Shown here one piece after another: positions 1 to 64,000 of a DNA stretch of 64,000 bases. Numbering within the stretch: position 1 is the first letter of the stretch; every line of letters starts with the position of its first letter. The stretch is taken from NCBI GenBank assembly GCA_003235715.1, contig QJVM01000155.1:4577-68576 (forward strand). Direction: 5' to 3'. The translations under genes and the position numbers were made by a program. Below the pieces are notes generated by a model. The model had not been told where the DNA came from. It did no database searches and saw only the letters and a list, made by a program, of their open reading frames with translations. This stretch comes from Nitrospirota bacterium. GTDB lineage: Bacteria > Nitrospirota > Thermodesulfovibrionia > SZUA-242.

Positions 1-687
1 GCCGAGGCAGAGACCGCCGTCGAGGAAGACATCAGCCTCGAAGACCCGTTCGCCGATGCCTTCGAGGAGGAGGCCCCCCCGGTCTACGACCCCCTGGAGC
101 CCATGAACCGGAGCCTGTTCTGGGTTAACGACAAGCTCTACGTTTTCCTCCTGAAGCCTGTGGCCCGCGTATACCGGGTTGTTCCCGAGCGGGTCAGGGT
201 ATCTGTGTCAAACGCCTTCTCCAATATCACCGCGCCGGTCCGGATGGTCAATGCCCTCCTCCAGTTCCGGGGCGAGACCTTCTGGAATGAGCTGGCGCGT
301 TTCGAAATCAACACGACCGTTGGTCTCTGCGGCCTCTTTGACCCGGCACGCAATGTTTTTTCGCTCGAAAAGCGCGAAGAGGACTTCGGGCAGACCCTGG
401 GACACCATGGAATGCCGCCCGGGCCCTATCTTTTCCTCCCCTTTTTCGGACCGTCGAACATTCGGGATGCGGCGGGCACCGGGGTGGACTTTTTTCTGAA
501 CCCGGTCACCTATCTGACCTGGGACTGGACCTTCCTGGAGCAGGCTGGACTCAAGACAGGAGAAGGCATCAACACCCTTTCTCTGGACAAGGATACCTAC
601 GAAGCCATCAAGAGGGATTCTCTCGACCCCTACCTGTTTATCCGGAATGCCTATGCCCAGCACCGAGAGGGGTATATCAGGAAGTAG
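1..687 (+). CDS. mlaA: MlaA/VacJ family outer-membrane lipoprotein; 5'-partial, the ORF is open to the window edge
   Basis: Frame 1 is open from nt 1. The DPLEPMNRxxFxxND...L.PVA..Y motif characteristic of MlaA/VacJ is present, followed by GLCGLFDP and a Pro/Gly-rich stretch. Confidence 0.8.
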   Translation, partial: AEAETAVEEDISLEDPFADAFEEEAPPVYDPLEPMNRSLFWVNDKLYVFLLKPVARVYRVVPERVRVSVSNAFSNITAPVRMVNALLQFRGETFWNELARFEINTTVGLCGLFDPARNVFSLEKREEDFGQTLGHHGMPPGPYLFLPFFGPSNIRDAAGTGVDFFLNPVTYLTWDWTFLEQAGLKTGEGINTLSLDKDTYEAIKRDSLDPYLFIRNAYAQHREGYIRK

Positions 688-836
688 CGGAAGGACCTGT
701 TTCCCTGTTCCGTCAGGAATTTCCGCTGCTAGCGGAACGCGGAGGCGGGGCCGGATGCTAAGATAGGATGCCCCTCGAAAACTGCACGTAAGCGGCACGG
801 CCCGGGGAGCAGTCGGAAAGATGCGGAGGTTGTTCC

Positions 837-1439
837 ATGAAACAAGGAATCATCGTTGCCTGTCTTTGTCTCACCTTGTTCGTCGGTTTACAGGGGTTGG
901 CCAACGCGGGACCCAAGGACGATGTCCAGGGCTCCGTGGACGCCATTCTTGAGATCCTGCGAAACAAGACTCTGCCCAAAGAGGAGTCTCGAAAGAAGAT
1001 ATCGGAAGTGATCCATGCCCGATTCGATTTCGAGGGCATGGCCCAGCGCACCCTCGCCACCAACTGGAAAAGCGCCACGGTCGAGCAGAGAAGGCGGTTT
1101 ACGGACCTTTTTGCCGAGATTCTGGAACAAACGTATATGGGACGGATCGAAGCCTATACGGATGAGAAGGTGGAATACGGCGATGTCAAGACCAAGGGGA
1201 AATCCGCTCTGGTGGAGACCTCCATCGTGACGAGTTCCGTCACGATTCCGATTCATTACAAACTGACTCAGGAGGGTCCGGAGTGGAAGGTCTACGATGT
1301 CGTGATCGAGGAAGTAAGCCTGGTCCGGAACTACCGGGACACCTACCGTGAAATAGTGAAAAAGGACGGCTTTGACGGCCTTTTTGCAAAGATGGAGGAA
1401 AAGATATCTGAAATGAAGAGCGGAAGGGAACAGGGCTGA
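837..1439 (+). CDS. mlaC: MlaC/Ttg2D-family periplasmic phospholipid-binding protein
   Basis: 200 aa with an N-terminal signal peptide (MKQGIIVACLCLTLFVGLQGLANA). It has the Tgt2/MlaC-like layout (ILRNKTLPKEESRKKISEVIHARFDFEGMAQRTL...W) and lies immediately downstream of mlaA. Confidence 0.8.
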   Translation: MKQGIIVACLCLTLFVGLQGLANAGPKDDVQGSVDAILEILRNKTLPKEESRKKISEVIHARFDFEGMAQRTLATNWKSATVEQRRRFTDLFAEILEQTYMGRIEAYTDEKVEYGDVKTKGKSALVETSIVTSSVTIPIHYKLTQEGPEWKVYDVVIEEVSLVRNYRDTYREIVKKDGFDGLFAKMEEKISEMKSGREQG

Positions 1440-1443
1440 AGGA

Positions 1444-1911
1444 ATGACCGACTTGCCGGAAAACGTCTGCCTGCGGGTCAAAGGGGAACTTGCGGCCTTT
1501 CGATTCCTCAATGATGAGGACATGGAAGACCTGCCCTGTTATTTCGGAATTCGTGAAATCCCGGCAGGAACGACCATATGGAAGGAAGGTGATCCCTGCG
1601 ATTACATGGCTTTCATCATCGCCGGCAGACTCGAGGTTAAGAAGGAAACCGAGTTTGCGGGCAAGCAGGTGCTTGTGGGCGTCTACAGCAAGGGAGCGAT
1701 TGCAGGGGAACTCTGCATCCTTGAAGGGCACCCCAGAGAGGTCACGGCGGTTGCCCTCGAGGACACAACGCTCATCGTACTCACGCGGACCAATTTCGAT
1801 CGTCTGGTCTGGGAGCGCCCCGCCCTTGGGGTCAAGTTTATGAAAGGCATCCTGCTCACCGTCTCCAAGCGCCTCCGTAGGTCCTTTGACCGCCTGGCCG
1901 CCATCTTCTGA
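1444..1911 (+). CDS. cyclic-nucleotide-binding (CAP effector-like) domain protein
   Basis: 155 aa. The cNMP-binding fold pattern is present (GD.cDYmafIIaGrLEV...GELcIL.G.PR..T.vALEDTtLivLtR.nF). Confidence 0.7.
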   Translation: MTDLPENVCLRVKGELAAFRFLNDEDMEDLPCYFGIREIPAGTTIWKEGDPCDYMAFIIAGRLEVKKETEFAGKQVLVGVYSKGAIAGELCILEGHPREVTAVALEDTTLIVLTRTNFDRLVWERPALGVKFMKGILLTVSKRLRRSFDRLAAIF

Positions 1912-1979
1912 ACACGTTCCGAGAAAGAAAGCCCTTCAGCCCAACGACCGCAGGGCTCTGAAGGGAACCGGCGATGATC

Positions 1980-3689
1980 CTATGCGGGCCGGATGGCCTT
2001 CAAATGCATCTGAAGGGACTGCCGGCCTTCCCATTCGTTGACCTTCGGCACGAAAGCCACGTCAAGTTTCTCTCCCCCGTTCAGGGCATCAAAACCCTTG
2101 TCGCCGGCATCGAAGAATATGGCGTCGAGAAAGTTGGGCCCTCCGGAGAGGCGCATTTTCAGATGATTACGGCCTACAAGTCGCGAGGAGGCCACGGCCA
2201 GGCCCTTGCATCCGAGCAACGGGGTCTCGTTCCCAAACCCCGTGGGTTCGAGAGATTCCAGTTCCCTGACCAGATCGAGGTTCAGTTCCCCAGCGCCAAC
2301 CCCGGCGTCTATGCTCAGAGGCGGATTCAGGTCTTCCGGTTTCACGCGAGCGCGGAATACCTCGGACAGGCGCATCCGCAGGTCTTGAACCCGGTCGGTC
2401 CCAAGCCTTATCCCCGCGGCCTGGTGATGCCCCCCGAAGCCATCGAGGATATCAGAGCAGGTTTCCAGGGCCGATGTGAGATCGAAGGGAGGAATACTGC
2501 GGCCGGAGCCCTTGGCCAGTCCGTCCTGGACCGCAAGCAGAAAGACAGGGCGTCCCAACCTTCCCACAAGCCGCGCCGCCGCGATGCCGAGCACGCCCGG
2601 GTGCCACCCCTCGGAGCCAAGAACCATAACGTCGGAAATCCCCTCGGATTCGGCCATGGCCCGAGCCTCGGCAAAGACAGCGGCATCGAGTTTCTGTCGC
2701 GCCCGGTTTGCCTCTTCCAGGTAACCGGCCAGACCCTCGGCCTCCGTGGGGTCTTCGGTCTTGAGCAGACGGACCACCGGATGCGCATCACCCATTCGGC
2801 CTGCCGCGTTCAGCCTCGGGGCCAGAACATAGCTCAGTCGGGTACTCGTTAGCCCGGAAGGATCCAGTCCGGCCGCCCTGCACAGGGCCGCAAGACCCGG
2901 TCGCGGCGAGGTTCTCATGACCTCAAGCCCAGCCCGTACCAATATCCGATTCTCATCGCGAAGCGGCACAATGTCCGCCACCGTGCCAAGAGCCACCAGG
3001 TCTAGATACCCCGTCGAGGCTTCCCGCCCGAGAAGCACCTCGGCCATCTTGTAGGCCACCCCAACCCCCGCCAGGGCCGTAAAGGGATAGCGGGCATCGT
3101 TTCGATGGGGGTCGACCACAGCCAGAGCACCGGGAAGAACCCCGGTCTGTTGATGATGGTCCGTGATGATCAGGTCCAGTCCCAGAGAGGCGGCCGCCCT
3201 CGCCTCTTCCACGGCCGTGATCCCGCAGTCCACCGTGACGACCAGCGTATTCCCCTCGTCTGCGGCCTTCTCTAGAAAAGAGACCTTGAGCCCATATCCG
3301 TCCGTCAGCCGGTGTGGAATGACATATCGACATGAAACTCCGAGCCGCTCGAGCACATCCGTCAGAAGGGCCGCAGAGGTCAGACCGTCCACATCGTAAT
3401 CCCCGACCACGAGGACTGACTCTCCCCGTCGGGCCGCCTCGCGGATACGGTCGCAGGCCACCTCCATATCAGGGAGATCCAGGGGGTCGTGAAGGTCTGC
3501 CAGGTCAGGCTCAAGAAAACGGCTCACCTGCTCGGGGGTACGAATTCCGCGCCCCACAAGAATCTGGGCCATGACCCTGGAAATAGAAAAACGTGAGGAC
3601 AGAAAATGGAGGTATTCCGGGTTGGTCCGCGAAACGGTCCAGGGACGATGTCGATCGAAGAAATCAGACATGGACGGGATACCCCTCAT
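1980..3689 (-). CDS. recJ: single-stranded-DNA-specific exonuclease RecJ
   Basis: 569 aa with DHH motifs (VVGDYDVDGLTSAALL; ITDHH) and a DHHA1 C-terminal region, giving RecJ-wide similarity. The start may instead be the internal Met at MSDFF. Confidence 0.9.
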   Translation of the reverse strand: MRGIPSMSDFFDRHRPWTVSRTNPEYLHFLSSRFSISRVMAQILVGRGIRTPEQVSRFLEPDLADLHDPLDLPDMEVACDRIREAARRGESVLVVGDYDVDGLTSAALLTDVLERLGVSCRYVIPHRLTDGYGLKVSFLEKAADEGNTLVVTVDCGITAVEEARAAASLGLDLIITDHHQQTGVLPGALAVVDPHRNDARYPFTALAGVGVAYKMAEVLLGREASTGYLDLVALGTVADIVPLRDENRILVRAGLEVMRTSPRPGLAALCRAAGLDPSGLTSTRLSYVLAPRLNAAGRMGDAHPVVRLLKTEDPTEAEGLAGYLEEANRARQKLDAAVFAEARAMAESEGISDVMVLGSEGWHPGVLGIAAARLVGRLGRPVFLLAVQDGLAKGSGRSIPPFDLTSALETCSDILDGFGGHHQAAGIRLGTDRVQDLRMRLSEVFRARVKPEDLNPPLSIDAGVGAGELNLDLVRELESLEPTGFGNETPLLGCKGLAVASSRLVGRNHLKMRLSGGPNFLDAIFFDAGDKGFDALNGGEKLDVAFVPKVNEWEGRQSLQMHLKAIRPA

Positions 3690-3867
3690 GGCCGACGGAA
3701 CGCTTCAACGAGCCCAACGGCGTCTTACGGTCGTTCCGCCCTCCGTGGCCCCGGGGTAAAGGAGGCCCCGTCGGGACGGGAACCCCAGCCTGTTGAAGCC
3801 TGCACAGGCGGTCCGGCTTATCCCGAAGGAATCCCCTGAAAACCGTGAAGCAGCCCGGAGAACGCGC

Positions 3868-4782
3868 TCAGGACTTTCGCCCCTTCACTCGCCGCTCCCA
3901 GACGAGCACGACAGGGCTTGCAACAAATACGGAGGAGAAGGTTCCGATGAGGATACCGAGGATCATGGCAAAAGAGAAGTCGTGGAGGACTTCGCCGCCA
4001 AACACAAAGAGAGCCCCGGCCGCCAGCAGGGTCGTCAACGATGTCACGAGGGTTCGAGAGAGAACCTCATTGACGCTGAGATTCATAACGTCCATCATGG
4101 TCGCCCCTCGCCTGCGCTTCCCGAGATTCTCACGGATTCGGTCGAAAACCACCACGGTGTCGGTCAGAGAATATCCGGCAATGGTCATCAGAGCCGAAAG
4201 GAAGATCAGGTTAATCTCCTTCCCCATGATCTGGAAGATCCCCAGCACCGCCATCACATCATGGAACGTCGCCACGGTGGCCCCCACGCCGAACTTGAAC
4301 TGAAAGCGCCACGCAATGTACATCAGGATGAAGACCGTGGCCATGATCACCGCCCAGAAGGCATCCGTCTTCAGCCGGGCGCCCACCTTGGGGCCGATCT
4401 CGGTCGTGGAATCCACCACAAAGGTGTTCCCCGGAAGCCCGCTGGAAAGGCTTTTCACGATATTCTCGGAAATGGCGCCCAGCGTCTCCTCCTGGCCTTT
4501 GACCCGGATCAGAACCTTGTTCACGTCGGGAAAGTCCTGAAGGTCCACGTCCTTCACGCCGGCCGAGTCCAGCACTGCTCGAATTTCCTGGAGGGTGACC
4601 GGCTTCTCGAACTTGAGCTGAACGGACGTCCCCCCCGCAAAATCGATTCCGAGATTCGCTTTTCCGGTGATGATCTGCGTCAGCGCAAATAACCCGAGAA
4701 CGAAGAAAATACCCGAAACCACATAGGCAAAGTGGCGCTTGCCCAAAAAATCAATCTTGGTCTGTCCGACAATCGTGATCAT
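3868..4782 (-). CDS. secF: protein-export membrane protein SecF
   Basis: 304 aa. The SecF signature N-terminus (IDFLGKRHFAYVVSGIFFVLGLFAL...GIDFAGGT) and six TM helices are present. It overlaps the secD stop by 4 nt. Confidence 0.9.
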   Translation of the reverse strand: MITIVGQTKIDFLGKRHFAYVVSGIFFVLGLFALTQIITGKANLGIDFAGGTSVQLKFEKPVTLQEIRAVLDSAGVKDVDLQDFPDVNKVLIRVKGQEETLGAISENIVKSLSSGLPGNTFVVDSTTEIGPKVGARLKTDAFWAVIMATVFILMYIAWRFQFKFGVGATVATFHDVMAVLGIFQIMGKEINLIFLSALMTIAGYSLTDTVVVFDRIRENLGKRRRGATMMDVMNLSVNEVLSRTLVTSLTTLLAAGALFVFGGEVLHDFSFAMILGILIGTFSSVFVASPVVLVWERRVKGRKS

Positions 4783-6407
4783 ATGCTGAGACTCGTGACC
4801 TCCTTCCGGCTGTGGACTATATCAAAGACCACCTTGGTGCCAATCAGAGCCGTGAAGAGGTTGATCGAGACACCGAGAAATAGCGTCACCGCGAACCCCT
4901 TGATGGGACCGGTTCCAAACTGGAAAAGGACCGCAGCCGTAATCAGCGTGGTGACATGGGAATCCACGATGGTGATAAAAGCCTTGTCATAACCTGAATC
5001 CACGGCGGCCCGAGGGGTCTTTCCGATCTGCAATTCCTCCCGCATTCTCTCGAACATGAGCACGTTACTGTCCACGGCCATCCCGATAGCCAGAATAACG
5101 CCTGCAATGCCCGGCATCGTGAGGGTCGCACGCAGCCACGCCAACGCCCCCAGAAGCAGGAAGATGTTGAGAACGAGAGCCAGGTCCGCAATCATTCCCG
5201 CCATGCGATAGTACACCAGCATGAACACCACCACGAGGATCATTCCGTACAGACCCGCCTTCTTGCCGGCCTCGATGGAATCCCGGCCCAGGGACGGACC
5301 CACCGTCACATTCTGAAGCATCTTGACCGGCGCCTGAAGCGCACCCGCCTTCAGAACAATGGCCAGGTCCTTGGCGGAGTCCATGGTAAAGCTGCCCGAT
5401 ATCTGAGCCCGTCCACCGGCAATCTTTTCCCGAATCACCGGAGCGGAATGGACGTTGTTGTCAAGAACGATGGCAAACCGCTTGTTGACGTTTTCTCCCG
5501 TGATTTCCTCGAAGAGTCGGGCCCCCTCCGCATTAAACTCAAGGGAGACATACGGTTCATTGAACCGGGAATCAATGCTGACGCGGGCGTCCGTCAGAAG
5601 GTCTCCCGTAATGCGAGACTCCTTCCGGACCAGGTACACCCGCTTGAAGGTCTCGCCCGTCTGTTCATTGACCTCCCGGCCAAACAGGATCTCGTCCTGA
5701 GCAGGGATCCGGTCACCGAATTCCTCGCGGATCCGGGCCTCGTCGGTCACCGCAATCGTAGGAGGCAATTCGGCCGCAACAGGGCTGTCTTCATCCAGCA
5801 TTTTGAACTCGAGCAGGGCCACGCGGTTGATCAGGTCGATAGCTCTCTTGGGGTCTTTCACCCCGGGCAACTGCACCACGATCTCGTTGGCACCCTGACG
5901 ATGAATGGTCGGTTCGGCCACGCCAAATTGATCGATTCGGTTACGAATCGTCTCCAGCGCCTGATCCACGGAATTGGATTTGATGGCCCGGACCTCGCTG
6001 GAACTGAGAGCATAGGTGAGCCCTTCGCCGGTGGTGAAGGATTTCTCGAAGACCGGATACTGATCGGACATGACCTTCTCGGCGGCATCCTGATTCTCGG
6101 ATACGATGCGGATTTCGGTGTCCGTCCGCGTGACCTCGGCCTCGACGCCGTCCCTCTTCAAGGCATCGCTCACACTCCGGGTCAAGCGTTCCATGGTCAC
6201 GTCGACCGCCTTGTCCCATTCCACCTCAAAGACAAGGTGCAATCCCCCCTGAAGGTCCAAACCAAGCACAATCCCGCGCGATGGCATGTTGTCCTTCCAC
6301 CATTGCGGAAGCCGGTCATAAACCGGCGTGGCCGGCAGCAGGAACACCAGTGAAAGAAGTATTGAGGCGGCGATCAGTGCCAGCCGCCATGTGATGTTCT
6401 TCTTCAT
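4779..6407 (-). CDS. secD: protein-export membrane protein SecD
   Basis: 542 aa with SecD topology: N-terminal TM, a large periplasmic domain (LGLDLQGGLHLVFEV) and a C-terminal SecD/F TM bundle. Confidence 0.9.
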   Translation of the reverse strand: MKKNITWRLALIAASILLSLVFLLPATPVYDRLPQWWKDNMPSRGIVLGLDLQGGLHLVFEVEWDKAVDVTMERLTRSVSDALKRDGVEAEVTRTDTEIRIVSENQDAAEKVMSDQYPVFEKSFTTGEGLTYALSSSEVRAIKSNSVDQALETIRNRIDQFGVAEPTIHRQGANEIVVQLPGVKDPKRAIDLINRVALLEFKMLDEDSPVAAELPPTIAVTDEARIREEFGDRIPAQDEILFGREVNEQTGETFKRVYLVRKESRITGDLLTDARVSIDSRFNEPYVSLEFNAEGARLFEEITGENVNKRFAIVLDNNVHSAPVIREKIAGGRAQISGSFTMDSAKDLAIVLKAGALQAPVKMLQNVTVGPSLGRDSIEAGKKAGLYGMILVVVFMLVYYRMAGMIADLALVLNIFLLLGALAWLRATLTMPGIAGVILAIGMAVDSNVLMFERMREELQIGKTPRAAVDSGYDKAFITIVDSHVTTLITAAVLFQFGTGPIKGFAVTLFLGVSINLFTALIGTKVVFDIVHSRKEVTSLSI

Positions 6408-6577
6408 TCAGCCTCCTGGTTCATTTCCACGGGACCGCCGCCTCCGGGACGGCCGTCCCCACAGTTTCACGCATAGTTCAGCCCGGAGCACCTGACGGAT
6501 CTCCGTCAAAGCCCCGGGGGCCACCTGCCATCAAGCTATGAAGGTCTGTCAACCGAAACAGAGAAAGGCGTACTGAA

Positions 6578-6913
6578 TCAGTCCTCGCCGGCCCCCGTCC
6601 TCAGCCGGGCCACTGAAGCCCGGTCAAGTTTAACCTTGACGTTTTCCGCAATCTTGACCGTCACCGTCTTATCAGAAAGGCTGTCCACCAGACCATGCAC
6701 GCCCCCGGCGGTTACGATCTTGTCACCCTTCTTGAGGTTGGCCAGCATCTCCCGCTGTTCTTTGGCCCGTTTCTGTTGCGGGCGAATAATCAGGAAATAA
6801 AAAATAACGAAAATGAGAATAAGAGGGAAAAACTGCATGAGGCCGCCGGCGGCTCCGGGCTGCCCTCCCGCATCCGGCGCGGGGGCCATTGCATAGGCAA
6901 TATCGGTCAGCAC
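6578..6913 (-). CDS. yajC: preprotein translocase subunit YajC
   Basis: 111 aa with the YajC hallmark FFPLILIFVIFYFLIIRPQQKRAKEQREML...GDKIVTAGGVHG. The yajC-secD-secF order is conserved. Confidence 0.85.
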   Translation of the reverse strand: MLTDIAYAMAPAPDAGGQPGAAGGLMQFFPLILIFVIFYFLIIRPQQKRAKEQREMLANLKKGDKIVTAGGVHGLVDSLSDKTVTVKIAENVKVKLDRASVARLRTGAGED

Positions 6914-6997
6914 AAATCACCTCCAAAAAAATTTGACTACTATACACCCTCAACTTCCGATTTGCAAGGGTAACGCCACGCAACTCATTGTTGTTTC

Positions 6998-7026
6998 AAA
7001 AAAAAACCGATTCCCCGGGGAATCGG
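6998..7026 (-). terminator. intrinsic terminator downstream of the zinc-ribbon gene (perfect 20-nt palindrome plus T-tract on the - strand)
   Basis: ccgattccccggggaatcgg (7007-7026) is a perfect inverted repeat. It is followed on the - strand by a run of 9 T (A-run at 6998-7006 on +). Confidence 0.5.
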
Positions 7027-7052
7027 TCCACAGCAAACGACGACCTGAGCGG

Positions 7053-7808
7053 TCACAGTCCCGCGAGTTCGGCCCTGCGCCTCTGATAAAAGTTTTCCAC
7101 AGCCTCCCTATAGAAATCACTCGTGGCGCGGATTTCCGGAGCGATGCGGCTGTTATAGAGCTTCATTCCCTCTCGGATCTCGTCTCCCATGACGTCAAAA
7201 AAAGTATCGTTCCGGATGGAATCCTCCACCATACGAATATGGTAGAGAGCGATATCCGACATGATCGTGCGCGCCAGTCGGCGGGCCCGTTCAATCTCCT
7301 GGCCGGAGGTATCCTCATCCCTCCCTGCCTCCGGCCTTCCCGAAGACTCCTCCGGTGGGTTCACAGAAGCAATTCCGAGAGGAGGTGACCCTACGGCAGA
7401 TTCGGACTCTTGGTGAGGTTCCAACGGAGGGTCCAGGCCAAAGTCTCCTGTCGGGGATTGACTCTCAAAATGCCCTGCCGGCCCGGGGACGGGGTCATTC
7501 CCCCAGCCGGAAAGCGGGTTTTCCAGCCGTAATGAATGCCCCTCCCCTTCTTCCGGGGCGTCTTCGTCACTTGGTGTTTGCCCAAAGCCCGAAAGTACGG
7601 AGCCCCGTTCCTCCGGGGCCGGAGCCTCCTCCGGAGGTTCCGGCCTTGTCATTTCCGGGTCAGGAGGGGGGAGCGGTTGGGCCGGTGCAGGTCCTCTGAC
7701 GAGAAAGATGCCGCCACAAGCCGGACATCGAAACTTCATTCCGCCCCCCCCCACCTTCTCATCCTGAACCTTGAGCTTCTTTGTGCATTTAGGACAACGA
7801 ACGAGCAT
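7053..7808 (-). CDS. MJ0042-type zinc-ribbon protein with a Pro-rich linker and a conserved C-terminal domain of unknown function
   Basis: Start chosen at ATG 7808, which has a GAGGAG RBS 8 nt upstream, rather than the ORF-track start. The N-terminus MLVRCPKCTKKLKV...FRCPACGGIF is a 4-Cys zinc ribbon. It is followed by ~150 aa that are P/E/G-rich and then a ~75-aa helical C-terminus. Confidence 0.6.
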   Translation of the reverse strand: MLVRCPKCTKKLKVQDEKVGGGGMKFRCPACGGIFLVRGPAPAQPLPPPDPEMTRPEPPEEAPAPEERGSVLSGFGQTPSDEDAPEEGEGHSLRLENPLSGWGNDPVPGPAGHFESQSPTGDFGLDPPLEPHQESESAVGSPPLGIASVNPPEESSGRPEAGRDEDTSGQEIERARRLARTIMSDIALYHIRMVEDSIRNDTFFDVMGDEIREGMKLYNSRIAPEIRATSDFYREAVENFYQRRRAELAGL

Positions 7809-7991
7809 GATGAAAGTCTCCTCTGGATTGAAATCGAAGGGTCCGGCCCGCACCCACAAATGGGGGCCAGACCCGGGGACATCAGCACCTCACTGCCCTC
7901 TTCTATCGGCTATTCGGGGGCCGGACTGAAGGTCGCCGCCAGACAACGAGCCTGATTTGACAAACCTGCCCCGGGCCCGGAACAATGCCTC

Positions 7992-8777
7992 ATGTCAGAA
8001 CCTCTTCGGCGTGAGAAGGATGCCCAGCCGGGGCGGGTTTCCCTCGAAAACGGAACCTTCCGGTTTTCCTGCCGTCCCGAAAACCCCTGCTTCAACAAGT
8101 GCTGCCTCAATCCGGACCTCGAGCTTTATCCCTACGATATCGTTCGGTTGAGCGGCCATCTCGGCCTCACCTCGGACGTCTTTCTGAAAACCTACACGTT
8201 CAACAAGAAACGGTCAAACCCCTATTTTCCGTCGGTCATGCTGACGATGAGCAGGGAGCCCGGGCGGCCCTGCCCCTTTCTTTCGCCGAAAGGCTGCCAG
8301 GTCTATGACGATCGGCCCGATGCCTGCCGGATGTTCCCGTTGGAGCGAGGAGTTTCGGTGGTTCCCTTTTCCGATGCCCCACCGCAGGAGCAGTACTGGT
8401 TGCAGCGCGTTCCCCACTGCCTGGGTCACGGTCTGGGAGACGAAAAGAGCGTGGCCCTATGGTGTGAGGAACAGGGACTGGACCCGTATAACCGGATGGG
8501 GCTGCTTTGGACCGAGATGAGCCTCCTTTTCAGGAGAAACCCCTGGGGGCCTGATGGGGCTGAAGGACGTCTCTTCCGGATGGCCTATATGGCCTGCTAC
8601 AACGTGGACCAGTTCAAAAGTTTCGTCTTCGAGTCGTCCTTCCTTCAACGTTACCGACTTCATGAAAACTGGGAGGAGCGCCTCGCAGGAAACCGGGAAG
8701 ATCTCCTTGAATTCGGTTTTGACTGGTTGAAATACTTCATGTTCAACGCACGGCCCCGCCTCTTCACACCGGCCTGA
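7992..8777 (+). CDS. YkgJ/UPF0153-family putative Fe-S/Zn-binding protein (CxxCxxCC cluster)
   Basis: 261 aa containing the FSCRPENPCFNKCC...C...C cysteine pattern typical of the YkgJ family. Confidence 0.7.
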   Translation: MSEPLRREKDAQPGRVSLENGTFRFSCRPENPCFNKCCLNPDLELYPYDIVRLSGHLGLTSDVFLKTYTFNKKRSNPYFPSVMLTMSREPGRPCPFLSPKGCQVYDDRPDACRMFPLERGVSVVPFSDAPPQEQYWLQRVPHCLGHGLGDEKSVALWCEEQGLDPYNRMGLLWTEMSLLFRRNPWGPDGAEGRLFRMAYMACYNVDQFKSFVFESSFLQRYRLHENWEERLAGNREDLLEFGFDWLKYFMFNARPRLFTPA

Positions 8778-8855
8778 CGCCGGCCGCCGCACCCCGACCA
8801 GAAGCGAAACTCCATCCAAGCCTCTTCGAGGGCCTCTCCTTCTGGACCCTTGCTC

Positions 8856-10787
8856 TCAGAGTGCGCTCCGGACCCGGGCCACCAGCCGCCCCAGTTCAGG
8901 GCAGGAAACCTCCAGGAGGTCTTTCTCAACGAGGGAAACGGCCGGTTCCATGAAACGAAGGAAGCGCTTTTTGTTTCGGACATTGGAAAGAAAAGCATAG
9001 GCCCCGAGCGCCTGCATATGACGCTGTATCCTGCAGGCCGGCAGGCTCTGCATAAATTCGACAGGGTCAAAGCCCTTATGCTCCTTGCGCAGAAACAGAT
9101 ACTGATTCACCAGAGACTCCCGCAGGCCCTGCGGAAGGCTGACATAGGGGTCCCAAAGGAGCGAGGCCAGGTCATAGGCCGGAGGACCGATACGGGCTCC
9201 CTGGTAATCAATCAGCACCGGTTCCCCGGACCCTGGCAGCATGACGTTCTGTGACTGGAAATCCCGATGTACCACGGAAGGACGAAAAGCTGCGGCCGCA
9301 CGGGCCAGATCATCCAGCTCATCGGAAAGTGCCAACTCGTTGTCGAGGGCCAGTTTCATATGTCGGTTTATGAATTCTGAAAGAAAATAAGAGGACTCCC
9401 ACCTGAAATGTGCGAAATCAAAGGCGCGGAAGTCTGTCCTCCCCTTCTCTGGTTCCGCCCCAAGAGGAAGTCCATGCACCAAGGCCATGGTCCGAAGCAC
9501 TTGCTCGTAAATGCGCTGCACCTCGACCACCGGACGGCGACACTTCATCCAGGTGTACAACGAAACGTCCCCCAGGTCCTCGAAAGCCGCCAGCCCGGCG
9601 CTCTTATCAAGACCCAGAAGTTGAGGAACCCGAACCCCGTGTCGGGCGAAAAACTCTGTATACCGGATATGCCTATTGAAATCGGGGTCCGTGGCATCGC
9701 AACAGGCAAGAACACAGGTTCGCCCGACCTGTTCGGCTCGCATATAGCGTCTTGGAGAACCGCCAAATCCGATCTCCCGGAACCGGGCATGCTCCATCCC
9801 AAGCTCGGACAACAGGGGCGACCCGGAGACTTCTTCGGGACTCCGGTCCTTGTCCCCAAGGAGAGAAACCCTCACTTCATAATCCGGGCCCACAAGCGCT
9901 TCTCGGACAGACCTGTCGGAAGGCACTATGGCCCCGGGAAGCAGGATCACATCCTGCAGCACGGCCCCCCGTCCCACCGTCGCGCCCTCCTCCATGACCA
10001 CATGTCCCTTCAGAACCGCACCGTCACAGCCACTCGAGCCGGGATGCAGGTAGACAGACTCACCCTCTCGATCCAGCAGGTGAAAAACCGCGCGGGCATA
10101 GTTCTCTGCCGTGCCCAGGTCGCTCCAGAACAAGCCGTCTAGCTTGAGGGTGCCTATGCGCTGGCCGTGAGCGAGGGCATGCAACCATGAGGGCACCACG
10201 TGGGACACACCGGCGGGGAGGTAATCCAGGAACATGGGTTCGTAGGCCGCGATCCCGGTAAATGCAACCACCGAGGCCGTTTCACTTCCGGAAGGTTTGC
10301 CCCCGTCGACCAGCCCCGCCAGGAAACCGTCCGTGTCCACCCTGAGCCGGTTGTAGGCAGGACAATCGTGCACAACCAGGGTCACCAGGTTGCCGGAACG
10401 GGCATGGTGGCGGATCAGGAGACTGACGTCAAGGTCACAAAGAACGTCGCCGTTATAGACGATAAACGGTGCCGAACGAAGGAAGTCAGCCGCATTGATG
10501 AGACCGCCCCCCGTCCCGAGCAGGGCCGTTTCCCGGAACAGGCGGACGTGAGGCCTGAAGTGTGAGCGGCTCACCCAGTTTTCCAGTCGCTCGGCAAGGT
10601 GATGCGTATTGATGCCGACCTCGCGGACGCCTGCCCCCACAAGTCTGGTCATCACACGTTCAATTACCGGCAGCCCAAGCACGGGCATCAGAGGCTTGGG
10701 CAGATGCCGGGTAATCGGAAGGAGTCGCTCGCCGTGTCCTGCGGATGGGATAAAGGCACGAAACAAGGGCATCATAGGTCGAGGCAA
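8856..10787 (-). CDS. bifunctional N-acetylmuramate-alpha-1-phosphate uridylyltransferase (MurU-like NTP-transferase, N-terminal) / anomeric MurNAc/GlcNAc kinase (AmgK-like, APH-fold, C-terminal)
   Basis: 643 aa. The N-terminal ~230 aa is a nucleotidyltransferase fold (AGHGERLLPITRHLPKPLMPVLGLPVIE). The C-terminal ~350 aa is an aminoglycoside-phosphotransferase-like kinase (VVHRDFQSQNVML...LIDYQGARIGPPAYDLASLL). It lies immediately downstream of NamZ. Confidence 0.75.
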   Translation of the reverse strand: MPRPMMPLFRAFIPSAGHGERLLPITRHLPKPLMPVLGLPVIERVMTRLVGAGVREVGINTHHLAERLENWVSRSHFRPHVRLFRETALLGTGGGLINAADFLRSAPFIVYNGDVLCDLDVSLLIRHHARSGNLVTLVVHDCPAYNRLRVDTDGFLAGLVDGGKPSGSETASVVAFTGIAAYEPMFLDYLPAGVSHVVPSWLHALAHGQRIGTLKLDGLFWSDLGTAENYARAVFHLLDREGESVYLHPGSSGCDGAVLKGHVVMEEGATVGRGAVLQDVILLPGAIVPSDRSVREALVGPDYEVRVSLLGDKDRSPEEVSGSPLLSELGMEHARFREIGFGGSPRRYMRAEQVGRTCVLACCDATDPDFNRHIRYTEFFARHGVRVPQLLGLDKSAGLAAFEDLGDVSLYTWMKCRRPVVEVQRIYEQVLRTMALVHGLPLGAEPEKGRTDFRAFDFAHFRWESSYFLSEFINRHMKLALDNELALSDELDDLARAAAAFRPSVVHRDFQSQNVMLPGSGEPVLIDYQGARIGPPAYDLASLLWDPYVSLPQGLRESLVNQYLFLRKEHKGFDPVEFMQSLPACRIQRHMQALGAYAFLSNVRNKKRFLRFMEPAVSLVEKDLLEVSCPELGRLVARVRSAL

Positions 10788-10801
10788 CGATCCCGCACCG
10801 T

Positions 10802-11980
10802 TCAGTAAAGGAAATGTCTTGAGGCAGTCCGTTTCATAAACGCGGCGACCTCGGACTTCCAGCCGCGTTCCATTTCCCGTAAGTGCCGTCCCGATTCAAG
10901 GTCGCTGCGAAACCCGTCGGACCCTGCCAGGATATCGATGGGAAGTTTCTTGTTTTCATATTCATACGGCGGGCGCTTCCAGCGAAACTGACGGGGATAG
11001 AGGTCCATGACCGCCCGGAGCACCGCCGCCCCCGTGAGAAAAGGCCGGAACCGCGTTCGGTCCAGGACGTGAATCTGGGCTCCACCACAGAGCCTTCCCG
11101 CGTGTTTCTGAAACGTAGGCTGGAAAAACAAGGGTCTGAAATGGACCGCGGGCAATCTGAAGTCCCGGAGACGGGAAACGAGACGTTCCGTCTCTATAAA
11201 TGGAGCTCCGAAGATTTCGAAAGGTCTGGTGGTACCGCGCCCTTCGCTCAGGTTCGTACCCTCGAGCAAACACATGCCAGGGTAAACAAAGGCGGTATCC
11301 ACCGTGGGCATGTTCGGGGAAGGCAGGCACCAGGGGAGTCCGGTCGCTTCAAAGTCATAAGACCTCTTCCACCCGTTCATCCCGATCACAAACATTTGCA
11401 GATCCGGGTGAAACGTGTCCCTCAAGTACCCCGCGACCTCGCCCATAGTCATGGCATGCCGGACCGGAAGCCTCCGGCGCCCCACAAAGGACGCCCATCC
11501 TTCCTCCAGTACAGGGCCCTCTGCGTGAATACCGCCGATGGGATTGGGTCGGTCCAGAACGACCAGGGCCTTACCCGCCTTGGCCAACGCGTCCATGCAA
11601 AGGTCCAGAGTCCAGATAAACGTGTAATACCGCGCACCCACATCCTGAAGGTCCACCGCCAGAACGTCGATGGACTCCAGCATGGCCGCGGTCGGCGTTC
11701 GGGTCTTCCCATAGAGACTGAACACCGGCACCCCCAAAAGACGGTCCCGGTATCCCGTCCATTCGATCATGTTGTCCTGAGTCTGGCCCAGAAATCCGTG
11801 CTGGGGACCGAACAGGGCCGTGAGGCACACCACACGCGTCCTTGAGAAACGCTCCCGGGCGTGGCCATACCGGGCATCGATCGATGCGGGATGCGCAAGA
11901 AGACCAACACGCGCTCCCCTGAGACTCTGAGGCCAGGCGGAAGGGAACCGGTCCAGACCAGTCTCTACGTGCTGTGGCAT
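10802..11980 (-). CDS. namZ: DUF1343 family protein (exo-beta-N-acetylmuramidase NamZ-like)
   Basis: 392 aa with a DUF1343/NamZ-type N-terminus (GLDRF...LRGARVGLLAHPASID) and the conserved FGPQHGF and VFPD/LQDVGARYYT blocks. Confidence 0.75.
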   Translation of the reverse strand: MPQHVETGLDRFPSAWPQSLRGARVGLLAHPASIDARYGHARERFSRTRVVCLTALFGPQHGFLGQTQDNMIEWTGYRDRLLGVPVFSLYGKTRTPTAAMLESIDVLAVDLQDVGARYYTFIWTLDLCMDALAKAGKALVVLDRPNPIGGIHAEGPVLEEGWASFVGRRRLPVRHAMTMGEVAGYLRDTFHPDLQMFVIGMNGWKRSYDFEATGLPWCLPSPNMPTVDTAFVYPGMCLLEGTNLSEGRGTTRPFEIFGAPFIETERLVSRLRDFRLPAVHFRPLFFQPTFQKHAGRLCGGAQIHVLDRTRFRPFLTGAAVLRAVMDLYPRQFRWKRPPYEYENKKLPIDILAGSDGFRSDLESGRHLREMERGWKSEVAAFMKRTASRHFLY

Positions 11981-12019
11981 GAAGGGCGAACCCGGACACT
12001 GCGGATTCCGGATGTTGTC

Positions 12020-12700
12020 CTATTCATATTCGACGAGATCACGATAACGATACACTTCCGAAAGCACAACGTCCACGAATGCTTCATCATGCCCGAACTT
12101 GGCCAGCATCTTGTCCCGAAGCGAACCGTCCTCGGGCCCCAGATAGGAGGTCTTCCGGTGCAGGGCGGCATCAGAGAAATCCACAGCGGAGATGATTCGG
12201 GCGATATCGACAACCTCCCTCAGCGTCTCCGGTCCCATATCGTCCGGAATTTCATCGCACCGGATACCGTAGGTTCCGCCTCCCCCCATCTCATGGTGCA
12301 GCCCGGCGATCAGGGCCGAAAAGAGATGGACATCCTTGAGCAGGGCAAATCCCTTCTCGGCATGCTCGGTGATCCGCCGATACTCTTCCGGGCTTACGTC
12401 GTGCCCGTCGAAGAGTTGAGCCGGAAGGAGGATCTTTCCATAGTCGTGGAGCAGTCCGCCGTAAAAAGCGGCACGAGAATCCCGTCCGGTCTGGCGGGCC
12501 ACCCGGTCAGCCGCCAGGGCCACGCGACACGTGTGAGACTTGACCGTGGGGTCAAACCGGTTCAGGGCATTGAGGTAGTCGTGGCACGTGTCGGCAATAT
12601 GGCCTCGGTTACCGTAAACCTCGAAGCGGCCTTCGATGAGTTCCGATAGGGTCATTCCGTTCTTGAGGGGTCTCCGGCCCGGCGTCTTTGTCTCTTCCAT
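12020..12700 (-). CDS. HD-domain metal-dependent phosphohydrolase
   Basis: 226 aa with H...HD (GGLLHDYGK) and a downstream HxxxG...D pattern. It heads the HD-namZ-murU/amgK - strand operon. Confidence 0.7.
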   Translation of the reverse strand: MEETKTPGRRPLKNGMTLSELIEGRFEVYGNRGHIADTCHDYLNALNRFDPTVKSHTCRVALAADRVARQTGRDSRAAFYGGLLHDYGKILLPAQLFDGHDVSPEEYRRITEHAEKGFALLKDVHLFSALIAGLHHEMGGGGTYGIRCDEIPDDMGPETLREVVDIARIISAVDFSDAALHRKTSYLGPEDGSLRDKMLAKFGHDEAFVDVVLSEVYRYRDLVEYE

Positions 12701-12794
12701 GCCCGGGCTTTCATTTTGCTATAATCGGTCTCACAAACCGGACGGGGACTCCTCGTCCGTCAATCCCGGAGCCCCGTCCCGCATCCCTCATTGC

Positions 12795-13865
12795 ATGAAG
12801 ACACCGACTTTCAACCGGACCGTCTTCCGCGAACTGGTTTACACGTTTTCGCTGACCCTGGTTCTTTCCAGCACGGTGCTGCTCTTTGAAAGCCTGTACC
12901 GGATCATGAAGATGAGTCAGGGAGTCCCCATGCGCGAGGTCGTGAAACTCATCGTGTGGATTCAGCCGTCGTTTCTCGTTCTGGGAATACCGATGTCCCT
13001 CTTGATTGCCGTCCTGGTGGTCTATGGACGCATGACCATGGACAACGAGACCATTGCCCTCTCCGCCCTTGGAACTCCGTTTTCAATCATAGCACGCCCC
13101 GCCGTAGGTTTCAGTGCCCTGTGCCTTGTCCTGGCCCTCGGTGTAAGCCTGTATTTCTTCCCCCTCGGCAACCGCCTCTTCCGCGAAACCCTGTACGAAG
13201 CCATGACGAGTCACCTGTCCATCGATCCGGGCGTTATTAACGACCAGTTTCCAAACCTTCTCCTCCAGGCCAATATCAAGCATGACGATCGGACCTTCGG
13301 GGAACTCTTTCTGTATAACACAAAGGACCCGGAACGTCCCGTGGTCGTGACGGCACGCAGAGGCGAGGTGTATTCGGATCCCCAACGGGGAGTCTTCCAG
13401 TTTGTGCTTGAGGATGGGGACGTCCATGTGAACACCTCCGGGACGTCGTATACCTATCTGACCTTTGGTCGGTATTTCATGGAATTCAGTCTTGCCGGAG
13501 CCGGTGTGGCCTATGGCGGGACAGAAATGTTTATTCCGGAACTCTGGAAGGCCGCTACACGAGGGCCGGAAGACAAACGGCAAAGCCGCCTGACCCAGTT
13601 CCACAAACGTCTGGCCCTTCCCGTTTCCTGTCTGCTTCTGGGCTATCTGGCCCCAGGACTGGCCGGGTTCGTGGGGCGCGCGGGCCGGCTCGGGGGGTTT
13701 GCCCTGGCCCTGGTGGTGATATGCGGCTACTACGCCCTTCTGGTATTCGGGGAAAGTCTCGCCCGGACGGGCCAAATGCCGGCCGGGGTCGCCGTATGGG
13801 GCGCCAATGGCCTTCTGGGCATCGTGGCACTCAGCGTATATCGCTGGAAGTCCCGCGGCCCCTAG
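12795..13865 (+). CDS. lptF: LPS export ABC permease LptF (YjgP/YjgQ family)
   Basis: Start moved to ATG 12795 because the ORF-track start overlaps the divergent HD gene. It has 6 TM helices plus a periplasmic beta-jellyroll (FRELVYTFSLTLVLSSTVLLF...) and is paired with lptG. Confidence 0.8.
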   Translation: MKTPTFNRTVFRELVYTFSLTLVLSSTVLLFESLYRIMKMSQGVPMREVVKLIVWIQPSFLVLGIPMSLLIAVLVVYGRMTMDNETIALSALGTPFSIIARPAVGFSALCLVLALGVSLYFFPLGNRLFRETLYEAMTSHLSIDPGVINDQFPNLLLQANIKHDDRTFGELFLYNTKDPERPVVVTARRGEVYSDPQRGVFQFVLEDGDVHVNTSGTSYTYLTFGRYFMEFSLAGAGVAYGGTEMFIPELWKAATRGPEDKRQSRLTQFHKRLALPVSCLLLGYLAPGLAGFVGRAGRLGGFALALVVICGYYALLVFGESLARTGQMPAGVAVWGANGLLGIVALSVYRWKSRGP

Positions 13866-13901
13866 GCGTACGGAACGGATGTCCAACAGGGACCCAAACC
13901 C

Positions 13902-14975
13902 ATGACCATCCTTACACGCATGTACCTCCGACAAAGCCTGAACGTTCTGGCACTGACGGTTTGCGCCGTACTCAGCCTGTCCCTGTTGTTCGAGTTCTTT
14001 GAAGTCGTGAAATCGGCCTCGAAGACGGATGCTTCCATGGGACTCGTGGTTCGCTATCTTGCCTACGCCGCTCCCCGCTATGCGGTTTTCGCCATTCCCC
14101 TGGGCGTTCTGCTTTCCACGATGATTGTTCTGGGAATGTCCGCCCGGAAACAGGAACTGACAGCCGTCCGCTCCCTTGGCGGGTCCCTTCGCCGGATGTC
14201 CCTTGTCTTTGTCGCCATGGGATTCTTCTGGACAGGGGTCACCTACCTCCTTTCCGAATACATCATCCCGGAGGCTTCGAAGAAAGCCGTGCACATCCTG
14301 ACCGTGGAAATCGAGAAGAAGGAAACCCAGGGTTCCTATCTGCGCGACAAACACTGGCTTCGGATGAGAAACGGAGGGCTCGCCGAGATCGACGTCATGT
14401 CCGGCGATGAAATCCGGGGGGTCTCCCTTTATGAGTTCAAAAGCGGCATGGAGAAAAGAATCGAGGCCTCCGGAGGACAGTGGAAAGAAAACCGGTGGGT
14501 CCTCACGGACGTTGAAATCTTTACGTTCCGTGACGGGGCCATGACGACGGAACGCTCGGACACCCTTGAGGTATACATCCTGCCAGCTCCCCGTTTGCTC
14601 CGGGAAGAACAGAGAAAGCCGGATGAGATGACATTCAGGGAACTTCGGACCTATGCCCGCAACCTGGAGAGAGCGGGCATACGTGCCGACCGATACCGGG
14701 TCACGCTTCAGAGCAAGACGGCTTTTCCTCTCGTCTGTGTGGCCATGGGCCTGTTAGGGGCCGGACTGGCGTTGCGGGAGCGCTCAGGAGGGTCACGCTT
14801 CCGGATGATCGCTCTCTGCACGACGGTCATCGTCGCCTATTGGGGCCTGAACATGCTCATGCTCTCTCTGGGTTATGTGGGCCGCATTCCGCCCGTGGCT
14901 TCGGCGTGGCTGACCCCCGTCGTGTTTCTGGGTGGAGGCTCCTTTGTTTTTCTGCGGGCCGAAAGGATTCAATAG
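13902..14975 (+). CDS. lptG: LPS export ABC permease LptG (YjgP/YjgQ family)
   Basis: 357 aa with the YjgP/YjgQ architecture (MTILTRMYLRQSLNVLALT...), immediately after lptF. Confidence 0.8.
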   Translation: MTILTRMYLRQSLNVLALTVCAVLSLSLLFEFFEVVKSASKTDASMGLVVRYLAYAAPRYAVFAIPLGVLLSTMIVLGMSARKQELTAVRSLGGSLRRMSLVFVAMGFFWTGVTYLLSEYIIPEASKKAVHILTVEIEKKETQGSYLRDKHWLRMRNGGLAEIDVMSGDEIRGVSLYEFKSGMEKRIEASGGQWKENRWVLTDVEIFTFRDGAMTTERSDTLEVYILPAPRLLREEQRKPDEMTFRELRTYARNLERAGIRADRYRVTLQSKTAFPLVCVAMGLLGAGLALRERSGGSRFRMIALCTTVIVAYWGLNMLMLSLGYVGRIPPVASAWLTPVVFLGGGSFVFLRAERIQ

Positions 14976-15019
14976 CCGTGAAAGACTGTCCGGAGATCGA
15001 GGGGAATGAAAAGGAACGC

Positions 15020-15802
15020 ATGATAGAGGTGGGTGTCGTCCAAATGTCGATCCGGGACGGCCAGGTGGAGGAGAATCTCGAAACGGCGCTTGGCCTCATC
15101 TCGGATTTCCCCGGAGGGCAGATTTACCTCCTGCCGGAACTGTTCACGACGGGTTACGCCTATGAGGCGTGGCCGGCCGCGGGAAATGCCTATGAAGGGA
15201 TTCTTGAGAGACTTTCCTTCTTTTCGCGGGAGGTCGGAGCCGTAATTTGCGGGACCGTGATCGCCCGGGAAGCGGACGGCCTTTTCAACAGAATGGTGGC
15301 GGTTTTTCCGGATATGAGGCCCGTGGTGGCCTATAACAAAGTACACCTGTTCAGACCCATGAAGGAGGAGCAACACCTGCGCCCCGGGAGGTCGATTACG
15401 GGCTTTGCGCACGCCGGCCTCCAGTGGGGTATGGCCGTCTGTTACGACCTCCGTTTCCCTTCGATGTTCCAGCACATGGCACCAACCACGGACGTGTTTC
15501 TGGTCCCCTCCGAATGGCCCGAACCTCGTTGTGAAACCATGAAACTCATGGCCCGGGCCCGCGCCGCGGAGAACCAATGCTATCTCGTTTTGTCCAACCG
15601 CTGCGGTGGAGACCAGGCGGGAACCTTTTTCTGCGGTCATTCCATGATCATCGGACCTGATGGGCGCGTGATGGCCGATGCTGTACACGAGCAGACCGTG
15701 CTGCGTCTGCCGTTGTTTACTCGCGAAGTTCGTTCAGTTCGCAACCTGATGAATGTCCTTGTCGATAGGGTGGACGGGATAGACTCGGAGGCCTCAGACT
15801 GA
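15020..15802 (+). CDS. carbon-nitrogen hydrolase (nitrilase/omega-amidase superfamily)
   Basis: Start at ATG 15020 (MIEVGVVQM). The E-K-C catalytic triad context is present: the Glu in YLLPELF and the Cys in GMAVCYDLRFP. Confidence 0.8.
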   Translation: MIEVGVVQMSIRDGQVEENLETALGLISDFPGGQIYLLPELFTTGYAYEAWPAAGNAYEGILERLSFFSREVGAVICGTVIAREADGLFNRMVAVFPDMRPVVAYNKVHLFRPMKEEQHLRPGRSITGFAHAGLQWGMAVCYDLRFPSMFQHMAPTTDVFLVPSEWPEPRCETMKLMARARAAENQCYLVLSNRCGGDQAGTFFCGHSMIIGPDGRVMADAVHEQTVLRLPLFTREVRSVRNLMNVLVDRVDGIDSEASD

Positions 15803-15818
15803 CCTCATCACGACGCAG

Positions 15819-15847
15819 TTGACAGACGCCAGGTTCCCATGTAAGCT
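15819..15847 (+). promoter_or_regulatory. candidate sigma70-type promoter at the 5' end of the long rho leader
   Basis: TTGACA (15819-15824), a 17-nt spacer, then TAAGCT (15842-15847). It is the only good -35 match in the 645-nt AT-richer gap upstream of rho. Confidence 0.35.
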
Positions 15848-16447
15848 AACGACAGTCGCACTTCCAGTTCAGACCGCACGTTACCCGTACTCCAGCAACG
15901 TTTTCTCTAGGTCAAACGAAACGCATCTCCATAAATTCCTTTTTGGCGTAGTAAGGTCCGTCATCGTTTGAAAACAAAATGAAACATTATGGAAGTCGGG
16001 TTCGGAGGGAGGCCGGGGAATTTTCGGTCGTTTAAAGTTCAAAAGCGCTATATCCGATACTTTAGGCATATCTGCATAACGGGTGATTCGAAGCGTCCGT
16101 GCTCCTCGGAATGCGAAGGAACGATCACCCTCCCAACAGGGTCATACCTGATTTCATACAGGTCGCACGAAACTCTATCTCCTTAACCAATACCGTCTCA
16201 CAGGATACGAACGAATCACGGCGTCCAGATAACGCGGACAGTTCGAAGGATTCAGACCTTTCTGGAACGAAGTTGGTGAACCAGACCATACCGGGGTGAC
16301 TGGGGGTTCCGGTCCGTTTCGGGACTTTCCCAAATCCTTGACCGTTTGGCCGCCGGATGGATTTTAGACATACGGGGTTCTGAGCTGTAACGCCCGCCTG
16401 TGCGGGACCATTTCCGAAGATTCAGACAGATGCAAGAGGTTGTGAAG

Positions 16448-17830
16448 ATGGATAACCCAAGCGAAACCAAGTCCGCAGCGCCGCGTGCGCCAAGGAGTTC
16501 CCGAACTCCGCGCAACAACCCTACAGTCGCGCGAACCGAACGTGTTCCAAACGGGACCGATGACAAGCGGACGCCTCGCATGAACATTACAGAGCTGAAG
16601 GCGAGAACCACGGAGGAACTCACCCAGATGGCCGCTTCACTGAATATTGAGGGAGCCAGCGGCCTTCGGAAACAGGACCTGATTTATGCCATCCTGCAGG
16701 CCCAGACCGAAAAAACCGGCAACATCTTTGCCCAGGGAGTACTTGAAATCCTCCCCGACGGTTTCGGTTTCCTCCGCTCGCCGGATTTCAGTTACCTTCC
16801 CGGGCCAGACGATATTTACGTTTCCCCTTCCCAGATTAGGAGATTCAATCTCAGAACAGGAGATCTGGTTACCGGACAGATACGTCAACCCAAGGACAAT
16901 GAGCGCTACTTCGCTCTTCTCAAGGTGGAGGCCATAGGACATGAGCCGCCCGAAAACTCCGTCCAGCGCCAGCTCTTTGATAATCTGACGCCCTATTACC
17001 CCACGGAAAAACTTCACCTGGATTACGCACCGGAGAACTATTCCACAAGGGTTATGGATCTGATCACCCCTGTCGGGAAAGGGCAAAGAGGACTGATCGT
17101 GGCGGCTCCCCGGACCGGAAAGACCATGCTTCTCCAGAACGTGGCCGTGGCCATTCGGAACGCCAACCCGGAGGTTCATCTCATCATCCTCCTCATCGAT
17201 GAGAGGCCGGAGGAGGTCACCGACTGGAAGCGCACCGTCGAAGGCGCGGAAGTCATCAGTTCCACCTTTGACGAACCGGCGCAGAGGCATTGTCAGGTGG
17301 CCGAAATCGTCATTGAACGGGCCAAGCGGATCGTGGAGAGCAAAAAGGACGTGGTGATTCTTCTGGACAGCATCACCCGCCTCGCCCGAGCCTACAATGC
17401 CATCATCCCCACGAGCGGCAAGGTCCTTTCCGGCGGTCTCGATGCCAACGCCCTTCAGAGACCCAAGCGGTTCTTCGGCGCCGCCAGAAACATCGAGGCC
17501 GGGGGATCGCTCACGATCCTCGCCACGGCTCTGGTCGATACCGGGAGTCGTATGGATGACGTCATCTTTGAGGAATTCAAGGGAACCGGGAACATGGAAC
17601 TCCACCTGGACCGGAAACTGGTGGAGAAGCGGATATTCCCCACCATAGACATCAACGCCTCCGGAACGCGGAAAGAGGAACTGCTCGTGGAGAAGGATGC
17701 CTTGAACAAGATATGGATCCTGAGAAAGGTTCTTCACCCGCTCAGTTCGGTAGAAAGCATGGAGTTTATCCTGAGCAAGCTGAGAGGGACCCGGAACAAT
17801 ACCGAGTTCCTGGAAATGATGAACAAATAG
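16448..17830 (+). CDS. rho: transcription termination factor Rho (with a ~45-aa basic/disordered N-terminal extension)
   Basis: Start at ATG 16448 (an AGAGG RBS is upstream). It has the [41 protein letters not shown]-terminal domain, an OB/CSD-like RNA-binding region, and RecA-type Walker A (AAPRTGKT), Q-loop and R-loop motifs. Confidence 0.9.
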
Positions 17831-17867
17831 AGTCGACGCCCCTTATATGCCGGGGTTCGCCGTTTTT

Positions 17868-18410
17868 TCATTTTCCGGACCCGGATTCCGGCTGAGTTCG
17901 TCTGTTCATGATCTTTTCCAGGGTATCCCGGTAGGTGGCCGTGGCGACGGCATCACCGGCCTTCATCGCCAGGTCGACGGCCTGACGGGACAGGTTCTCC
18001 GCCTCCTCAAGGTCTCCTCCCCGCTCCAGCATCAGCCAGGCCAGGTTATTCAGGGCTTCGGCACATTCGGGCTCCAAATCCAGTGCGACCCGGTAGTGTT
18101 GTTCCGCAGTGTCATACTTTCCTTTACCAAACCAGGCGTTGCCCAGGCACAGTTCGGCCCTGGCCCGGTGCTTGCCTCTCCGCGCCAACTCGTATTGGCC
18201 AATCGCGAGGTCCCACTCCCCTCTTTGTTCGTAGGCCGCACCCAGAGCGAGATGGTCCTCCGGGCCGAGGGGGTCCTCGATCACCCGGATGCTCGGTCCG
18301 GTACACGCGGCTCCGGGAAAGAGCAATACGGCCATCATCAATACCGAGAGGATTTTCAACGACCTTCTCCTGGGCTCAGAAACATGCCCCACCGACCCGT
18401 ACGTTCCCAT
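17868..18410 (-). CDS. secreted/lipoprotein TPR-repeat protein
   Basis: 180 aa with a signal peptide (RRRSLKILSVLMMAVLLFPGAAC) followed by 3-4 TPR units (ALGAAYEQRGEWDLAIGQYELA...AEALNNLAWLMLERG). Its 5' end overlaps the upstream C39-like gene by ~55 nt if ATG 18410 is the start. Confidence 0.65.
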   Translation of the reverse strand: MGTYGSVGHVSEPRRRSLKILSVLMMAVLLFPGAACTGPSIRVIEDPLGPEDHLALGAAYEQRGEWDLAIGQYELARRGKHRARAELCLGNAWFGKGKYDTAEQHYRVALDLEPECAEALNNLAWLMLERGGDLEEAENLSRQAVDLAMKAGDAVATATYRDTLEKIMNRRTQPESGSGK

Positions 18411-18958
18411 TTTCTCAGCAGACCAGGGTAATCCTCGTGGACGTCTTTCTTGTTTCCATCATGTACGAAGAGCCCGTTGTCATCAAAACCCGTAATTACC
18501 AGAAAGTGTCCCTGCCGCACGATCCAGAATCCTTCGTCCACGAGCAAGAGAACCGGGCGTCCCCCCCGGATTTCCTCCCGGACCGCTTCAAGGTCCAGAG
18601 CGCCCTGCTGCACGTTGTAGCCTTGATTCTTGGCAAACAGGTAAAGGTCCAGGGTCAGCGTTCCCCGGGCCTCGGAAGAGAAGACCGCCTCTGAGACGGC
18701 CTCCGGGGTGACCGGGTTTCCCCAGAAATTCAGAATGGAAGCTAGGGCCGCCGGGCCACATTGGTGGGCCGTCTGCTGGTGAAATGGAACCTTCAACAGG
18801 GTGAGGGAGGACTCCACGACTCCCGCAAAGGTCGGAGAGAGCACCAGAAATAATAGAAAACCGAAGAAACCTCTTTTCCGGCCACACCCCCGAAAAAACG
18901 CCGGGGCCCATAGGCCCCGGCCCGGTAAGAATTTCCGGGGTTGCAGGCCCCCGCACAT
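18356..18958 (-). CDS. C39-like (papain-fold) cysteine peptidase domain protein
   Basis: The motif QQTAHQCGPAALASILNFWG (Cys in a Q-C-G-P context) plus downstream His/Asp blocks (VITGFDDNGLFVHDG) match C39-like peptidase domains. The start is uncertain because a terminator-like hairpin lies 40 nt inside the ATG-18958 reading frame. Confidence 0.65.
   Translation of the reverse strand: MCGGLQPRKFLPGRGLWAPAFFRGCGRKRGFFGFLLFLVLSPTFAGVVESSLTLLKVPFHQQTAHQCGPAALASILNFWGNPVTPEAVSEAVFSSEARGTLTLDLYLFAKNQGYNVQQGALDLEAVREEIRGGRPVLLLVDEGFWIVRQGHFLVITGFDDNGLFVHDGNKKDVHEDYPGLLRKWERTGRWGMFLSPGEGR
18891..18920 (-). terminator. intrinsic-terminator-like hairpin (8-bp GC stem, 4-nt loop, T6) between the secretin/small-protein genes and the C39/TPR genes
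   Basis: On the - strand: ccggggcc-tatg-ggccccgg followed by cgttttttc. + strand coordinates 18901-18920 with the A-run at 18893-18898. Confidence 0.4.
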
Positions 18959-18963
18959 CGTCC

Positions 18964-19368
18964 CTACTCGATAATGACCTTATGCCCCGTAAGCTGGAGC
19001 AGGATGACCACCAGAATGGCAATGACCAGGATGGCGATGACCGCCCCAAGTGCCCCGTCGCCCCCCTTTTGAAGCAGGTCGAAGTTCGTGGCCATCTCAT
19101 GCAAGGTTGCGTCGTCGAGCTGGGCCAGGCGTTCCTCGACCTCGGCAGGGTTCAGGCCCAGGTCCTCCATCCTTTCCGTAACCACACGCGTTTCCAGGGC
19201 CTGCCTGATGCGCTCGAGGCTATCGCTCCGATCCGTTCCCTCGTCGCTGTAGAGCGTGGCAGAGGGGACAAATCCCGCAAACACATCGCCCGGAAAAGAG
19301 CCCACGATAAAAAGGGCTAGGGCAAGATACGAACCCATCAGGCGAAAATAAACTTTATCTCTGGCCAT
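18964..19368 (-). CDS. small bitopic membrane protein (N-terminal signal/TM, acidic middle, C-terminal TM)
   Basis: 134 aa. The N-terminus LMGSYLALALFIVGSFPGDVFA and the C-terminus GALGAVIAILVIAILVVILLQL are both hydrophobic. It sits 23 nt downstream of the secretin gene, and its stop is 5 nt before the C39 ATG. Confidence 0.5.
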   Translation of the reverse strand: MARDKVYFRLMGSYLALALFIVGSFPGDVFAGFVPSATLYSDEGTDRSDSLERIRQALETRVVTERMEDLGLNPAEVEERLAQLDDATLHEMATNFDLLQKGGDGALGAVIAILVIAILVVILLQLTGHKVIIE

Positions 19369-19391
19369 CTTCTTACCTCCTCCCGGTGAAA

Positions 19392-21347
19392 CTAGATATC
19401 TTCATGGTCAATGCGCTTTCGAATCAGGCGCACACGGTTGCGGTACTCTTCAGTGATAGCATCCGCTTCCTCGGAACCGGTCACGATATGAGGGGTCACT
19501 ATGATGAGGAGTTCCGTCCTGTCGCTCTTATCACTCGTCACGCCGAACAGGGCTCCCAGGTAAGGAATATCCGACAGGAAGGGGACCCCGCTGTGTGTCT
19601 TGTTCGCCACCTCCGAAATCAGTCCTCCGATGACCAGCGTATGGCCATCCTCGACAATCGCGGTCGTCTTGGCCTTGCGCGTATTGAAGACCGGGGAATT
19701 AATGCCCTCCACAAGAGCGTCGGCCACCGTGCTGATCTCCTGGGAAATCTTCAGGGTTACCATGTTCTTGGCATTGATCTGGGGCGTAACCTCGAGAATG
19801 GTTCCGGTGGTCCGATACTGGATCTGGCCCACCGTGGAGCCGGTGCTTGTATCCGTGGTCAGGTTGCCCGTGGCGGTGGGAACATCCCTACCCACCTCGA
19901 TCCGTGCCTCCTTCGAGTCGGTCGCAAGGATGGTCGGGCTCGAAAGAACCTTGAGCTGGTCTCTCTGGGCGTACAACCTAAGAAGAGCAGAAAACCGGCC
20001 TGCATCGAGAACCGCTGCAAAGGCCCCCGAGGAAGGAATAACCATTTCATTGACACTATCGATGCCACCCTGAACCATTCCTGTCGCCACATCCACCACG
20101 CGCCCCCCGACCTTGGCCGTATCCCTGAGAAGCCATTCGAGTCCGTACTCCTCTGCATCCGTCAGCGTCACTTCGGCCACCATCACGTCGATCAGGACCT
20201 GGCGCCTCGGCGTATCGAGTTTCTTCAGAGCGTCCACGATGGCCAGGTATTCCTTGGGCGTGGATTTGATGATAATGGCATTGATGTCCTCATAGGCCGT
20301 GATCACGACCTCCCCAAACGTCTCGCCGGATATTGTCGTGGGCGTCGTTGTTTCAGGCGTGGTCGTCTTTGCGGCCGCCTGTCGGGTGGCCAGGGCCCGA
20401 CGTCGTGCGGCCGCAAGCTGGGCCGCCCTGGAGGCGGCAGCGGTGGCGGCCGGCGTTGGCCTCTCCCCTGTGGTATCCGCGAAAATCTGCTTCAGAATCT
20501 CCACCAGAGACTTGGCCTCTCCATGCTCCACGTAATAGACAAACGTCCGGATGCCCTCGGATTCGGTCTCGGCCACATCGACGGCTTCCAAAATCTTCAT
20601 CAGGCGTCTCAGTGCATTGGGCCGGGCCGTAATGATGAGGAGATTTGTCGGCTCGTAAACCACGAGGTCCGCGCCACGGGGCAGGAGGTTCCGGAGTATC
20701 CCGGCCGCATCCGCCGCCTTCACGTTCTCGACCACCACGATCTGGGTCACAAACCCTGAATCGAGCTTCATCTCGATTTCCTTCCCCTTGCCAACCCCAA
20801 GCGGCATCCCCTTGGCCTGATCAATGGGAAGAATCGTGTAAAAGTGACCCTCCTGCACGGCGGTGAGATTGTTCATCTCGAGTATCGCCTGAAACACCGT
20901 AAAGAGGTCCTCGACCGGAAACTTGCTGTTGGACTGGATGGTGACGCTACCCGAGATGCCGGGCCCCAAAATGTAATTGATGCCCAGGATATCGCCCACG
21001 GTCTCGATGACCGTGTTGATATCGGCATTCTCGAAGTTCAGAATGATGTTCTTGGTGTCATCCGTCTCCTCTGTCGTGACCCTTCGCCGCCTCCGAGCCT
21101 CCTCCTGTTCAGCGGCCTGCCGGGCCGCCTCCTGCTCAGCAAGAAAAGGCTCGGGCAGCGCTTCCTCCGCAGCGGGCTCCCGCGAGGGCTCCTCGGCCGC
21201 CGGTTGAACGATAACGGGCTCGACCGCCTCCTTCGTGGAGGCACACCCTCCGGCCATGACCAGCCATGACAACGCCACAACCAGCAGGGCGAGAGCCGGC
21301 AGACGCCTATTGCTCAGTTCCATAAGAATTGGTCCTTGTTCTATCAT
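19392..21347 (-). CDS. gspD: secretin, type II secretion system GspD family (lipidated N-terminus)
   Basis: 651 aa with signal peptide plus lipobox (LVMAGGCAS), N0/N1-type domains (NIILNFENADINTVIETVGDILGINYIL), a Thr/Pro linker and a secretin C-domain (VPFLSDIPYLGALFG...ELLIIVTPHIV). Confidence 0.85.
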   Translation of the reverse strand: MIEQGPILMELSNRRLPALALLVVALSWLVMAGGCASTKEAVEPVIVQPAAEEPSREPAAEEALPEPFLAEQEAARQAAEQEEARRRRRVTTEETDDTKNIILNFENADINTVIETVGDILGINYILGPGISGSVTIQSNSKFPVEDLFTVFQAILEMNNLTAVQEGHFYTILPIDQAKGMPLGVGKGKEIEMKLDSGFVTQIVVVENVKAADAAGILRNLLPRGADLVVYEPTNLLIITARPNALRRLMKILEAVDVAETESEGIRTFVYYVEHGEAKSLVEILKQIFADTTGERPTPAATAAASRAAQLAAARRRALATRQAAAKTTTPETTTPTTISGETFGEVVITAYEDINAIIIKSTPKEYLAIVDALKKLDTPRRQVLIDVMVAEVTLTDAEEYGLEWLLRDTAKVGGRVVDVATGMVQGGIDSVNEMVIPSSGAFAAVLDAGRFSALLRLYAQRDQLKVLSSPTILATDSKEARIEVGRDVPTATGNLTTDTSTGSTVGQIQYRTTGTILEVTPQINAKNMVTLKISQEISTVADALVEGINSPVFNTRKAKTTAIVEDGHTLVIGGLISEVANKTHSGVPFLSDIPYLGALFGVTSDKSDRTELLIIVTPHIVTGSEEADAITEEYRNRVRLIRKRIDHEDI

Positions 21348-21898
21348 CGCCGGCGACGACTGGCGGGCCGGGAAGCTGGCTCCGCCGGTTCAGGCGTCTG
21401 GCCTCGAAGCTTGAGGTCCACGGGTTCACCCTTCCAGGTGAGCCGGGCCTCGAGAATCCCGATCTCCACCACTTCAAAGTTATCGAACATGTCTCCCACC
21501 CGGTAGGGCTGGGACCTCTCGTTATCCACCGAAATCAGGGCAATGCGCTCCCCGGACGGGTCCTCCAGAACCCCCTTGAGCATCACCGCCGGCATGGGCT
21601 CCGGAGGTGGGGGCGGTTCCTCCGGCATAACCACGACAGGTTCCACCGGCGGAGGCGGCGGGGGGGCCTTCACCACGCCGGTTCGGGTCGGGTGAAACAG
21701 GTTCCTTTCGAAAATATCCTTCCCCCCCGTGGCCCTGTACTCCGTGTCCGGCAGACCTCCAACAGACCGGGTGGCCGTCCCGACCGAACCGGCCGCATCA
21801 GCCACCGGATCGTACCCGGTCAGAATGGCCCGCACCGTAAACAAAGAATAGAGGAGAAGGCCCAACAAGACAAGCTCAAGTGCAACTTTACGTATCAT
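21344..21898 (-). CDS. GspC/PilP-like secretin-interacting protein (TM + poly-Pro + HR-type beta domain, no PDZ)
   Basis: 184 aa with an N-terminal TM (LELVLLGLLLYSLFTV), PPPPPP runs, and a C-terminal domain (VMLKGVLEDPSGERIALISVDNERSQPYRVGDMFDNFEVVEIG) resembling GspC-HR/PilP. It is overlap-coupled to gspD and to the gspM-like gene. Confidence 0.5.
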   Translation of the reverse strand: MIRKVALELVLLGLLLYSLFTVRAILTGYDPVADAAGSVGTATRSVGGLPDTEYRATGGKDIFERNLFHPTRTGVVKAPPPPPPVEPVVVMPEEPPPPPEPMPAVMLKGVLEDPSGERIALISVDNERSQPYRVGDMFDNFEVVEIGILEARLTWKGEPVDLKLRGQTPEPAEPASRPASRRRR

Positions 21899-22428
21899 AA
21901 CCGCATTATCCCGTGCACGGCAATTTTTATGTTCAGCGTTTCCGGGTCACGAACATTGGCCACAGAAACAGTAAGTTTGCTCACGTAAAGCCCCAGCCTT
22001 GACCGTTCAACCTTCCGGACAAAGTCTCTCAGGGAGGCTATTCTACCCCTGAACTCGAAGAGGAGCGGAACCTGGACAAAGTCCCCCCGTTCCAGAGGGG
22101 GCATGGGCTTCACCGTCTGAAGACTGAGACCCACGCCCTCAGCCATATCGCTCACCACCCGCTGCAGTTCAGCCGAGGCCAGCGCCGGTCCGGGGCTCGT
22201 CATAAACCGTTCCTCATACGATCTCAGTTCGTCATCGAGATCGGCCGCGAGACTCCCTAAGCCGTCGAACTGTTCGGACATGGACCGGTACTTGACGAGG
22301 AGCCGGTACCGGCTGAACAGTTCATCCTGCACGTTGACGTCATCGCTCCCAGGCCCGGCCACCAGGAGGTAGCCGATCACCACAACGCCCAAGGCCATCA
22401 CGAGAATCTTTCTTTTACTGACCTTCAT
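21895..22428 (-). CDS. GspM/PilO-like inner-membrane T2SS assembly protein
   Basis: Start at internal ATG 22428 (MKVSKRKILVMALGVVVIGYLLVA). It is bitopic with a ~150-aa periplasmic domain; the call rests on position between the gspL-like and gspC-like genes. Confidence 0.5.
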   Translation of the reverse strand: MKVSKRKILVMALGVVVIGYLLVAGPGSDDVNVQDELFSRYRLLVKYRSMSEQFDGLGSLAADLDDELRSYEERFMTSPGPALASAELQRVVSDMAEGVGLSLQTVKPMPPLERGDFVQVPLLFEFRGRIASLRDFVRKVERSRLGLYVSKLTVSVANVRDPETLNIKIAVHGIMRL

Positions 22429-23722
22429 GGCTGACCTGTTCCCAATACATTCGGATCGAAAAATGTTCTCCCATGGGCTGGACGATGACCGGGCCGGCCA
22501 TTTCCGCTCCAACAAACTGGTCCGATTCCTCCAGAAGTGCCAGGATTTCAGAGGAACGCGAGGAATAGCCGTCTATTTCGATCTTGCCCTTCTCGTCCAT
22601 ATCAAAGTTCACGAGCCACGTGTCCCGGGGCAGAATCCGGCTCAACTCCCCAAGAGCCACAAAAGGCCGATTCCGGTCAGCAAAGAACGGCCGGAGCACT
22701 TTAAGCGACCGGATCACGTTCTCGCGCTCCTTCAGCGGGCCCGAAGCCGAGTCAACGTTCTGGCGGAGCGTATTGAGTTCCTGGGTAACTTCGGCAAGCG
22801 CCCTCTCGTCGATTCGGGATTTCACCGTGACCTGAAAATAGAACGCGACCACCAGGAGACTCATGAGAAGCCCCAGAATAATATTGTGAGGATTCCGCTT
22901 GGTTCGGAAGGATTCCGGAAGAAGGTTCAGGAGGAAACTCCCCCGCGGGGTTTTCGTCCCGTCTCCTGGAAGCGTTTCTGCGACTTTTACGTTAATCCCC
23001 CTCAAGCTCGAGGCCGCCGTCCTGATCCCGGACTCGTTCCTTCCGTAAAACCAGACTTCCCTGCACCGGTGAAGCTCAGCCTCCCTTTCGATGGACTTCG
23101 CAATCATCACGGGATGGAGGTCCGGGTCAGGCGGAAGTTCGAGCGCTTTCAGATCCAGGGGTCTTCCGCCCTTGATCACGGCGAGGTCCGCCGTATCCTC
23201 CCCCATCCCCACCGAAAGAACGTCCGGGCCTGTCGCCTGCAGGGCATGGAACCGAAGGGCGCCCAGTTCAACGGAACGCACCACAATCTCCGCAGCCTGA
23301 AGGGCCTCGAGAAAGGGCGTGAGAAAGGAACGGGGGACTCCGGCTGCAAGGGCTTTGACCCCCTTTGCCCCGGACTCCAGAAAAGAGTAGGCCCAGTAGA
23401 AATTGTCCAGCGAAACCGGAAGCTTGCGCTCAAACTCAAAGGGGAGGGCCTTGCGGGCATCCGCGATCTTCATGGGCGGAAGTTCCAGAAGCGAAACCAC
23501 CGTCCGGTCAAGGGGCAACTCCAGAAGGACCCACTCCACCTTGCGTTCCTTGAGAAATCCGGTAAGCAGAAGGGGCGCCGGCTTATCTCCGGCCGCCTCA
23601 CCGCCCTGTTCCGGCCGGATGACTCCTCTTCCGCGGTCAGGCGCCCCCAGGGCTTCCTTGTCCGTCAGAACATAGGGAAACGCCGCCCCATCCAGCCTGA
23701 CGATGGCCCCTCGCTTAGACAT
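22415..23722 (-). CDS. GspL-like T2SS protein (cytoplasmic actin-like domain + TM + periplasmic domain)
   Basis: Start at ATG 23722 (MSKRGAIVRLDGAAF). It has a ~240-aa cytoplasmic part, a single TM (NIILGLLMSLLVVAFYFQV) and a ~140-aa periplasmic domain, matching GspL (or a PilM+PilN-like) architecture. Confidence 0.6.
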   Translation of the reverse strand: MSKRGAIVRLDGAAFPYVLTDKEALGAPDRGRGVIRPEQGGEAAGDKPAPLLLTGFLKERKVEWVLLELPLDRTVVSLLELPPMKIADARKALPFEFERKLPVSLDNFYWAYSFLESGAKGVKALAAGVPRSFLTPFLEALQAAEIVVRSVELGALRFHALQATGPDVLSVGMGEDTADLAVIKGGRPLDLKALELPPDPDLHPVMIAKSIEREAELHRCREVWFYGRNESGIRTAASSLRGINVKVAETLPGDGTKTPRGSFLLNLLPESFRTKRNPHNIILGLLMSLLVVAFYFQVTVKSRIDERALAEVTQELNTLRQNVDSASGPLKERENVIRSLKVLRPFFADRNRPFVALGELSRILPRDTWLVNFDMDEKGKIEIDGYSSRSSEILALLEESDQFVGAEMAGPVIVQPMGEHFSIRMYWEQVSHEGQ

Positions 23723-24671
23723 CGTCCCTCCACTGGAGCACGCGAACCTTGTAACCCGCCCCGTGGGGTTCCCGGCGAACAAAGGCCTCCAGGGATCTCG
23801 TATACTCTGTCCCCGCCGGTTTGGCGGAAGCCGCGATCCGGAAGCAATCCGAAGCCGTGGCGGTTATCCCCACTTTCCGGGCCGAGGCGGGGACCACCAG
23901 CACGGGGCCATTGGCCCGTTGCAGGAGGATGCTTTCGATATCGGTGTAGGGGACGCCGAGCAGGCTCATGGTTTCCGCCGAAACGGTATTCACGTTCATG
24001 CCGGTCTGAGGACAAATGCTCAGATGCCCGTAAATCCCCGTCAGTTCCCGCTCTGGATTTCCGAAGAGCACGTCGATGTCCATTCCCTTGACCATGAGAA
24101 GTTCGTCAATCGTGCTGAAAGGACCGTTCTTGGCCACGTACCCTTCGGACTCATAATGGTCTGTCTCGGCGCCGTTCAAAAGCCTCTCGTCATCCGGATC
24201 CCGCCAGTCCAGTATCGAATCGGCCAATTCATCGGCAGCTTTATCCTCCACACCACTTCGGAGGAGGAGGTCCATGATGGCATTGCGGGAAGCCGTATTG
24301 AGGTTCAGTTTGGCACTCTCATCGTTGATCCGGACGTCCACGGTTCCAAAATCCAGTTCCCGGTGCCCCTCAAAGGCTTCCCCCTCGGTTTCAACCACCA
24401 GTCGGCCTTCAGGGTCCTCGAAATCCACGCTCCGGTCGGGGTCGTTCATCAGAAACCGGACCGCATCTTCGTAAGCCGCAACAGCTTCATAATAGGCTTC
24501 GGCATCCTCCTTGAAATTGCGCACGCTGGTCAGCCCGGTTCGCATGCTGAGGGCAAAGGTCGCGCCGATAATCGCAAGCAACACCACGACCCAGAGGGTC
24601 ATCAGAAGGGCGATCCCTCTCGGTGTTCCCGCCACCCGCGACCATAAGGAATGGGTGCCCTTTGGGCTCAT
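23715..24671 (-). CDS. gspK: T2SS minor pseudopilin GspK-like
   Basis: 318 aa. The N-terminus RGIALLMTLWVVVLLAIIGATFA is the GspK-type pseudopilin segment, and the large periplasmic domain contains a GspK-like helix-hairpin-helix region (NLNTAS...LL). Confidence 0.65.
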   Translation of the reverse strand: MSPKGTHSLWSRVAGTPRGIALLMTLWVVVLLAIIGATFALSMRTGLTSVRNFKEDAEAYYEAVAAYEDAVRFLMNDPDRSVDFEDPEGRLVVETEGEAFEGHRELDFGTVDVRINDESAKLNLNTASRNAIMDLLLRSGVEDKAADELADSILDWRDPDDERLLNGAETDHYESEGYVAKNGPFSTIDELLMVKGMDIDVLFGNPERELTGIYGHLSICPQTGMNVNTVSAETMSLLGVPYTDIESILLQRANGPVLVVPASARKVGITATASDCFRIAASAKPAGTEYTRSLEAFVRREPHGAGYKVRVLQWRDDV

Positions 24672-24686
24672 CGCGTCCTTCGGGGC

Positions 24687-26369
24687 CTAGGTGACCCGAA
24701 GGACCTCCTCCAACGTGGTGATACCTTCATAAGCCTTGTTGAGACCATCCTCGTACAGGGTTTTCATTCCCTGTTCCATCGCATAGGTCCGGATCCGGTT
24801 TGATGTGGCATTCTCCATGATCAGAAGCCGCAGGTTGTCATCCACCCGGAGAAACTCATAGATCCCTATTCTCCCCCTGTATCCCGAGCCGTTGCATTCC
24901 GGACAGCCGGCCCCCCGGTGAAGCACCTCGACTTTCCGGCCAAAGATCTGGTCCGCATCCTTGCCCGGTTCATAAGGAGTGCGGCAGGAACCGCAAATTC
25001 TTCGTACCAGGCGCTGCGCCATAACCCCAACGAGGGTCGAGGATACAAGAAAATTCTCTACGCCCATGTCCAAAAGACGCGTGATCGCCCCCGGGGCGTC
25101 GTTGGTATGCAGCGTGCTGAAGAGGAAATGACCGGTCAAGGCGGAATGAACCGCGATCCCCGCCGTCTCGAGATCTCGGATTTCGCCGACCATGATGATG
25201 TCCGGGTCCTGCCGAACGATGTGCCGGAGTCCGGTGGCAAAGGACAGACCGATCTTGGGGCGCACCTGGATCTGGTTGATACCCGACATCTGGTATTCGA
25301 CGGGTTCTTCGATGGTAATGATCTTCTTGTCCGGTGAGTTCAGTTTGTCCAGGGAGGCATACAGCGTCGTCGTCTTGCCGCTTCCGGTCGGTCCCGTAAT
25401 CAGGAACATGCCGTAGGGAAGTTCGATAAGCTCTTCGTAATGTCTCTTGAGATCGCCGCTGAACCCGAGGTCCTCGAGTGAATAAAAGGCCGAAGACTTG
25501 TCAAGCACACGCATGACCACGCTCTCGCCATGAACCGTGGGAAGGGTGGAGACGCGGAGGTCCACTTCCCGCCCTCCGTAGACCCCCTTGATCCGTCCAT
25601 CCTGGGGCAGTCGCCTCTCGGCAATGTTCATCTGGGCCATGAGTTTCACGCGAGACGACAAAGCCGCCTGCATGCGTTTGGGAAAGGTCTGAGATTCATG
25701 AAGGATACCGTCAATCCGATACCGAACCCGGAAGACCCCCTCAAACGGTTCCAGGTGAATGTCGCTGCACCGGTCATTGACCGCATTCTCGATGATCACA
25801 TTGACCAGTTGAATGATGCCCCTGTCCTGGGCCAGGTCCTTGAGCTGGCTGACCTCGCCCGACTCCGGAATCGGACCTCCCGTTCGATCCTCTTCCTCCT
25901 CTTCCTCCACCACGTCCATGATTCGCTTCATAACGGCCCCGCGGGAACCGTAGAGCGATTCAAGAGAGTCCAGGATGTCTTCTTCAAGCCCGACAAATAT
26001 CTCCAGCCGGCGGCCAAGGGACGTCTTCAGGTTGCTGAGGGCCACACGATTCCCGGGGTCGGCCACCACCACCGTGAACACGTCGGCCGTCATCTTCACA
26101 GGAAAGATTCGATTCTCCCTCAGGAAGTCAAAGGAAATGGGATGGTCCACGAACGCGTCCTTCGGAAACTTCTCGGAAGTGAGGTACGGATACCCTGTAT
26201 GACGACTGATGGCCTTGAGAAGGTCTTCCTTGGACAGCCCGAACTCAAGAAGAATCTCGCCCACCCGCCGCGGAGGTTCCTCGGTTTGCTGGATTTCCAG
26301 CACATGGTCGACCTGCTCTCGCGAAGCGAGACCCAGTTCCACCAGAATGTCACCAAAATGGGTCGCCAA
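24687..26369 (-). CDS. gspE: T2SS/T4P-family secretion ATPase GspE (N-terminal GSPII_E_N/MshEN domain)
   Basis: 560 aa with Walker A (GPTGSGKTTTLYA), Asp and His boxes, a tetra-Cys Zn motif (CGSC...CPEC) and an MshEN-type N-domain (ILVELGLASREQVDHVLEIQQ). Confidence 0.9.
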   Translation of the reverse strand: MATHFGDILVELGLASREQVDHVLEIQQTEEPPRRVGEILLEFGLSKEDLLKAISRHTGYPYLTSEKFPKDAFVDHPISFDFLRENRIFPVKMTADVFTVVVADPGNRVALSNLKTSLGRRLEIFVGLEEDILDSLESLYGSRGAVMKRIMDVVEEEEEEDRTGGPIPESGEVSQLKDLAQDRGIIQLVNVIIENAVNDRCSDIHLEPFEGVFRVRYRIDGILHESQTFPKRMQAALSSRVKLMAQMNIAERRLPQDGRIKGVYGGREVDLRVSTLPTVHGESVVMRVLDKSSAFYSLEDLGFSGDLKRHYEELIELPYGMFLITGPTGSGKTTTLYASLDKLNSPDKKIITIEEPVEYQMSGINQIQVRPKIGLSFATGLRHIVRQDPDIIMVGEIRDLETAGIAVHSALTGHFLFSTLHTNDAPGAITRLLDMGVENFLVSSTLVGVMAQRLVRRICGSCRTPYEPGKDADQIFGRKVEVLHRGAGCPECNGSGYRGRIGIYEFLRVDDNLRLLIMENATSNRIRTYAMEQGMKTLYEDGLNKAYEGITTLEEVLRVT

Positions 26370-26378
26370 CTCGACTCC

Positions 26379-27911
26379 TCACTTTCCGGAAAATCCGGAA
26401 AACGTACCCAGCATGTATTTCAGGTCCTCGTCCTCGAGACGGATGCCGCCACCCAGGAACAGACCGCTCGAATGCGCATTCAGCGCATTATCCCAGCCCG
26501 CGACCAGAATCAGATGATTCCAGAGCGCATACTGCGCTCCAACCTTGAGGTGGGGGTTCTCAGCCTGAGGTTCATTTTCCTTGAAATCCCAGATATCTGC
26601 AAATAAGGACAGTCTGTCGTCAAAAAGATGGTAGGCCGTCCCGAAACCAAAGGTGTTTTCCATGAGCCCGGCCCGAAACTCCAGGTCATGATAACTTCTT
26701 GACAACAAAGCCGTAAATTCGAAGTTTTCCCGGGTGGTTTCCTGGACGGTGGTGGTCGAAACGCCGTCGACCGTGGTCACGGTCCTCTTTTTCCGCGTGT
26801 ATCCGAGGGGGTCGCTCACAACGCCGATGAGATAATACCGGTCCGGCGCCGGCTGGAACCGAATATTCAAATACCCCTTGGTCTCGCCGATGCGGGTGAG
26901 GCTCTCGCCCTGGAAGTCCACAAACGTCCGGAAGCGCCGTATCCGGCCGAGTTCGGCATCGATCCCTTCAGCCGCTTTGGTCACGGACTCATACAGGCGG
27001 TCATCGGTGACGAGCTTTCCGAGCGTTCCCTCGCCCTTCTCCACCTTGTCCGTCATGCGATTCAGGGACTCCATGGCCTGTCCGGCCTGAACGGACAGTT
27101 TCTCGAGTGATTTGGCGCCTTCAATGGCAGGCTGTCGCATCTCTGAAATGAGGACCCTCAGGTCTCCGGCGGCGGCCGTGATCTGCTCCAGGGCCATGGG
27201 GGCCTCCCGGTTCAGATAGTCCGTAAGCTCGTTAAGTCCCGTCAAGGTCTTCGAAACCGAGGGACCCTCGCGGTCGATCAACCCCTGGACGGAAGCCGTC
27301 ACCTCCGTCAGGCTGTCCAGCAAGCGCCGAAGTTTTTCGTCGTTCACCGCCACCGCATCATTCAGATGCTCCGTGATCGAGCGCATATTCTTGGCGCTCT
27401 CTGCAATGGCCTGGGTGGTTTCCTCGTCCCCGAGCACGCGGCCCACCGCTTCCGCGATATCCGCGAATCTCGAGGCCATGGACGAAAGATTGGCCACGAG
27501 GGCATCGTAATTGGTGGGCTGAACCGTATGGACAACCGTATCTCCGTCCTTGAGCGCGGGGGTCCTCTCGGTTCCGGTTTCCAGCGCCACGTACTTGTCC
27601 CCCAGCAGCCCGAGCGACTGTATCGAAGCCACCGCATCTTCATGAACCAGAACGCCGGGATCCAGACGGAGAACGACCCGGGCCCTTCCTTCCTGAAGCT
27701 GAACCTCTTCCACAATTCCCGCATTCACCCCGGCCACCTTTACCCGCGTATCCCTTTCCACTCCCACGATACTGTCGAAGAAGGCATAAAGGACGTAGCC
27801 TTCCTTCTCCTTGAACTTAAGTCCTCCAACCTGCAGGGTCATGAAGGAGAGAATCAGGATGACCAGGACGGCAAACAGGCCCACCTTAAGCTCGGGAGAA
27901 AGCACTTTCAT
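26379..27911 (-). CDS. mlaD: MlaD/MCE-domain protein with a ~330-aa C-terminal extension (coiled-coil plus beta-rich domain)
   Basis: 510 aa with an N-terminal TM (VGLFAVLVILILSFMTL), a canonical MCE domain (YAFFDSIVGVERDTRVKVAGVNAGIVEEVQL...SLGLLGDKYVALETG), then heptad-like helical sequence and a C-terminal domain with alternating hydrophobic strands. A typical MlaD is ~160-190 aa. Confidence 0.8.
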   Translation of the reverse strand: MKVLSPELKVGLFAVLVILILSFMTLQVGGLKFKEKEGYVLYAFFDSIVGVERDTRVKVAGVNAGIVEEVQLQEGRARVVLRLDPGVLVHEDAVASIQSLGLLGDKYVALETGTERTPALKDGDTVVHTVQPTNYDALVANLSSMASRFADIAEAVGRVLGDEETTQAIAESAKNMRSITEHLNDAVAVNDEKLRRLLDSLTEVTASVQGLIDREGPSVSKTLTGLNELTDYLNREAPMALEQITAAAGDLRVLISEMRQPAIEGAKSLEKLSVQAGQAMESLNRMTDKVEKGEGTLGKLVTDDRLYESVTKAAEGIDAELGRIRRFRTFVDFQGESLTRIGETKGYLNIRFQPAPDRYYLIGVVSDPLGYTRKKRTVTTVDGVSTTTVQETTRENFEFTALLSRSYHDLEFRAGLMENTFGFGTAYHLFDDRLSLFADIWDFKENEPQAENPHLKVGAQYALWNHLILVAGWDNALNAHSSGLFLGGGIRLEDEDLKYMLGTFSGFSGK

Positions 27912-28666
27912 GCATATCCTCCTTCAACGCGAATGGGGCCCTCGGCCCGGCCAGCCACGAATTGACTCACCACCGGACTGGAGGTCTTACGGATTTCCTC
28001 CGGGGTTCCGACTTCGATGATTCTTCCGGAATACAGCATCGCGATCCGATCCGCAATTTTAAATGCACTCGTCATATCGTGCGTAATGGTCACCGAAGTT
28101 ACGCTGAGCCGTTCCCGGAGCGAGAGGATGAGATCATTGATGATGTCCGCCATGATGGGGTCCAGACCCGTTGTGGGCTCATCATAAAGGATACACTCCG
28201 GCTCGGTGGCAATGGCACGCGCCAGTCCGACCCGCTTCCGCATACCCCCTGACAGGTCGGCCGGCATGACGTCTTCGATTCCGCTCAGGCCCACCATACG
28301 GAGTTTCTCTGAAGCAATGCGCCGAACCTCCCGCGGCTTGAGCGAGGTATGTTGTCTCAGGGCAAAGCCCACATTCTCCCAGACGCTCATGGAATCAAAC
28401 AGGGCCGCGCCCTGAAAAAGCATACCCATCCGTCTTCGAAGATCATTGAGCCCGTGCTCGTCCAAACCGGAAATGTCGCTTCCGTCAATAAGAACCCGGC
28501 CGCCATCCGGCCGGAGGAGCCGAATGATGTGCTTGAGAAGCACGCTCTTTCCGGAACCGCTCCCGCCGATGACCACCATGCTTTCGCCCCGCTTGACTTC
28601 CAGGTCCACGCCGTCCAGGACCGCCTTGTCCCCGAAGGATTTGGTGAGTCCCTCGATCCGGATCAC
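27908..28666 (-). CDS. mlaF: ABC transporter ATP-binding protein MlaF
   Basis: The start was reassigned to GTG at 28666-28664, preceded by AGGAGG with a 9-nt spacer; the ORF-track start would overlap mlaE. Walker A (GGSGSGKS), LSGGM signature and Walker B (ILYDEPT) are present. Confidence 0.85.
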   Translation of the reverse strand: MIRIEGLTKSFGDKAVLDGVDLEVKRGESMVVIGGSGSGKSVLLKHIIRLLRPDGGRVLIDGSDISGLDEHGLNDLRRRMGMLFQGAALFDSMSVWENVGFALRQHTSLKPREVRRIASEKLRMVGLSGIEDVMPADLSGGMRKRVGLARAIATEPECILYDEPTTGLDPIMADIINDLILSLRERLSVTSVTITHDMTSAFKIADRIAMLYSGRIIEVGTPEEIRKTSSPVVSQFVAGRAEGPIRVEGGYA

Positions 28667-28679
28667 CTTCGAACCCCTC

Positions 28680-29480
28680 CTATTGAAACAGCCAGGACGA
28701 TAGGAAATAGTCCGATATGAGAACCGCCATGGAAGCCATGACGACCGCCCGGGTGGTGGCCCGGCCCACGCCCGCCGCCCCGCCCTCGGAGTGGTACCCC
28801 TGGTAGCAGGAGATGAGCGCAATGGCGCCCCCGAAGAAAATCGCCTTGTAGAGCCCGTGGTAGATGTCGGTGATGGTCAGATAGTCCCACGTTCGGTTCA
28901 GATAGAGCGTCGGATTGGCCCCCAGAACCCGCGTGCTCACGAAATATCCTCCCAGGATCCCCACGGCATCCGAAAAAACGGTAAGGGCCGGAAGCATGAC
29001 GATCCCCGAAAGAAATCGAGGAACCACAAGATACTGGACGGGGTTTGTGGCCAGGGTCTCGAGGGCATCGATCTGCTCCGTCACCCGCATGGTTCCCAGT
29101 TCAGCAGCCATGGCCGCCCCGGCTCGCCCGGAAACAATAAGGCCGGTCAGCACCGGTCCGAGTTCCCGGGTCATGGAAAGGGCCACGACCGAACCCACGA
29201 GGCCCTCGGCCCCAAACCGCTTGAACCCGATGTAGCTCTGGAGCGCGAGTACGGCACCCGTAAAGGCCGCCGTAATGAGAACCACAGGCAGCGAATTCAC
29301 ACCAATCTCCACCAGTTGGCGGAAGAGATTCCTCAAATTATAAGGCGGCGCGAACACGAGCCGGAGGGTTTTGGCAAGCATGATGACCAGGCCTCCGGCC
29401 AGCGAGAGAGGCCTCATCAGGATGGCTCCCAGATATTCTACGGGCCGGAGGAGAGCAGGCGTCGACGCCTCAGCCCTCAT
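28680..29480 (-). CDS. mlaE: ABC transporter permease MlaE
   Basis: 266 aa with the MlaE/Ttg2B permease pattern (LVEIGVNSLPVVLITAAFTGAVLALQS...TEQIDALETLA). Confidence 0.85.
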   Translation of the reverse strand: MRAEASTPALLRPVEYLGAILMRPLSLAGGLVIMLAKTLRLVFAPPYNLRNLFRQLVEIGVNSLPVVLITAAFTGAVLALQSYIGFKRFGAEGLVGSVVALSMTRELGPVLTGLIVSGRAGAAMAAELGTMRVTEQIDALETLATNPVQYLVVPRFLSGIVMLPALTVFSDAVGILGGYFVSTRVLGANPTLYLNRTWDYLTITDIYHGLYKAIFFGGAIALISCYQGYHSEGGAAGVGRATTRAVVMASMAVLISDYFLSSWLFQ

Positions 29481-30577
29481 GGTAAACCCTCCGAACGCGC
29501 CGACCCACAGAAGTGAGAATCTCGTAGGGAATCGTACCGGCGAGTTCGGCGACCCGATCCGCCCAGAGTTTCGTATTCTCGCTTTCGCCGATGAGAATCG
29601 CTTCGTCTCCCACCTGGACCGGCCCTGCCTCGGTCACGTCCACCATGGTCAGGTCCATGCAGACCCGGCCCACCACCGGCACCTCGGTACCCCCGACGAG
29701 AACCCGGCCCTTGTTCGATAGCGCGCGGGAAAACCCGTCCGCATATCCCACACTGAGGGTGGCGATGAGGCTTTCCCGAGATGTCCGGTACGTACGGCCA
29801 TAACTGATGGGGGTTCCCGGCGAAACGCGCTTGATGGCGATCACCCGCGTGGACACTCTCATCGCCGGCCGCAGCCCAGCCTCCTCGAGGGCAGGAGCGG
29901 GGTTATATCCGAAGAGCATGAGCCCCGGCCGGACCATATCAAAATGAGCAGTTGGAAAACGGATGACCGCCGCGCTGTTGGCCATATGTTTGAGCGGGAT
30001 GGAAACGCCTTCCTTCGCGAGGCCTTCCGAAACCCTGGTGAAAACGCCTACCTGATCTTGAACGACGGCCGGGTTTTCGAGTTCCGCATCCGAAAAATGA
30101 CTCGACAGGCCCTCCACTGCTATTCCCGGCAGACCGCTGATCTGCAGGATGGTCCCCACGGCGGCCTCCGGAAGCAGTCCGACCCGCCCCATCCCTGTGT
30201 CCAGTTTGATATGAACCGGGATCCTCCGTCCTGTCCGCGATGCCTCGGCCGAAAGAACTTCCGCCTGGGGCACGCTCCAGATCACAGGGGTCAGGTTGTG
30301 GTGAACAACCTCGGCGACGGCAGACGGTTCCAGCCCGAAGAGAAGAACCAAAGGGCATGAAAGCCCGGCGTTGCGAAGCTCAAGCGCCTCTTCGAGGTGA
30401 GCCACGCCGAGCGCTTCGGCGCCGGCCGCGAGGAGGGTTCGGGAAACGGGAACAGCCCCGTGCCCGTAAGCATCGGCCTTTACGATCGCGAGGATCTTGC
30501 AGTTTCCAGCCCGGGAGCGGACGACACCAAGATTGTGGCGTATGGCCCCCAGGTCAATATGAGCCTCCAGGTAACTC
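29470..30577 (-). CDS. alr: alanine racemase (the start codon is non-canonical or unresolved)
   Basis: The conserved N-terminus IDLGAIRHNL...AIVKADAYGHG (PLP-Lys) lies upstream of the ORF-track start, which is actually a GTG at 30405. The in-frame region back to the TAA at 30586-30588 contains no ATG/GTG/TTG, only CTG and ATT. The C-terminal half is clearly Alr (VPVVGRVCMDLTMVDVT). Confidence 0.8.
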
Positions 30578-30806
30578 AGACGGTCTTACCTTCGTCGTTC
30601 TCTTCCTTCTTTTCCTCAACCTTCTTTTCCTCAACCTTGTCGCGCGGAGGCGATACATCAATCTCATCGTGGGAAACCGATTTCTTGAAATTCTTCATGG
30701 CCTCGCCGATACCCCGTCCGAGTTCGGGAAGGCGCTTCCCCCCGAAAATCACGATGACAATGATAAGGATGATGATGAGTTCCGTGGCTCCCAAACCGCC
30801 GATCAT
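30576..30806 (-). CDS. tatA: twin-arginine translocase subunit TatA/E
   Basis: 76 aa. [42 protein letters not shown] is the TatA TM-plus-amphipathic-helix signature, followed by an acidic/Lys-rich tail. Confidence 0.8.
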
Positions 30807-31053
30807 AGGCCTTCGCCTCCCTTGGGAAAGGTGGGATACGACGGGCAGGCAACCCGCAACCCATAGACCTCAGGCCTGCCCCGAATCCGTGAGAAAAAGA
30901 ACACCTAAACTTTACTTTGGGCATGCTTTTTTGTCAATCTTTGATCCGGAAAATCCAACGGTTTATTAAGTACTTAACAAGTCCACTCGTGGGAGGGTTG
31001 CCCTTGACTCCCCTTCGGTCTCCCCACGAACGGAACCCCTGGGGGGGAGAGGA

Positions 31054-31666
31054 AAGAGGATTCGTGCCCTATATAGGCCTGACCGGGGTTTTTGGGAGCG
31101 GGAAGTCGACCGTGCTCGGCCTTCTGGCCTCTCTTGGAGCCTGCTGCATCGATGCTGACGGATTGGTGCGGGCCATCACCGATTCGGACGAAGCCGTTCG
31201 AAGGGAAATTGCCCGACGGGTCGGCCCCTCAGCTCTGGATCAGGACGGGAACCTGGACCGGAAGGAAGTGGCCCGGATTGTATTTTCGGACGAACACAAA
31301 CGCGCTGACCTGGAGGCCCTGCTTCACCCCTATGTTTTTGCCGAGTCGGAGAGGCTAAAGGACGCGGCGTACCGTGCGGACCCGCACCGGGTGGTGGTGC
31401 TCGAGGCTCCTCTTCTGTTTGAGGCGGGTTACGACCGCATGATGGACGCCACCCTTGTGGTCACCTGCCCCATGGAGACCATTTTCACACGCCTCGTCAG
31501 CCGCGGATTTTCAAAAGCCGAGGTCCTGACCCGGCTTCGCTCCCAGATGAGCCAGACCGAAAAGGCGGACCGGGCCCGGTATCGGGTGGACAATGGGGGA
31601 AGTCTGGAAGATACAGAGGTCCAGGTCAGAGCAGTCTATGAAAGGATCCGGACCGGAAGGGGATAA
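31054..31666 (+). CDS. coaE: dephospho-CoA kinase
   Basis: Start at GTG 31054 (an AGAGGA RBS is upstream). The P-loop is IGLTGVFGSGKST, and the CoaE pattern includes HPYVF and LLFEAG. Confidence 0.75.
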
Positions 31667-31695
31667 GGAGAAACAGAGGTCGAAGACCAACCGGG

Positions 31696-33609
31696 TCAGG
31701 CGGCCCCTGAGAGCCCAGTAGGCCGGCTCAGGGAGGCGGGCTGGGGCTGGACAGAAGAGTCTGGTTCGTAACCTTCCACAAGGTCCGAAAGGTAGGCCTT
31801 GAGCACGGCGGGGTCCGGATTGGCCAGCAGGTCCTCGAGCAGGGGAATCCTTTGGAGCACGCCCGTTACAGGCGTCGAGGCGTCGCGGGCTCTGAAGATC
31901 TTGGTATGGTTCGTCGGTCCCGTATTTTCCCTGGAGGTCAGCAACTCTTCGTACATCTTTTCACCCGGCCGTATTCCTGAGAACACAATGGGGATGTCCA
32001 CGTCCGGCTCAAGGCCGTGCAGCCGGATCATCTCCCGGGCCACGTCGAGGATTCTTACGGGATCCCCCATGTCCAGGACAAAAACCTCTCCACCCTCCCC
32101 CATAGCCCCTGCCTGAAGGATAAGAGAGACCGCCTCTGGAATGGACATGAAATACCGGGTCATCTGCTCATGCGTGACCGTCACCGGCCCCCCCATGCGG
32201 ATCTGCTCCTGAAAGACCGGAATGACGCTGCCTCGGCTCCCCACAACGTTCCCGAACCGCACGGAAACGAATCGGGTGGAATCCTCCCGGTCCAGTTCTC
32301 TAAGGATCTTTTCAGCCACACGCTTGGTCGCCCCCATGACGTTGGTGGGTCGAACGGCCTTGTCCGTGGAAACCAGCACAAACAACTCCGTTCCGAACTC
32401 CACGGCCATCTGGCTCACGTGATACGTTCCGAGAATGTTCGTCTTCACCGCCTCTTCCGGATAGTGTTCCATGATGGGAACATGCTTGTAGGCGGCCGCG
32501 TGAAAGACCACGTGAGGCTTGTGATTCGCAAAGACCCAGCGCATCTTGTCCCGGTCCCGAATATCCCCGACGACCGGGCAGAGGGTGGTGCCCTGCGGAC
32601 CGCCCTTCAGTCCGCCTTCGAGGTTGAAAAGCTCTGTTTCGTCGATGTCCAGTGCAATCAGACGTTCCGGGGCATAGGAAACCACCTGCCTCACGACTTC
32701 TGACCCGATGGACCCCCCCGCGCCAGTAACGAGAACCCGCCGCCCTTTCAGCCGCTCACGGATGAGAGAATCCTCCACCGTGACCTGTTCCCGACCCAGA
32801 ATATCCTCGATACGAATCTGCTTGATGTCGGAGAGGCTTACGTTTCCCTGGAGAATTTCATTCAGTCCCGGAATAGTTTTTACCTCGGTTACACCCGAGT
32901 CGCGGATGTAAGTAAGAATATCCCGGACCTCACGGGACGCGGCCGAGGGAATGGCGATGAGAACGACACTGACGTCCTTCTTCCGTACGACCTGCGGTAT
33001 CCGTTTCCGTCCGCCGAAAACTCGGACTCCGTGGATATAGAGGTCCGCTTTCCGGGGGTCGTCGTCTATGAAAGCCACGGGGACGTAACTGGAATCGGGG
33101 GTCCTCCGCATCTCGCGTACGATCTGTTCGCCGGCATCACCGGCCCCGATGATCAAGGTCCGCTTTGCGCCTTCGCGCGACAGGCCGCCGCCGATCTGCT
33201 GATAGAACCGCTTGGAAATGCGCAATCCGCTGACAAAGAAAAGGGAGCAGAAGAAATCGATGAAGAAGAGGGAACGAGGCATCGCTTCGAAGAGACTCGC
33301 TCCCCTGAATACAAATGAAACCCCGATCAGCATGAGGGAGGAAAATGCGAGAGCCCGGACAATGCCCCACATTTCGTACATTCCGAAATAGGACCAGCTC
33401 ATCTGGTAAACGTGACTCAAGAGAAAGGCCATGACCTTCACGGTGACAAAGATTGCCGCGATGGGAAGCACCCTGCTCGCGTAATGGGCCGGGATCTCCC
33501 CTCCGAACCTGAGAAGGTACGAAAGGTATACGGACAGGGACAGGAGCAGCGCGTCCGAGATAATGAAGAAAACAGCCCTTCGGAGGGGAGTTTTTTGGAT
33601 TCGAAACAT
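31696..33609 (-). CDS. membrane-anchored UDP-GlcNAc 4,6-dehydratase (WbpM/PglF/CapD family)
   Basis: 637 aa with 4 N-terminal TM helices, a Rossmann GxGxxG (LVTGAGGSIGSE), a YxxxK motif (AAAYKHV), and a CapD-type C-terminal domain. Confidence 0.8.
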   Translation of the reverse strand: MFRIQKTPLRRAVFFIISDALLLSLSVYLSYLLRFGGEIPAHYASRVLPIAAIFVTVKVMAFLLSHVYQMSWSYFGMYEMWGIVRALAFSSLMLIGVSFVFRGASLFEAMPRSLFFIDFFCSLFFVSGLRISKRFYQQIGGGLSREGAKRTLIIGAGDAGEQIVREMRRTPDSSYVPVAFIDDDPRKADLYIHGVRVFGGRKRIPQVVRKKDVSVVLIAIPSAASREVRDILTYIRDSGVTEVKTIPGLNEILQGNVSLSDIKQIRIEDILGREQVTVEDSLIRERLKGRRVLVTGAGGSIGSEVVRQVVSYAPERLIALDIDETELFNLEGGLKGGPQGTTLCPVVGDIRDRDKMRWVFANHKPHVVFHAAAYKHVPIMEHYPEEAVKTNILGTYHVSQMAVEFGTELFVLVSTDKAVRPTNVMGATKRVAEKILRELDREDSTRFVSVRFGNVVGSRGSVIPVFQEQIRMGGPVTVTHEQMTRYFMSIPEAVSLILQAGAMGEGGEVFVLDMGDPVRILDVAREMIRLHGLEPDVDIPIVFSGIRPGEKMYEELLTSRENTGPTNHTKIFRARDASTPVTGVLQRIPLLEDLLANPDPAVLKAYLSDLVEGYEPDSSVQPQPASLSRPTGLSGAA

Positions 33610-33693
33610 GTTTTGGATTTTACGGCAGATAGGAAGCGGGCCGCAAGAAAACCTATGGCCTCATTAAGAATCGAATGGAGAACCCGTACGCCT

Positions 33694-34689
33694 TTACCCT
33701 GTCGTGGGCCGTCCCGTCTGTTCAGCCCTTCCCACCAGTAGGGCGGCCACGCCGTAAACCACTCCCCAGGCCCCCAGAACCGCAAGAGTCACCGTTGGCT
33801 CCGAATTCTTCATGAGAACGGTGGCGGTCAACCCGCATCCCATCATGAAGCCATATTCCGCAAGAACGGTCCTCCGGTGACTCCAACCGGCCCGAACCAG
33901 CCTCTGGTAATAGTGAGTCCGATGGGCCTCCCACACCCGTTCACCCCGGATGAGCCGCCTGACCAGGGTCACCGTAGCATCCACGATAAATGGGGAAAAG
34001 ATCAGGAAGGGAACCTCTGGAGGAAGCCACCCCGCGCCAATCCCTCTCCAGGAATAGGCCGCAGCAAGAAATCCCATGGTGGCGGAACCAACATCTCCCA
34101 TGAAAATCCTGGCAGGCGGGAAATTGCAGAGCAGAAAGCCCAGGTTTGCCGCAGCAATCACCAGAGCCGACCATGCGTAATCGGGCTGGCCGGCAACCCA
34201 TCCACAAAGGGCCAGAAAACCGAATCCCCAGGCTCCCATCCCTCCGGCAAATCCGTCCATGCCGTCCATGAAGTTGTACAGGTTGACCATCCAAACGACC
34301 GCTAAAACGGAAAAGCCCGCCAACCAACCGGCCACTTCTGGAAAATTCGCCCCCCAGAGCAGCAGGACCGCAGCGGCGACGTGGACTCCGAGACGCACGG
34401 TCGCTGGCATATGCCTGAGGTCATCGGCAAGCGATACTACGGCGACCATTCCGGCCCCGACCAGTTGCGGTGTGAGGGCAAAGTCCTGGCCCGAGGCCCA
34501 TCGCACAACAGAGACCGCCCCTATACCTGACAGGATACCAAGCCCCCCACCGCGCGGTTTGGGCTTCGAGTGTAGAGAGCGGGCCCCCGGTGGATCCATG
34601 ATCCTGAAGGGCGACGACCCAGAGGCAAGCCAGGCCGTCATGCCCCATGCAACCAGAAATGAAACAACCGGTCCCAGAAGAGCGTTCAC
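33694..34689 (-). CDS. glycosyltransferase family 4 polyprenyl-phosphate HexNAc-1-phosphate transferase (WecA/WbpL/MraY-like)
   Basis: 331 aa, polytopic, with the NLYNFMDGMDG and IFMGDVGS motifs of the MraY/WecA superfamily. Confidence 0.75.
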   Translation of the reverse strand: MNALLGPVVSFLVAWGMTAWLASGSSPFRIMDPPGARSLHSKPKPRGGGLGILSGIGAVSVVRWASGQDFALTPQLVGAGMVAVVSLADDLRHMPATVRLGVHVAAAVLLLWGANFPEVAGWLAGFSVLAVVWMVNLYNFMDGMDGFAGGMGAWGFGFLALCGWVAGQPDYAWSALVIAAANLGFLLCNFPPARIFMGDVGSATMGFLAAAYSWRGIGAGWLPPEVPFLIFSPFIVDATVTLVRRLIRGERVWEAHRTHYYQRLVRAGWSHRRTVLAEYGFMMGCGLTATVLMKNSEPTVTLAVLGAWGVVYGVAALLVGRAEQTGRPTTG

Positions 34690-35666
34690 CGGGCTCTCAC
34701 CACGCTATGAACCATTTCCGGAATGCTGTCCATGAGGTTACGGGTCGGCCGAAACCCAAGTTCCCGCATGATCTTGTCCGACCGGTAACATGCCGACCCG
34801 GACATTTTCGCAAAGGCTTCGCTGTCAAACGGCATTCTGCGCCGCATGACCCACCCCGCCCCGTCACCCAGGCGGGCCAGAAACCGGAGCCAGCGACTCT
34901 GGAAGGTCCAGTCCGGGACCTTCTTGCCGAGGGCACGGAGCATCCCTTCATACATGCTCCGGGTGGAATAGGTCGCTCCGTCTGTGACGATATAGGCCTG
35001 TCCGTTGGCTTCAGGCCTTTCAGCGGCCAGAATCGCCGCTTCAGCAAGGTCCCGAACATGAACGAGCGAACGTCGGTTGTTCGTTTCCTCGAGGGGTGGA
35101 AACCGGTTTCCGGCAACGGCTCGAATCATACGTTCGAGATTTCCTTTCACCCCGGGCCCGTAGACCAGCGCCGGCCGCAAGCAGGATACGTGGAGTCCGC
35201 AACCCCGACCAGCCTGGAGGACCAGGGCCTCGGCCCGCCTCTTGGACAAGCCATACGCATCGTGCGGCTCAGCTTCCCACGATTCGTCCACGCAGTCCTC
35301 CCCCGGGTCGGCCATGGCCTTTACGCTGCTGACATAGACCAGAGCCCGTACCCCATCCCGGCATGCCTGTTCAACGAGACGCCGGGTCCCTTCCACGTTG
35401 ACCTGGAAGTACAGCTTCTCCATGCCGGGTACCGGTTTGAGCGCATGCGCCACGCCCGCAAGATGAAAGACCGTATCGACCCCTTTCATCAGGGGTGCCG
35501 GGAGGTCATCGGCGGGCAGGTCGCAAAGAAGAACCTCGTCCCACGGGCCGGTCTGCGGTTCGCCTCTCAGGAGAGCCCTGACCCGGTACCCCCTCTGCCT
35601 GAGGGTTTCGCATAGGGGGCGCCCCACGAAGCCTGCAGCGCCTGTGACCAGAGCAAGGGAACTCAT
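34686..35666 (-). CDS. NAD-dependent epimerase/dehydratase (SDR; WbpK/WbpV-like 4-reductase candidate)
   Basis: Start at internal ATG 35666 (MSSLALVTGAAGFVGRPL is the Rossmann motif). It has YxxxK (DAYGLSKRRAE) and lies between the WbpM-like and hldE genes. Confidence 0.75.
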   Translation of the reverse strand: MSSLALVTGAAGFVGRPLCETLRQRGYRVRALLRGEPQTGPWDEVLLCDLPADDLPAPLMKGVDTVFHLAGVAHALKPVPGMEKLYFQVNVEGTRRLVEQACRDGVRALVYVSSVKAMADPGEDCVDESWEAEPHDAYGLSKRRAEALVLQAGRGCGLHVSCLRPALVYGPGVKGNLERMIRAVAGNRFPPLEETNNRRSLVHVRDLAEAAILAAERPEANGQAYIVTDGATYSTRSMYEGMLRALGKKVPDWTFQSRWLRFLARLGDGAGWVMRRRMPFDSEAFAKMSGSACYRSDKIMRELGFRPTRNLMDSIPEMVHSVVRAR

Positions 35667-35866
35667 TTTCGTCCGTTCACTGTTACGTATGAAAAGGCGG
35701 GGAAGCATCTCCAATCGCCATGAAGGAGCCCAAATCCCCTCCGTCTGCGGAATAAAGGAGTCCTGTTCTCGGGGGCGTGTCCGCCTCGAGACCTATTCAG
35801 CCAAAATCTGAGACCGGCCCCCGTTTCTCAAACCGCATCAAATCCCGACGCTTTATGCGACGAAGC

Positions 35867-37318
35867 CTAGTCGCCTGTCTTCAACCCTTCCGTGATCCGG
35901 GTGACCACTCCCGTGGTACTTCGGCCCTCGGTCAGCGGGATGAGAGCCACCCGACCTCCCCAGCTTTCCACCAGTTCATGGCCCACAACGCGTTCACGCG
36001 TATAGTCCGCCCCTTTGGCCAGCACGTCCGGCTTGAGCTGCCGGATCAGCTCAAGAGGAGTATCCTGGTCAAAAAGGACCACCAGGTCCACACATTCCAG
36101 GGCTGCAACGATGCTGGCCCGGTCATTCTGGTCCAGAATGGGACGCGTGGGGCCCTTCAGGCGTCGGACGGAGCTGTCCGAGTTCAAGGCCACCACGAGC
36201 CGATTGCCCTCCCGGGCCGCCGCATGCAGAAGGTTCACGTGCCCGGCGTGGAGAAGGTCGAAACATCCGTTGGCAAAGACGACCTTCTGGCCCATATCAT
36301 GCCATTGCGCAAGGCGTCGGGCCGCCTCCTCCCACGAACAGATCTTGGGATTGTGTCCGTCTCTTCTCCCTACGGCCCGGTCCAACTCCTCCAGAAAGAC
36401 CGGCTGCGTGCCCACTTTGCCCACCACAATACCGGCGGCCGTATTGGCCAGTTCGGCCGCCTCGCGCCAGGATTTTCCTGACGTCAGGGATGCGGCAAGG
36501 GTCGCGATTACCGTATCGCCCGCGCCGGACACATCATAGACCTCTCGGGCAATAGCGGGAATGAACGCAGGCTCTTCGCCCCGCCCCGCGAGCAGCATCC
36601 CGTCAGCCCCCAGGGTTACGAGCAGATGATCAAGCTGGAGATCTTCAAGAACCTTCCGGGCCATGGACAGCAGCGAATCCCGGTCTGCGGCTCCGGAGGT
36701 TCCGGTAAAAGCGGCGAATTCTTTGGCGTTGGGCGTGATGCAGCTTGACCCAAGATACCGCTGCCAGTCGGTTCCCTTGGGGTCCACGAGGACGGGAATG
36801 CCCTGCTTGCGGGCCCCCTCGACCACCTTCCGGCATATTGATTCTGTCAGGAGTCCCTTTCCGTAGTCCGAGAGAATCACGCCGTCCGCCGCCTCCATCC
36901 GGGTCATCACCCCCGACATGAACTCGTCCTCGTCGTTCCTTGCCATAGGGATGACGGTCTCCTCGTCCAGACGCATCAGTTGCTGGTTGTGGGCCATGAT
37001 TCTCTGCTTGGTGATGGTCGGACGGTCCGCCACCACGAAGAGATGGTCCCCGATCCCATGGGTGTCCAGGAGTTTGGCCAACTGCTCGCCCTCTGAATCG
37101 TCGCTGCGAACGCCGAAGAGGTCTACCCGGGCCCCCAATCCCACCAGGTTATTGGCCACGTTGCCAGCGCCCCCAAGGACATGGGTCTTTCTGCGGACGT
37201 GCAGGACAGGAACAGGGGCCTCGGGAGAGATGCGCCTCACGTCGCCCCAGACATAACGGTCCAGCATGACGTCGCCGATGACGAGGATCCGTACATCACG
37301 AAAGTTCAGCAACATCAC
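35867..37318 (-). CDS. hldE: bifunctional D-glycero-beta-D-manno-heptose-7-phosphate kinase / heptose-1-phosphate adenylyltransferase
   Basis: 483 aa. The N-terminal is a ribokinase-like kinase (ILVIGDVMLDRY...GGAGNVANNL) and the C-terminal a cytidylyltransferase (VVFANGCFDLLHAGHV). Confidence 0.9.
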   Translation of the reverse strand: MMLLNFRDVRILVIGDVMLDRYVWGDVRRISPEAPVPVLHVRRKTHVLGGAGNVANNLVGLGARVDLFGVRSDDSEGEQLAKLLDTHGIGDHLFVVADRPTITKQRIMAHNQQLMRLDEETVIPMARNDEDEFMSGVMTRMEAADGVILSDYGKGLLTESICRKVVEGARKQGIPVLVDPKGTDWQRYLGSSCITPNAKEFAAFTGTSGAADRDSLLSMARKVLEDLQLDHLLVTLGADGMLLAGRGEEPAFIPAIAREVYDVSGAGDTVIATLAASLTSGKSWREAAELANTAAGIVVGKVGTQPVFLEELDRAVGRRDGHNPKICSWEEAARRLAQWHDMGQKVVFANGCFDLLHAGHVNLLHAAAREGNRLVVALNSDSSVRRLKGPTRPILDQNDRASIVAALECVDLVVLFDQDTPLELIRQLKPDVLAKGADYTRERVVGHELVESWGGRVALIPLTEGRSTTGVVTRITEGLKTGD

Positions 37319-37887
37319 GTCGCCCCCATTCGGGTTTCAATGTGTTCCGCCAGGTAGTGAATCAGGAAGAGGTGACCTTCCTGCACCCGCGCCGTCACGG
37401 GTTCGGGAATGAGGAGGGCATGATCCACGGCATCCTTCAACCGGCCGCCACTTCCTCCAAGGATTCCGAAGGTGGTCATCCCTTTGCCCTTGGCCGCTCG
37501 GACCGCCTCCATAACGTTTGTGGAATTGCCGGAGGTCGAGAGGCCGACCAGGACGTCTCGCTCCTCCCCCAAAGCCTCCACCTGTCTTGCAAAGACCCGG
37601 TCAAAACCATAATCGTTTCCAACGGCTGTAAGGACCGAGGTGTCTGTCGTCAGGGCGATGGCCGGCCATGCTCGTCGTTCTTCCTGAAAACGACCGACGA
37701 CCTCAGCGGCAAAATGCTGGGCGTCCGCCGCGGAGCCTCCATTGCCACAGGCCAGTATCTTCCTCCCCTCCTGAAGCCTCTTCACAAGTAATTCACCCAT
37801 CTCGTAAGCCTTGTTTTCCAACTCGGCAACCATCCTCAGCATCTCTTTATGCGCGCGTAGTCTTTCCTGGTACATGGGGCTCTCCAT
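37315..37887 (-). CDS. gmhA: phosphoheptose (sedoheptulose-7-P) isomerase
   Basis: 190 aa with an SIS domain (ILACGNGGSAADAQHFAAE...LVGLSTSGNS). It shows the classical 4-nt overlap with hldE. Confidence 0.9.
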   Translation of the reverse strand: MESPMYQERLRAHKEMLRMVAELENKAYEMGELLVKRLQEGRKILACGNGGSAADAQHFAAEVVGRFQEERRAWPAIALTTDTSVLTAVGNDYGFDRVFARQVEALGEERDVLVGLSTSGNSTNVMEAVRAAKGKGMTTFGILGGSGGRLKDAVDHALLIPEPVTARVQEGHLFLIHYLAEHIETRMGAT

Positions 37888-38000
37888 TCGTGTTGTCCCG
37901 AAAACTCAAACGAATCTATAGGAAACCGGCGCTCCGATTCAGGCCCAAGCGATCGACCGGGTTTCCGGCCGGTCCTGAGGCCACGTCCCTGGTGCGCTTC

Positions 38001-38708
38001 TCAGGGAAATATCTTATATCGCAGAATACAATAAAGTGCTTGTAACCCGTCCCGCCAGCCGATCTTCTTGCCTTGCGCGTACGTCCGGCCATGATAGGAG
38101 ATCCCCATCTCGTAGACCCGTGCACCGGACCGGGCAATCTTGGCCACAATTTCAGGTTCAAAACCGAACCGGTCTTCGCGGAGTCGAAGGCCTTTGATCA
38201 GACCGGCCTTAAAAACCTTGTAGCAGCATTCCATATCGGTCAGGTTGAGATCGGTCATCATGTTGGAGCACAGAGTCAGGAACTTGTTGCCCACGTAATG
38301 CCAGAAATAGAGGACTCGGTGTTCCTCGCTCGTCAGGAATCGGGACCCGATCACCACATCCGCCACATCGCGCCGGAGGGGTCCAAGAAGTCTTTTAAGG
38401 TCCTGCGGATCATATTCCAGGTCGGCATCCTGAACAGCAATATAATCCCCGGTCGCACAGGCCAGGCCCGTCCGGATGGCCGCTCCCTTCCCTCGGTTTC
38501 TCTCGTGCGTCAGCACCCGTATTTCCTTATGTCGGTCCATCAGGGAACGGGCTATTTCCGGACTCCGGTCTCGTGAGGCATCGTCCACCAGGATCAATTC
38601 GAGGTCCAGTTCCCGATCCCGCAGGGCAAGCACACGTTCAACGAGGGTTTCCAGGGTTGACTCCTCGTTGAAGCAGGGCACAATGACGCTTACCAGGCAG
38701 GCGCTCAT
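38001..38708 (-). CDS. glycosyltransferase family 2 (polyprenyl-phosphate sugar transferase-like, soluble domain only)
   Basis: 235 aa with a GT-A fold (VSVIVPCFNEE...LVDDASRD...VQDADLEYDP). Confidence 0.8.
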   Translation of the reverse strand: MSACLVSVIVPCFNEESTLETLVERVLALRDRELDLELILVDDASRDRSPEIARSLMDRHKEIRVLTHERNRGKGAAIRTGLACATGDYIAVQDADLEYDPQDLKRLLGPLRRDVADVVIGSRFLTSEEHRVLYFWHYVGNKFLTLCSNMMTDLNLTDMECCYKVFKAGLIKGLRLREDRFGFEPEIVAKIARSGARVYEMGISYHGRTYAQGKKIGWRDGLQALYCILRYKIFP

Positions 38709-39277
38709 CGGTGTACGCTCCTTCCGGTCATTCCGTCACTTCTCGTCATACAGGCGTCTCCGGACCACGGAAGAATTGTCGCAGGACTGGACAAGAATCC
38801 CTATTCAGCTGAAACACGAGCCCGCCCCGGCTTCGGCTCAGTGCGGGCGCCCTTGATGACAGATAGAACGACGTCCCGTGTGGCCCCGTCCGGAGCATCA
38901 GGTCAATTTTCGCAGGAATACCTGGAGGCACGGCCCACGGGGGCTTGCCTGGTGGACATAGATGGGCGCCAACGAACAGGGCCAAGGCTTCAAGCCGGAG
39001 AAGACCGATATCGCGTACCGGGACTCGGCTCACACCTGGGGAGTCCCCACTTCCGGATAACCTTAACCGTCACGCTGCCACCCCACAGCCTCGCCGGAAG
39101 CTCGGGGCAGAGGTGCGTCAAGTGGTTTCTCCGTGCCCCCCCAATGACGGGCTTAGGGCGTCCCTCCCACAAGGACGAATAATTTTAACACAGCGAGTTC
39201 TAGGACGAGCGCTGAGGCGAGGGGTTCGCGGGCTCTGCAGCGCAGCCCCTTTGGAGAGAGCATGGAGCGGACCATCC

Positions 39278-40057
39278 CTACTTGAGGAGAAGCCCGAGGG
39301 CGGTCATCAGCACGGCTGCCGTGACCACCTTCTTGATCCAGTCATGCCCCTTCCGGAGCGCCCTCGTGCTAGCAATCTGGGCGCCAATCACATTCCCCAC
39401 ACCAAGGACGAGACCGGCCCATAAAACCATCTTTCCCGCAGAGACAAAGATCGCACAGGCTGGGAGGGTGAGGATAAAGATCACGATCAGCTTGAGAGCG
39501 CTGACCCGGACGAGGTCCAGACCCACAAAGACCAGCGAGGCGATAATCAGAAAGCCGATGCCGGCCTGGACAAACCCTCCGTAGATCCCGATGATGAAGA
39601 ACACAGGAAACAGCCCTGCCCGTTGCCACCCCGAAAGGCCGCTTTCTTCCCGCGGCGGGGCGTTCGGCAACGGTCCTGCCTTTGGATTCCATAACGCAAG
39701 AAGCGTCATCACCAGCATGATCACGGCGAGGGCTTTCTGAAAGGCCTCGTCACCGATAGTCACGGCCCATCGGGCCCCGAGAAGGGAGCCGGCAACAGCC
39801 GGAATCGAGAGGAGGAGCGACAGTCTGAGGGGGAAATGCCCGGCACGGCGAAAGGTTCGGATAGCCGCGATATTCTGCATCAGAATACCTATGCGGTTGG
39901 TGCCGTTGGCCACGGTGGCCGGAAGCCCTAGAAACATGAGAGCCGGCAGGGTCAGAAAGCTCCCCCCGCCGGCCAGCACATTGATGAATCCTGAAAAGAT
40001 GCCCACCGCGACCAGGAGCACAAGTTTCAGAATCGAGACCTCCTCCATTGAGGCCAC
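39278..40057 (-). CDS. TauE/SafE (DUF81) family anion/sulfite exporter-like membrane protein
   Basis: 259 aa with 7-8 TM helices and an internal duplication carrying the G(S/T)GGG-type motif (LAGGGSFLTLPALMFLG). Confidence 0.8.
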   Translation of the reverse strand: MASMEEVSILKLVLLVAVGIFSGFINVLAGGGSFLTLPALMFLGLPATVANGTNRIGILMQNIAAIRTFRRAGHFPLRLSLLLSIPAVAGSLLGARWAVTIGDEAFQKALAVIMLVMTLLALWNPKAGPLPNAPPREESGLSGWQRAGLFPVFFIIGIYGGFVQAGIGFLIIASLVFVGLDLVRVSALKLIVIFILTLPACAIFVSAGKMVLWAGLVLGVGNVIGAQIASTRALRKGHDWIKKVVTAAVLMTALGLLLK

Positions 40058-40070
40058 GAAGGTCTTCAGC

Positions 40071-40439
40071 TCAGAACGTCAGGTTCTGCCGGCTCATCAG
40101 CAGCTCCCCGAGGAACGAACCCGGCTTGACCTCGGCCCCGTCAATCAGTTCCTTGCCCGCCAGTCCCTCCGGTTCCACGCACGAAGCACAGACATAGAAC
40201 TTGCAGCCAAAGTCCTCGGTCACTGTCTTGATCAGTTCCTTCAGAGGCGAGAAGGCGTGCTGCCAGGTAATCTGTTGAGCAAAATCCTTTCGCGCCAGGT
40301 GTACCCCCCGGAGCATCAGGAAAAAATCGATACTGGCATCAAAAGCAAGCATGTTGGAGGCCAGTTGCAGGGCGCCCGCAGCCCGCTCCGGGTCGTCGAC
40401 CGAGTGCGTGATGACAAACACGAATTCCTTGTTCTGCAT
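40071..40439 (-). CDS. DsrE/DsrF/TusD-like sulfur-relay family protein
   Basis: 122 aa with a DsrE-like fold pattern (FVFVITHSVDDPERAAGALQLASNMLA...YVCASC). A conserved Cys sits near the C-terminal part. Confidence 0.6.
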   Translation of the reverse strand: MQNKEFVFVITHSVDDPERAAGALQLASNMLAFDASIDFFLMLRGVHLARKDFAQQITWQHAFSPLKELIKTVTEDFGCKFYVCASCVEPEGLAGKELIDGAEVKPGSFLGELLMSRQNLTF

Positions 40440-40536
40440 GGATAACCTCCCGAATCAAATGGTGTCCCTGATGCGAAATTAAGGGCGGGGGCGAACCCCC
40501 GCCCTGTACATCAGGACCGTGCTCAAGCCCCTGCCG

Positions 40537-41415
40537 CTAGCGGACGAGTCCGTACTTCTGCAGGACGCTCCGAAGCTTGGCCTTGTTTTCCTTGGACATC
40601 GGGCACAGGGGCAGCCGGAATTCTTCCTTGATCTTCCGCATCATCGCCAGGGCCGTTTTTACCGGGATAGGGTTGGACTCGATGAACATGGCCGCATTCA
40701 GTTCCTCGAGCATGAAATGAATTTTACGAGCGCCGGCAATATCGCCCTTCTTGATCAGAGCCATCATATCGGCCACGGCTCCAGGCATCACATTGGCCAC
40801 CACGGAGATTACACCTCGACCGCCCAGACAGCCCATCGTGAAGGTCGTAAAGTCATCCCCGGAAATGATGTTGAAGGCTTTTGGACACGCTCGGATCAGA
40901 TCGCTCGTCTGCCTCATGTCTCCGGTCGCCTCTTTGATCCCCACGATACTGGGAATCTTTGCAAGCCGGGCCACAGTGGCCGGCAGCATGTTGGAAGCCG
41001 TTCGGCCGGGCACGTTGTACAGGAGAAGCGGGAACCCCGGCACGGCATCCGCAATAGCCTTGTAGTGTCGGTAGATTCCTTCCTGGGTGGGCTTGTTGTA
41101 ATACGGCGAGACCAGCAAGGCTCCGTCCGCCCTGGCCTCCCTGGCCCTCCGGGTAAGCATGATGGCTTCGTCCGTGGAGTTGGCTCCCGTCCCCGCGATG
41201 ACCGGCACACGCCTCTTCACCGCCTTGACCGTAAGCTCAATCACCTTCAGATGTTCGTCGTAGTCCAGCGTGGCCGACTCGCCGGTCGTTCCGCAGGGGA
41301 CAATGGCGTTCGTTCCCTCGGCCAGGTGCCAGTCCACAAGATTGCGGAGTGCCTTGGCGTCGATCTTTCCGTTTCTGAATGGTGTGACCAGTGCAACAAT
41401 CGAACCCTCAAACAT
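40537..41415 (-). CDS. dapA: 4-hydroxy-tetrahydrodipicolinate synthase
   Basis: Motifs IVALVTPF, GTTGES, the Schiff-base Lys context (YNVPGRT) and the DapA C-terminus are present. The start is assigned to ATG 41415 (MFEG). Confidence 0.9.
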   Translation of the reverse strand: MFEGSIVALVTPFRNGKIDAKALRNLVDWHLAEGTNAIVPCGTTGESATLDYDEHLKVIELTVKAVKRRVPVIAGTGANSTDEAIMLTRRAREARADGALLVSPYYNKPTQEGIYRHYKAIADAVPGFPLLLYNVPGRTASNMLPATVARLAKIPSIVGIKEATGDMRQTSDLIRACPKAFNIISGDDFTTFTMGCLGGRGVISVVANVMPGAVADMMALIKKGDIAGARKIHFMLEELNAAMFIESNPIPVKTALAMMRKIKEEFRLPLCPMSKENKAKLRSVLQKYGLVR

Positions 41416-41461
41416 GTGACTCACCTCTTCACCGTATTTTCACCCCCCGACTACGGGTGGT

Positions 41462-42325
41462 CTAACCTAAATGATTGGGGTCGTCCAACTCAACCAGGCC
41501 TTCGAATACTTCGGCCGCAGGCCCGGTCATGAATACCGTGTCGGAGGCATCCCATTCAATGCGGAGATCCCCTCCGCGAAGGTGGACGGTGGCCGTCCGC
41601 TCATTCACGCCCCGAGCGGCCCCGGCCACGACCGTGGCACAGGCGCCCGTACCGCAGGCCAGGGTCTCGCCGGAGCCTCGCTCCCACACCCTCATTCGGA
41701 CTTCACGGTTTGAAAGAATCTGGACAAATTCCACATTGATCCGGTTGGGGAAGAGAGGAAGAACTTCAATTTTAGGCCCAATCTCGTTAACAGGGAAACG
41801 GTCCACGTCGTCCACGTAGATCACGGCATGCGGATTCCCCATGGACACGCAGGTGATCCGGTAACTCTTCCCATCCAGTTCAATCGGATGGTTGACCACG
41901 CGTCCGTCCAGAGCCACCGGGATCTTTCGAGCGTCCAGTTCCGGAGGGCCCATGTCCACCCGGACCAGATCCCCCACCCTTTCCGGACGGATGGTGCCGG
42001 CCAAGGTTTCAATATCCAGAACCTTTTTCTCCGACAGCCCCCGGTCCCAGACATACTTGGCAAAACACCGGATGCCGTTTCCACACATCTCGACCTGGCT
42101 CCCGTCGGCATTAAAAATGTCCATACGGAAATCGGCCTTCAGGGAATTCCGGAGGACCAGTACCTGGTCCGCTCCGATACCGAAGCGCCGGTCGCAAAAC
42201 CGGGCCGCAAAACTTCGGCACTGGTCCGGCGTCGCCAGGACCGCCGCCGCATCCGCACGGCTGTAGGTATCCACGACGATGAAGTCGTTGCCGGTGCCAT
42301 GCATCTTGATGAAAGGAATCTTCAT
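41462..42325 (-). CDS. dapF: diaminopimelate epimerase
   Basis: 287 aa with both catalytic Cys motifs (MCGNGIRC and ACGTGACA) and the N-terminus HGTGNDFIVVD. Confidence 0.9.
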   Translation of the reverse strand: MKIPFIKMHGTGNDFIVVDTYSRADAAAVLATPDQCRSFAARFCDRRFGIGADQVLVLRNSLKADFRMDIFNADGSQVEMCGNGIRCFAKYVWDRGLSEKKVLDIETLAGTIRPERVGDLVRVDMGPPELDARKIPVALDGRVVNHPIELDGKSYRITCVSMGNPHAVIYVDDVDRFPVNEIGPKIEVLPLFPNRINVEFVQILSNREVRMRVWERGSGETLACGTGACATVVAGAARGVNERTATVHLRGGDLRIEWDASDTVFMTGPAAEVFEGLVELDDPNHLG

Positions 42326-42378
42326 AAGAACCTCAATCCGTGACGTGCCGGGGCCCCAAGGGCTGCTCCCGGTCGGTT

Positions 42379-43662
42379 CTATTTCGCAGCGCGTTTCCGT
42401 GACGGTTTCAGGAAGGACGGGACCTGCTCTTTGGCCATCAAATCGGAATAGGTCTCTCGGCGGCGAACCACGTGGAATCGATCGCCCCGGACCAGCACCT
42501 CAGCCACTCGTGGCCGGGAGTTGTAGTTGGACGCCATGGTAAAGCCGTAGGCCCCGGCTGACCGCACCCCGAGGAGGTCTCCTCGCCGGACCTCCGGAAG
42601 GTCACGGTCGTGCGCGAAGAAATCTCCCGATTCACAGATGGGGCCCACTATGTCGGCCCTGATGATCGCCCTCTTCTTGCGCACCAGGGGTTCGATGCGG
42701 TGATAGGCGTTATACAGGCTCGGTCTTATGAGATCGTTCATACCGGCATCCACGATAATAAAGTTTTTGAGGTCGTTCCGCTTCCGGTAAAGAACACGGG
42801 TGACGAGCATGCCGGCATTCCCGACAATGGAACGCCCCGGCTCAATGACCAGCGTGCAGCCTGTAGACCGGACCACCGGAATCAGGTTTCGAAGCCACTC
42901 CGAGGGTTCCGGCGGCGTCTCCGTATCATAACGGATGCCCAATCCCCCCCCCATGTCGAGATAACGGATGTCCATTCCTTCGGCCCGGATACGCCCTACA
43001 AAATTCACCAACCGTTCCGCGGATTCAAGGAAGGGTTTCATTTCCGTGAGCTGGGAACCAATATGCTTGTGGACGCCCACAACATCCACATTCCGCAGCC
43101 TTCGGGCCAGCCGGTATCCCTCGAGGGCTTCTTCCACCGGCATCCCGAATTTGTATTTCTTCATCCCGGTCGTGATATACGGGTGTGTCCCGGCATCAAT
43201 ATCGGGGTTCACGCGCAAGGCTATCGGTGCGCGCCTGGCCATCAACCCGGCCACCCGGTCAATCTCCCGGAGTTCCTCCGTACTCTCGACGTTGAACATG
43301 AGAATGCGGGCGCGGAGCGCATCACGTATCTCCGATTCGGTCTTTCCCACCCCCGCATAGACGATCTTCTGTCCCGGGATTCCGGCTTTCCGCGCCCGGA
43401 ACAGCTCGCCGCCCGACACGATGTCGGCCCCCATTCCGGCCTGGGCCAGAAGTCGCAGAACGGCCCCGTTTGAATTGGCCTTCAGGGCATAACACACCAC
43501 GTGAGGGTACCCGTTGAAAGCAGACTCCATCGCCTGGATGTGTCGCGCAAGCGTGGCATGGCTGTACACGTAGAAGGGGGTGCCCACTTTCGCGGCCACA
43601 TCGGACAGGTTCACGTCCTCGGCATAAAGTCTTCCTCGTTTGAAATGAAAATGGTCCAAAAC
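42379..43662 (-). CDS. lysA: diaminopimelate decarboxylase
   Basis: It has a fold-III PLP decarboxylase core (YALKANSNGAVL with the PLP-Lys, a GGG loop, and EPGRSIV...CESGD). The canonical N-terminus DHFHFKRGRLYAEDV begins at TTG 43662. The ORF-track N-terminal extension (to 43833) is a low-complexity S/R-rich stretch and probably not coding. Confidence 0.85.
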   Translation of the reverse strand, partial: VLDHFHFKRGRLYAEDVNLSDVAAKVGTPFYVYSHATLARHIQAMESAFNGYPHVVCYALKANSNGAVLRLLAQAGMGADIVSGGELFRARKAGIPGQKIVYAGVGKTESEIRDALRARILMFNVESTEELREIDRVAGLMARRAPIALRVNPDIDAGTHPYITTGMKKYKFGMPVEEALEGYRLARRLRNVDVVGVHKHIGSQLTEMKPFLESAERLVNFVGRIRAEGMDIRYLDMGGGLGIRYDTETPPEPSEWLRNLIPVVRSTGCTLVIEPGRSIVGNAGMLVTRVLYRKRNDLKNFIIVDAGMNDLIRPSLYNAYHRIEPLVRKKRAIIRADIVGPICESGDFFAHDRDLPEVRRGDLLGVRSAGAYGFTMASNYNSRPRVAEVLVRGDRFHVVRRRETYSDLMAKEQVPSFLKPSRKRAAK

Positions 43663-43844
43663 CTGATGTCCTGTTTCCGGAAACGCTCGATTTCCTGTTC
43701 TTTGGAGAGAGAAGTTTCGCACACGAAAACCGATGTTGTAAAGAACAGGAGAGGCCTGGCAATCCAGTGCAAGCCCCCGAGATCTTGAACTTTTTCGAGA
43801 CCCCCGGCTTGACTCGCCGGATTCAAAGGGCAAAGAATAGCCCC

Positions 43845-44111
43845 ATGAAGTTTGAGGAAGCGTTGAAGAAGCTCGAGGAGACCGTGGCCCGCATGGAACG
43901 GGGTGACCTCTCCCTGGACGCGTCCCTCAAGGCCTTCGAAGACGGAATACGCCTCTCGCGGTTCCTCAACGCCAAGCTCGAGGAAGCCGAAGGCAAAGTG
44001 GAAATCCTGCTCAAAGACTCCAAGGGCAACATCGTAACCGCCCCTTTTGAGGAAGAACCCGGCCCCGATGGAACTGAAGAGTTACCTGAAGACGCAGAAG
44101 ACGAACATTGA
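43845..44111 (+). CDS. xseB: exodeoxyribonuclease VII small subunit
   Basis: Start at ATG 43845. MKFEEALKKLEETVARMERGDLSLDASLKAFEDGIRL is the XseB signature, and the xseB-ispA-dxs synteny is conserved. Confidence 0.8.
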   Translation: MKFEEALKKLEETVARMERGDLSLDASLKAFEDGIRLSRFLNAKLEEAEGKVEILLKDSKGNIVTAPFEEEPGPDGTEELPEDAEDEH

Positions 44112-44952
44112 CGGGTTCCTCAGAGATTACCTGTCCCCCCTCGACATCCCCCCCCGGCTCAAGGAGGCCATGCAGTATTCCCTTGGGGCGGGAGGGAAGC
44201 GACTTCGACCGGTTCTGGTGCTGGCTGCGCATGATGCGGTAGGCGGAAAGAGCCGCGCGGCGGTGGCCGTGGGGGCGGCCATTGAAATGATCCACACCTA
44301 CTCACTCATCCATGACGACCTGCCGGCCATGGACAACGACGATTTCCGCCGGGGCAAGCCGACCTGCCACCGGGTCTTTGGCGAAGCCATGGCCATTCTG
44401 GCCGGCGATGGTCTGCTGACTCAGGCCTTTGAAATACTTTCCGACCCGTCGCATATGGAAGAGGTTCCCGCCGAGGTCTGCGTCCGGGTCGTGGGGGAGG
44501 TCGCCCGCGGAGCCGGGTCCACGGGGATGGTGGGGGGCCAGGTTCTGGATATGATTTCGGAAGGGTCCGATATCGATGCGGCCGCGCTTCAGAACATGCA
44601 CCTCAGAAAAACGGGAGCCCTTATACGGGCCTCCGTGGCGGCGGGGGCTCTTCTCGGAGGAGCGGACGACGAGGGCCTTGAGGCCCTTCGCGGTTACGGC
44701 ACGAAAATAGGCCTGGCCTTTCAGGTGGCCGACGACATCCTGGACGTCACCCGAACAGAGGAGGAACTGGGCAAATCCACCTCCGACGTGGCCCGGGGGA
44801 AACGCACGTACCCCTCTCTGTATGGACTCGAGGGCGCGCGCGCCATGGCCGAGACCCTGGTGACCGAGGCCCTGAAATCTCTGAAAGGCTTTGATGGCGG
44901 CGCGACTCCCCTACGAGAGATCGCCCGATATATCATCACGAGGGCCCACTGA
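44068..44952 (+). CDS. ispA: (2E,6E)-farnesyl/geranyl diphosphate synthase
   Basis: It has FARM (LIHDDLPAMDNDDFRRGKPT) and SARM (FQVADDILD) motifs. The start at ATG 44068 overlaps the xseB 3' end by 44 nt. Confidence 0.85.
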   Translation: MELKSYLKTQKTNIDGFLRDYLSPLDIPPRLKEAMQYSLGAGGKRLRPVLVLAAHDAVGGKSRAAVAVGAAIEMIHTYSLIHDDLPAMDNDDFRRGKPTCHRVFGEAMAILAGDGLLTQAFEILSDPSHMEEVPAEVCVRVVGEVARGAGSTGMVGGQVLDMISEGSDIDAAALQNMHLRKTGALIRASVAAGALLGGADDEGLEALRGYGTKIGLAFQVADDILDVTRTEEELGKSTSDVARGKRTYPSLYGLEGARAMAETLVTEALKSLKGFDGGATPLREIARYIITRAH

Positions 44953-45024
44953 CCATGGCGGATGCCATGGCCTCAGGGGTCCGGCCGTGCGAAAAGCACG
45001 CAGGAAGGAGACGGAAGATTCATC

Positions 45025-46902
45025 ATGTCCATACTCCAGCAGATTAAGTCGCCCGAAGATATCAAGAAACTGCCCCTCGAGGAACTGAACCCCCTGGCCG
45101 ACGAGATACGGGAACTGATCATTGAGCGGGTCTCGTTGAACGGCGGACACCTCGCGTCCAACCTGGGGGCCGTGGAATTGACGCTGGCCCTTCACCGCGT
45201 CTTCGACTCGCCGCAGGACAGGATCGTTTGGGACGTCGGACATCAGTGTTACGCCCACAAACTGATCACAGGGAGGAAGGACGAGTTTCACACCATCCGC
45301 AAGCCGGGAGGGATATCCGGATTTCCCAAGCGGACAGAAAGTCCGCATGACGCCTTCGGCACCGGCCACAGTTCCACCTCCATCTCGGCTGCACTGGGCA
45401 TGATGGAGGCCATGAGAAAGACGGGCAACACCGGCGAGGTCGTGGCGGTTATCGGCGATGGGGCCATGACCGCAGGACTTGCCTTTGAAGGATTGAACCA
45501 CGCCGGTCACCTGAAGAAGAAGCTGATCGTCGTGCTTAATGACAACGATATGTCCATCTCCCCCAACGTGGGAGCCCTTTCCGGATATCTGAACCGCATC
45601 ATGACCGGCGCGCTTTATAACAAATTCAAGAAAGAGACCAAGCAGCTTCTGGAAGGGATCCCCGGCGTCGGCGAATCCATGCTGAGGGTCGCTCAGAGGG
45701 CGGAAGACACCTTCAAGGGTTTTTTCGCCCCCGGGATGCTTTTCGAAGAGCTGGGATTCGAATACATGGGGCCCGTGGACGGCCACAGGCTGGAGGCCCT
45801 TATCGAAACCTTCGAACGGGTCAAGAAGTTTGACTGGCCCACCCTTGTTCACGTGATCACGAAAAAGGGCCGCGGCTATGAACCGGCTGAGAGAAATCCA
45901 AGCCTGTTTCACGGGATTGGACCCTTTGATATCGAAACGGGGCTGGTAGCGGGCAAGAAGGAAGCACCATCGTACAGCCGGGTCTTTGGCAACGCCCTCA
46001 CGGAACTGGCCCGAGCGGACGAACGTATCGTCGCCATCACCGCGGCCATGGCGGAGGGGACCGGACTGGACGAGTTTGCGCGGGCCCTTCCCCGAAGGTT
46101 CTATGACGTCGGGATTGCTGAACCCCACGCCGTAACCTTTGCCGCCGGCCTTGCGGCCGGAGGACTTAAGCCCGTGGTCGCCATCTACTCGTCGTTTCTT
46201 CAGCGTGGATACGATCAGATCATCCATGACGTCTGTCTGCAACAGCTTCCCGTGGTTTTCGTGCTGGACCGGGCCGGCATCGTCGGAGAGGACGGTCCAA
46301 CGCACCATGGCGTGTTCGACCTCAGCTACCTCCGCCACATTCCAAATCTCACCATCATGGCCCCGCGGCATGAGAACGAATTGCAGCACATGCTGAAGAC
46401 CGCCGTGGAGTTGAACGGGCCGGCGGCCATCCGATTTCCGCGAGGGAAAGCCATGGGCGTGCCCATGGATGAGGAGATGCACGCCCTGCCCCTGGGGAAA
46501 GCCGAGATCCTGATGGAGGGGAACGAGGTGGCCATTTTCGCCATCGGGAACTCGGCCAACCACGCCCTCAAGGCCGGGGAACGGCTCGCGGCAGAGGGAC
46601 TCCGCCCCACGGTGGTCGATGCCCGCTTCGTGAAACCTCTCGACCTGAATACCCTTCGTTCGGTGGCCGAAAGGACCCCACGGATCCTCACGGTCGAGGA
46701 GAACGCCGTGCAGGGAGGGTTTGGCAGCGCTGTTCTCGAGTCGCTGGCCTGGATGGGTCTTTCGGGCCTAACCGTGAGAAACCTGGGTATCCCCGATGGC
46801 TTTGTGCCCGCCGGATACCAGAGCGAGCTTCTGGCGGACATAGGGCTCGATGCGGAGGGAATTGCCCGCGCCGCCCGGGACCTCGCTGTACAGGTCCGCT
46901 GA
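45025..46902 (+). CDS. dxs: 1-deoxy-D-xylulose-5-phosphate synthase
   Basis: Start at ATG 45025 ([16 protein letters not shown]). A TPP-binding GDGAMTAG...NDN motif, a transketolase-like Pyr domain and a C-terminal domain are present. Confidence 0.9.
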
Positions 46903-46975
46903 CCGAGGGTCGAAACGCTCCCCCCGCGGGCGAATCCCTTTACCCCAATCCGTGGGTTCATCCCGTGCAAAGGCG

Positions 46976-47716
46976 ATGGAAAAGGTCCGCGTTGATCGGT
47001 TGATGGTTGAGCAGGGTCTGGCGCCGTCGCGTCACAAGGCCCAGGCGCTCGTCATGGGCGGCAAGGTACGCGTCAACGGCGTCCGTGTGGACAAGGCCGG
47101 CACCCTGATTCCCCTGGACTCGGAAATCGAGATCAGCGAAGATCTCCCTTACGTGAGCCGCGGGGGTCTTAAGCTGGAAGCCGCCCTGCGGGCCTTCAGC
47201 ATCGACCCTCGTGGACGGAGAGCTATGGATATCGGCGCCTCTACGGGCGGCTTTACGGACTGTCTTCTGAAACATGGAGCCGACGAGGTCGTGGCCGTGG
47301 ACGTGGGGTATGGTCAGTTGGACTGGTCGCTTCGAAACGACCCCCGTGTTATTCTTCTTGAGAAAACGAACATCCGTTACCTGAACCCCGAGGCCAGTGG
47401 AGGGCTCTGCGACCTGATCACGATCGACGTGTCGTTCATTTCGCTTTCCCTGGTGCTCCCCAAGGCTTTGGAATTCCTTTCGCCGGGAGGCACACTGGTC
47501 GCTCTGATCAAGCCGCAGTTTGAGGTGGGCCCCTCGGAGGTGGGCAAGGGCGGAATCGTTCGGGAACCTGCAAAACACCAACGGGTGGTCTCGGAAGTTT
47601 GTGACTGGGCACGGGGGCTCGGACTGGAACTCGTCGGCACCCTTCCCTCGCCGCTCACCGGAGCCAAAGGGAATCGTGAGTTTATCGGCGTCTGGATAAA
47701 GCCCCGGCGGGAGTGA
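46976..47716 (+). CDS. tlyA: TlyA-family rRNA 2'-O-methyltransferase (S4 + FtsJ domains)
   Basis: Start at ATG 46976. It has an S4 RNA-binding N-terminus (RVDRLMVEQGLAPSRHKAQALV) and the SAM-binding motif DIGASTGGFTDCLL. Confidence 0.8.
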   Translation: MEKVRVDRLMVEQGLAPSRHKAQALVMGGKVRVNGVRVDKAGTLIPLDSEIEISEDLPYVSRGGLKLEAALRAFSIDPRGRRAMDIGASTGGFTDCLLKHGADEVVAVDVGYGQLDWSLRNDPRVILLEKTNIRYLNPEASGGLCDLITIDVSFISLSLVLPKALEFLSPGGTLVALIKPQFEVGPSEVGKGGIVREPAKHQRVVSEVCDWARGLGLELVGTLPSPLTGAKGNREFIGVWIKPRRE

Positions 47717-47740
47717 GCAGGCTGTGGAGAGGAGAGTCCC

Positions 47741-48439
47741 ATGACAGAGGAAGTCCGTCAGATCGGACTGGATATGAGTCTGATGTCCGCCGGGGTACTG
47801 GAATTGCTTCTGGACCAGGAAAACCTCGAACCGGACTTCTACACCGAATGCCTGGCCGCAAACCGCCACCGTCCTGAAATCCTGCAGGTCCTGATGAGTG
47901 ATTTTCGTACCCCGTTCGAGGTTCGGGCCGAGGCCAGCGGCATCCTGCACCTGCCGGCCCCTGACGAGAAACAGCTGGCCCTGCTGCGCAAGAAGGCGGA
48001 GGAAAGGCCGACGGAAGAGAAGAAGCAGACCCTGCTCACCAAGATCGCAATCATGAATGTTGGGGAGAAGATACAGCTGGCCATGCGGGGAAGCCGGGAG
48101 GTCCGGAATATCCTGATCAAGGACACGAACAAGGAGGTCGTGAAAACGGTCATGCAGAACCCGAAGATGACGGAAAGCGAGGTGGAACTGATCGCTATGA
48201 ACCGGAACATCTCCGAGGAAGTCCTGCGAACCATAGGCTCGCGTCGGGAATGGATGAAGAACTACGCGGTTACCCTGGCTTTGGTGACGAATCCGAAGAC
48301 ACCGGTCGGGGTGTCCTTGGGCCAGATCCCTCGTATCAGGAAGGGGGACCTGGTCAAGTTTGAGAAGAACCGGAACCTGCCCGAGGCCGTTCGGGCTGCG
48401 GCCAAGGGGCTGCTGGCCAAGCAGAAGAAACAGGCCTGA
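47741..48439 (+). CDS. hypothetical protein (helical-repeat-like; unknown function)
   Basis: 232 aa with no recognisable catalytic motif. It has Lys-rich termini and internal pseudo-repeats (…EVLRTIGSRREW… / …EVRNILIKD…). Confidence 0.5.
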   Translation: MTEEVRQIGLDMSLMSAGVLELLLDQENLEPDFYTECLAANRHRPEILQVLMSDFRTPFEVRAEASGILHLPAPDEKQLALLRKKAEERPTEEKKQTLLTKIAIMNVGEKIQLAMRGSREVRNILIKDTNKEVVKTVMQNPKMTESEVELIAMNRNISEEVLRTIGSRREWMKNYAVTLALVTNPKTPVGVSLGQIPRIRKGDLVKFEKNRNLPEAVRAAAKGLLAKQKKQA

Positions 48440-48457
48440 TCCCCTGCGGGCACGGAC

Positions 48458-49615
48458 ATGAAGATCAAGCGCTTTGACCTGAGCAAACTCCCTCCTTGGA
48501 TGACCTTGAGGAGTACGGCCAAGAAGGCCGTGGACTACCTGAAAGCCACGGATCGGGTCACCCCCTATCTTCTCATTGACCGGGACCGTCTCGAACGAAA
48601 AGCCAAACTAATTGGCCTGAATATTCCGGGTTCCACCGTTTATTACGCCGTGAAAGCCAATCCGCACCCCGAGATTCTCCGGGTCGTTCAGGACGGTGGT
48701 CTTGGATTCGAGATCGCCTCCGAGGGAGAACTCCGCGTTCTGGTCCAGATGGGCGTGCCCCCGGAAAAGATGATCTCGAGCAATCCGATGAAGACCCCCC
48801 TGTTTCTCAGGGAAGCCTACGAAGCCGGGGTACGTTATTTCGCACTGGACAGTCTGCCTGAGGTCCGGAAGACGGCAGAACTGGCCCCGGGTTCCTCGGT
48901 CTATGTACGGCTGTCAGTTCCGAATGAAGGAAGCGAGTGGCCCCTCAGCCGAAAGTTCGGTGTGGAAATCGAAGAGGCCCTCCTCGTCCTGAAGGAAGCA
49001 GGAGAAAAGGGCCTTGTTCCGGCCGGACTCACCTTCCACGTCGGCTCCCAGTGCACCAACCCCTATACCTGGGAGACGGCCCTGGACAAGGCTGCCCGCC
49101 TTTGGGAACTGGCCGCCGAATCCGGAATCCGGATGAACCTTCTGAACATCGGCGGGGGGTATCCCATCCAGTACACCCGGAACGTGGTGGAAGTGGAGTC
49201 CGTGGAAAGACGCGTCCAGGAGCGCATCCTCGCCCTCTTTCCTCCCGAGGTTCGGGTCATGATCGAGCCCGGTCGCGCGGTGGTCGGAGACGCGGGTGTC
49301 TTCGTGACCTCTGTTACGGGCAAAGCCAAGCGGGTGGATGCCAACTGGCTCTATCTTGACGTGGGGGTCTTCAACGGACTGATGGAGGCGGTCGGAGGAA
49401 TCCGGTACACGTATGTGACGGAGAACGTGGCCCCCCTCCGGAAGTGGACCATTGCCGGGCCCAGTTGTGACAGTTTTGACGTCGTGGGAACGGACATTGA
49501 ATTGCCCGAACCCGAGGTGGGCGACCGTTTGCTGGTACTCGGAGCCGGAGCCTACACGACCAGCTATGCGTCGGAGTTCAACGGATTTTCGATTCCGGAT
49601 ACGATTCTGATCTGA
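48458..49615 (+). CDS. fold-III PLP-dependent decarboxylase (ornithine/lysine/arginine/carboxynorspermidine decarboxylase family)
   Basis: 385 aa with the PLP-Lys motif YAVKANPHP, a Gly-rich loop (NIGGGYP), and EPGRAVV...CDSFD. It is adjacent to speE. Confidence 0.75.
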   Translation: MKIKRFDLSKLPPWMTLRSTAKKAVDYLKATDRVTPYLLIDRDRLERKAKLIGLNIPGSTVYYAVKANPHPEILRVVQDGGLGFEIASEGELRVLVQMGVPPEKMISSNPMKTPLFLREAYEAGVRYFALDSLPEVRKTAELAPGSSVYVRLSVPNEGSEWPLSRKFGVEIEEALLVLKEAGEKGLVPAGLTFHVGSQCTNPYTWETALDKAARLWELAAESGIRMNLLNIGGGYPIQYTRNVVEVESVERRVQERILALFPPEVRVMIEPGRAVVGDAGVFVTSVTGKAKRVDANWLYLDVGVFNGLMEAVGGIRYTYVTENVAPLRKWTIAGPSCDSFDVVGTDIELPEPEVGDRLLVLGAGAYTTSYASEFNGFSIPDTILI

Positions 49616-49687
49616 CACAGGGCTTCCTTTGGCACCGGGACCGCGCGTGGCCCCGAACAAAGGTTCAAGGATACACAGGAGGAAAGA

Positions 49688-50524
49688 ATGATTCGTTTCA
49701 CCAGCAAGGACCCGCGCTCACCGGTCGAATGCTCTTTTGCCGTGCAGTCTGTGCTCTTTCGCGAACAGAGTGAGTTTCAGGAAGTCCTCGTCATCGATAA
49801 TCCGTTCTTCGGGGAGATGCTCGTTCTGGACGGGGCCGTGCAGATGACGACACGGGATGAATTCCTTTATCACGAAATGCTCGTCCACGTCGCGATGCAG
49901 GCCCACCCGTCTCCTGCCTCGATAGCGGTCATCGGCGGTGGCGACGGGGCCGCGGTACGGGAGGTTTTGAAACACGAAAGCGTGGGTTCCGTCCAGGTGG
50001 CGGAAATCGACGAGACGGTCATCCGGGCAGTGAAACAGTGTTTTCCGGATGCGGCCGGAGCCCTGGACGATCCCCGGGTCCGGCTTCACGTCTTGGACGG
50101 GACCGAATTTGTGCGGGTGCCGGATATGTCTTTTGACGTGATGATTGTGGATGCGGGTGACATTACGGGCTACGAGGGCAGTTTGTATACGGCTGATTTT
50201 TTTCAGGCCTGTTTTGATCGGATGAACGGAAACGGGATTCTTGTGACCCACACCGGCTCCCTTCATTTTGACAGTAAGCGCGTCCGTGAGGTTCAGTCCC
50301 GACTGAAGGACATCTTTCCGAAGGTGGCCCTCTACACGTCTTCCGTCCCTTCATACCCTGGCACGTGGTGGACCTTTTCCGTCGCTTCCAAGAAATATGA
50401 CGTCCTCCGGTCTGGCCGTCCATGTAAGGTCAGGACCCGATATTACGCTGAGGATGTTCATACCGCCTCTTTTCTTCCTGAAAGCCTGTATCAGCGGCTC
50501 ATGGATGCGGGGCTGGACTGGTAG
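49688..50524 (+). CDS. speE: polyamine aminopropyltransferase (spermidine synthase)
   Basis: 278 aa with the VLDGAVQMTTRDEFLYHEM and VIGGGDGAAVREVLKH (GGGDG) motifs and a D...D catalytic context. Confidence 0.85.
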   Translation: MIRFTSKDPRSPVECSFAVQSVLFREQSEFQEVLVIDNPFFGEMLVLDGAVQMTTRDEFLYHEMLVHVAMQAHPSPASIAVIGGGDGAAVREVLKHESVGSVQVAEIDETVIRAVKQCFPDAAGALDDPRVRLHVLDGTEFVRVPDMSFDVMIVDAGDITGYEGSLYTADFFQACFDRMNGNGILVTHTGSLHFDSKRVREVQSRLKDIFPKVALYTSSVPSYPGTWWTFSVASKKYDVLRSGRPCKVRTRYYAEDVHTASFLPESLYQRLMDAGLDW

Positions 50525-50557
50525 GCTTTCGCACGCAACGTGTCCTGATACGGTGCC

Positions 50558-50587
50558 TTGACACGGCCGCCGCTCCCTTGGTTCAAT
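50558..50587 (+). promoter_or_regulatory. candidate sigma70-type promoter immediately upstream of CIRCE
   Basis: TTGACA (50558-50563), an 18-nt spacer, then TTCAAT (50582-50587). CIRCE begins 4 nt later, the classical promoter-operator arrangement. Confidence 0.4.
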
Positions 50588-50590
50588 GTA

Positions 50591-50617
50591 TTAGCACTCA
50601 TTCTTATCGAGTGCTAA
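50591..50617. promoter_or_regulatory. CIRCE operator (HrcA binding site), perfect consensus
   Basis: TTAGCACTC-attcttatc-GAGTGCTAA, a 9-nt inverted repeat with a 9-nt spacer, lies in the AT-richer gap 100 nt upstream of hrcA. Confidence 0.9.
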
Positions 50618-50719
50618 AATTATTGTTTTTATCTTAATAATCAAGCCGTTAAGAAAAGACGAAGCCCATCGCCCCCTGGGGAACCGGGGTGCGGGGGACG
50701 CACGTGCCTGGCAGGAACG

Positions 50720-51805
50720 ATGAGCGCCAACCCCATTATCGATGAAAGGGCCCGACGGGTCCTGACCGCTATTATCGAAACGTACGTAGAAACCGGCGAA
50801 CCGGTGGGGTCCAGACCCCTTACCAAGAAACACGGGTTCAACCTCTCGCCGGCGACCATCCGGAACATCATGGCCGACCTTGAGGACCTGGGTCTCCTCA
50901 CTCAACCGCACACCTCGGCGGGGCGCGTGCCCACGGAGAAAGGTTACCGGTACTACGTGGATGCGTGTATCGGGGCAGGAGACGCGTTCAAGGAGCGGTT
51001 GACAGAAGAGACTCAATATCATCTGGAGTCCGTTCGGAAGGATGCCTCCGCCATCGTCCAGGACGTTACCCAGGAACTCTCGCGGTCTTCCAGTCAGCTC
51101 AGCGTGGCCGTGGCCCCAAGGTTTCTCAAAAGCAGGCTCTCGCGTGTTGAACTGGTCCCAGTAAGAGGCGCTACCGTCCAGGCGGTGGTCATCTCTGAGG
51201 AAGGGATCGTGAGAAACATGCTGCTCGACCTGAACGAACCCTATACGTCAAAGCACCTCCGGCGGATTAGCGGCTACATCAACCGCCATTTGGCAGGGTA
51301 TACGGTGCGGGAGGCAAGGGAGCGGGTGATCAATCAGGTGCTCGAGCACAAGGCCGCTTATGACACGCTTATGGCCGAAGCCATGAGGGTCGGCCAGGTT
51401 ATCATGGAACGCCAGAGCGAGGACCGCATCTTCGTCGAAGGCGTCTCCGAAGCGCTCCAAAGGCTGAAGTTCAGGAGCCGGGACGCCCTCCGTGACCTAT
51501 TCAGAGCCATTGAGGACAAGCATCTCATGATCCAGGTTTTCAATATGGTGGAGGAGATGGAAAGCGGGGTTCAGGTCATTATCGGCTCGGAAAACCCGGT
51601 GGGCGAAATGCACGACTGCGCCATGGTCGCATCGCCCTACCTTCGCGAAGGGCGCGTAATTGGAACGATTGGAGTGATCGGGCCGGTGCGTATGCATTAT
51701 CCAAGCGTGATCTCCATGGTGGACCGTACAGCCCGGTTTTTGACCCGGGTCTTTTCTCAGGAGGAAGGAGGGGCCGCAGCGGATGGACACATCGGGAAAC
51801 CCTAA
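50720..51805 (+). CDS. hrcA: heat-inducible transcription repressor HrcA
   Basis: 361 aa with the HrcA N-terminal wHTH (RARRVLTAIIETYVETGEPVGSRPL...SPATIRNIMADLEDLGLL). Confidence 0.9.
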   Translation: MSANPIIDERARRVLTAIIETYVETGEPVGSRPLTKKHGFNLSPATIRNIMADLEDLGLLTQPHTSAGRVPTEKGYRYYVDACIGAGDAFKERLTEETQYHLESVRKDASAIVQDVTQELSRSSSQLSVAVAPRFLKSRLSRVELVPVRGATVQAVVISEEGIVRNMLLDLNEPYTSKHLRRISGYINRHLAGYTVREARERVINQVLEHKAAYDTLMAEAMRVGQVIMERQSEDRIFVEGVSEALQRLKFRSRDALRDLFRAIEDKHLMIQVFNMVEEMESGVQVIIGSENPVGEMHDCAMVASPYLREGRVIGTIGVIGPVRMHYPSVISMVDRTARFLTRVFSQEEGGAAADGHIGKP

Positions 51806-52481
51806 GGTGACGAGGCCGGTGGAAGACGAGGAGGCCGTTTCAGGGACGCAACCCGGGAAGGAGGAACTGGATCCGATCCTCCCGCCGGAGGACGAGGCTG
51901 GACCCGCGGAAGGAACCGGGCCTGGAGAAAAGGAAACCGATACCGAAGGGCGGGCCGTCGCCCCCGAGAGCGCGAAACTGGACGCGCTACGGAAAGAACA
52001 CGCTGATTTGAATGAGCGTTATCTGCGCCTCCACGCGGAATTTGACAACTATAAGAAGCGTATGGCCAAGGACCGGGAGGAACTGAGAAAATTTGCCAAT
52101 GAAGGGATTATCATGGAGCTTCTGTCCGTCATTGACCATCTGGAAATGGCGGTACAGCATGCCCAGGGAGACGCACTGGCCAACGTGGTCAAGGGGGTGG
52201 AGATCACGCTTAAGGAGTTTGAACGGGTGCTGGAGAACAACGGGGTGAGAAGGATCGAGGCCCAGGGGCAGGAATTCGACCCGAACGTTCACCATGCCAT
52301 GACCCAGGTGCCGACGGCAGAGGCCAAGGCGAACACGGTTATGGAGGAATTCAGAAAGGGATACCAGCTTCATGACAAAGTCATCCGCCCCTCCCTCGTG
52401 GCGGTGGCCGCAGCACCCCCGGAACCGGACTCGGAAGCCCCGCGGGACGCTTCGGCCGAAGAGAGTCCGGACTCTGGGTGA
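51783..52481 (+). CDS. grpE: nucleotide exchange factor GrpE
   Basis: The GrpE coiled-coil and beta domain are present (RLHAEFDNYKKRMAKDREE...GYQLHDKVIRPSLVAV), with an acidic N-terminus. It overlaps the hrcA end by 23 nt. Confidence 0.85.
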   Translation: MDTSGNPKVTRPVEDEEAVSGTQPGKEELDPILPPEDEAGPAEGTGPGEKETDTEGRAVAPESAKLDALRKEHADLNERYLRLHAEFDNYKKRMAKDREELRKFANEGIIMELLSVIDHLEMAVQHAQGDALANVVKGVEITLKEFERVLENNGVRRIEAQGQEFDPNVHHAMTQVPTAEAKANTVMEEFRKGYQLHDKVIRPSLVAVAAAPPEPDSEAPRDASAEESPDSG

Positions 52482-52530
52482 ACCGGCTTTTCGTGGTATC
52501 CATTCTTGATCAAAGAGGAGGATCAGCTGT

Positions 52531-54456
52531 ATGGGCAAGGTCATCGGAATAGATCTGGGAACAACCAATTCAGTCGTGGCGGTCATGCAGGCGGGAGACC
52601 CCATCGTCATCCCCAATCAGGAGGGGAATCGCACGACCCCCTCGGTGGTTGCGTTTACGGACAAAGGGGAAAGGCTCGTCGGTCAGGTCGCCAAGCGACA
52701 GGCCATCACGAACCCGCAGAACACCATATTCTCCATAAAACGGCTCATGGGTCGGAAGTTCACTTCCCCGCAGGTACAGAACGCGATAACCCGGCTGCCG
52801 TACAAGATCGTCGCGGCTGACAACGGGGATGCGCACGTGGAGATTTCGGGCAAGCGCTACTCGCCTCCGGAGATCTCCGCCATGATTCTGCAGAAGCTGA
52901 AGAAGGCGGCGGAAGACTATCTCGGAGAGACCGTCACCGAAGCGGTCATTACGGTACCCGCCTATTTCGACGACAGCCAGCGCCAGGCCACCAAGGATGC
53001 CGGGCGTATCGCGGGCCTGGACGTCCTGCGCATCATCAACGAGCCCACGGCCGCGGCCTTGGCCTACGGCATGGACAAGAAGAAGGAAGAGAAAATCGCC
53101 GTCTACGACCTTGGGGGCGGAACCTTTGATATTTCGATTCTTGAGATTGGAGAAGGCGTAGTCGAAGTGAAATCCACCAACGGGGACACCTACCTTGGCG
53201 GTGATGACTTTGACGAGGCCATCATCGACTGGATGCTCGCCGAATTCAAGAAGGATTCCGGGATAGACCTCAAGGCCGACAAGATGGCGCTCCAACGCCT
53301 GAAAGAAGCGGCGGAGAAGGCCAAGGTCGAGCTCAGTTCCGCCACGGAAACCGAAATCAATCTTCCCTTTATCACAGCCGATGCTACCGGTCCCAAACAT
53401 CTGATGCTCAAACTGAGTCGGGCCAGGTTCGAACAGCTGACCGAGAGCCTCATCAAGAAAGCGCTGAGCCCGTGCCAGAAGGCCTTGAGTGATGCAGGGA
53501 TGAAAAACAAGGACATCAACGAGGTCGTCCTCGTGGGCGGTCAGACGAGGACCCCGAGGGTTCAGCAGGAGGTCAACAGCTTCTTCGGGCGCGAACCTCA
53601 CAAGGGAGTGAACCCCGACGAAGTGGTCGCCGTGGGAGCGGCCATCCAGGGCGGAGTCCTGAGGGGAGACGTGAAGGAAGTGCTTCTTCTTGATGTGACC
53701 CCCCTGTCCCTGGGCATTGAGACCCTTGGGGGCATCTTCACGAAACTGATCGAAAGGAATACAACCATTCCGACCCGGAAGAGCCAGGTCTTTTCCACGG
53801 CCTCGGACAACCAGCCGGCCGTTACGGTCAAGGTTTGCCAGGGTGAGCGGGAAATGGCCGCCGATAACAAGCTGCTCGGAAACTTTGAACTGATCGGCAT
53901 TCCTCCGGCTCCGCGGGGCGTTCCCCAGGTCGAAGTAACCTTCGATATCGATGCCAATGGCATCCTCCACGTCTCGGCAAAGGACCTCGGGACCGGGAAG
54001 GAACAGTCGATCCGGATCACCGCCTCCAGCGGCCTTACGGAAGAGGAAATCAAACAGATGACCGCGGACGCTCAGAGCCACTCGGACGAGGACAAGAAAC
54101 GCCGGAAACTGGCGGAAGCCCGGAACGAGGCGGACACCTTGATCTATACCGTGGAGAAATCCCTGGGGGATTACGGCTCCAAGATATCCAGCGAAGAGAA
54201 GGCTCAGATTGAATCCGCGCTGACGAAACTGAAAGAGGTGACCCAGTCCAGCAGCAACGCGGAGGAGATTCGCGAAGCCATCAACGCACTGACGTCCGCT
54301 TCGCACAAGATGGCGGAACACATGTATCAGCATGCGGGACCCAGTCCCACCGGTGAAGGGACCGGCGGACCGGAAGCTGGCACCAGTACCGGCTCAGGAC
54401 AGGCCGACGACGTGGTCGAGGCCGAGTTTGAAGAGGTGGACAAGGACAAGTCCTAG
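52531..54456 (+). CDS. dnaK: molecular chaperone DnaK (Hsp70)
   Basis: 641 aa with [26 protein letters not shown] and the full Hsp70 signature set. Confidence 0.95.
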
Positions 54457-54488
54457 GTCCCCCGGCCGCCCGACTGGACCTGAAAGCG

Positions 54489-55613
54489 ATGCCCACTACG
54501 GATTATTACGAAACACTTGGCGTCGACCGCAACGCCACGGATGAAGAGATCAAGAAGGCGTTCCGAAAGCTTGCCCTCAAACATCATCCCGACCGCAATC
54601 CCGGCGACAAGGACGCCGAGGAACGGTTTAAGCAGATCAACGAAGCCTATGCCTGTCTGGGCGATCCGCAAAAGAAGTCCAATTACGACCGGTTCGGCAC
54701 AGCGGACGGTATGGGCGGCCCCGGGATGGGGGGCTTTGGCGGATTCGGGGATGTCTTCGAGGACTTGTTTGGGGACGTCTTCGGCGGATTCACTGGAGCC
54801 CGGCGGGGGGGCCCCCGGCCCGTCCGGGGTTCTGACCTTCGTTACGATATAGAAATTTCGCTTGAAGAGGCTGCGCTCGGGACCGAAAGGGACATCCGGA
54901 TCCCTCGACGCTTCACCTGCGAGACATGCGGCGGGAATGGCGCCCAACCCGGAACCGCCCCGTCCACATGCCGAGCCTGCCATGGCCGCGGCGAGATCCG
55001 CATGCAGCAGGGGTTCTTCAGCATTGCCCGCACCTGCGGTCAATGCGGCGGCCGCGGAACGGTAATTTCCAATCCGTGCCCCGATTGCCGTGGGACCGGG
55101 AAGGTCACACGGGAGCGGGATATCTCGGTGAAGATGCCGGCGGGGGTCGATACCGGCACCCGTTTGAAGATGACGGCCGAGGGTGAACTGGGAAGCCTCG
55201 GGGGCCCCCCGGGCGATCTCTATATCGTGGTGACCGTGGCGGACCATCCCCGGTTTGTCAGAGACGGAGACCACCTGGTTTCGGATTTCCGTCTCTCCTT
55301 TGCCCAGGCCGTCCTCGGAGCGGACGTAAAGGTCCCGACCCTGGACGGAAAGAGCGCGAGCCTGCACATACCCCCGGGAACCGAATCGCACAGCGTTTTT
55401 CATATCAGGGGAAAGGGAATGCCAAGCCTGCGCTCCCCGCGGCGGGGGGACCTGCTCGTCAGAGTCGTCATTGATGTTCCGAAGAGACTCTCAGAAAAGC
55501 AGAAATTGCTCCTGAAGGAATTTGCGGCCCTGGGAGGGGAAACCCTCGAACAGGAGAAAGGCTTTGTAGACCGGCTGGAGGACAAGGTCCGCGACTTTTT
55601 CACCAGCGAATGA
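54489..55613 (+). CDS. dnaJ: molecular chaperone DnaJ
   Basis: J-domain with HPD (KHHPDRN), a G/F region, and four CxxCxGxG zinc-finger repeats. Confidence 0.95.
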
Positions 55614-56356
55614 TTCCCTCCCTCCTTCTGGAAGCCCTCCCGGATCCCGACGAAACCGTTACCCTCAACCGCGAACAGACCCACTATGTCAGCCGGGTCC
55701 TCAGACTGCGAAACGGCGACCGCCTGTTCCTTTTTGATGGCCGGGGGGAGAGGCGACAAGCCGTGATAACGGACATGGCCCCTCGGACTGCCGTCCTTTG
55801 CTGCACACTCAGGGTGTCTGCCACCGCTGAATCCCCCCTGCGGATAACCCTGCTCCAGGGTGTCCCCAAAGGCGAGAAGATGGACCTTATCGTCCAGAAG
55901 GTGACGGAGTTGGGAGCGTACGCCGTCGTTCCGGTGGTTACACAACGGGCCCAGGTTCAGAAGGGTGGCCGGACGGCACGTTGGCGCCGCGTCGCCGAAG
56001 CGGCTGCGGCCCAGTGTGGTCGAAGCACGGTGCCAACCATATCGGACCCCATGACCGTGGAAGCCGCTCTGAAATATCGCAGGGTACCCGGGATTGTCTT
56101 CTGGGAAGAAGAGGCGCCCCCCCTGTCCCGCCTGGCAAACCTCCGGCCTTCCGGAGAACTTTGCGTATTGGTCGGACCTGAAGGTGGGCTTACAGAAACA
56201 GAGGTGGCGCAGGCCGAAGAATCCGGATTCCGACGTGCCGGACTGGGGCCCCGGCTTCTTCGCACGGAAACCGCGGCCATTGTGGCCGTGGCCCTGGTCC
56301 AGCATCTTTATGGAGATCTCGGGAATTCAACCAGGGAACGTGAACGGACCGGCTGA
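55610..56356 (+). CDS. rsmE: 16S rRNA (uracil1498-N3)-methyltransferase RsmE
   Basis: 248 aa with a PUA-like N-terminus and a SPOUT C-terminus ([14 protein letters not shown]). It shows a 4-nt overlap with dnaJ. Confidence 0.85.
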
Positions 56357-56381
56357 GGACAACAGGACCCGAAACAACCTC

Positions 56382-56567
56382 TCACGCCCCTGATAAACGA
56401 ACGGAACTGACACGGTCTAAAAGAATGGTCGTCCAGCCCCCGGGAGATTCCAGATGAAGGTCCTCCTCGCCCATCTCCACAAGCCGTCCCCGATAGACCA
56501 TCCCATCGGCCGTGACCTCGACCTCTTTCCCCACCAGACGATGATAATCAAAATTTTCGATAGGCAT
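56382..56567 (-). CDS. small hypothetical protein (61 aa); weak call
   Basis: MPIENFDYHRLVGKEVEVTADGMVYRGRLVEMGEEDLHLESPGGWTTILLDRVSSVRLSGA has a beta-rich, Sm/KOW-like feel. An overlapping + strand ORF competes, so coding status is uncertain. Confidence 0.25.
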   Translation of the reverse strand: MPIENFDYHRLVGKEVEVTADGMVYRGRLVEMGEEDLHLESPGGWTTILLDRVSSVRLSGA

Positions 56568-56831
56568 GACGGTCCCTGCTTCTGGCCATTTTACCTGTCC
56601 TGCGGGCCACGTCAACTGCCCCGGCCGTCGGCGCAAGCGAAGGGGTTCCGTCGGGACAACGAATCGTCCATCAGCGGCCCCTCCGGGAAGTCTGAACGCC
56701 TGGAGGTTTCCCGCCCCAGGGGCCTTTTTCCGGCAACCCATCGAATAATGATGATGAACATCTTAGGAAATTTGTGCTAACATTTGTGGTTTATGTAGCA
56801 CAGAATTTTCAGCATCCAGGGAGTTACGCCC

Positions 56832-57122
56832 ATGCCAATCTACGAATATGTCTGCACCAAATGCCGGAAGCACACGGAGGTCATGCAGCGCATCTCGGAT
56901 GCGCCCCTCACCAAGTGTTCCTCGTGCTCCGGAAAATTGAGAAAGCTCATGTCCAGCACCTCCTTTGTCCTGAAGGGCAGCGGATGGTACAAGGACGGAT
57001 ATGCCACTCCGCAGTCTTCGGCCAAGTCCGATACCTCGACGTCATCCACCGCTCCGGAAAAGAAGGAAGGGAAGACCTCCGCCTCATCGGAAAAGAAAAA
57101 GGCTGACCCCGTTGCCGCGTAG
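56832..57122 (+). CDS. FmdB-family zinc-ribbon protein
   Basis: MPIYEYVCTKCRKHTEV...CSSCSG is the FmdB Zn-ribbon hallmark. It has a Ser/Lys-rich tail. Confidence 0.75.
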   Translation: MPIYEYVCTKCRKHTEVMQRISDAPLTKCSSCSGKLRKLMSSTSFVLKGSGWYKDGYATPQSSAKSDTSTSSTAPEKKEGKTSASSEKKKADPVAA

Positions 57123-57135
57123 CCGGGCGGTCCAT

Positions 57136-57891
57136 GTGCCGTTCCCGCGGCTGCCCGAATCCTGGGAGTGGCTTCGGGAAAGGCGTCTGGACGTGGAGAT
57201 CATGTTTTCGGCTCCCGTCCTGGACCGTCTGACGGATTCGGACCTTGACCGAACGCTGGCCACACCCGGATACACACCCCGGATTTCTGTCCATGCGCCC
57301 TTTATGGACCTTTCCCCGGCCGCCGTCGACCCGCTCGTTCGGGAAGTTACCCTCCGCCGATTCAGGCAGGTGACACGAATAGCCCGGAAGTTTCCGGTTG
57401 CCACCATAATCTTTCATTCGGGTTACGAAAAGTGGAAATATCACCTTCACCCCGAAATATGGCTGGAACGGTCGGCCGCGACCTGGCACGACGTTCTGCG
57501 CGGACTCGACGACCTGCCGACATGCATCGCCATCGAAAACATCTTTGAGGATAGGCCGGACAACCTCGTTGCCCTGGCTCAACGAATGGACCATCCGCGC
57601 TTCGGATTGTGCTTCGATTCGGGCCACTTCAATCTCTTCGCCCGTCTCGACCTTTCCGAATGGCTCCGGCAAACCTCTCCCCATATTTTTCACCTGCACC
57701 TGCACGATAACGACGGAACCGCTGACCGGCATCAACCACCGGGAGAAGGCACTTTTCCTTTCATCCGACTTTTTGAGTGGTTCGGATCCCAGTTGCCGCC
57801 GCACACACTCGAAGCTCACGACCGGGAGGGGATGCTGAAGGGCCTGGCGGCCCTGGATACCCTCTTGGGTCCGTCCGGGAAGGAAACATGA
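57136..57891 (+). CDS. xylose-isomerase-like TIM-barrel protein (sugar-phosphate isomerase/epimerase / AP-endonuclease-2 superfamily)
   Basis: Start tentatively at GTG 57136, just after the FmdB stop. It carries metal-ligand motifs typical of this fold (IIFHSGY, IAIEN, FDSGHFN, LHLHDN). Confidence 0.65.
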   Translation: MPFPRLPESWEWLRERRLDVEIMFSAPVLDRLTDSDLDRTLATPGYTPRISVHAPFMDLSPAAVDPLVREVTLRRFRQVTRIARKFPVATIIFHSGYEKWKYHLHPEIWLERSAATWHDVLRGLDDLPTCIAIENIFEDRPDNLVALAQRMDHPRFGLCFDSGHFNLFARLDLSEWLRQTSPHIFHLHLHDNDGTADRHQPPGEGTFPFIRLFEWFGSQLPPHTLEAHDREGMLKGLAALDTLLGPSGKET

Positions 57892-59279
57892 ACGAATCGC
57901 CCTTCGGCAGCGAGTACCTCATCGACTCGCACTGCCATCTTCAGATGGAGGCATTTGCCGGGGACCTCGATCAGGTCCTTGAACGGGCACGCGTCAACTC
58001 GGTCCGGTACGTGGTGGTCCCGGGGTCTGACCGGAAGGATAATGAACGGGGCCTGGTCCTTGCGGAAAGGCGCCCGGAACTCTACGTCGCCTGCGGCATT
58101 CATCCGCACGACGCCTCCGCTTTTGATCAGACTCTTGCGTCGTCTCTCGCCGAATGGCTGGAGCATCCGAAGGCCGTGGCGGTCGGGGAAACAGGGCTCG
58201 ATTATCACTATATGAACTCGCCCAAAGACGTTCAGGTCGCGGTATTTGAGCAGCATCTCGACCTTGCCGAAGAGAGGAATCTCCCGGTGGTAATTCATTC
58301 GCGGGAAGCCGGCACCGATACGCTCGATATTCTTGAGGCCAGAAGAGGTCGTCTCCACGGCGTGCTTCACTGCTTCTCCGGTGACGTGAATATGGCCCAT
58401 GCGATTCTTGACCTGGGGTATTACATCTCCATTGCAGGCCCGGTGACCTACCCCAAGGCCGTAGATTTACGCCAGGTGGTGCTGGAAACCCCCATCGAGC
58501 GACTGCTGATTGAAACCGATGCGCCATACCTGGCGCCTGTTCCCTACCGGGGCAAACGGAATGAGCCGGCTCACCTCGTGCATACGGCACTGGAAGTCAG
58601 CCGGCTGAAAGGTCTGCACCCCGAGGACGTGGCCCGAATCACGTCGCTGAATGCCCGACGGCTCTTCGGTATCAGGACCCCGGAAGAAAGTTCCCGAATC
58701 GCATACCGCATCCGCGATTCCCTGTATCTCAACCTGACCAACCGCTGCACGAACCGGTGCTGTTTCTGCGTCCGTCAGCGCGACCCCTATGTTAAGGGTC
58801 ATAATCTTTGTCTCGACCGCGAGCCTTCGGCCCTGGAGATTATCGCCGCCATTGGCGATCCTTCTCCCTACAAGGAAGTGGTGTTCTGCGGATATGGAGA
58901 ACCCCTGCTGCGCCTGGAAACCGTACGGGAAGTCGCGCAATGGCTGAAGGAACGGCACGCGAGGATTCGCGTCAACACCAACGGACAGGCATCACTGTTT
59001 CACGGGCGGGATGTGATTCCCGAACTCTCCGGGCTGGTGGACGAATATTCGGTCAGCCTGAATGCGCCTGATCGAGAAGAATACAATCGCCTTTGTTCCC
59101 CGGAGAACCCGAGCGCCTGGGACGCCATGCTGGATTTCATAAGACGGGCCCGGGAATCATCAGCAAACGTCTCCGTTACGGCCGTGGCCATACCCGGAGT
59201 GGATATGGACGCCTGCCGGGCTTTGGCCAGCGAACTGGGCGTTTCTTTCCGTCCCCGGGCCTATAACGACATCGGCTGA
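57888..59279 (+). CDS. TatD-family metal-dependent hydrolase fused to a C-terminal small radical SAM domain (TatD-associated rSAM type)
   Basis: Start at ATG 57888, overlapping the upstream stop as ATGA. The N-terminal 260 aa are TatD (LIDSHCHLQ, GIHPHDA, GETGLDYHY, VIHSRE). The C-terminal 200 aa carry CTNRCCFC (CxxxCxxC) and GYGEPLL. Confidence 0.75.
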   Translation: MNESPFGSEYLIDSHCHLQMEAFAGDLDQVLERARVNSVRYVVVPGSDRKDNERGLVLAERRPELYVACGIHPHDASAFDQTLASSLAEWLEHPKAVAVGETGLDYHYMNSPKDVQVAVFEQHLDLAEERNLPVVIHSREAGTDTLDILEARRGRLHGVLHCFSGDVNMAHAILDLGYYISIAGPVTYPKAVDLRQVVLETPIERLLIETDAPYLAPVPYRGKRNEPAHLVHTALEVSRLKGLHPEDVARITSLNARRLFGIRTPEESSRIAYRIRDSLYLNLTNRCTNRCCFCVRQRDPYVKGHNLCLDREPSALEIIAAIGDPSPYKEVVFCGYGEPLLRLETVREVAQWLKERHARIRVNTNGQASLFHGRDVIPELSGLVDEYSVSLNAPDREEYNRLCSPENPSAWDAMLDFIRRARESSANVSVTAVAIPGVDMDACRALASELGVSFRPRAYNDIG

Positions 59280-59370
59280 TTCGCCGACGCTCCCGCTGAG
59301 GGTCGCCTCTTCATATTGTCTTCAAACTCAGCTGATAACTTTTCAGTACGATAGACTGGGGACAGAGAGT

Positions 59371-59730
59371 ATGGATCTGCGCGACAAGGGATGGATCAGG
59401 GCCTGCCTTCTCATGATGGGAGGGTTTATAGGTGGATTTGGGCTCGCTCAGGCGGAAAACAGCGGGAAAATTGCCGTCAGCCTTGAGGAAAAGAGTCCTT
59501 ACGGAACCTTCACCCCGGTATCAAGCCACGTATACGGAAACCGTGAAAAGGTTCTGAAACCGATTGAGGCGCAGAAGATCCTTACAGATTATTATGTTCC
59601 TCGAGGGCTTCGGATTGGCTCTCTTTCGCAACGAGGGGATTTCTTTGAAACGGACGTATTCAGGGGGGACAAACGGGTCGACCACGTCATCATTCACCGG
59701 GTCACCGGCAGAATCCGGTCGGTTTATTGA
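59371..59730 (+). CDS. PepSY-domain small secreted protein
   Basis: 119 aa with a signal peptide/TM (IRACLLMMGGFIGGFGLAQA). The C-terminal PepSY-like block is KPIEAQKILTDYY...DKRVDHVIIHRVTGRI. Confidence 0.55.
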   Translation: MDLRDKGWIRACLLMMGGFIGGFGLAQAENSGKIAVSLEEKSPYGTFTPVSSHVYGNREKVLKPIEAQKILTDYYVPRGLRIGSLSQRGDFFETDVFRGDKRVDHVIIHRVTGRIRSVY

Positions 59731-59879
59731 GGTCCCTGGTCCAGTTTTTCCGCATCCCTACCCTTCCCGGAACCTGTGCTTGCTTTCTTCACCCTGGCGT
59801 TCACTGCCGGTGACGAAGCGGATTATACTGTCGGCCTTATAGGGCGACGCCCATGAGGCCCTAAACGGAGGAAACCTGC

Positions 59880-61229
59880 ATGCCACAAACATCTCGGGGA
59901 AACCGGCTCTTTTCAGGAACCCTGACCCTGCTTCTCCTTTTCCTTTCGGTCACTGCGGCCCGTGCCGCCTACCCGGTTCATGAAGAAGTTCTCGAGAACG
60001 GGCTTAAGATTCTCGTTCTCGAAAACCGTAAGGCACCGACCGCCACATTCCAGATCTGGTACCGGGTCGGCGGCGTGGACGACCCACTGGGCCGAAGCGG
60101 AATCAGCCATCTTCTGGAACATATGATGTTCAAAGGTACGGAGAAATTCGGTCCCAAGACCTTTTCTCAAACGATCAAACGGGCCGGCGGCGTCGACAAC
60201 GCTTTCACCTCCAAGGACTACACCGGGTATTTCCAGCTCATGTCGGCCGACCGCCTCCCCATTGCCATGGAACTGGAAGCGGATCGCATGTCGAATCTTC
60301 TCCTGCCCGAGCAGGAGGTCATGTCCGAGCGAGACGTTGTGAAGGAGGAACGCAGACTCCGCTACGAGGACGATCCGCAGAGTCTCGTTTATGAGGAGGT
60401 CATGGCCGCAGCGTTCAAGACCCATCCCTACCATCGTCCGGTAATCGGGTGGATGTCCGACCTGAACAGTATTGTCCCCTCTGACCTCGTAGAGCATTAT
60501 CATCGCTTTTACACGCCGAACAACGCCGTCGTGATGGTGGTCGGGGACGTCGATACCGCTGAAACCGTGGAGCGTATACGGTCTTGGTTCGGCCACATCC
60601 GGCCCGGGCCGCCTTTGCGAAGGTCGGATCTTGAGGAGGGGCCGCAGTACGGAGAACGAAGGGTCATGGTCCACAAGGAGGCCCAGTTGCCCTACGTGAT
60701 GATCGTATTCAAGACCCCGGCGCTTCCACACCGAGATGCCTATGCCCTGGACGTACTTGCAAGCATTCTTTCGGAAGGCCGGACGTCGCGCCTCTACAAG
60801 GCCCTGGTCCATGAACAGAAGCTCGCCCTTTCAGCGTGGGCCGCCTATGACGGTCTTGCCAACGGGCCCGGCCTTTTATATCTGGGAGGGACCGCCGCAT
60901 TGGGGAAATCCGGAGAGAACCTAGAGCAGGCCCTTCTCGCGGAAGCCGAACGAATAAAGCAAACGCCTCCAACAGAACGGGAGATCCAGAAGGCGAAGAA
61001 TCAGGTCGAAGCGGGTTTCATCATGGAGCAGGACTCCATCTACATGCAGGCCAGAACCATCGGGGGCTTCGAGATGGCCGGGGGATGGAGACAGATCGAT
61101 GATTACGTAAACGGCATACGGGCTGTGACCGCAGAAGACGTCAGCCGTGTCGCACGCGAATATCTTATGGATGACCGGAAAACAACAGGAATCCTGATAC
61201 CTGAAACAAGCCCCGGGGGGACCCTATGA
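59880..61229 (+). CDS. M16-family zinc metallopeptidase (pitrilysin-like, active subunit), secreted
   Basis: 449 aa with a signal peptide, an inverted zinc motif HLLEH (HxxEH) and the downstream Glu in ERDVVKEE. Confidence 0.85.
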   Translation: MPQTSRGNRLFSGTLTLLLLFLSVTAARAAYPVHEEVLENGLKILVLENRKAPTATFQIWYRVGGVDDPLGRSGISHLLEHMMFKGTEKFGPKTFSQTIKRAGGVDNAFTSKDYTGYFQLMSADRLPIAMELEADRMSNLLLPEQEVMSERDVVKEERRLRYEDDPQSLVYEEVMAAAFKTHPYHRPVIGWMSDLNSIVPSDLVEHYHRFYTPNNAVVMVVGDVDTAETVERIRSWFGHIRPGPPLRRSDLEEGPQYGERRVMVHKEAQLPYVMIVFKTPALPHRDAYALDVLASILSEGRTSRLYKALVHEQKLALSAWAAYDGLANGPGLLYLGGTAALGKSGENLEQALLAEAERIKQTPPTEREIQKAKNQVEAGFIMEQDSIYMQARTIGGFEMAGGWRQIDDYVNGIRAVTAEDVSRVAREYLMDDRKTTGILIPETSPGGTL

Positions 61230-62584
61230 GTTTCTTCACACCGCCTAGAAGCTTTCTTGGCCCCGCTTCCTGTTGGGTTCTGCTATCCAGTCTCCTCCTC
61301 TATCCGGCTCTTGCGGGAGCCACCCCCGCGAGACTGGCCGAGCGGGAGATTCTCTCCAACGGGATGGTGCTTCTTCACAGCGAAAAACGCACCTTGCCCA
61401 TCGTAAAGATTACCCTGGGCGTCCATGCGGGCCAGACCGAAGAGACGGAAGAGTTGGCCGGCCTCTCCAGCCTCACGGCCTCTCTCCTCAGCGAGGGCAC
61501 AAGCTCTCGCACCGCAGACGAACTCAACGAGGCCATTGAGTTTGTTGGAGGCTCCCTCTCGGCTGAAGGCGGGGGGGAATATGCGACGATCAGCCTGTCC
61601 GTGCTCAGTAAGGATCTTCCACTCGGATTCGAACTTCTCTCCGATATCCTTATGCACCCGACATTTCCCGAATCCGAGGTCGTCCGAAAGAAAGCGCAGT
61701 TCAAGAGCAGTATCGCGCGCCAGAAGGAGGATCCGGGAAGCATCGCCGGGAAGACTTTCGCCCGGGAGTTGTACGGAAACCACCCATTGGCCTGGCCGCC
61801 CGAGGGGACCGAGGAATCCCTCGACCGCATCAACCGGTCGGACATCGTCGAATTTCATGACCGGTACTACCGACCGAACCGTGCATGGATGGCCGTCGTG
61901 GGGGATGTGGACCGGGACGAGGTCGTGGCCCTGGTAGACCGTTTCATGAAGGACTGGAAGCCCGGGGAACCGGCTCAGGAGAAGCCGTACACCCTGTCCT
62001 TACCGGACGCGCGAAAAATCGTTCGGATCGACAAGAAGATCACCCAGGCCAATATTATCCTCGGACATCCGGGCATTCATCGGTCGCATCCTGATTATTA
62101 TGCGGTGCTCGTCATGAATTACATTCTCGGCGGCGGAGGGTTTGCGTCCCGGCTCATGGACACCGTACGGGACGATATGGGCCTCGCTTACGACATCCAC
62201 AGTTCCTTCGCCCCCAACAAGACGACCGGCGCCTTCGAAGTCGTGTTCCAGACCAAGAACGAATCGGCGGCCACCGCGGTGGGCCAGGTGCTGAAGGAAA
62301 TGGAACGCATACAAACCGAGCCGGTGACAGACCAGGAACTCGCTGACGCCAAGGCCTACATCACGGGGAGCCTGCCTCTGCGCATGGATTCAAACGCAAA
62401 GATGGCCGGCCTACTGGCTTCAGTGGAGTATTTTGGTCTGGGCATGAATTATCTGGAAGATTACCTAGATGCCGTAAATCGGGTGACGACGCAAGACGTG
62501 CTGCGGGTGGCCCAGGAGTACCTTCACCCTGACCGATTCATTCTCGTGGTCGTCGGGGATCAGAACGTGGTCAGCCTCGAGTGA
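61226..62584 (+). CDS. M16-family peptidase homologue lacking HxxEH (non-catalytic partner subunit), secreted
   Basis: 452 aa with an M16 fold but no HxxEH. It is overlap-coupled (4 nt) to the upstream M16 gene, a typical heterodimeric pair. Confidence 0.8.
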   Translation: MSFFTPPRSFLGPASCWVLLSSLLLYPALAGATPARLAEREILSNGMVLLHSEKRTLPIVKITLGVHAGQTEETEELAGLSSLTASLLSEGTSSRTADELNEAIEFVGGSLSAEGGGEYATISLSVLSKDLPLGFELLSDILMHPTFPESEVVRKKAQFKSSIARQKEDPGSIAGKTFARELYGNHPLAWPPEGTEESLDRINRSDIVEFHDRYYRPNRAWMAVVGDVDRDEVVALVDRFMKDWKPGEPAQEKPYTLSLPDARKIVRIDKKITQANIILGHPGIHRSHPDYYAVLVMNYILGGGGFASRLMDTVRDDMGLAYDIHSSFAPNKTTGAFEVVFQTKNESAATAVGQVLKEMERIQTEPVTDQELADAKAYITGSLPLRMDSNAKMAGLLASVEYFGLGMNYLEDYLDAVNRVTTQDVLRVAQEYLHPDRFILVVVGDQNVVSLE

Positions 62585-62661
62585 TCTCCGCGACCGCGCC
62601 AGCCGGTCACTTCAAGACACTCCCGGCACTTGCCCGCCGGAACCCCGGATGAAAAGCCGGG

Positions 62662-63816
62662 TTACGCCGGTCGGATGCCGAAGGCCGCGCATTTGACCGG
62701 GTCTGGGCCCAAGGGGTCTCCCGCCTTCTCCGCGCGGTAACGACAGCCGCCTCGGCAGTCGTCCAGGTGACAGCAACGACAAGACAGGGCGTCTGTTCCC
62801 TGTCTGGGAAGACGGGCCCACAGAGTTTCAAGTCCCTCCCGGACGTGGCCCACAGGACGGTCTGTGTAGTAACCGCATTTGCAGCCCGTCCCCTGGGCGG
62901 TAATCGTCATCAGATGACAGCCGCAGAGGCTATTGTCGCCCCCTTCATGCAGGCTGCCTCCAAAACCATAGGATAAATACCGTCCCGCCTCTTCGGCAGG
63001 AACCAGTAGACTTCGATTCCGGGAGAGCGTCCCGGCATCGGCCGGGGCATCCACGGACCATTCTTCGGCGCCGAGGTCACGGACCAGGCCAGCCAGTTCG
63101 TCAAGCTCGTCGAGATTGCCTTTATGGACCATGGTGGCCACAGACACGGCCTTCCCGGCTTCTCGGAGGTCAAGGATGGCCCTTAAGGTCTTGTCAAACG
63201 AGCCGGCACCCCGCAGGGCTTCGTGGCCCGCCTTCATTCCGTCAAGGCTCACCTGAACTTCGTGGACATTCAGCTCCCGGGCGACCGTCCTGTCTATCAG
63301 GGTCCCGTTTGAAAGAAGCACCACCCTCACCTTCGTGGCCCGGAACATCCTGTTCAGTTGATGGAATTGCGGATGCAACAGAGGCTCCCCCCCGGAAACC
63401 AGAAGCCGGAGGCCCTGCATCTGTTCAAATTGCCGGAGAACCTGCCTCACCTCCGCGGCGGTCAGGTCCACGGCACGCGCCGGTCCGAGATAGCAGTGAA
63501 GACATCTCAGGTTGCATCGATTGGTAACCTGAAGCTCAAGATATCGGAGCGAGGGGACAGGACCGGGTTTCACGGCAACCTGTCGTGGCCGGGGTTTCCG
63601 GGAACGCCTCTCGAGTATCCCTTCATCCAGGCAATATTCGATGAACTCCGGATCCTCCGCCCCGGACTCAGGAACCCCGGTCTCCGCGCAGCCGAGGAGA
63701 AACTGAAAAGCGTCCTCATCGATTTCGAAAAGGGTGTCCGTATCCGGCTGGTAGACTGCAGGAGTTTCGAGCTTCCTGAGAAGAACGCCGTCCCTCAGAG
63801 CCAGCCAGGAGAGCAT
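62662..63816 (-). CDS. radical SAM/SPASM-domain enzyme with an N-terminal PqqD-like (RRE-type) domain
   Basis: 384 aa. The N-terminal ~100 aa has a PqqD-like pattern (LRDGVLLRKLETPAVYQPDTDTLFEIDEDAFQFLLGC...EFIEYCLDEGIL). The rSAM motif is TNRCNLRCLHC, and the C-terminal SPASM Cys clusters are CGCH...CKCGYY...CRCCHLDDCRGGC...C. Its ATG lies 2 nt after the aat stop. Confidence 0.8.
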   Translation of the reverse strand: MLSWLALRDGVLLRKLETPAVYQPDTDTLFEIDEDAFQFLLGCAETGVPESGAEDPEFIEYCLDEGILERRSRKPRPRQVAVKPGPVPSLRYLELQVTNRCNLRCLHCYLGPARAVDLTAAEVRQVLRQFEQMQGLRLLVSGGEPLLHPQFHQLNRMFRATKVRVVLLSNGTLIDRTVARELNVHEVQVSLDGMKAGHEALRGAGSFDKTLRAILDLREAGKAVSVATMVHKGNLDELDELAGLVRDLGAEEWSVDAPADAGTLSRNRSLLVPAEEAGRYLSYGFGGSLHEGGDNSLCGCHLMTITAQGTGCKCGYYTDRPVGHVREGLETLWARLPRQGTDALSCRCCHLDDCRGGCRYRAEKAGDPLGPDPVKCAAFGIRPA

Positions 63817-63818
63817 CG

Positions 63819-64000
63819 CTAGAATCCTACCTGAAGCGACCAGGCCTTCCCCAGAAGCCTCAGGTACTCGGCTCGGGATATCTCCACGGCGCCCAGGGGA
63901 ATCGTCGCGCGTGTGGCCATCTGGCAGTCCAACAGGCTCATTCCTCGTTCTTTCATTCGCGCCACCAAGGCAGCCAGGCCCACTTTGGAGGCATTGGAGA
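63819..64000 (-). CDS. aat: leucyl/phenylalanyl-tRNA-protein transferase; 3' end only, the gene continues past the window edge
   Basis: The - strand translation ...SNASKVGLAALVARMKERGMSLLDCQMATRATIPLGAVEISRAEYLRLLGKAWSLQVGF* matches the conserved Aat C-terminus. Confidence 0.7.
   Translation of the reverse strand, partial: SNASKVGLAALVARMKERGMSLLDCQMATRATIPLGAVEISRAEYLRLLGKAWSLQVGF

Follow-up and report, generated by a model that had tools for sequence, protein, structure and literature searches.

The array occupies positions 17868-30806 (- strand) of the window, as we call the whole 64 kb stretch of Nitrospirota DNA that was analysed, and comprises 14 genes in the order tatA-alr-mlaE-mlaF-mlaD-gspE-gspK-gspL-gspM-gspC-like-gspD-DUF6627-C39 peptidase-TPR. 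All ORFs of the co-directional array described in the original prediction were found at their positions, and their families agree with the labels proposed there. The array and its associated features are as follows:

30909..30937, - strand, best sigma-70-like promoter match, by consensus only (TTGACA-17-TAAAGT, some 100 nt 5′ of tatA)
30576..30806, - strand, tatA (76 aa; Pfam TatA_B_E, 5.3e-17)
29470..30563, - strand, alr, alanine racemase (Pfam Ala_racemase_N/C)
28680..29480, - strand, mlaE, permease (266 aa; Pfam MlaE, 2.7e-85)
27908..28666, - strand, mlaF, ABC ATPase (252 aa; Pfam ABC_tran, 2.4e-31)
26379..27911, - strand, long mlaD (510 aa; Pfam MlaD, 8.1e-17)
24687..26369, - strand, gspE, T2SS ATPase (560 aa; TIGR02533, 641.8 vs. 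a cut-off of 630.25)
23715..24671, - strand, gspK, minor pseudopilin (318 aa; Pfam T2SSK_1st, 4.9e-14)
22415..23722, - strand, gspL-like, PilM/PilN-type (435 aa; Pfam PilN, 3.2e-7)
21895..22428, - strand, gspM (177 aa; Pfam T2SSM_b; NF040576 GspM_XpsM, 60.6 bits vs. a cut-off of 60)
21344..21898, - strand, gspC-like (184 aa; NF041515 GspC_delta, 9.4e-10, under the cut-off)
19392..21347, - strand, gspD, secretin (651 aa; TIGR02517, 420.8 vs. a cut-off of 351.35)
18964..19368, - strand, PA2779-family/DUF6627 small membrane protein (134 aa; NF033919, 76.6 vs. a cut-off of 40; Pfam DUF6627)
18356..18958, - strand, C39-like cysteine peptidase (200 aa; NF033920, 1e-27, model positions 2-146; Pfam Peptidase_C39_2)
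17868..18410, - strand, TPR protein, N-terminus lipoprotein-like (TPR families; NF033920 over model positions 165-254)
ends at 687, cut by the window start, + strand, mlaA (Pfam MlaA, 5.1e-62)
837-1439, + strand, mlaC (Pfam MlaC, 1.6e-45)

The genes are tightly packed. The gaps are -11 nt (alr/mlaE), +13 (mlaE/mlaF), -4 (mlaF/mlaD) and +9 (mlaD/gspE) in the Mla part, +15 (gspE/gspK), -8 (gspK/gspL), -14 (gspL/gspM), -4 (gspM/gspC) and -4 (gspC/gspD) in the T2SS part, and +23 (gspD/DUF6627) and +5 (DUF6627/C39) in the tail, the starts of mlaF, gspL and gspM being taken from independent gene calls (that of mlaF from an identical contig). The 9 nt mlaD-gspE gap and the overlaps gspK/gspL, gspM/gspC and gspC/gspD were thus as predicted. 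The upper bound of the predicted range (-8 to +23 nt) held, while its lower bound moved to -14 nt, with the exception of C39/TPR, which overlap by 55 nt if the maximal TPR ORF is taken. Between tatA and alr, the spacing is about -4 nt rather than 170 nt, as the alr frame is open as far as the tatA stop, and the sole candidate start of alr is a CTG (or ATT) codon.

No terminator-like hairpin was found in any intergenic gap of the array, that between mlaD and gspE included, and the promoter-like site upstream of tatA scored highest in a 14.5 kb scan. These data bear out the operon-like spacing proposed earlier and, taken together, suggest that the 14-gene block is probably co-transcribed.

The T2SS Genes and Partners Missing from the Window

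The T2SS part encodes the secretin GspD, the ATPase GspE and the assembly and tip components GspK, GspL, GspM and GspC. GspE bears T2SSE (2e-135) and MshEN domains, and GspD combines N0, Secretin_N and Secretin domains. The T2SSK_1st, PilN and T2SSM_b matches all exceed the Pfam gathering thresholds, while GspK scores only 94 bits against NF037980, under the cut-off of 130. Homologues of the GspL-like protein match either T2SSL weakly or PilM_2 together with PilN. No PDZ domain was detected in the GspC-like protein, a homologue of which (from locus L005) weakly matches PF11356 T2SSC.

As predicted, gspF and gspG/H/I/J are missing from the window. Tblastn with Nitrospirota references (E<=1e-3) revealed no GspF match in the 64 kb or in any locus of the group designated class A below, nor did Pfam analysis of the major window ORFs. 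For GspG/H/I/J, there was neither a tblastn match nor an ORF with the prepilin motif G-F-T-L-I-E in the window, and Pfam identified none among its major ORFs. The window has no second gspE or gspD, and no peptidase A24 match, indicative of the prepilin peptidase GspO/PilD, was found among the scanned window ORFs. The prepilin peptidase gene is usually unlinked to other T2SS genes.

The set resembles the canonical Gsp/Pul/Xps T2SS in possessing GspE, GspK, GspL-like, GspM, GspC-like and GspD proteins, of which E, D and M pass the NCBIfam equivalog cut-offs. It differs in the absence of gspF, G, H, I, J and O within 64 kb, in the PilM/PilN-like character of its GspL, in a GspC without a detectable PDZ domain, and in the order E-K-L-M-C-D instead of C-D-E-F-G-H-I-J-K-L-M. 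Dispersed T2SS genes are known from Legionella, where the lsp genes are spread over five clusters, lspDE and lspFGHIJK among them (PMC6617341). The present genes, with unrelated genes alongside, are probably likewise one part of a set split into modules, such as are seen in other Nitrospirota, whereas the partition itself (E plus K-L-M-C-D) is unlike that of Legionella. Most likely, gspE-K-L-M-C-D is one fragment of a split T2SS lying within a conserved envelope/housekeeping block.

The Mla Genes and the Long MlaD

MlaE, MlaF and MlaD are encoded in one probable operon; MlaA and MlaC are encoded as well, and the Pfam matches at positions 1-1439 (+ strand) agree with the earlier placement of mlaA and mlaC on the opposite strand, unlinked to mlaFED. 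No STAS gene of the MlaB type adjoins mlaFED, and MlaB is also missing from published long-MlaD systems (PMC10665443).

MlaD consists of a TM helix, an MCE domain, a helical region of about 190 aa and a C-terminal beta-rich domain of about 170 aa. In the AF2 model, strands span residues 39-130, helix spans 136-324, and about 10 strands lie across 328-493, with pLDDT of about 55-80 in the C-terminal part. Precomputed Pfam annotation of the identical protein assigns PF28544 Helical_needle and PF27164 Aq_493_lipo, and Foldseek matches the fold to Mce1 and to the MlaD subunit of MlaFEDB. The protein has the layout of a long, transenvelope-type MlaD: a single MCE domain, a helical extension and a predicted C-terminal beta-barrel-like domain.

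The closest described counterpart is the long-MlaD MlaEFD system of Veillonella parvula (Grasekamp et al. 2023, PMC10665443), with which our locus shares the operon mlaE-mlaF-mlaD, the same MlaD layout (N-terminal TM helix, one MCE domain, long alpha-helical region, C-terminal beta-rich domain) and low AF2 confidence in the long alpha-helical region. In contrast to V. parvula, the Nitrospirota genome also has MlaA and MlaC, as judged from sequence, and the C-terminal domain here is assigned by a moderate-confidence model and the precomputed PF27164 only.

The PA2779/PA2778-Type Pair and the TPR Protein

The small TM protein of the original prediction is placed in the PA2779/DUF6627 family by NF033919. 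The next two ORFs are covered by a single model, NF033920 (PA2778 family), the C39 ORF corresponding to its N-terminal half (97.2 bits, under the cut-off of 150) and the TPR ORF to its C-terminal half (32 bits); the family appears as two genes, both here and in relatives. The QCGP and H motifs (catalytic Cys and His) are conserved in relatives, as is the C-terminal TM segment. The arrangement resembles the PA2779/PA2778 pair in that a C39-like cysteine peptidase associated with TPR repeats comes after a small DUF6627 membrane protein. It differs in that the TPR part, with its lipoprotein-like N-terminus, has an ORF of its own, and in the placement of the pair after the secretin or after the long mlaD.

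Gene Order in Related Loci

About 170 related loci were compared. The relatives are mostly MAG or metagenome contigs, so that gene absences hold within contigs only, and each tree is a plain NJ tree built from one protein. Among GspK relatives there are two groups: those with the canonical order D-E-[F-G-H-I-J]-K-L-M, and class A, which is monophyletic and carries K-L-M-C-D only, with or without gspE. In none of the approximately 20 class A lineages did the 10 kb on either side contain an F/G/H/I/J gene.

The position of the class A genes varies. mlaD precedes gspE in 8 lineages (the window, L010, L009, L013, L016, L024/L093, L095 and L097), with GspK identity falling to about 35%; the adjacency, whose absence from any relative would have spoken against the original prediction, is thus present in relatives. 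In 3 lineages (L014, L018, L025), alr directly precedes gspE without mla (tatA-alr-gspE), in 2 (L023, L026) gspE follows other genes, and in 6 (L008, L011, L012, L019-21) gspK-L-M-C-D stands after ilvBN or other genes, without gspE and mla. The peptidase tail follows gspD in 9 class A lineages and is missing in about 7, and K-L-M-C-D-tail units have moved together into the ilvBN context. Gene order is modular in the wider clade too: H-I-J-K-L-M-C-D-E-F-G (L027), D-H-I-J-K-L-M-C-E-F-G (L174), D-E-F-G (L089), E-F-G-D (L172) and E-F-G alone (L090).

On the Mla side, hundreds of Nitrospirota homologues share approximately 40% identity with the long MlaD (about 490-510 aa), and alr-mlaEFD without any T2SS gene is the common state (about 50 loci), where mlaD is followed by radA, a galU-like gene, purH or others depending on the lineage. 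tatA is retained upstream of alr in relatives. The length and three-part architecture of MlaD are the same whether or not T2SS genes adjoin. All loci where mla adjoins T2SS genes or the peptidase pair fall within one MlaD clade, which fits a single ancestral order of Mla, T2SS and peptidase modules with later losses. The families of these genes and their order were observed directly, as were the conservation of this order and its repeated break-up.

The pair lies directly 3′ of mlaD, without intervening T2SS genes, in L091, L092, L096, L098, L115 and L151, upstream of alr-mlaEFD in L101 (whose MlaD is outside the main clade), and, in L145, in divergent orientation to an orphan long mlaD (28% identity). 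Its proximity to long mlaD in three arrangements, and to gspD, is the sole unexplained lead.

Discussion

We consider it probable that the locus brings together, head to tail, three known, separable envelope modules whose order has been passed down within one Nitrospirota clade, with no Mla-secretin complex. The complete block would already have been present in the ancestor of a single Thermodesulfovibrionia-like clade. The tatA-alr-mlaE-mlaF-mlaD module would provide an MlaFE ABC transporter with a long MlaD, and, by analogy with the published long MlaD, a hexameric MCE ring extended by the helical needle and the C-terminal beta-rich domain would bridge the periplasm alone and move phospholipid. 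The gspE-K-L-M-C-D module would supply part of a presumably functional T2SS (ATPase, assembly-platform components, tip pseudopilin and secretin), with gspF, gspG-J and the prepilin peptidase gene at other sites in the genome. In the third module, the small membrane protein would be combined with a periplasmic C39-like peptidase, its TPR part being a separate lipoprotein gene. The adjacency of the modules would then reflect shared descent and operon packing rather than a physical Mla-secretin complex. Since MlaD is predicted to possess its own C-terminal beta-rich domain, a secretin would not be needed to account for its outer-membrane reach.

Some observations count against the three-module reading. 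The mlaD-gspE junction survives to about 35-40% protein identity, outlasting the usual random adjacency, and the placement of the peptidase pair beside long mlaD and gspD hints at a functional attraction that pure descent need not predict. Moreover, F, G-J and the prepilin peptidase were located in no class A locus examined, and we infer the split.

The pair may instead be a functional accessory of trans-envelope machines (long MlaD or secretin), the T2SS having been inserted or recruited beside an original mlaFED-pair unit, with the pair processing or anchoring a component, or the TPR lipoprotein serving as an outer-membrane partner or pilotin. This is unlikely, even though the pair adjoins long mlaD in all three positions described above, follows gspD in 9 lineages, including the units relocated to the ilvBN context, and retains its catalytic motifs and TM segment: at least 30 other loci have long mlaD with no such pair inside 8 kb, about 7 class A loci lack it after gspD, and local rearrangement of one ancestral block can hold genes near each other without selection. 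A literature search found no publication on the function of the PA2779/PA2778 pair, and the Pseudomonas aeruginosa pair is not known to adjoin Mla or T2SS genes, which also counts against this role.

The original prediction offered a choice between a split or degenerate T2SS and a distinct envelope machine. The split fits the data. A single integrated machine made of MlaFE-long MlaD and GspE-K-L-M-C-D, with a lipid/hydrophobic-substrate ABC transporter passing its substrate to a secretin channel in the outer membrane, appears highly improbable, because each partner occurs without the other in sister lineages (T2SS without mla, alr-mlaEFD without T2SS) and MlaD is unchanged by its neighbourhood, retaining its own predicted C-terminal beta domain. 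The 9 nt gap without an internal terminator, the junction retained in 8 lineages and the failure to find F/G-J genes nearby would suit such a machine, and the literature search found no publication on mla-gspE adjacency, in line with the earlier remark that mlaFED directly upstream of gspE had not been seen before. However, tatA and alr, plainly unrelated in function, are linked equally tightly; GspE, GspD and GspM reach T2SS equivalog cut-offs, and GspK is a pseudopilin and so implies a pseudopilus. Decay of the gsp genes into a non-functional remnant that has lost F/G-J would explain the absence of these genes from the window and all class A loci and the sub-threshold NCBIfam scores of GspK, GspL and GspC. 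We regard it as very unlikely, given that none of the six ORFs is disrupted here or in about 20 lineages whose GspK identity has fallen to 34-59%, that the GspK alignment keeps 20 invariant columns, that GspE and GspD are above equivalog cut-offs, and that class A is monophyletic and old.

Besides the three-module reading, there is a small chance that the Mla-T2SS-peptidase block is an ancestral, selected envelope "super-operon" of this clade, with the peptidase module as a shared accessory or with GspE-K-L-M-C-D as a machine of its own, tied to lipid transport and lacking GspF and a full pseudopilus. If this were true, the peptidase module would serve both the long-MlaD bridge and the secretin, and in the extreme version GspE-K-L-M-C-D would work without GspF or a full pseudopilus.

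Organization of the array and its transcription signals

The following parts of the window are discussed here:

1-1439, plus strand: mlaA (partial) and mlaC
12636-14975, plus strand: lptF and lptG
17868-30806, minus strand: the array running from tatA to the TPR gene
18900-18921, minus strand: GC hairpin followed by a T-run
21240-21347: N-terminus of GspD
30405-30576, minus strand: part of the alr frame upstream of the originally assigned start

The co-directional array of 14 genes described in the original prediction was borne out by the ORF calls and the Pfam and NCBIfam assignments. The 14 ORFs run in one direction on the minus strand in the order TatA, alanine racemase, MlaE, ABC ATPase (MlaF), a 510-aa MlaD, GspE, GspK, a GspL-like protein, GspM, a GspC_delta-like protein, GspD, a PA2779/DUF6627 protein, a C39-like peptidase and a TPR protein. 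With the starts of mlaF, gspL and gspM taken from independent gene calls, the gaps range from -14 to +23 nt throughout, the exception being the C39/TPR junction, where the maximal TPR ORF gives a 55-nt overlap. The 170-nt gap reported earlier between tatA and alr arose from the choice of start codon: no stop codon interrupts the alr frame after the tatA stop, and 30405-30576 encodes the conserved lysine region VKADAYGHG. No ATG, GTG or TTG occurs in this frame before 30405. This leaves as candidate starts only a CTG, which overlaps the tatA stop in the sequence CTGA, or an ATT a few codons further on, suggesting that alr either starts at a non-canonical codon or carries a base error that turns ATG into CTG.

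The top sigma-70-like match of the scanned 14.5 kb lies upstream of tatA, and the same scan found no terminator-like hairpins in the intergenic gaps. Compared with shuffled sequence, neither promoter sites (6 vs. 3.7±2.0) nor terminator sites (17 vs. 14.5±4.2) were in excess, so that the scans mean "no obvious internal signal" and nothing beyond. On this organization, a single transcript covering tatA through the TPR gene would be plausible. Since tatA and alr also belong to the tight array, tight packing here is no sign of a common function. A recently acquired island was rejected, the GC content being even (~0.57-0.60) and the gene order old.

The T2SS genes and their relatives

Three of the T2SS proteins reached NCBIfam equivalog cut-offs, namely GspE (TIGR02533, 641.8 vs. 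a cut-off of 630), GspD (TIGR02517, 420.8 vs. 351) and GspM (NF040576, at its cut-off). GspK, the tip pseudopilin, matched Pfam T2SSK_1st and shows 20 invariant columns over the aligned clade; the GspL-like protein contains PilN, and the likeness of GspC to GspC_delta is weak. The lack of gspF, gspG, gspH, gspI and gspJ noted originally holds within the 64-kb window, where tblastn with Nitrospirota references, a prepilin-motif scan and Pfam on the other ORFs revealed none of them; nor does the window hold a second gspE or gspD. The GspD N-terminus (…LVMAGGCAST…) resembles a lipoprotein signal; if this signal is real, GspD would be a self-piloting liposecretin. No pilotin gene was seen.

To compare neighbourhoods, we scanned one genome per species with a GspK profile and mapped the best 80 loci, with 10-kb flanks, using the window proteins and GspF-J references. 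By GspK, the window matches at 98% identity a MAG that carries the label Thermodesulfobacteriota at NCBI; the nearest genomic relatives are labelled Nitrospirota/Thermodesulfovibrionia. The loci fall into two architectures: the canonical gspD-E-[F-G-H-I-J]-K-L-M and one that we call class A, K-L-M-C-D with or without gspE, which is monophyletic in the GspK tree, includes the window and lacks F/G/H/I/J within ±10 kb in every locus. The mlaFED-gspE adjacency, once checked in relatives, proved to be kept in eight class A lineages, where mlaD precedes gspE (the window, L010, L009, L013, L016, L024/L093, L095 and L097). In three others (L014, L018, L025) tatA-alr abuts gspE with only ~200 nt between them and no space for mla, as if mlaEFD had been cut cleanly out of the ancestral order. 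Two lineages (L023, L026) have unrelated genes before gspE, and in six (L008, L011, L012, L019-21) gspK-L-M-C-D follows ilvBN or other genes, without gspE or mla. The DUF6627-C39-TPR tail stands behind gspD in nine class A lineages and is missing in ~7. In the Thermodesulfovibrio MAG L013 (3491-5156), gspE lies in two adjacent fragments, which could reflect a frameshift or an assembly error.

The missing components raise the question of whether the gsp genes are the remains of a degenerate T2SS or part of a split one. Degeneration is unlikely, since all T2SS ORFs are intact and conserved over ~20 lineages. Indirect evidence suggests instead that the T2SS is split across the genome: the tip pseudopilin GspK is conserved, GspE, GspD and GspM reach equivalog cut-offs, the ORFs are intact, and T2SS loci elsewhere are modular or dispersed (below). 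Within the best 80 matches no class A MAG recurred among the canonical loci, and class A is suggested to be the sole GspK-bearing system in its genomes. A GspF homologue search with four neighbourhood look-ups returned matches from other organisms only, none of them a class A MAG. The T2SS order in the neighbouring Nitrospirota clade is H-I-J-K-L-M-C-D-E-F-G (L027) or D-H-I-J-K-L-M-C-E-F-G (L174), and further loci carry D-E-F-G (L089), E-F-G-D (L172) or E-F-G by itself (L090). Judged from these loci, T2SS loci in Nitrospirota combine the blocks HIJ, KLM(C), D and EFG in several permutations, with a high degree of modularity. In Legionella, a scattering of T2SS genes over several loci is well documented (PMC6617341).

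The long MlaD and its neighbourhoods

The AF2 model of MlaD comprises an N-terminal TM helix and MCE domain, a ~190-residue helical stretch and a C-terminal domain of ~170 residues with ~10 strands. The full-length monomer has an overall pLDDT of 54.9 and was used for domain order and the MCE match only; its helical part is of low confidence, as published for the long-MlaD class. The MCE domain matched MlaD of MlaFEDB with target-normalised TM-scores of 0.66-0.88, the longer alignments being to Mce1. Precomputed Pfam for the identical protein gives MlaD, Helical_needle and Aq_493_lipo. The protein thus shares the "long MlaD" architecture, which has been proposed as a self-sufficient transenvelope bridge (Grasekamp et al. 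2023, PMC10665443), and by analogy its C-terminal beta-rich domain may be an outer-membrane anchor. Nitrospirota hold hundreds of long MlaD homologues of ~490-510 aa and roughly 40% identity. As originally stated, mlaA and mlaC lie away from the array and on the opposite strand; on its gene content, the genome combines a long MlaD with MlaA/MlaC shuttle components. The same 64 kb also carries lptF and lptG.

An MlaD-profile scan of metagenome contigs listed 80 loci, among which the alr-mlaE-mlaF-long mlaD block is widely conserved. In ~50 loci with sufficient flank no T2SS gene is nearby, and the gene after mlaD varies by lineage: radA (7 loci), galU-like (6), purH (4) and others. The placement of gspE after mlaD is confined to one MlaD clade, in which six loci (L091, L092, L096, L098, L115, L151) carry DUF6627-C39-TPR straight after mlaD with no T2SS between. 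The median MlaD length is 494 aa in each group, and the domain content is the same beside T2SS or not. The simplest history would be an ancestral order tatA-alr-mlaEFD-gspE-KLMCD-DUF6627-C39-TPR, from which each module was later lost, or moved elsewhere, more than once.

The DUF6627-C39-TPR module

The small protein belongs to the PA2779 family, with a score over the cut-off. NF033920 (PA2778 family) is matched by two separate ORFs, in its N-terminal half by C39 and in its C-terminal half by TPR. The peptidase QCGP and His motifs are conserved, as is the C-terminal TM segment of DUF6627. The strong hairpin at 18900-18921 (9 GC pairs) lies 43 nt past the DUF6627 stop, where the maximal C39 ORF has only just begun. 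It may act as an attenuator or terminator, or else C39 may in fact start further downstream. HMM searches of all fetched loci found the module in four settings only: beside gspD, immediately downstream of mlaD, upstream of alr-mlaEFD (L101, with an MlaD outside the main clade) and transcribed divergently from an orphan long mlaD (L145). Beside long mlaD it thus takes three arrangements (downstream, upstream of alr, divergent); most other long mlaD genes, in at least 30 loci, have no copy of it nearby. Its repeated occurrence at such sites is the single feature that common descent does not wholly account for. We found no literature on the function of PA2778/PA2779 or DUF6627.

Discussion

The array probably brings together three known envelope modules that are independent of one another. 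The block they form would be inherited and is probably co-transcribed, and the gsp genes would be one piece of a T2SS dispersed over several loci. A single machine integrating Mla and secretin, as in the original prediction, is very improbable, because sister lineages keep either one without the other, and MlaD shows no adaptation to T2SS and has its own C-terminal beta-rich domain. The literature searched gave no account of the junction between mlaFED and gspE; it nevertheless concerns the order in which genes of known kinds are arranged and does not amount to a novel type of system.

If the reading as independent modules holds, the value of these results is mainly in annotation. They would establish K-L-M-C-D, with or without gspE, as a monophyletic type of T2SS locus in Nitrospirota, one that automated detectors relying on F/G co-location may miss, and long-MlaD Mla systems would coexist with MlaA and MlaC in Nitrospirota. 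The equally tight packing of tatA and alr is also a caution that close spacing should not by itself be read as a sign of function. The sole lead with discovery potential is the DUF6627-C39-TPR module, which recurs next to long MlaD and next to the secretin and is for that reason a candidate envelope accessory.

Follow-up and report, generated by a model that had tools for sequence, protein, structure and literature searches.

A PA2779-family small protein, a C39-like peptidase and a TPR lipoprotein encoded behind a secretin gene in Nitrospirota, with a terminator-like hairpin in the peptidase reading frame

Introduction

The closest described relatives of the locus analyzed here are the PA2779 and PA2778 genes of Pseudomonas aeruginosa. 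PA2779 encodes a small bitopic protein and is followed on the same strand by PA2778, where a C39-like peptidase and a TPR module are fused into one protein, which in PA2778-type enzymes carries a lipobox. Both families are catalogued: PA2779 as NCBIfam NF033919 and Pfam PF20332 (DUF6627), and PA2778 as the equivalog model NF033920. A literature search on PA2778, PA2779 and DUF6627 found no functional study for any family member. PA2779 is mentioned as a neighbor of bswR, and in P. stutzeri the promoter of a gene of its family was one of those chosen as strong and constitutive (PMC10155442).

Other systems resemble one part or another of such a locus. The C39 domains of ComA, PCAT1 and LahT150 are cytoplasmic domains of ABC transporters that cut after an N-terminal double-glycine leader. 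GlyGly-CTERM/rhombosortase, sortase and exosortase signals consist of a tripartite C-terminus for which a dedicated protease exists. The pilotins PilF, PilW and Tgl, also small TPR lipoproteins, have their genes close to that of a secretin. FapD, of the Pseudomonas Fap amyloid system, is a Sec-exported, stand-alone C39-like peptidase whose operon also encodes a presumed client and an outer-membrane secretion component (PMC5557850). Lastly, NlpI is a TPR lipoprotein paired with the periplasmic proteases Prc and MepS, and TPR lipoproteins are established adaptors of periplasmic proteases (PMC5686067, PMC11211486).

Here we examine three genes that follow a secretin gene in a 64,000-nucleotide stretch of Nitrospirota DNA (the window), and a terminator-like hairpin that lies among them.

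Results

The three genes correspond to PA2779 and a split PA2778

A reading made from the sequence only had described a small bitopic protein, a C39-like peptidase and a TPR lipoprotein tucked behind a secretin gene, and every one of these features was found. All three open reading frames were confirmed on the minus strand (Table 1), the longest form of the TPR frame spanning 17868-18410 (180 aa). The secretin gene lies directly upstream of the small gene, on the same strand and with short gaps. Export signals are present on all three proteins of the cassette.

Table 1. Coordinates of the cassette and of its internal features in the window.
Feature	Position	Strand	Basis
GspD-type secretin (context only, outside the cassette)	19392..21347	-	Pfam Secretin, Secretin_N, GspD N0
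PA2779-family/DUF6627 small protein, 134 aa	18964..19368	-	NF033919 and PF20332 profile scores
Gly hinge codons G102-G103-D104	19057..19065	-	Family alignment, helix break in model
C-terminal TM helix, residues 106-127, LLVIAILVVILLQL	18988..19053	-	Unusually conserved in family alignments
Stand-alone secreted C39-like cysteine peptidase, 200 aa from ATG 18958	18356..18958	-	Pfam, NF033920, fold match
Terminator-like element: 9-bp all-GC stem, TATG loop, G-T6-C	18892..18921	-	Sequence, folding, scans
Catalytic Cys67 codon (QCGPA)	18758..18760	-	Invariant in 32 homologues; aligns with Cys of LahT150 and ComA
Catalytic His151 codon (GHFLV)	18506..18508	-	Invariant in 32 homologues; aligns with His of LahT150 and ComA
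TTGA: TPR TTG start overlapping peptidase TGA stop	18356..18359	-	Read directly from sequence
TPR lipoprotein, 163 aa from TTG 18359	17868..18359	-	NF033920 C-terminal half

The small protein scores 76.6 bits against NF033919 (cut-off 40) and 32.7 bits against PF20332 (cut-off 27). Of the 255 positions of the NF033920 model, the peptidase covers 2-146 (97.2 bits) and the TPR protein 165-254 (32.3 bits, E 6.5e-8); neither reaches the cut-off of 150, each accounting for only half of the model. The TPR protein is also colinear with residues 190-306 of a fused protein, P0026 (E 9e-14). By these profile matches and alignments, the peptidase is the counterpart of the N-terminal half of a PA2778-family protein, the TPR gene is shown to be orthologous to the C-terminal half of fused PA2778-type enzymes, and the trio is a PA2779 gene with a split PA2778. 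The catalytic Cys and His and the adjoining PA2779-family gene are shared with the PA2778 family. The earlier comparison with PA2778/PA2779 loci named the right family but misassigned the roles: PA2779 is the small bitopic protein and not the TPR protein, while the peptidase and TPR parts that are two genes in the window make up PA2778 alone.

The peptidase and TPR frames had been said to overlap by 55 nt. The arithmetic is right for the longest frames, but the real boundary is probably the TTGA tetranucleotide that joins the two genes. The most likely start of the TPR gene is TTG 18359, which is preceded by the Shine-Dalgarno sequence GGAGAAGG with 7 nt between the GGAG core and the TTG, and the protein then begins with the signal peptide MKILSVLMMAVLLFPGAAC. 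NCBI annotates this 163-aa form (MGW8323511.1). The same junction occurs in two related loci, L001 and L002, and thus in three loci with the window. On sequence grounds, the overlap suggests translational coupling of the two genes. We considered whether a sequencing frameshift had split a fused PA2778 gene. The two frames do differ; however, the TPR frame begins with a separate signal peptide and lipobox, and the junction is kept in three loci, so the idea was rejected.

The peptidase is predicted to have a C39 fold

The papain-like C39 fold that had been proposed from the motif QCGPAALASIL (residues 66-76) was borne out by profiles and by structure prediction. The peptidase scores 49.9 bits against Pfam Peptidase_C39_2 (PF13529; threshold 24) and 43.5 bits against Peptidase_C39 (PF03412; threshold 22). 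Its AlphaFold2 model (pLDDT 84.8) retrieved with Foldseek the C39 domains of ComA, PCAT1 and LahT150 (E 1e-6 to 1e-8), with a target-normalized TM-score of 0.82 for ComA PEP, and the structure 3erv (E 6.6e-8). The model thus shows a C39 fold with an intact Cys/His pair. The Gln, Cys and His residues are in register with those of ComA and LahT150, although sequence similarity to these two is weak (E 0.03). A VPF motif is also invariant among the 32 homologues compared, and the third catalytic residue, D in the window, is N or S in most relatives.

Fold and residue arrangement are, therefore, common to this peptidase and the domains of ComA, PCAT1 and LahT150. The latter are, however, cytoplasmic parts of ABC transporters, while the window enzyme is a stand-alone protein of 200 aa with a signal peptide and is not the N-terminal domain of an exporter. 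The ABC genes near it are the Mla transporter genes MlaE and MlaF only, upstream of the type II secretion (T2SS) block. Comparison of the mature peptidase with that of L002, a 76%-identical relative, gives 38 synonymous and 36 non-synonymous codon differences; this ratio indicates purifying selection, and the gene must hence be expressed.

The small protein has a conserved membrane helix and a glycine hinge

PA2779/DUF6627 proteins were defined by a length of about 120-140 aa, an N-terminal signal peptide and a C-terminal transmembrane helix, and family alignments give the window protein this architecture. Its gene is preceded by a strong Shine-Dalgarno sequence, GGAGGAGG. The signal peptide ends VFA|GFVPS (AxA-type), and the periplasmic region is acidic and made of four helices in the AlphaFold2 secondary structure, a model of low confidence (pLDDT 61.5). 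The hydrophobic termini and acidic middle recognized earlier are real, with 16 D/E and 7 K/R in residues 32-103. After the transmembrane helix there is only a short tail, HKVIIE.

Two features stand out in the family alignments. One is the transmembrane helix, where L114, I116, A117, I118, L119, V120, L126 and G128 are invariant; the pattern IAILVV[IV]L[LI][QK] by itself retrieved 47 loci. The other is a break at residues 102-105 of the low-confidence model, a hinge that separates the last periplasmic helix (residues 86-101) from the membrane helix. Among 208 family members, position 102 is G in 87% (A in 12%), position 103 is G in 78% and position 104 is D in 75%. We consider G102-G103-D104 a candidate cleavage site. 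However, the hinge is not strict, as G103 is replaced by Q or K in about 12% of the members, so a classical double-glycine cut is not assured.

The putative client thus has, like double-glycine leaders, a helix that ends in Gly-Gly, but its candidate site precedes a C-terminal membrane anchor instead of following an N-terminal leader as in PCAT. The C-terminus is also reminiscent of GlyGly-CTERM signals: a Gly-Gly motif, a transmembrane helix and a basic tail, with a protease gene adjoining and, in this lineage, a T2SS locus adjacent. In contrast with GlyGly-CTERM and sortase systems, no rhomboid or sortase gene accompanies it in the window and the small proteins are conserved along their whole length, not in the tail alone. 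No GlyGly-CTERM model in NCBIfam matched the small protein at E values up to 0.1.

The cassette is widespread and its gene order recurs

In a profile search, the family comprised 2373 representative clusters (50% identity), with members in Nitrospirota, Thermodesulfobacteriota, Aquificota and Gammaproteobacteria, Pseudomonas included. We surveyed 48 related loci carrying the small gene. A C39 gene lies downstream on the same strand in 46 of them and a TPR gene in 37, and the order small gene, C39 gene, TPR gene recurs. Orphan small genes without an adjoining peptidase also occur. In most loci the C39 and TPR proteins carry lipoboxes; the window peptidase, unlike PA2778-type proteins, has a signal of the signal peptidase I type. 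The peptidase is split from the TPR lipoprotein in the window lineage and in most Nitrospirota. In Porticoccaceae and another lineage, the gene right after the DUF6627 gene is a fused C39-TPR gene, and the neighbors are unrelated.

Alanine racemase (Alr) is encoded within 7 kb of the cassette in 28 of the loci, commonly with MlaE/MlaF genes, and the window neighborhood is itself one of envelope biogenesis (LptF/G, Mla and heptose genes). One explanation for this company is that the peptidase is a cell-envelope hydrolase acting, for example, on peptidoglycan or on a lipoprotein, with the TPR protein as an NlpI-like adaptor and the small protein as an anchor, regulator or inhibitor. Foldseek also matches the model to the pseudomurein endoisopeptidase PeiR (E 7.8e-7, query-normalized TM-score 0.60), and the established TPR lipoprotein adaptors of periplasmic proteases (PMC5686067, PMC11211486) lend it a precedent. 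The pairing of a TPR lipoprotein with a periplasmic protease would be common to NlpI-Prc, NlpI-MepS and this cassette by analogy only, as the NlpI-associated proteases are of other families (S41 and NlpC/P60). We hold the hydrolase explanation to be unlikely: sequence models assign the enzyme to C39 and not to NlpC/P60; synteny with Alr and Mla genes is limited to one phylum, is absent from gammaproteobacterial loci and may be inherited gene order; and the strict pairing with the small protein suggests a dedicated partner.

A terminator-like hairpin lies within the peptidase reading frame

The sequence-only reading had also reported a perfect 8-bp GC hairpin followed by T6. The element is real, but its stem is 9 bp long: GCCGGGGCC-TATG-GGCCCCGGC extends from 18921 to 18900 on the minus strand, and the six Ts come after a G (G TTTTTT C, 18899-18892). 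The hairpin starts 37 nt past the A of ATG 18958, inside peptidase codons 13-23, and occupies the region 43-64 nt past the stop codon of the small gene. It has the form of an intrinsic terminator, a GC stem-loop followed by a U-tract, and the 22-nt stem-loop has a folding energy of -21.1 kcal/mol. Intrinsic terminators within translated reading frames are unusual.

Occurrence of this hairpin exceeds chance. It is the top-ranked terminator-like site in a scan from 15.8 to 31 kb, although the total number of such sites in that 15-kb scan is not above chance (19 versus 16.1). Perfect hairpins with a stem of 9 bp or more and a T-tract number only two in the whole 64-kb window, both strands included; the second is a canonical terminator that lies 26 nt past a stop codon. 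With the minimum stem set at 8 bp, the window gave 4 raw hits, which are 2 distinct sites, against a mean of 0.5 raw hits per window in Markov simulations. Scanning 17700-19600 against Rfam gave no match. A repeated palindromic element was considered and rejected, as the hairpin sequence is unique within the window.

Conservation was examined in related loci. In L002 the stem and T-tract are identical and the loop has a single change. Between the two, codons 1-24 have diverged by 12.5% at the nucleotide level, with 5 synonymous and 4 non-synonymous differences; the figure is 34.8% for the remaining signal-peptide codons and 19.5% for the mature enzyme. Unrelated hairpins with T-tracts are found 20-70 nt past the small-gene stop in L001, L029, L030 and L044, where they are intergenic, and strong terminators close the orphan small genes of L020 and L042. 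Metagenomes were scanned twice for nearer relatives in which hairpin covariation could be examined, and gave only L001 again and two distant loci. Under the criteria used, about 38 of the 48 loci have no hairpin after the small gene; attenuation is thus not a general property of the cassette. A terminator-like hairpin after the small gene also distinguishes the window from the Pseudomonas pair.

The hairpin may lack any regulatory role and be a by-product of GC-rich Gly/Arg/Pro/Ala/Phe codons in the signal-peptide n-region, the three genes being simply co-transcribed. Indeed, it lies within the sole plausible reading frame, its arms encode Gly, Arg, Pro and Ala codons common in GC-rich n-regions, and L008 has a hairpin-forming GC-rich stretch at the equivalent coding position. 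Furthermore, the 96-nt region folds only modestly better than shuffled sequences (z = -1.86) and most related loci have no hairpin. Three observations, however, render this explanation improbable. A perfect 9-bp GC stem with T6 occurs twice only in 64 kb, once as a canonical terminator; stem and T-tract are unchanged in L002 even though 4 of 24 codons specify another residue and the adjoining DNA of the signal peptide has diverged by over a third; and the non-homologous T-tract hairpins that recur at the same distance in other lineages are non-coding there. Both the identity in L002 and these separate hairpins support the attenuator proposed earlier, and the strong terminators of the orphan genes and the strong P. 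stutzeri promoter noted above are in keeping with it. We infer from sequence and conservation that the hairpin is a partial terminator that would hold the small-protein message above the enzyme messages.

Adjacency to the secretin gene is lineage-specific

Besides the window, only four of the 48 related loci (L001, L019, L034 and L041) have a secretin gene upstream of the cassette, which indicates that the cassette is autonomous and its adjacency to T2SS genes specific to a lineage. The T2SS link implied by the earlier description is, therefore, not conserved. Elsewhere, the cassette is found behind frr, Alr or MlaD, or amid unrelated genes in Gammaproteobacteria.

These data bear on a reading in which the trio would be accessory factors of the adjacent T2SS, the TPR protein acting for instance as a pilotin of the PilF/PilW/Tgl type and the peptidase maturing a T2SS component or substrate. 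The genes do stand immediately 3' of gspD on its strand with short gaps, an arrangement repeated in the four loci named above. The TPR protein, like these pilotins a small TPR lipoprotein encoded near a secretin gene, weakly matches PilW (TIGR02521, 32.2 bits) and Tgl (NF033762, 18.1 bits), and FapD is a precedent for a periplasmic C39 peptidase required for a secretion pathway (PMC5557850). However, the scores fall far short of the cut-offs for PilW (154) and Tgl (225), what the TPR protein does match is the C-terminal part of fused PA2778 proteins, and association with a secretin gene is the exception among related loci. A role in the T2SS is, in our judgment, very unlikely. FapD and the window enzyme are alike as exported, stand-alone C39-like peptidases whose genes share an operon with that of a presumed client and of an outer-membrane secretion component; FapD has no TPR partner, and the window has neither Fap genes nor amyloid repeats.

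The peptidase start codon probably lies upstream of the hairpin

ATG 18958 is the only start that retains the peptidase signal peptide, which has a long n-region and a predicted cleavage site after SPTFA. Its position 5 nt past the small-gene stop is also kept in L002, both NCBI and JGI call the 200-aa form, and nearly all peptidase homologues have a signal peptide or lipobox. A Tat signal was considered and rejected: the window peptidase has KR, yet L002 does not retain the twin-arginine motif. The peptidases of Thermocrinis loci appear to lack a signal peptide, and these loci contain no TPR gene, which is a misfit with a universal periplasmic model; programmed frameshifting was considered for these loci, and no evident slippery site was found.

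The other possibility raised earlier, that the peptidase starts past the hairpin, the latter then being the full terminator of a secretin-small-gene operon and the enzyme a cytoplasmic protein, would accord with the hairpin's ordinary terminator form and position, an in-frame GTG right after the T-tract in L002, the apparent lack of signal peptides in Thermocrinis and one JGI call of 153 aa in the 90% cluster, but it is highly improbable, as the codon matching that GTG is TGT in the window, the first later in-frame start (GTG, 119 nt past the small-gene stop) loses the hydrophobic core and no other canonical one keeps the signal peptide, a promoter would not fit between hairpin and gene, and the homologues and gene calls favor the long form.

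Discussion

Altogether, our observations are best explained by an autonomous cassette made of PA2779 and a split PA2778, and we assign this explanation, taken whole with the mechanism outlined below, a probability of roughly 0.5.

The three products would all face the periplasm. The TPR protein may serve as a substrate-binding or adaptor module of the peptidase, and the likeliest client would be the small protein, with its conserved helical domain as the part that is bound and perhaps a cut close to the Gly hinge between this domain and the membrane helix. As a partial intrinsic terminator, the hairpin would stop most of the abundant client message, which would be made with the secretin operon, and only read-through transcripts would carry the peptidase gene and the TPR gene coupled to it through TTGA. 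ATG 18958, 5 nt past the small-gene stop, would be the peptidase start, probably used through re-initiation; the hairpin would then fall within the codons of the signal-peptide n-region, which is unconstrained. That the cassette follows gspD may reflect a lineage-specific insertion of the T2SS block into an Alr-MlaEFD-cassette neighborhood and not a functional dependency.

A further speculation, which we consider quite unlikely in its full form, is that PA2779-family members are C-terminally anchored pro-proteins and that the C39 and TPR proteins are their dedicated processor, cutting at the Gly hinge beside the membrane to release or transfer the conserved helical domain of about 70 residues. 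The ratio of enzyme to client would then be set by a translation-sensitive terminator in the signal-peptide codons of the enzyme.

These findings are unlikely to surprise a specialist greatly. The assignment as PA2779 and a split PA2778, based on profiles and alignments, takes the trio off the list of candidate T2SS parts: the cassette is a new member of a catalogued, widespread family and, in our reading, not part of a secretion system. What emerges clearly is a pair, an exported C39 peptidase and a putative client that is anchored in the membrane and encoded beside it. Exported C39 enzymes are barely characterized, with FapD as the main precedent. The terminator embedded in a reading frame is a candidate for intra-operon control of stoichiometry. 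If the processing speculation were true, the cassette would be a new C-terminal processing system, similar to those of sortases or rhombosortases but built on a double-glycine peptidase, and in the window lineage this system would sit at the end of a T2SS operon.

Identity of the cassette proteins

Three open reading frames (ORFs) follow the secretin gene on the minus strand, as the sequence-only reading had described. The first product is hydrophobic at both ends, as anticipated, and its middle holds 16 D/E versus 7 K/R residues.

Features of the window and of related loci (L numbers; positions within each locus)
Feature	Position	Strand	Remarks
Secretin gene	19392-21347	-	Pfam Secretin, Secretin_N, GspD N0; upstream of cassette
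Small protein ORF, 134 aa	18964-19368	-	
Hairpin	18921-18900	-	GCCGGGGCC-TATG-GGCCCCGGC, then G-TTTTTT-C
C39-like peptidase ORF, 200 aa	18356-18958	-	QCGPAALASIL = residues 66-76
TPR protein ORF, 180 aa as longest ORF	17868-18410	-	
Rho gene	16400-17830	+	Convergent with cassette
Second stem with T-tract	7027-7006	-	ACCGATTCC-CCGG-GGAATCGGT, then T8; 26 nt past stop of ORF 7053-7859 (-)
T2SS-like operon	21344-26369	-	gspE (MshEN N-domain), gspK, PilN-like gspL, gspM, 184-aa protein, gspD
Mainly envelope biogenesis genes	12636-15802	+	
Mainly envelope biogenesis genes	26379-38708	-	
Thermocrinis MAG locus L046	1651-2501		
Thermocrinis MAG locus L047	9980-10830		
Thermocrinis MAG locus L048	9899-10806		
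Thermocrinis MAG locus L049	2326-3233		
Orphan PA2779-family gene, L020	9989-10381		
Orphan PA2779-family gene, L042	9977-10378		
Tandem PA2779-family genes, L031	1291-2195		Syntrophales MAG
Divided C39 homologue, L033	10407-10951		

The identity of the cassette proteins is near certain. The small protein scored 76.6 bits against NCBIfam NF033919, "PA2779 family protein" (curated cut-off 40), and 32.7 bits against Pfam DUF6627 (curated cut-off 27). The 200-aa protein exceeded the cut-offs of Peptidase_C39_2 (49.9 bits) and Peptidase_C39 (43.5 bits), and aligns with NF033920, "PA2778 family cysteine peptidase", over 2-146 of its 255 positions; positions 165-254 are matched by the TPR protein, which is also colinear with residues 190-306 of P0026, a naturally fused C39-TPR protein (E 9e-14). 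The proposed likeness to PA2778/PA2779 was therefore right as to family but not as to roles: the small protein corresponds to PA2779, and PA2778, the peptidase plus TPR, appears here as two genes.

Profile searches, whose failure had been named beforehand as a refutation, support the C39-like fold. Modelled with AlphaFold2 from an alignment of 32 homologues, the peptidase reached a pLDDT of 84.8, with the catalytic core mostly above 95. Foldseek matches in the PDB included the Bacillus anthracis C39-like peptidase 3erv (E 6.6e-8), the ComA peptidase domain (target-normalised TM-score 0.82), PCAT1 and LahT150. The Gln, Cys and His are in register with LahT150 and ComA; across the homologue alignment Cys67, His151 and the VPF motif do not vary, and where the window peptidase has Asp as its third catalytic residue, most relatives have Asn/Ser.

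The 55-nt overlap claimed for the peptidase and TPR genes holds for the longest ORFs only; as a boundary it is an artefact of choosing the first ATG (18410). The TPR frame also holds TTG 18359, which shares TTGA with the stop of the peptidase gene. It follows a Shine-Dalgarno sequence (GGAGAAGG; 7 nt from the GGAG core), and the product read from it begins MKILSVLMMAVLLFPGAAC, a lipoprotein-type signal. The same junction, followed by a signal peptide with Cys, is found in L001 (57% identical) and L002 (76% identical), and the NCBI annotation of the TPR gene is a 163-aa product (MGW8323511.1, Thermodesulfobacteriota MAG). These observations make the split a genuine gene arrangement and exclude a frameshift error as its cause. 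Translation of the two genes is probably coupled.

The small protein as a candidate substrate

Searched against 1.84 billion representatives, the profile of the small-protein family found 2373 members at E <=0.001. Among 208 members, the periplasmic part is highly conserved (G71 100%, E59 97%, L67 97%, A93 94%, H90 92%), and so is the membrane helix; at the signal-peptide cleavage site a near-invariant -1 Ala is followed by GFVPS. The structural model is poor (pLDDT 61.5), with a consistent secondary structure: signal helix, disordered stretch, four short helices, a GGDG break (residues 102-105) and membrane helix. A Gly-Gly-ended helix encoded beside a C39 ("double-glycine") peptidase suggests that the small protein is a candidate substrate; at G103, however, about 12% of members have Q/K, and the motif is accordingly not a strict GG. 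We tentatively regard the small protein as the client of the peptidase, at less than even odds. The pseudomurein endoisopeptidase PeiR was also among the Foldseek matches, and the peptidase might instead hydrolyse peptidoglycan or another envelope component, with the TPR protein as adaptor, which we consider unlikely.

Orphan PA2779-family genes, with neither C39 nor TPR gene adjoining, were detected in two loci, where a strong hairpin with a T-tract is followed by unrelated genes (Nudix and cytidylyltransferase; ndk).

A hairpin within the peptidase reading frame

The perfect GC hairpin with T6 lies inside the frame opened by ATG 18958, as reported; it has nine GC pairs instead of 8 and starts 37 nt after that ATG. 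Its free energy is -21.1 kcal/mol. Over 15.8-31 kb there is no general excess of terminator-like sites (19 versus 16.1 expected), and the hairpin ranks first. Across both strands of the 64 kb, perfect stems of 9 bp or more with a T-tract occur at only two sites; the other looks like an ordinary terminator, indicating canonical intrinsic terminators in this organism. Markov simulations gave a mean of 0.5 raw matches of at least 8 bp, compared with four observed (two distinct sites). The window holds no second copy of the hairpin sequence, and an Rfam scan of the region matched no family. Alternative GC pairings are possible in the 96-nt region, but it folds only modestly better than shuffled sequences (z = -1.86).

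L002 has the same ATG, 5 nt past the small gene's stop, with an identical stem and T-tract and one change in the loop. Nucleotide divergence between the window and L002 is 12.5% in codons 1-24 (5 synonymous and 4 non-synonymous codon changes), 34.8% in the remaining signal peptide and 19.5% in the mature enzyme. In codons 1-24, then, it is the nucleic acid and not the peptide that is conserved. L001 carries a different hairpin (GAGUCGGGGCC-GCCG-GGUCCCGGCUC, then UUGUUUUAUU) 37-68 nt past the small gene's stop, in a 260-nt spacer, and L029, L030 and L044 another one at 23-48 nt, 5' of the peptidase ATG. In about 38 loci the small gene is not followed by such a hairpin, and the putative ORF-embedded terminator is a local peculiarity common to the window and L002. 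A by-product of GC-rich codons with no regulatory role could be sparse in this way; the divergence pattern makes that reading unlikely.

The mature peptidase is under purifying selection (38 synonymous versus 36 non-synonymous codon differences from L002), and past the hairpin no promoter would fit; hence, there must be read-through. We lean slightly towards a partial intrinsic terminator or attenuator, a proposal of the sequence-only reading that gains support from the stem and T-tract kept in L002 and from other hairpins at a similar position. It is a speculation that ribosomes re-initiating at ATG 18958 might modulate the terminator. One of the strong constitutive promoters picked in P. stutzeri belonged to a PA2779-family gene (PMC10155442), in keeping with an abundant small protein.

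Genomic context

Seeding a genome scan with the membrane helix of the small protein yielded 47 loci, mostly from Nitrospirota, the rest from Syntrophales, a "delta proteobacterium" and Thermocrinis. Six-frame ORFs were searched with the window proteins, and counts cover 48 loci with the small gene. A same-strand C39 gene follows it in 46/48 and a TPR gene in 37/48, several others stopping at a contig edge; the split peptidase/TPR is the usual form in Nitrospirota. One locus has two PA2779-family genes in tandem 5' of the C39 gene, and in L033 the C39 homologue is divided between two overlapping ORF segments, which may reflect a frameshift or pseudogene.

Alr lies within 7 kb of the cassette in 28 loci and is syntenic with it, commonly together with MlaE/MlaF, in many Nitrospirota loci. 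Besides the arrangement with a secretin upstream, neighbour clustering gave three layouts: rpsB-tsf-pyrH-frr-cassette-Alr-MlaE-MlaF, Alr-MlaE-MlaF-cassette-aminotransferase and Alr-cassette. The window order (Alr-MlaE-MlaF-MlaD, gspE-K-L-M-p184-D, cassette) can be read as the second layout with an inserted T2SS block. In Porticoccaceae and one other lineage, a fused C39-TPR gene sits directly 3' of the DUF6627 gene among unrelated neighbours. Such variety makes the cassette autonomous and its place behind the secretin lineage-specific. That position could make its proteins T2SS accessory factors; since secretin, gspK, gspL and gspM lie upstream in L001, L019, L034 and L041 only, this is very improbable. 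The TPR protein was also rejected as a dedicated pilotin, given secretin upstream in 4/48 loci and PilW and Tgl scores far below cut-off.

The window's T2SS-like operon has neither gspF nor pseudopilin genes between E and K. The envelope genes of the neighbourhood include LptF/LptG, alanine racemase, MlaE/MlaF/MlaD, a WbpM-like dehydratase, HldE-like and GmhA-like heptose genes and glycosyltransferases.

Export and proposed mechanism

Most C39 and TPR homologues carry lipoboxes (N-termini from L003-L045, in most Nitrospirota loci). The window peptidase has an SPase-I type signal (…FLLFLVLSPTFA, cleaved before G); in the lineage of the window, L001 and L002, the lipobox Cys is gone from the peptidase (…SPTFA, then G) and retained in the TPR protein. 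These signals would put the peptidase and its TPR adaptor on the periplasmic side, together with the small protein's helical domain. A true start downstream of the hairpin, giving a cytoplasmic enzyme, is the least probable alternative: no other in-frame ATG/GTG/TTG lies between ATG 18958 and the hydrophobic core, the next ones (a GTG 119 nt past the small gene's stop, and later) would remove the signal peptide, and L002 has the same ATG.

The four Thermocrinis loci are an exception, at odds with a universal periplasmic model. Their C39 ORF follows the small gene without signal peptide or TPR gene, and the presumed start is GTG in L046 and GTA in the other three, with no canonical start in 3/4. 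Either the start is non-canonical, then, or the peptidase lacks a leader and is cytoplasmic.

Of the units already known, the PA2779/PA2778 pair comes closest, and the cassette belongs to the same catalogued kind; our literature search found no functional study of the pair. Among exported C39-like peptidases, FapD has been studied best, and its client, too, is a presumed one (PMC5557850). A dedicated C-terminal-anchor processing system built on a double-glycine peptidase seems quite improbable. The model that we favor, with a probability of about 0.5, is that a periplasmic C39 peptidase and its TPR adaptor would act on a co-encoded, membrane-anchored small protein, and that expression would be attenuated after the client gene, yielding more message for the small protein than for peptidase and TPR protein.

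What the first reader, a model, noticed from the sequence alone, without database searches (positions are those of the whole stretch)
19392..26369. T2SS-like cluster without platform protein or pseudopilins
gspE (ATPase), gspK (minor pseudopilin), gspL, gspM, a PDZ-less gspC/PilP-like gene and a lipidated gspD secretin are all present. No gspF, gspG, gspH/I/J, gspN or prepilin peptidase occurs in the 64 kb window. GspK normally caps a GspI/J/K tip complex, so its presence without I and J is odd. The secretin has a lipobox (GGCAS), so it may be self-piloting.
Basis: partly seen in the sequence, partly recalled or inferred. Interest (0 to 1): 0.5.

Follow-up and report, generated by a model that had tools for sequence, protein, structure and literature searches.

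The report
Split type II secretion operon
This is a real, intact half of a bacterial type II protein-secretion machine (motor, tip subunit, inner-membrane scaffold and outer-membrane pore); the genes for its membrane platform and filament are missing from this locus in a whole lineage, most likely because they lie elsewhere in the genome.

Summary
Window 19392-26369 (minus strand) carries six tightly packed genes, gspE-gspK-gspL-gspM-gspC-gspD. The 64 kb window has no gspF, gspG/H/I/J or prepilin peptidase; the rest is housekeeping. The genes are T2SS-type, not type IV pilus: GspE and GspD pass NCBIfam's curated cut-offs, the GspK model matches only GspK/XcpX structures, and GspM sits at the XpsM cut-off. 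The small PDZ-less protein is the normal GspC of this T2SS family.

The missing genes are not an accident of one genome. At least 13 related loci from Nitrospirota- or Thermodesulfobacteriota-labelled MAGs, including a closed 2.29 Mb genome, lack F-J. About 120 more distant relatives fetched here keep J directly upstream of K, mostly as E-F-G-H-I-J-K-L-M-(C)-D. The loci without F-J form one exclusive clade in the E, K and D trees. They are intact and under purifying selection, and all have a lipidated secretin.

Within the clade, gspE and gspKLMCD also occur apart. The likeliest reading is therefore an ordinary multi-locus T2SS with F, G-J and the peptidase supplied in trans. I could not find those genes: two GspJ-based searches returned only canonical operons. 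Genuine loss remains possible (about 0.15).

The parts
24687..26369 (-). gspE, T2SS assembly ATPase (560 aa, TTG start). It has an N-terminal extension of about 77 aa carrying an MshEN-like motif.
   Evidence: PF00437 E=2e-135 and PF05157. TIGR02533 GspE scores 641.8 bits (cut-off 630.25), whereas PilB TIGR02538 scores 577 against a cut-off of 675. It is 49% identical to GspE of the complete Nitronauta operon. dN/dS is 0.05 against an 87%-identical relative.
23715..24671 (-). gspK, minor (tip) pseudopilin (318 aa). It starts 15 nt after the gspE stop.
   Evidence: PF21687 E=5e-14. NF037980 aligns residues 18-302 with model positions 2-298 of 307 at E=1e-26, below cut-off. AlphaFold pLDDT is 85. 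The four significant Foldseek PDB hits are 9a1f_T, 3ci0_K, 5vtm_X and 6utu_F, all GspK/XcpX. pN is 0.11 and pS 0.76 against an 83%-identical relative.
22415..23722 (-). gspL-like assembly-platform protein (435 aa from the ATG at 23722). It is a PilM-like cytoplasmic domain, one TM segment and a PilN-like periplasmic domain in a single polypeptide. It overlaps the end of gspK by 8 nt.
   Evidence: PF05137 PilN E=3e-7 at residues 377-444, and weak T2SSL. The 435-aa gene call comes from the identical contig L001. The clade profile A6 hits PilM 2ych (3e-15), PilM 3jc8, PilN (2e-4) and GspL 4pht (0.04).
21895..22428 (-). gspM (XpsM type, 177 aa from the ATG at 22428). It overlaps gspL by 14 nt.
   Evidence: PF10741 T2SSM_b E=2e-9. 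NF040576 T2SS_GspM_XpsM scores 61.4 bits against a cut-off of 60, and all 13 clade orthologues match it. The nearest solved sequences are PilO.
21344..21898 (-). gspC (184 aa): TM segment, NLF-x-P-x-R motif, proline-rich linker and HR (PilP-like) domain, with no PDZ. There is a 4-nt overlap with gspM and with gspD.
   Evidence: NF041515 GspC_delta E=9e-10, matching model positions 40-179 of 311, below cut-off. Clade profile A4 has GspC HR domain 2lnv as its best PDB hit, E=0.03. Five of 13 orthologues hit PF11356. hhalign against the protein between gspM and gspD in complete operons gives probability 99.5%, E=4e-22.
19392..21347 (-). gspD, a lipidated secretin (651 aa) with N0, N1-type repeats and a secretin domain. 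The signal peptide ends ...VMAGG|C.
   Evidence: PF00263, PF03958 and PF21305. TIGR02517 scores 420.8 bits (cut-off 351), whereas PilQ scores 184 against a cut-off of 284. The lipobox Cys is present in 12 of 12 clade secretins.
26379..30806 (-). Upstream genes on the same strand, tightly packed with gspE: tatA (30576-30806), alr (29470-30405), mlaE (28680-29480), mlaF (27908-28822) and a 510-aa MlaD-like protein (26379-27911, 9 nt before gspE). They are probably co-transcribed with the gsp genes.
   Evidence: Pfam and NCBIfam hits. The same order appears in L005, L010, L012, L015, L090 and L092. The best promoter-like site is at 30937-30909, which is not statistically meaningful.
17868..19368 (-). 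Downstream genes on the same strand: a PA2779-family/DUF6627 protein (18964-19368), a PA2778-like C39 cysteine peptidase (18356-18958) and a TPR lipoprotein-like protein (17868-18410). They are linked to gspD only in the window's subclade.
   Evidence: NF033919 scores 76.6 bits, above cut-off; NF033920 is partial; TPR families also hit. The same trio follows gspD in L005, L007 and L010 but not in the other loci without F-J. A terminator-like hairpin lies at 18921-18900.

Best explanation
The region is the gspE-gspK-gspL-gspM-gspC-gspD part of a genuine type II secretion system. It belongs to the T2SS family found in Nitrospirota, Nitrospinota and 'delta-proteobacterial' lineages: XpsM-type GspM, a PilM-PilN-like GspL and a short PDZ-less GspC.

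In the ancestor of this clade the contiguous gspF-G-H-I-J block left the operon, leaving gspE abutting gspK. The remaining genes have been kept intact ever since.

Proposed mechanism (inferred):
- The lipidated GspD is sorted to the outer membrane through its own lipid anchor and forms the pore.
- GspC docks the pore to the GspL-GspM inner-membrane scaffold through its HR domain.
- GspL recruits the GspE ATPase.
- GspK caps a pseudopilus whose other subunits (GspG, H, I, J), together with the platform protein GspF and a prepilin peptidase, are encoded at one or more other loci and act in trans. This is how the scattered T2SS genes of Acinetobacter or Legionella work.

What is shown: gene identities, the single-origin conserved gene order, purifying selection, and the fact that gspE and gspKLMCD can be unlinked within the clade.

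What is inferred: that F, G-J and O exist elsewhere, and that the machine secretes proteins.
For: Family assignments:
- GspE and GspD score above NCBIfam equivalog cut-offs, and PilB/PilQ score below theirs.
- The GspK model matches only GspK/XcpX structures.
- GspM matches the XpsM model in 13 of 13 orthologues.
- GspC is homologous to the protein in the same position in complete operons, hhalign 99.5%.

Census of gene order:
- Of the first 89 loci examined, the 13 closest lack F-J: window, L005, L006, L010, L012-L016 and L022 (E-K-L-M-C-D), plus L007 and L011 (K-L-M-C-D). L090, L091 and L092 added later also lack them.
- About 65 more distant loci carry E-F-G-H-I-J-K-L-M-(C)-D or permutations of it.

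Single origin and retention:
- The loci without F-J form one exclusive clade in NJ trees of E (12 of 48), K (13 of 86) and D (12 of 46).
- All genes are intact down to 35% GspK identity.
- dN/dS is 0.05 for E and 0.21 for L. For K, pN/pS is 0.15.

Unlinked modules and labile gene order:
- L092 has mlaD-gspE with no K-D.
- L007 and L011 have K-L-M-C-D with no E.
- L149 has F-G-H-I-J-K-L-M-D with no E.
- Complete operons occur in several circular permutations.

Precedent: the functional Acinetobacter T2SS is encoded in five distant loci and shares PilD with type IV pili (PMC9952577).
Against: - The missing genes were not found.
- A protein search with GspJ of the nearest complete operon gave 145 hits. 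None lay on the closed 2.29 Mb genome of a clade member or on any other contig of the clade.
- A metagenome scan with a GspJ profile gave 52 loci. In every one with enough downstream sequence, J is followed by K.
- Two further GspJ groups that I looked up also sit in loci where J is followed by K.
- No second GspK locus from the same MAGs appeared among the 80 best genome hits.

These searches are insensitive. The GspJ search also missed the Nitronauta GspJ, which BLAST does detect. No tool could query a whole genome.
Confidence: 0.66

Rival explanations
1. Reduced or hybrid machine. The clade really has lost its dedicated gspF and gspG-J. The E-K-L-M-C-D set then works with the platform protein, pilins and peptidase of a type IV pilus system encoded elsewhere, or with a very divergent replacement set. 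GspK would be the only T2SS-specific pseudopilin.
For: - No orphan F-G-H-I-J operon and no GspJ from any clade genome was found in two searches.
- The closed clade genome gave no GspJ hit.
- L and M are closer in sequence to PilM/PilN/PilO than to proteobacterial GspL/GspM.
- From my own knowledge: prepilin peptidases are shared between systems, and minor pseudopilins and minor pilins can cross-prime assembly.
Against: - GspK is strongly conserved (22 invariant columns across 30 sequences) and under purifying selection. Its only known role is in a GspI-J-K tip complex.
- The PilM/N/O-like character of L and M is shared with the complete sister operons, so it is not a clade-specific shift.
- The searches that failed were of low sensitivity.
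- No type IV filament system without its own platform protein is known.
Confidence: 0.15
2. Decaying remnant. The cluster is what is left of a T2SS after deletion of F-J, and it is no longer functional.
For: A T2SS cannot work without GspF and GspG, and neither is at the locus.
Against: - All six genes are intact in every one of the 11 loci that carry the full E-K-L-M-C-D cluster, spanning GspK identities from 35% to 100%.
- The gene overlaps are compact and suggest translational coupling.
- dN/dS is 0.05-0.2.
- The lipobox is conserved in 12 of 12 secretins.
- The single-origin clade is deep.
Confidence: 0.03
3. The cluster is a type IV pilus PilM/N/O/P/Q alignment-and-secretin module mislabelled as T2SS.
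For: Profiles of L and M hit PilM, PilN and PilO structures best. PF05137 PilN and, weakly, PF04350 PilO also hit.
Against: - The secretin passes the GspD cut-off and fails the PilQ cut-off. The ATPase passes GspE and fails PilB.
- A GspK is present.
- M matches the XpsM-type GspM model in 13 of 13 orthologues.
- L is a single fused polypeptide, as GspL is.
- Sister loci carry T2SSG, GspH and T2SSJ genes in the same operon.
Confidence: 0.02

Closest known systems
Canonical single-operon T2SS (Gsp/Pul/Eps/Xcp; here the Xps-like version in Nitrospinota and Nitrospirota, e.g. Candidatus Nitronauta litoralis CP048685.1, locus L008)
   Same: E, K, L, M, C and D are orthologous: E is 49%, K 31% and D about 31% identical to the Nitronauta proteins. 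The relative order of K-L-M-(C)-D is the same, GspM is the same XpsM type, and GspC is the same short PDZ-less form.
   Different: The five contiguous genes gspF-G-H-I-J that lie between E and K in the canonical operon are absent from this locus and from every locus of its clade.
Multi-locus T2SS of Acinetobacter baumannii (five scattered loci, PilD shared with type IV pili; PMC9952577) and, from my own knowledge, Legionella pneumophila Lsp
   Same: A T2SS whose parts are encoded in separate loci and act in trans. The prepilin peptidase is not in the gsp locus.
   Different: The way the genes are divided differs: here E sits with K-L-M-C-D. The partner loci have not been located here, whereas in Acinetobacter all 12 genes are mapped and shown to function.
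Liposecretins such as HxcQ of Pseudomonas aeruginosa (my own knowledge, not tested here)
   Same: The secretin has an N-terminal signal peptide ending in a lipobox cysteine, and no pilotin gene is recognisable next to it. The Cys is conserved in 12 of 12 clade members.
   Different: Self-piloting is inferred only from the lipobox. The Hxc system has a complete gene set at one locus.
Type IVa pilus PilM-PilN-PilO-PilP-PilQ module
   Same: The architecture is homologous: actin-like PilM plus PilN corresponds to GspL, PilO to GspM, PilP to the GspC HR domain, followed by a secretin. L and M profiles hit PilM/N/O structures best.
   Different: PilM and PilN are fused into one protein. The secretin and ATPase score as GspD and GspE, not PilQ and PilB. 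A GspK is present, and the sister operons are complete T2SS operons.

Membership tests
Type II secretion system (T2SS) | GspE-type assembly ATPase | tested here: met
   TIGR02533 scores 641.8 bits, at or above its cut-off of 630.25. PilB TIGR02538 scores 577.5, below its cut-off of 675.65.
Type II secretion system (T2SS) | GspD-type secretin with an N0 domain | tested here: met
   TIGR02517 scores 420.8 bits, at or above its cut-off of 351.35. PF21305 N0, PF03958 and PF00263 all hit.
Type II secretion system (T2SS) | Assembly-platform proteins GspL, GspM and GspC | tested here: met
   GspM: NF040576 at its cut-off, matched by 13 of 13 orthologues. GspC: below curated cut-offs, but hhalign gives 99.5% against the GspC-position protein of complete operons, and the best PDB hit is GspC HR domain 2lnv. 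GspL: a fused PilM-like plus PilN-like protein, with only a weak direct GspL hit.
Type II secretion system (T2SS) | Minor pseudopilin GspK | tested here: met
   PF21687 hits. The AlphaFold model has four significant PDB matches, all GspK/XcpX, with TM-scores 0.56-0.73.
Type II secretion system (T2SS) | Polytopic platform protein GspF | tested here: not met
   Absent from the 64 kb window (tblastn; Pfam) and from about 10 kb on either side in 13 related loci. The rest of the genome could not be searched.
Type II secretion system (T2SS) | [quoted passage not shown] | tested here: not met
   No prepilin signal motif in any of the six frames of the window and no tblastn hit. None was flagged in the clade loci. 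The rest of the genome could not be searched.
Type II secretion system (T2SS) | Prepilin peptidase (GspO/PilD), which is often encoded elsewhere and shared | tested here: not met
   No Peptidase_A24 family member among the window ORFs scanned. In known systems the peptidase is commonly outside the gsp locus (PMC9952577).
Type II secretion system (T2SS) | Secretes folded periplasmic proteins across the outer membrane | not testable with these tools
   This needs genetics and secretome analysis.
Type IVa pilus PilMNOPQ module | PilQ-type secretin and PilB-type ATPase, with separate PilM and PilN | tested here: not met
   PilQ TIGR02515 scores 183.7 bits, below its cut-off of 284. PilB is also below its cut-off. 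PilM-like and PilN-like parts are fused in one 435-aa protein.
Liposecretin (self-piloted secretin) | N-terminal lipobox cysteine on the secretin | tested here: met
   The window secretin reads ...VMAGG|CAS. A signal peptide followed by Cys is present in 12 of 12 clade secretins. Lipidation and pilotin independence themselves are not testable here.

The most novel reading that the evidence does not exclude
The whole clade, including a closed 2.29 Mb genome, has no dedicated gspF, gspG, gspH, gspI or gspJ anywhere. A conserved GspE-K-L-M-C-D set would then operate as a reduced T2SS-derived machine. It would either borrow the platform protein and pilins of a type IV pilus system or use GspK in a role independent of the I-J-K tip complex.
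Probability: 0.13. Interest if true: 0.75.

Novelty: new member of a known kind. Interest (0 to 1): 0.3.

Why it matters
If the missing genes are elsewhere, as I expect, this is a tidy but ordinary example of a multi-locus T2SS in poorly studied, uncultured lineages. It has two practical uses. Annotation pipelines that require gspF and gspG at the same locus will miss or down-rank this system. The clade also gives a natural experiment on which T2SS genes must stay linked: K-L-M-C-D always stay together, E usually does, and F-J do not.

If the genes are truly absent from the genomes, this would be the first type IV filament-family machine without its own platform protein and major subunit. That would bear directly on how modular and interchangeable T2SS and type IV pilus parts are.

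Tried and rejected
- Prepilin-motif regex in six frames, and tblastn with Nitronauta F/G/H/I/J against the window: nothing.
- Viewing the source contig beyond the window (81,625 bp, of which 64,000 are in the window): look-ups with window proteins returned only short contigs from the same population.
- Finding F-J in the closed clade genome CP070669.1 by using the 'longest_contig' column as a fingerprint. A GspJ search from the nearest complete operon (L018) gave 145 hits, none from that genome or from other clade contigs. Sensitivity is low, so this is not evidence of absence.
- Metagenome scan for orphan F-G-H-I-J operons. The first GspJ alignment was too diverse to give patterns. The second gave 52 loci, all canonical where readable.
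- Look-ups of GspJ groups not represented in my loci (P0307, P0338): in both, J is followed by K, though L149 lacks gspE.
- P0045 (213 kb contig): the locus is fragmented into many short ORFs and is uninformative.
- Matching protein accessions through cluster membership to link proteins to the same MAG: accessions were too sparse.
- Literature search for the closed genome's accession: no paper.
- L016's hit to GspG turned out to be a membrane protein of more than 485 aa with a C-terminal GspG-like globular domain and no class III signal. It is not a pseudopilin and is not conserved in the clade.
- The type IV pilus reassignment and the 'decaying remnant' reading were considered and rejected; the reasons are under the rival explanations.

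Full report
**Observation**

Six ORFs lie head to tail on the minus strand between 19392 and 26369:

| ORF | aa |
|---|---|
| 24687-26369 | 560 |
| 23715-24671 | 318 |
| 22415-23782 | 455; 435 from the ATG at 23722 |
| 21895-22515 | 206; 177 from the ATG at 22428 |
| 21344-21898 | 184 |
| 19392-21347 | 651 |

The shorter starts for the third and fourth genes are those called on an identical metagenome contig. Spacing is operon-like. There are 15 nt between the first two genes, then overlaps of 8, 14, 4 and 4 nt.

Pfam and NCBIfam identify the products:
- GspE: TIGR02533, 641.8 bits, above its cut-off. PilB is below its cut-off.
- GspK: PF21687; NF037980 aligned over its full length, E=1e-26, below cut-off.
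- A PilN-domain protein with a weak GspL signal.
- GspM of the XpsM type: NF040576, at its cut-off.
- A weak GspC: NF041515, N-terminal 140 positions only, so no PDZ.
- GspD: TIGR02517, 420.8 bits, above its cut-off. PilQ is below its cut-off.

The secretin precursor reads ...LVMAGG|CAS, which is a lipobox.

**Absence of the other parts from the window**

- A six-frame search for the class III (prepilin) signal motif found nothing.
- tblastn with GspF, G, H, I and J from a complete related operon gave no hit better than E=0.02. GspE, K, L, M and D of that same operon all hit the cluster.
- A Pfam scan of the other long ORFs found only housekeeping functions, plus three ORFs with no hit. These include RecJ, SecDF, LptFG, NamZ, Rho, TatA, Alr, MlaEFD, CoaE, sugar-nucleotide and LPS genes, DapA/DapF/LysA, Dxs, HrcA-GrpE-DnaK-DnaJ and M16 peptidases.

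**Strengthening the weak assignments**

- GspK. An AlphaFold model built from a 30-sequence alignment (pLDDT 85, pTM 0.75) has exactly four significant PDB matches. All are GspK/XcpX: the XcpGHIJK filament model, the ETEC GspI-J-K complex and two XcpVWX complexes.
- GspC.
  - A profile of 13 orthologues has the GspC HR domain (2lnv) as its best PDB sequence hit, though only at E=0.03.
  - Five of the 13 orthologues hit PF11356.
  - A profile-profile comparison with the protein between gspM and gspD in complete operons gives 99.5% probability, E=4e-22. It covers the TM segment, a conserved NLF-x-P-x-R motif and the HR domain.
  - The short PDZ-less GspC is therefore the normal GspC of this T2SS family and not a peculiarity of this locus.
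- GspM. All 13 orthologues match the XpsM-type GspM model.
- GspL.
  - Its profile hits PilM (E=3e-15) and PilN structures better than proteobacterial GspL (E=0.04).
  - The GspM profile likewise hits PilO.
  - This PilM/N/O flavour is shared by the L and M of the complete sister operons, which carry PF11104 and PF05137.
  - The PilM-like and PilN-like parts are fused in one protein, which is the GspL architecture.

Together with the E, D and K scores, this rejects reassignment to a type IV pilus PilMNOPQ module.

**Comparative context**

The closest GspK homologues come from MAGs labelled Thermodesulfobacteriota or Nitrospirota. I fetched loci around GspK relatives from metagenome assemblies and from one genome per GTDB species. 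I then classified every ORF by BLAST against the window proteins and a complete Nitronauta operon, and by a prepilin-motif test.

The result is clean:
- The loci closest to the window (L005, L006, L010, L012-L016, L022) have gspE-K-L-M-C-D with nothing between E and K. So do L090 and L091, added later.
- L007 and L011 have K-L-M-C-D without E.
- About 65 more distant loci have E-F-G-H-I-J-K-L-M-(C)-D or a permutation of it.

L090 is part of a closed 2.29 Mb Nitrospirota genome, CP070669.1.

Identity to the window's secretin separates the two groups without overlap: 41-64% against 38% or less. In neighbour-joining trees of E, K and D, all loci without F-J form a single exclusive clade: 12 of 48, 13 of 86 and 12 of 46 sequences respectively.

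So F-J left the operon once, in the ancestor of this clade. The six remaining genes have stayed intact while GspK diverged to 35% identity.

Against an 83-87% identical relative:
- dN/dS is 0.05 for gspE.
- dN/dS is 0.21 for the start of gspL.
- For gspK, pN/pS is 0.15, with synonymous sites saturated.

The lipobox cysteine of the secretin is present in all 12 clade members examined. A decaying remnant is therefore very unlikely.

**Evidence that the system is modular in this clade**

- L092 keeps tatA-alr-mlaE-mlaF-mlaD-gspE, but the next gene is a rubrerythrin on the other strand, with no K-D.
- L007 and L011 keep K-L-M-C-D with unrelated genes upstream.
- Outside the clade, L149 has F-G-H-I-J-K-L-M-D without E.
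- Complete operons occur as E...D, D-E...C, H...D-E-F-G and G-D-E-F-H...C.

The parts of this T2SS family are thus repeatedly re-cut and evidently work in trans. Functional T2SSs spread over several loci are established. The Acinetobacter system is encoded in five distant loci and shares PilD with type IV pili (PMC9952577). Legionella Lsp is similar, from my own knowledge. Denise et al. 2019 (PMC6668835) describe how the genetic organisation of type IV filament systems varies between single and multiple loci.

**The unresolved point: where are F, G, H, I and J?**

No tool could query a whole genome, so I tried indirect routes:
- A protein search with GspJ of the nearest complete operon returned 145 hits. 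None lay on the closed clade genome or on any other clade contig.
- A metagenome scan with a GspJ globular-domain profile returned 52 loci. In all of those with readable downstream sequence, J is followed by K.
- Two GspJ groups not represented in my loci were looked up, and in both J is followed by K.
- No second GspK locus from the same MAGs appeared among the 80 best genome hits.

These are weak negatives. The word-indexed GspJ search also failed to list the Nitronauta GspJ, which BLAST detects at 65 bits. The 17.6 kb of the source contig outside the window could not be read.

**Verdict**

The most likely explanation (about 0.66) is an ordinary multi-locus T2SS:
- This operon supplies the ATPase, the tip pseudopilin, the L-M-C scaffold and a self-targeting liposecretin.
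- GspF, GspG-J and the prepilin peptidase are encoded elsewhere.

The strong conservation of GspK argues for partners existing, because its only known role is in the GspI-J-K tip complex.

The main rival (about 0.15) is that the clade has truly lost its dedicated F-J and uses type IV pilus components or a very divergent set. That would be remarkable, and it is directly testable on CP070669.1.

As it stands, the finding is a correct observation of a clade-specific T2SS gene order that, to my knowledge, has not been described. It is of modest interest.

Noticed in passing
window 26379-30806 (minus strand); also L005, L010, L012, L015, L090, L092: gspE sits 9 nt downstream of a 510-aa MlaD-like protein, preceded by mlaF, mlaE, alr and tatA. 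In precomputed Pfam hits on the orthologues this protein carries the MCE domain plus the 'Helical_needle' and 'Aq_493_lipo' families. The mlaD-gspE junction is conserved across the clade and persists in L092 even where gspK-D are gone, so gspE is at least as tightly linked to the Mla-like operon as to the other gsp genes.
   Followed up: partly
window 17868-19368 (minus strand); L005, L007, L010: A PA2779-family/DUF6627 protein follows gspD, then a PA2778-like C39 cysteine peptidase and a separate TPR protein. The PA2779-family protein has a signal peptide, a KGGDG motif and a C-terminal hydrophobic tail. The TPR protein matches the C-terminal part of the PA2778 model and, weakly, the PilW/Tgl pilotin-type TPR lipoproteins. 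The trio follows gspD only in the window's subclade. Its function and any link to the T2SS are unknown.
   Followed up: partly
window 18900-18921 (minus strand): A strong terminator-like hairpin (9 G-C pairs followed by a T-run) lies 43 nt after the PA2779-family stop codon, inside the first 20 codons of the longest C39 ORF. Either the peptidase starts further downstream, or this marks the 3' end or an attenuator of the long operon.
   Followed up: no
window 26202-26369 (GspE residues 1-56): The GspE N-terminus carries two MshEN-like repeats (FGDILVELGLASREQVDHVLEIQ and RVGEILLEFGLSKEDLLKAIS). It matches the MshE-related c-di-GMP-binding motif model NF053729 at 31 bits, below its cut-off of 38. 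The ATPase may be regulated by c-di-GMP.
   Followed up: no
L016 9-1466: About 7 kb upstream of gspE in one clade member lies a polytopic membrane protein of more than 485 aa. Its C-terminal 110 residues resemble the globular domain of GspG (DPWNKPY..., 63 bits to Nitronauta GspG), but it has no class III signal. It was not seen in the other clade loci.
   Followed up: partly
L149 (CDLSJW010000229.1) and L094/L111: There are other re-cut versions of the same T2SS family. L149 has gspF-G-H-I-J-K-L-M-D without gspE, directly downstream of type IV pilus minor-pilin genes (pilW, pilX, pilY1). L094 and L111 have the order H-I-J-K-L-M-C-D-E-F-G.
   Followed up: partly
window 57777-59279 (plus strand): A single 500-aa ORF combines a TatD-type DNase domain (residues 49-298) with a radical-SAM domain (residues 319-481). 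This may be a genuine fusion, or two genes merged by the ORF caller.
   Followed up: no
window 1-16000 and 31000-38700: The neighbourhood is unusually rich in cell-envelope biogenesis genes: secDF, lptF/lptG, namZ, an NTP-transferase/kinase fusion, mlaEFD, alr, tatA, and sugar-nucleotide, glycosyltransferase and hldE-like genes. This may simply reflect the organisation of the core genome.
   Followed up: no
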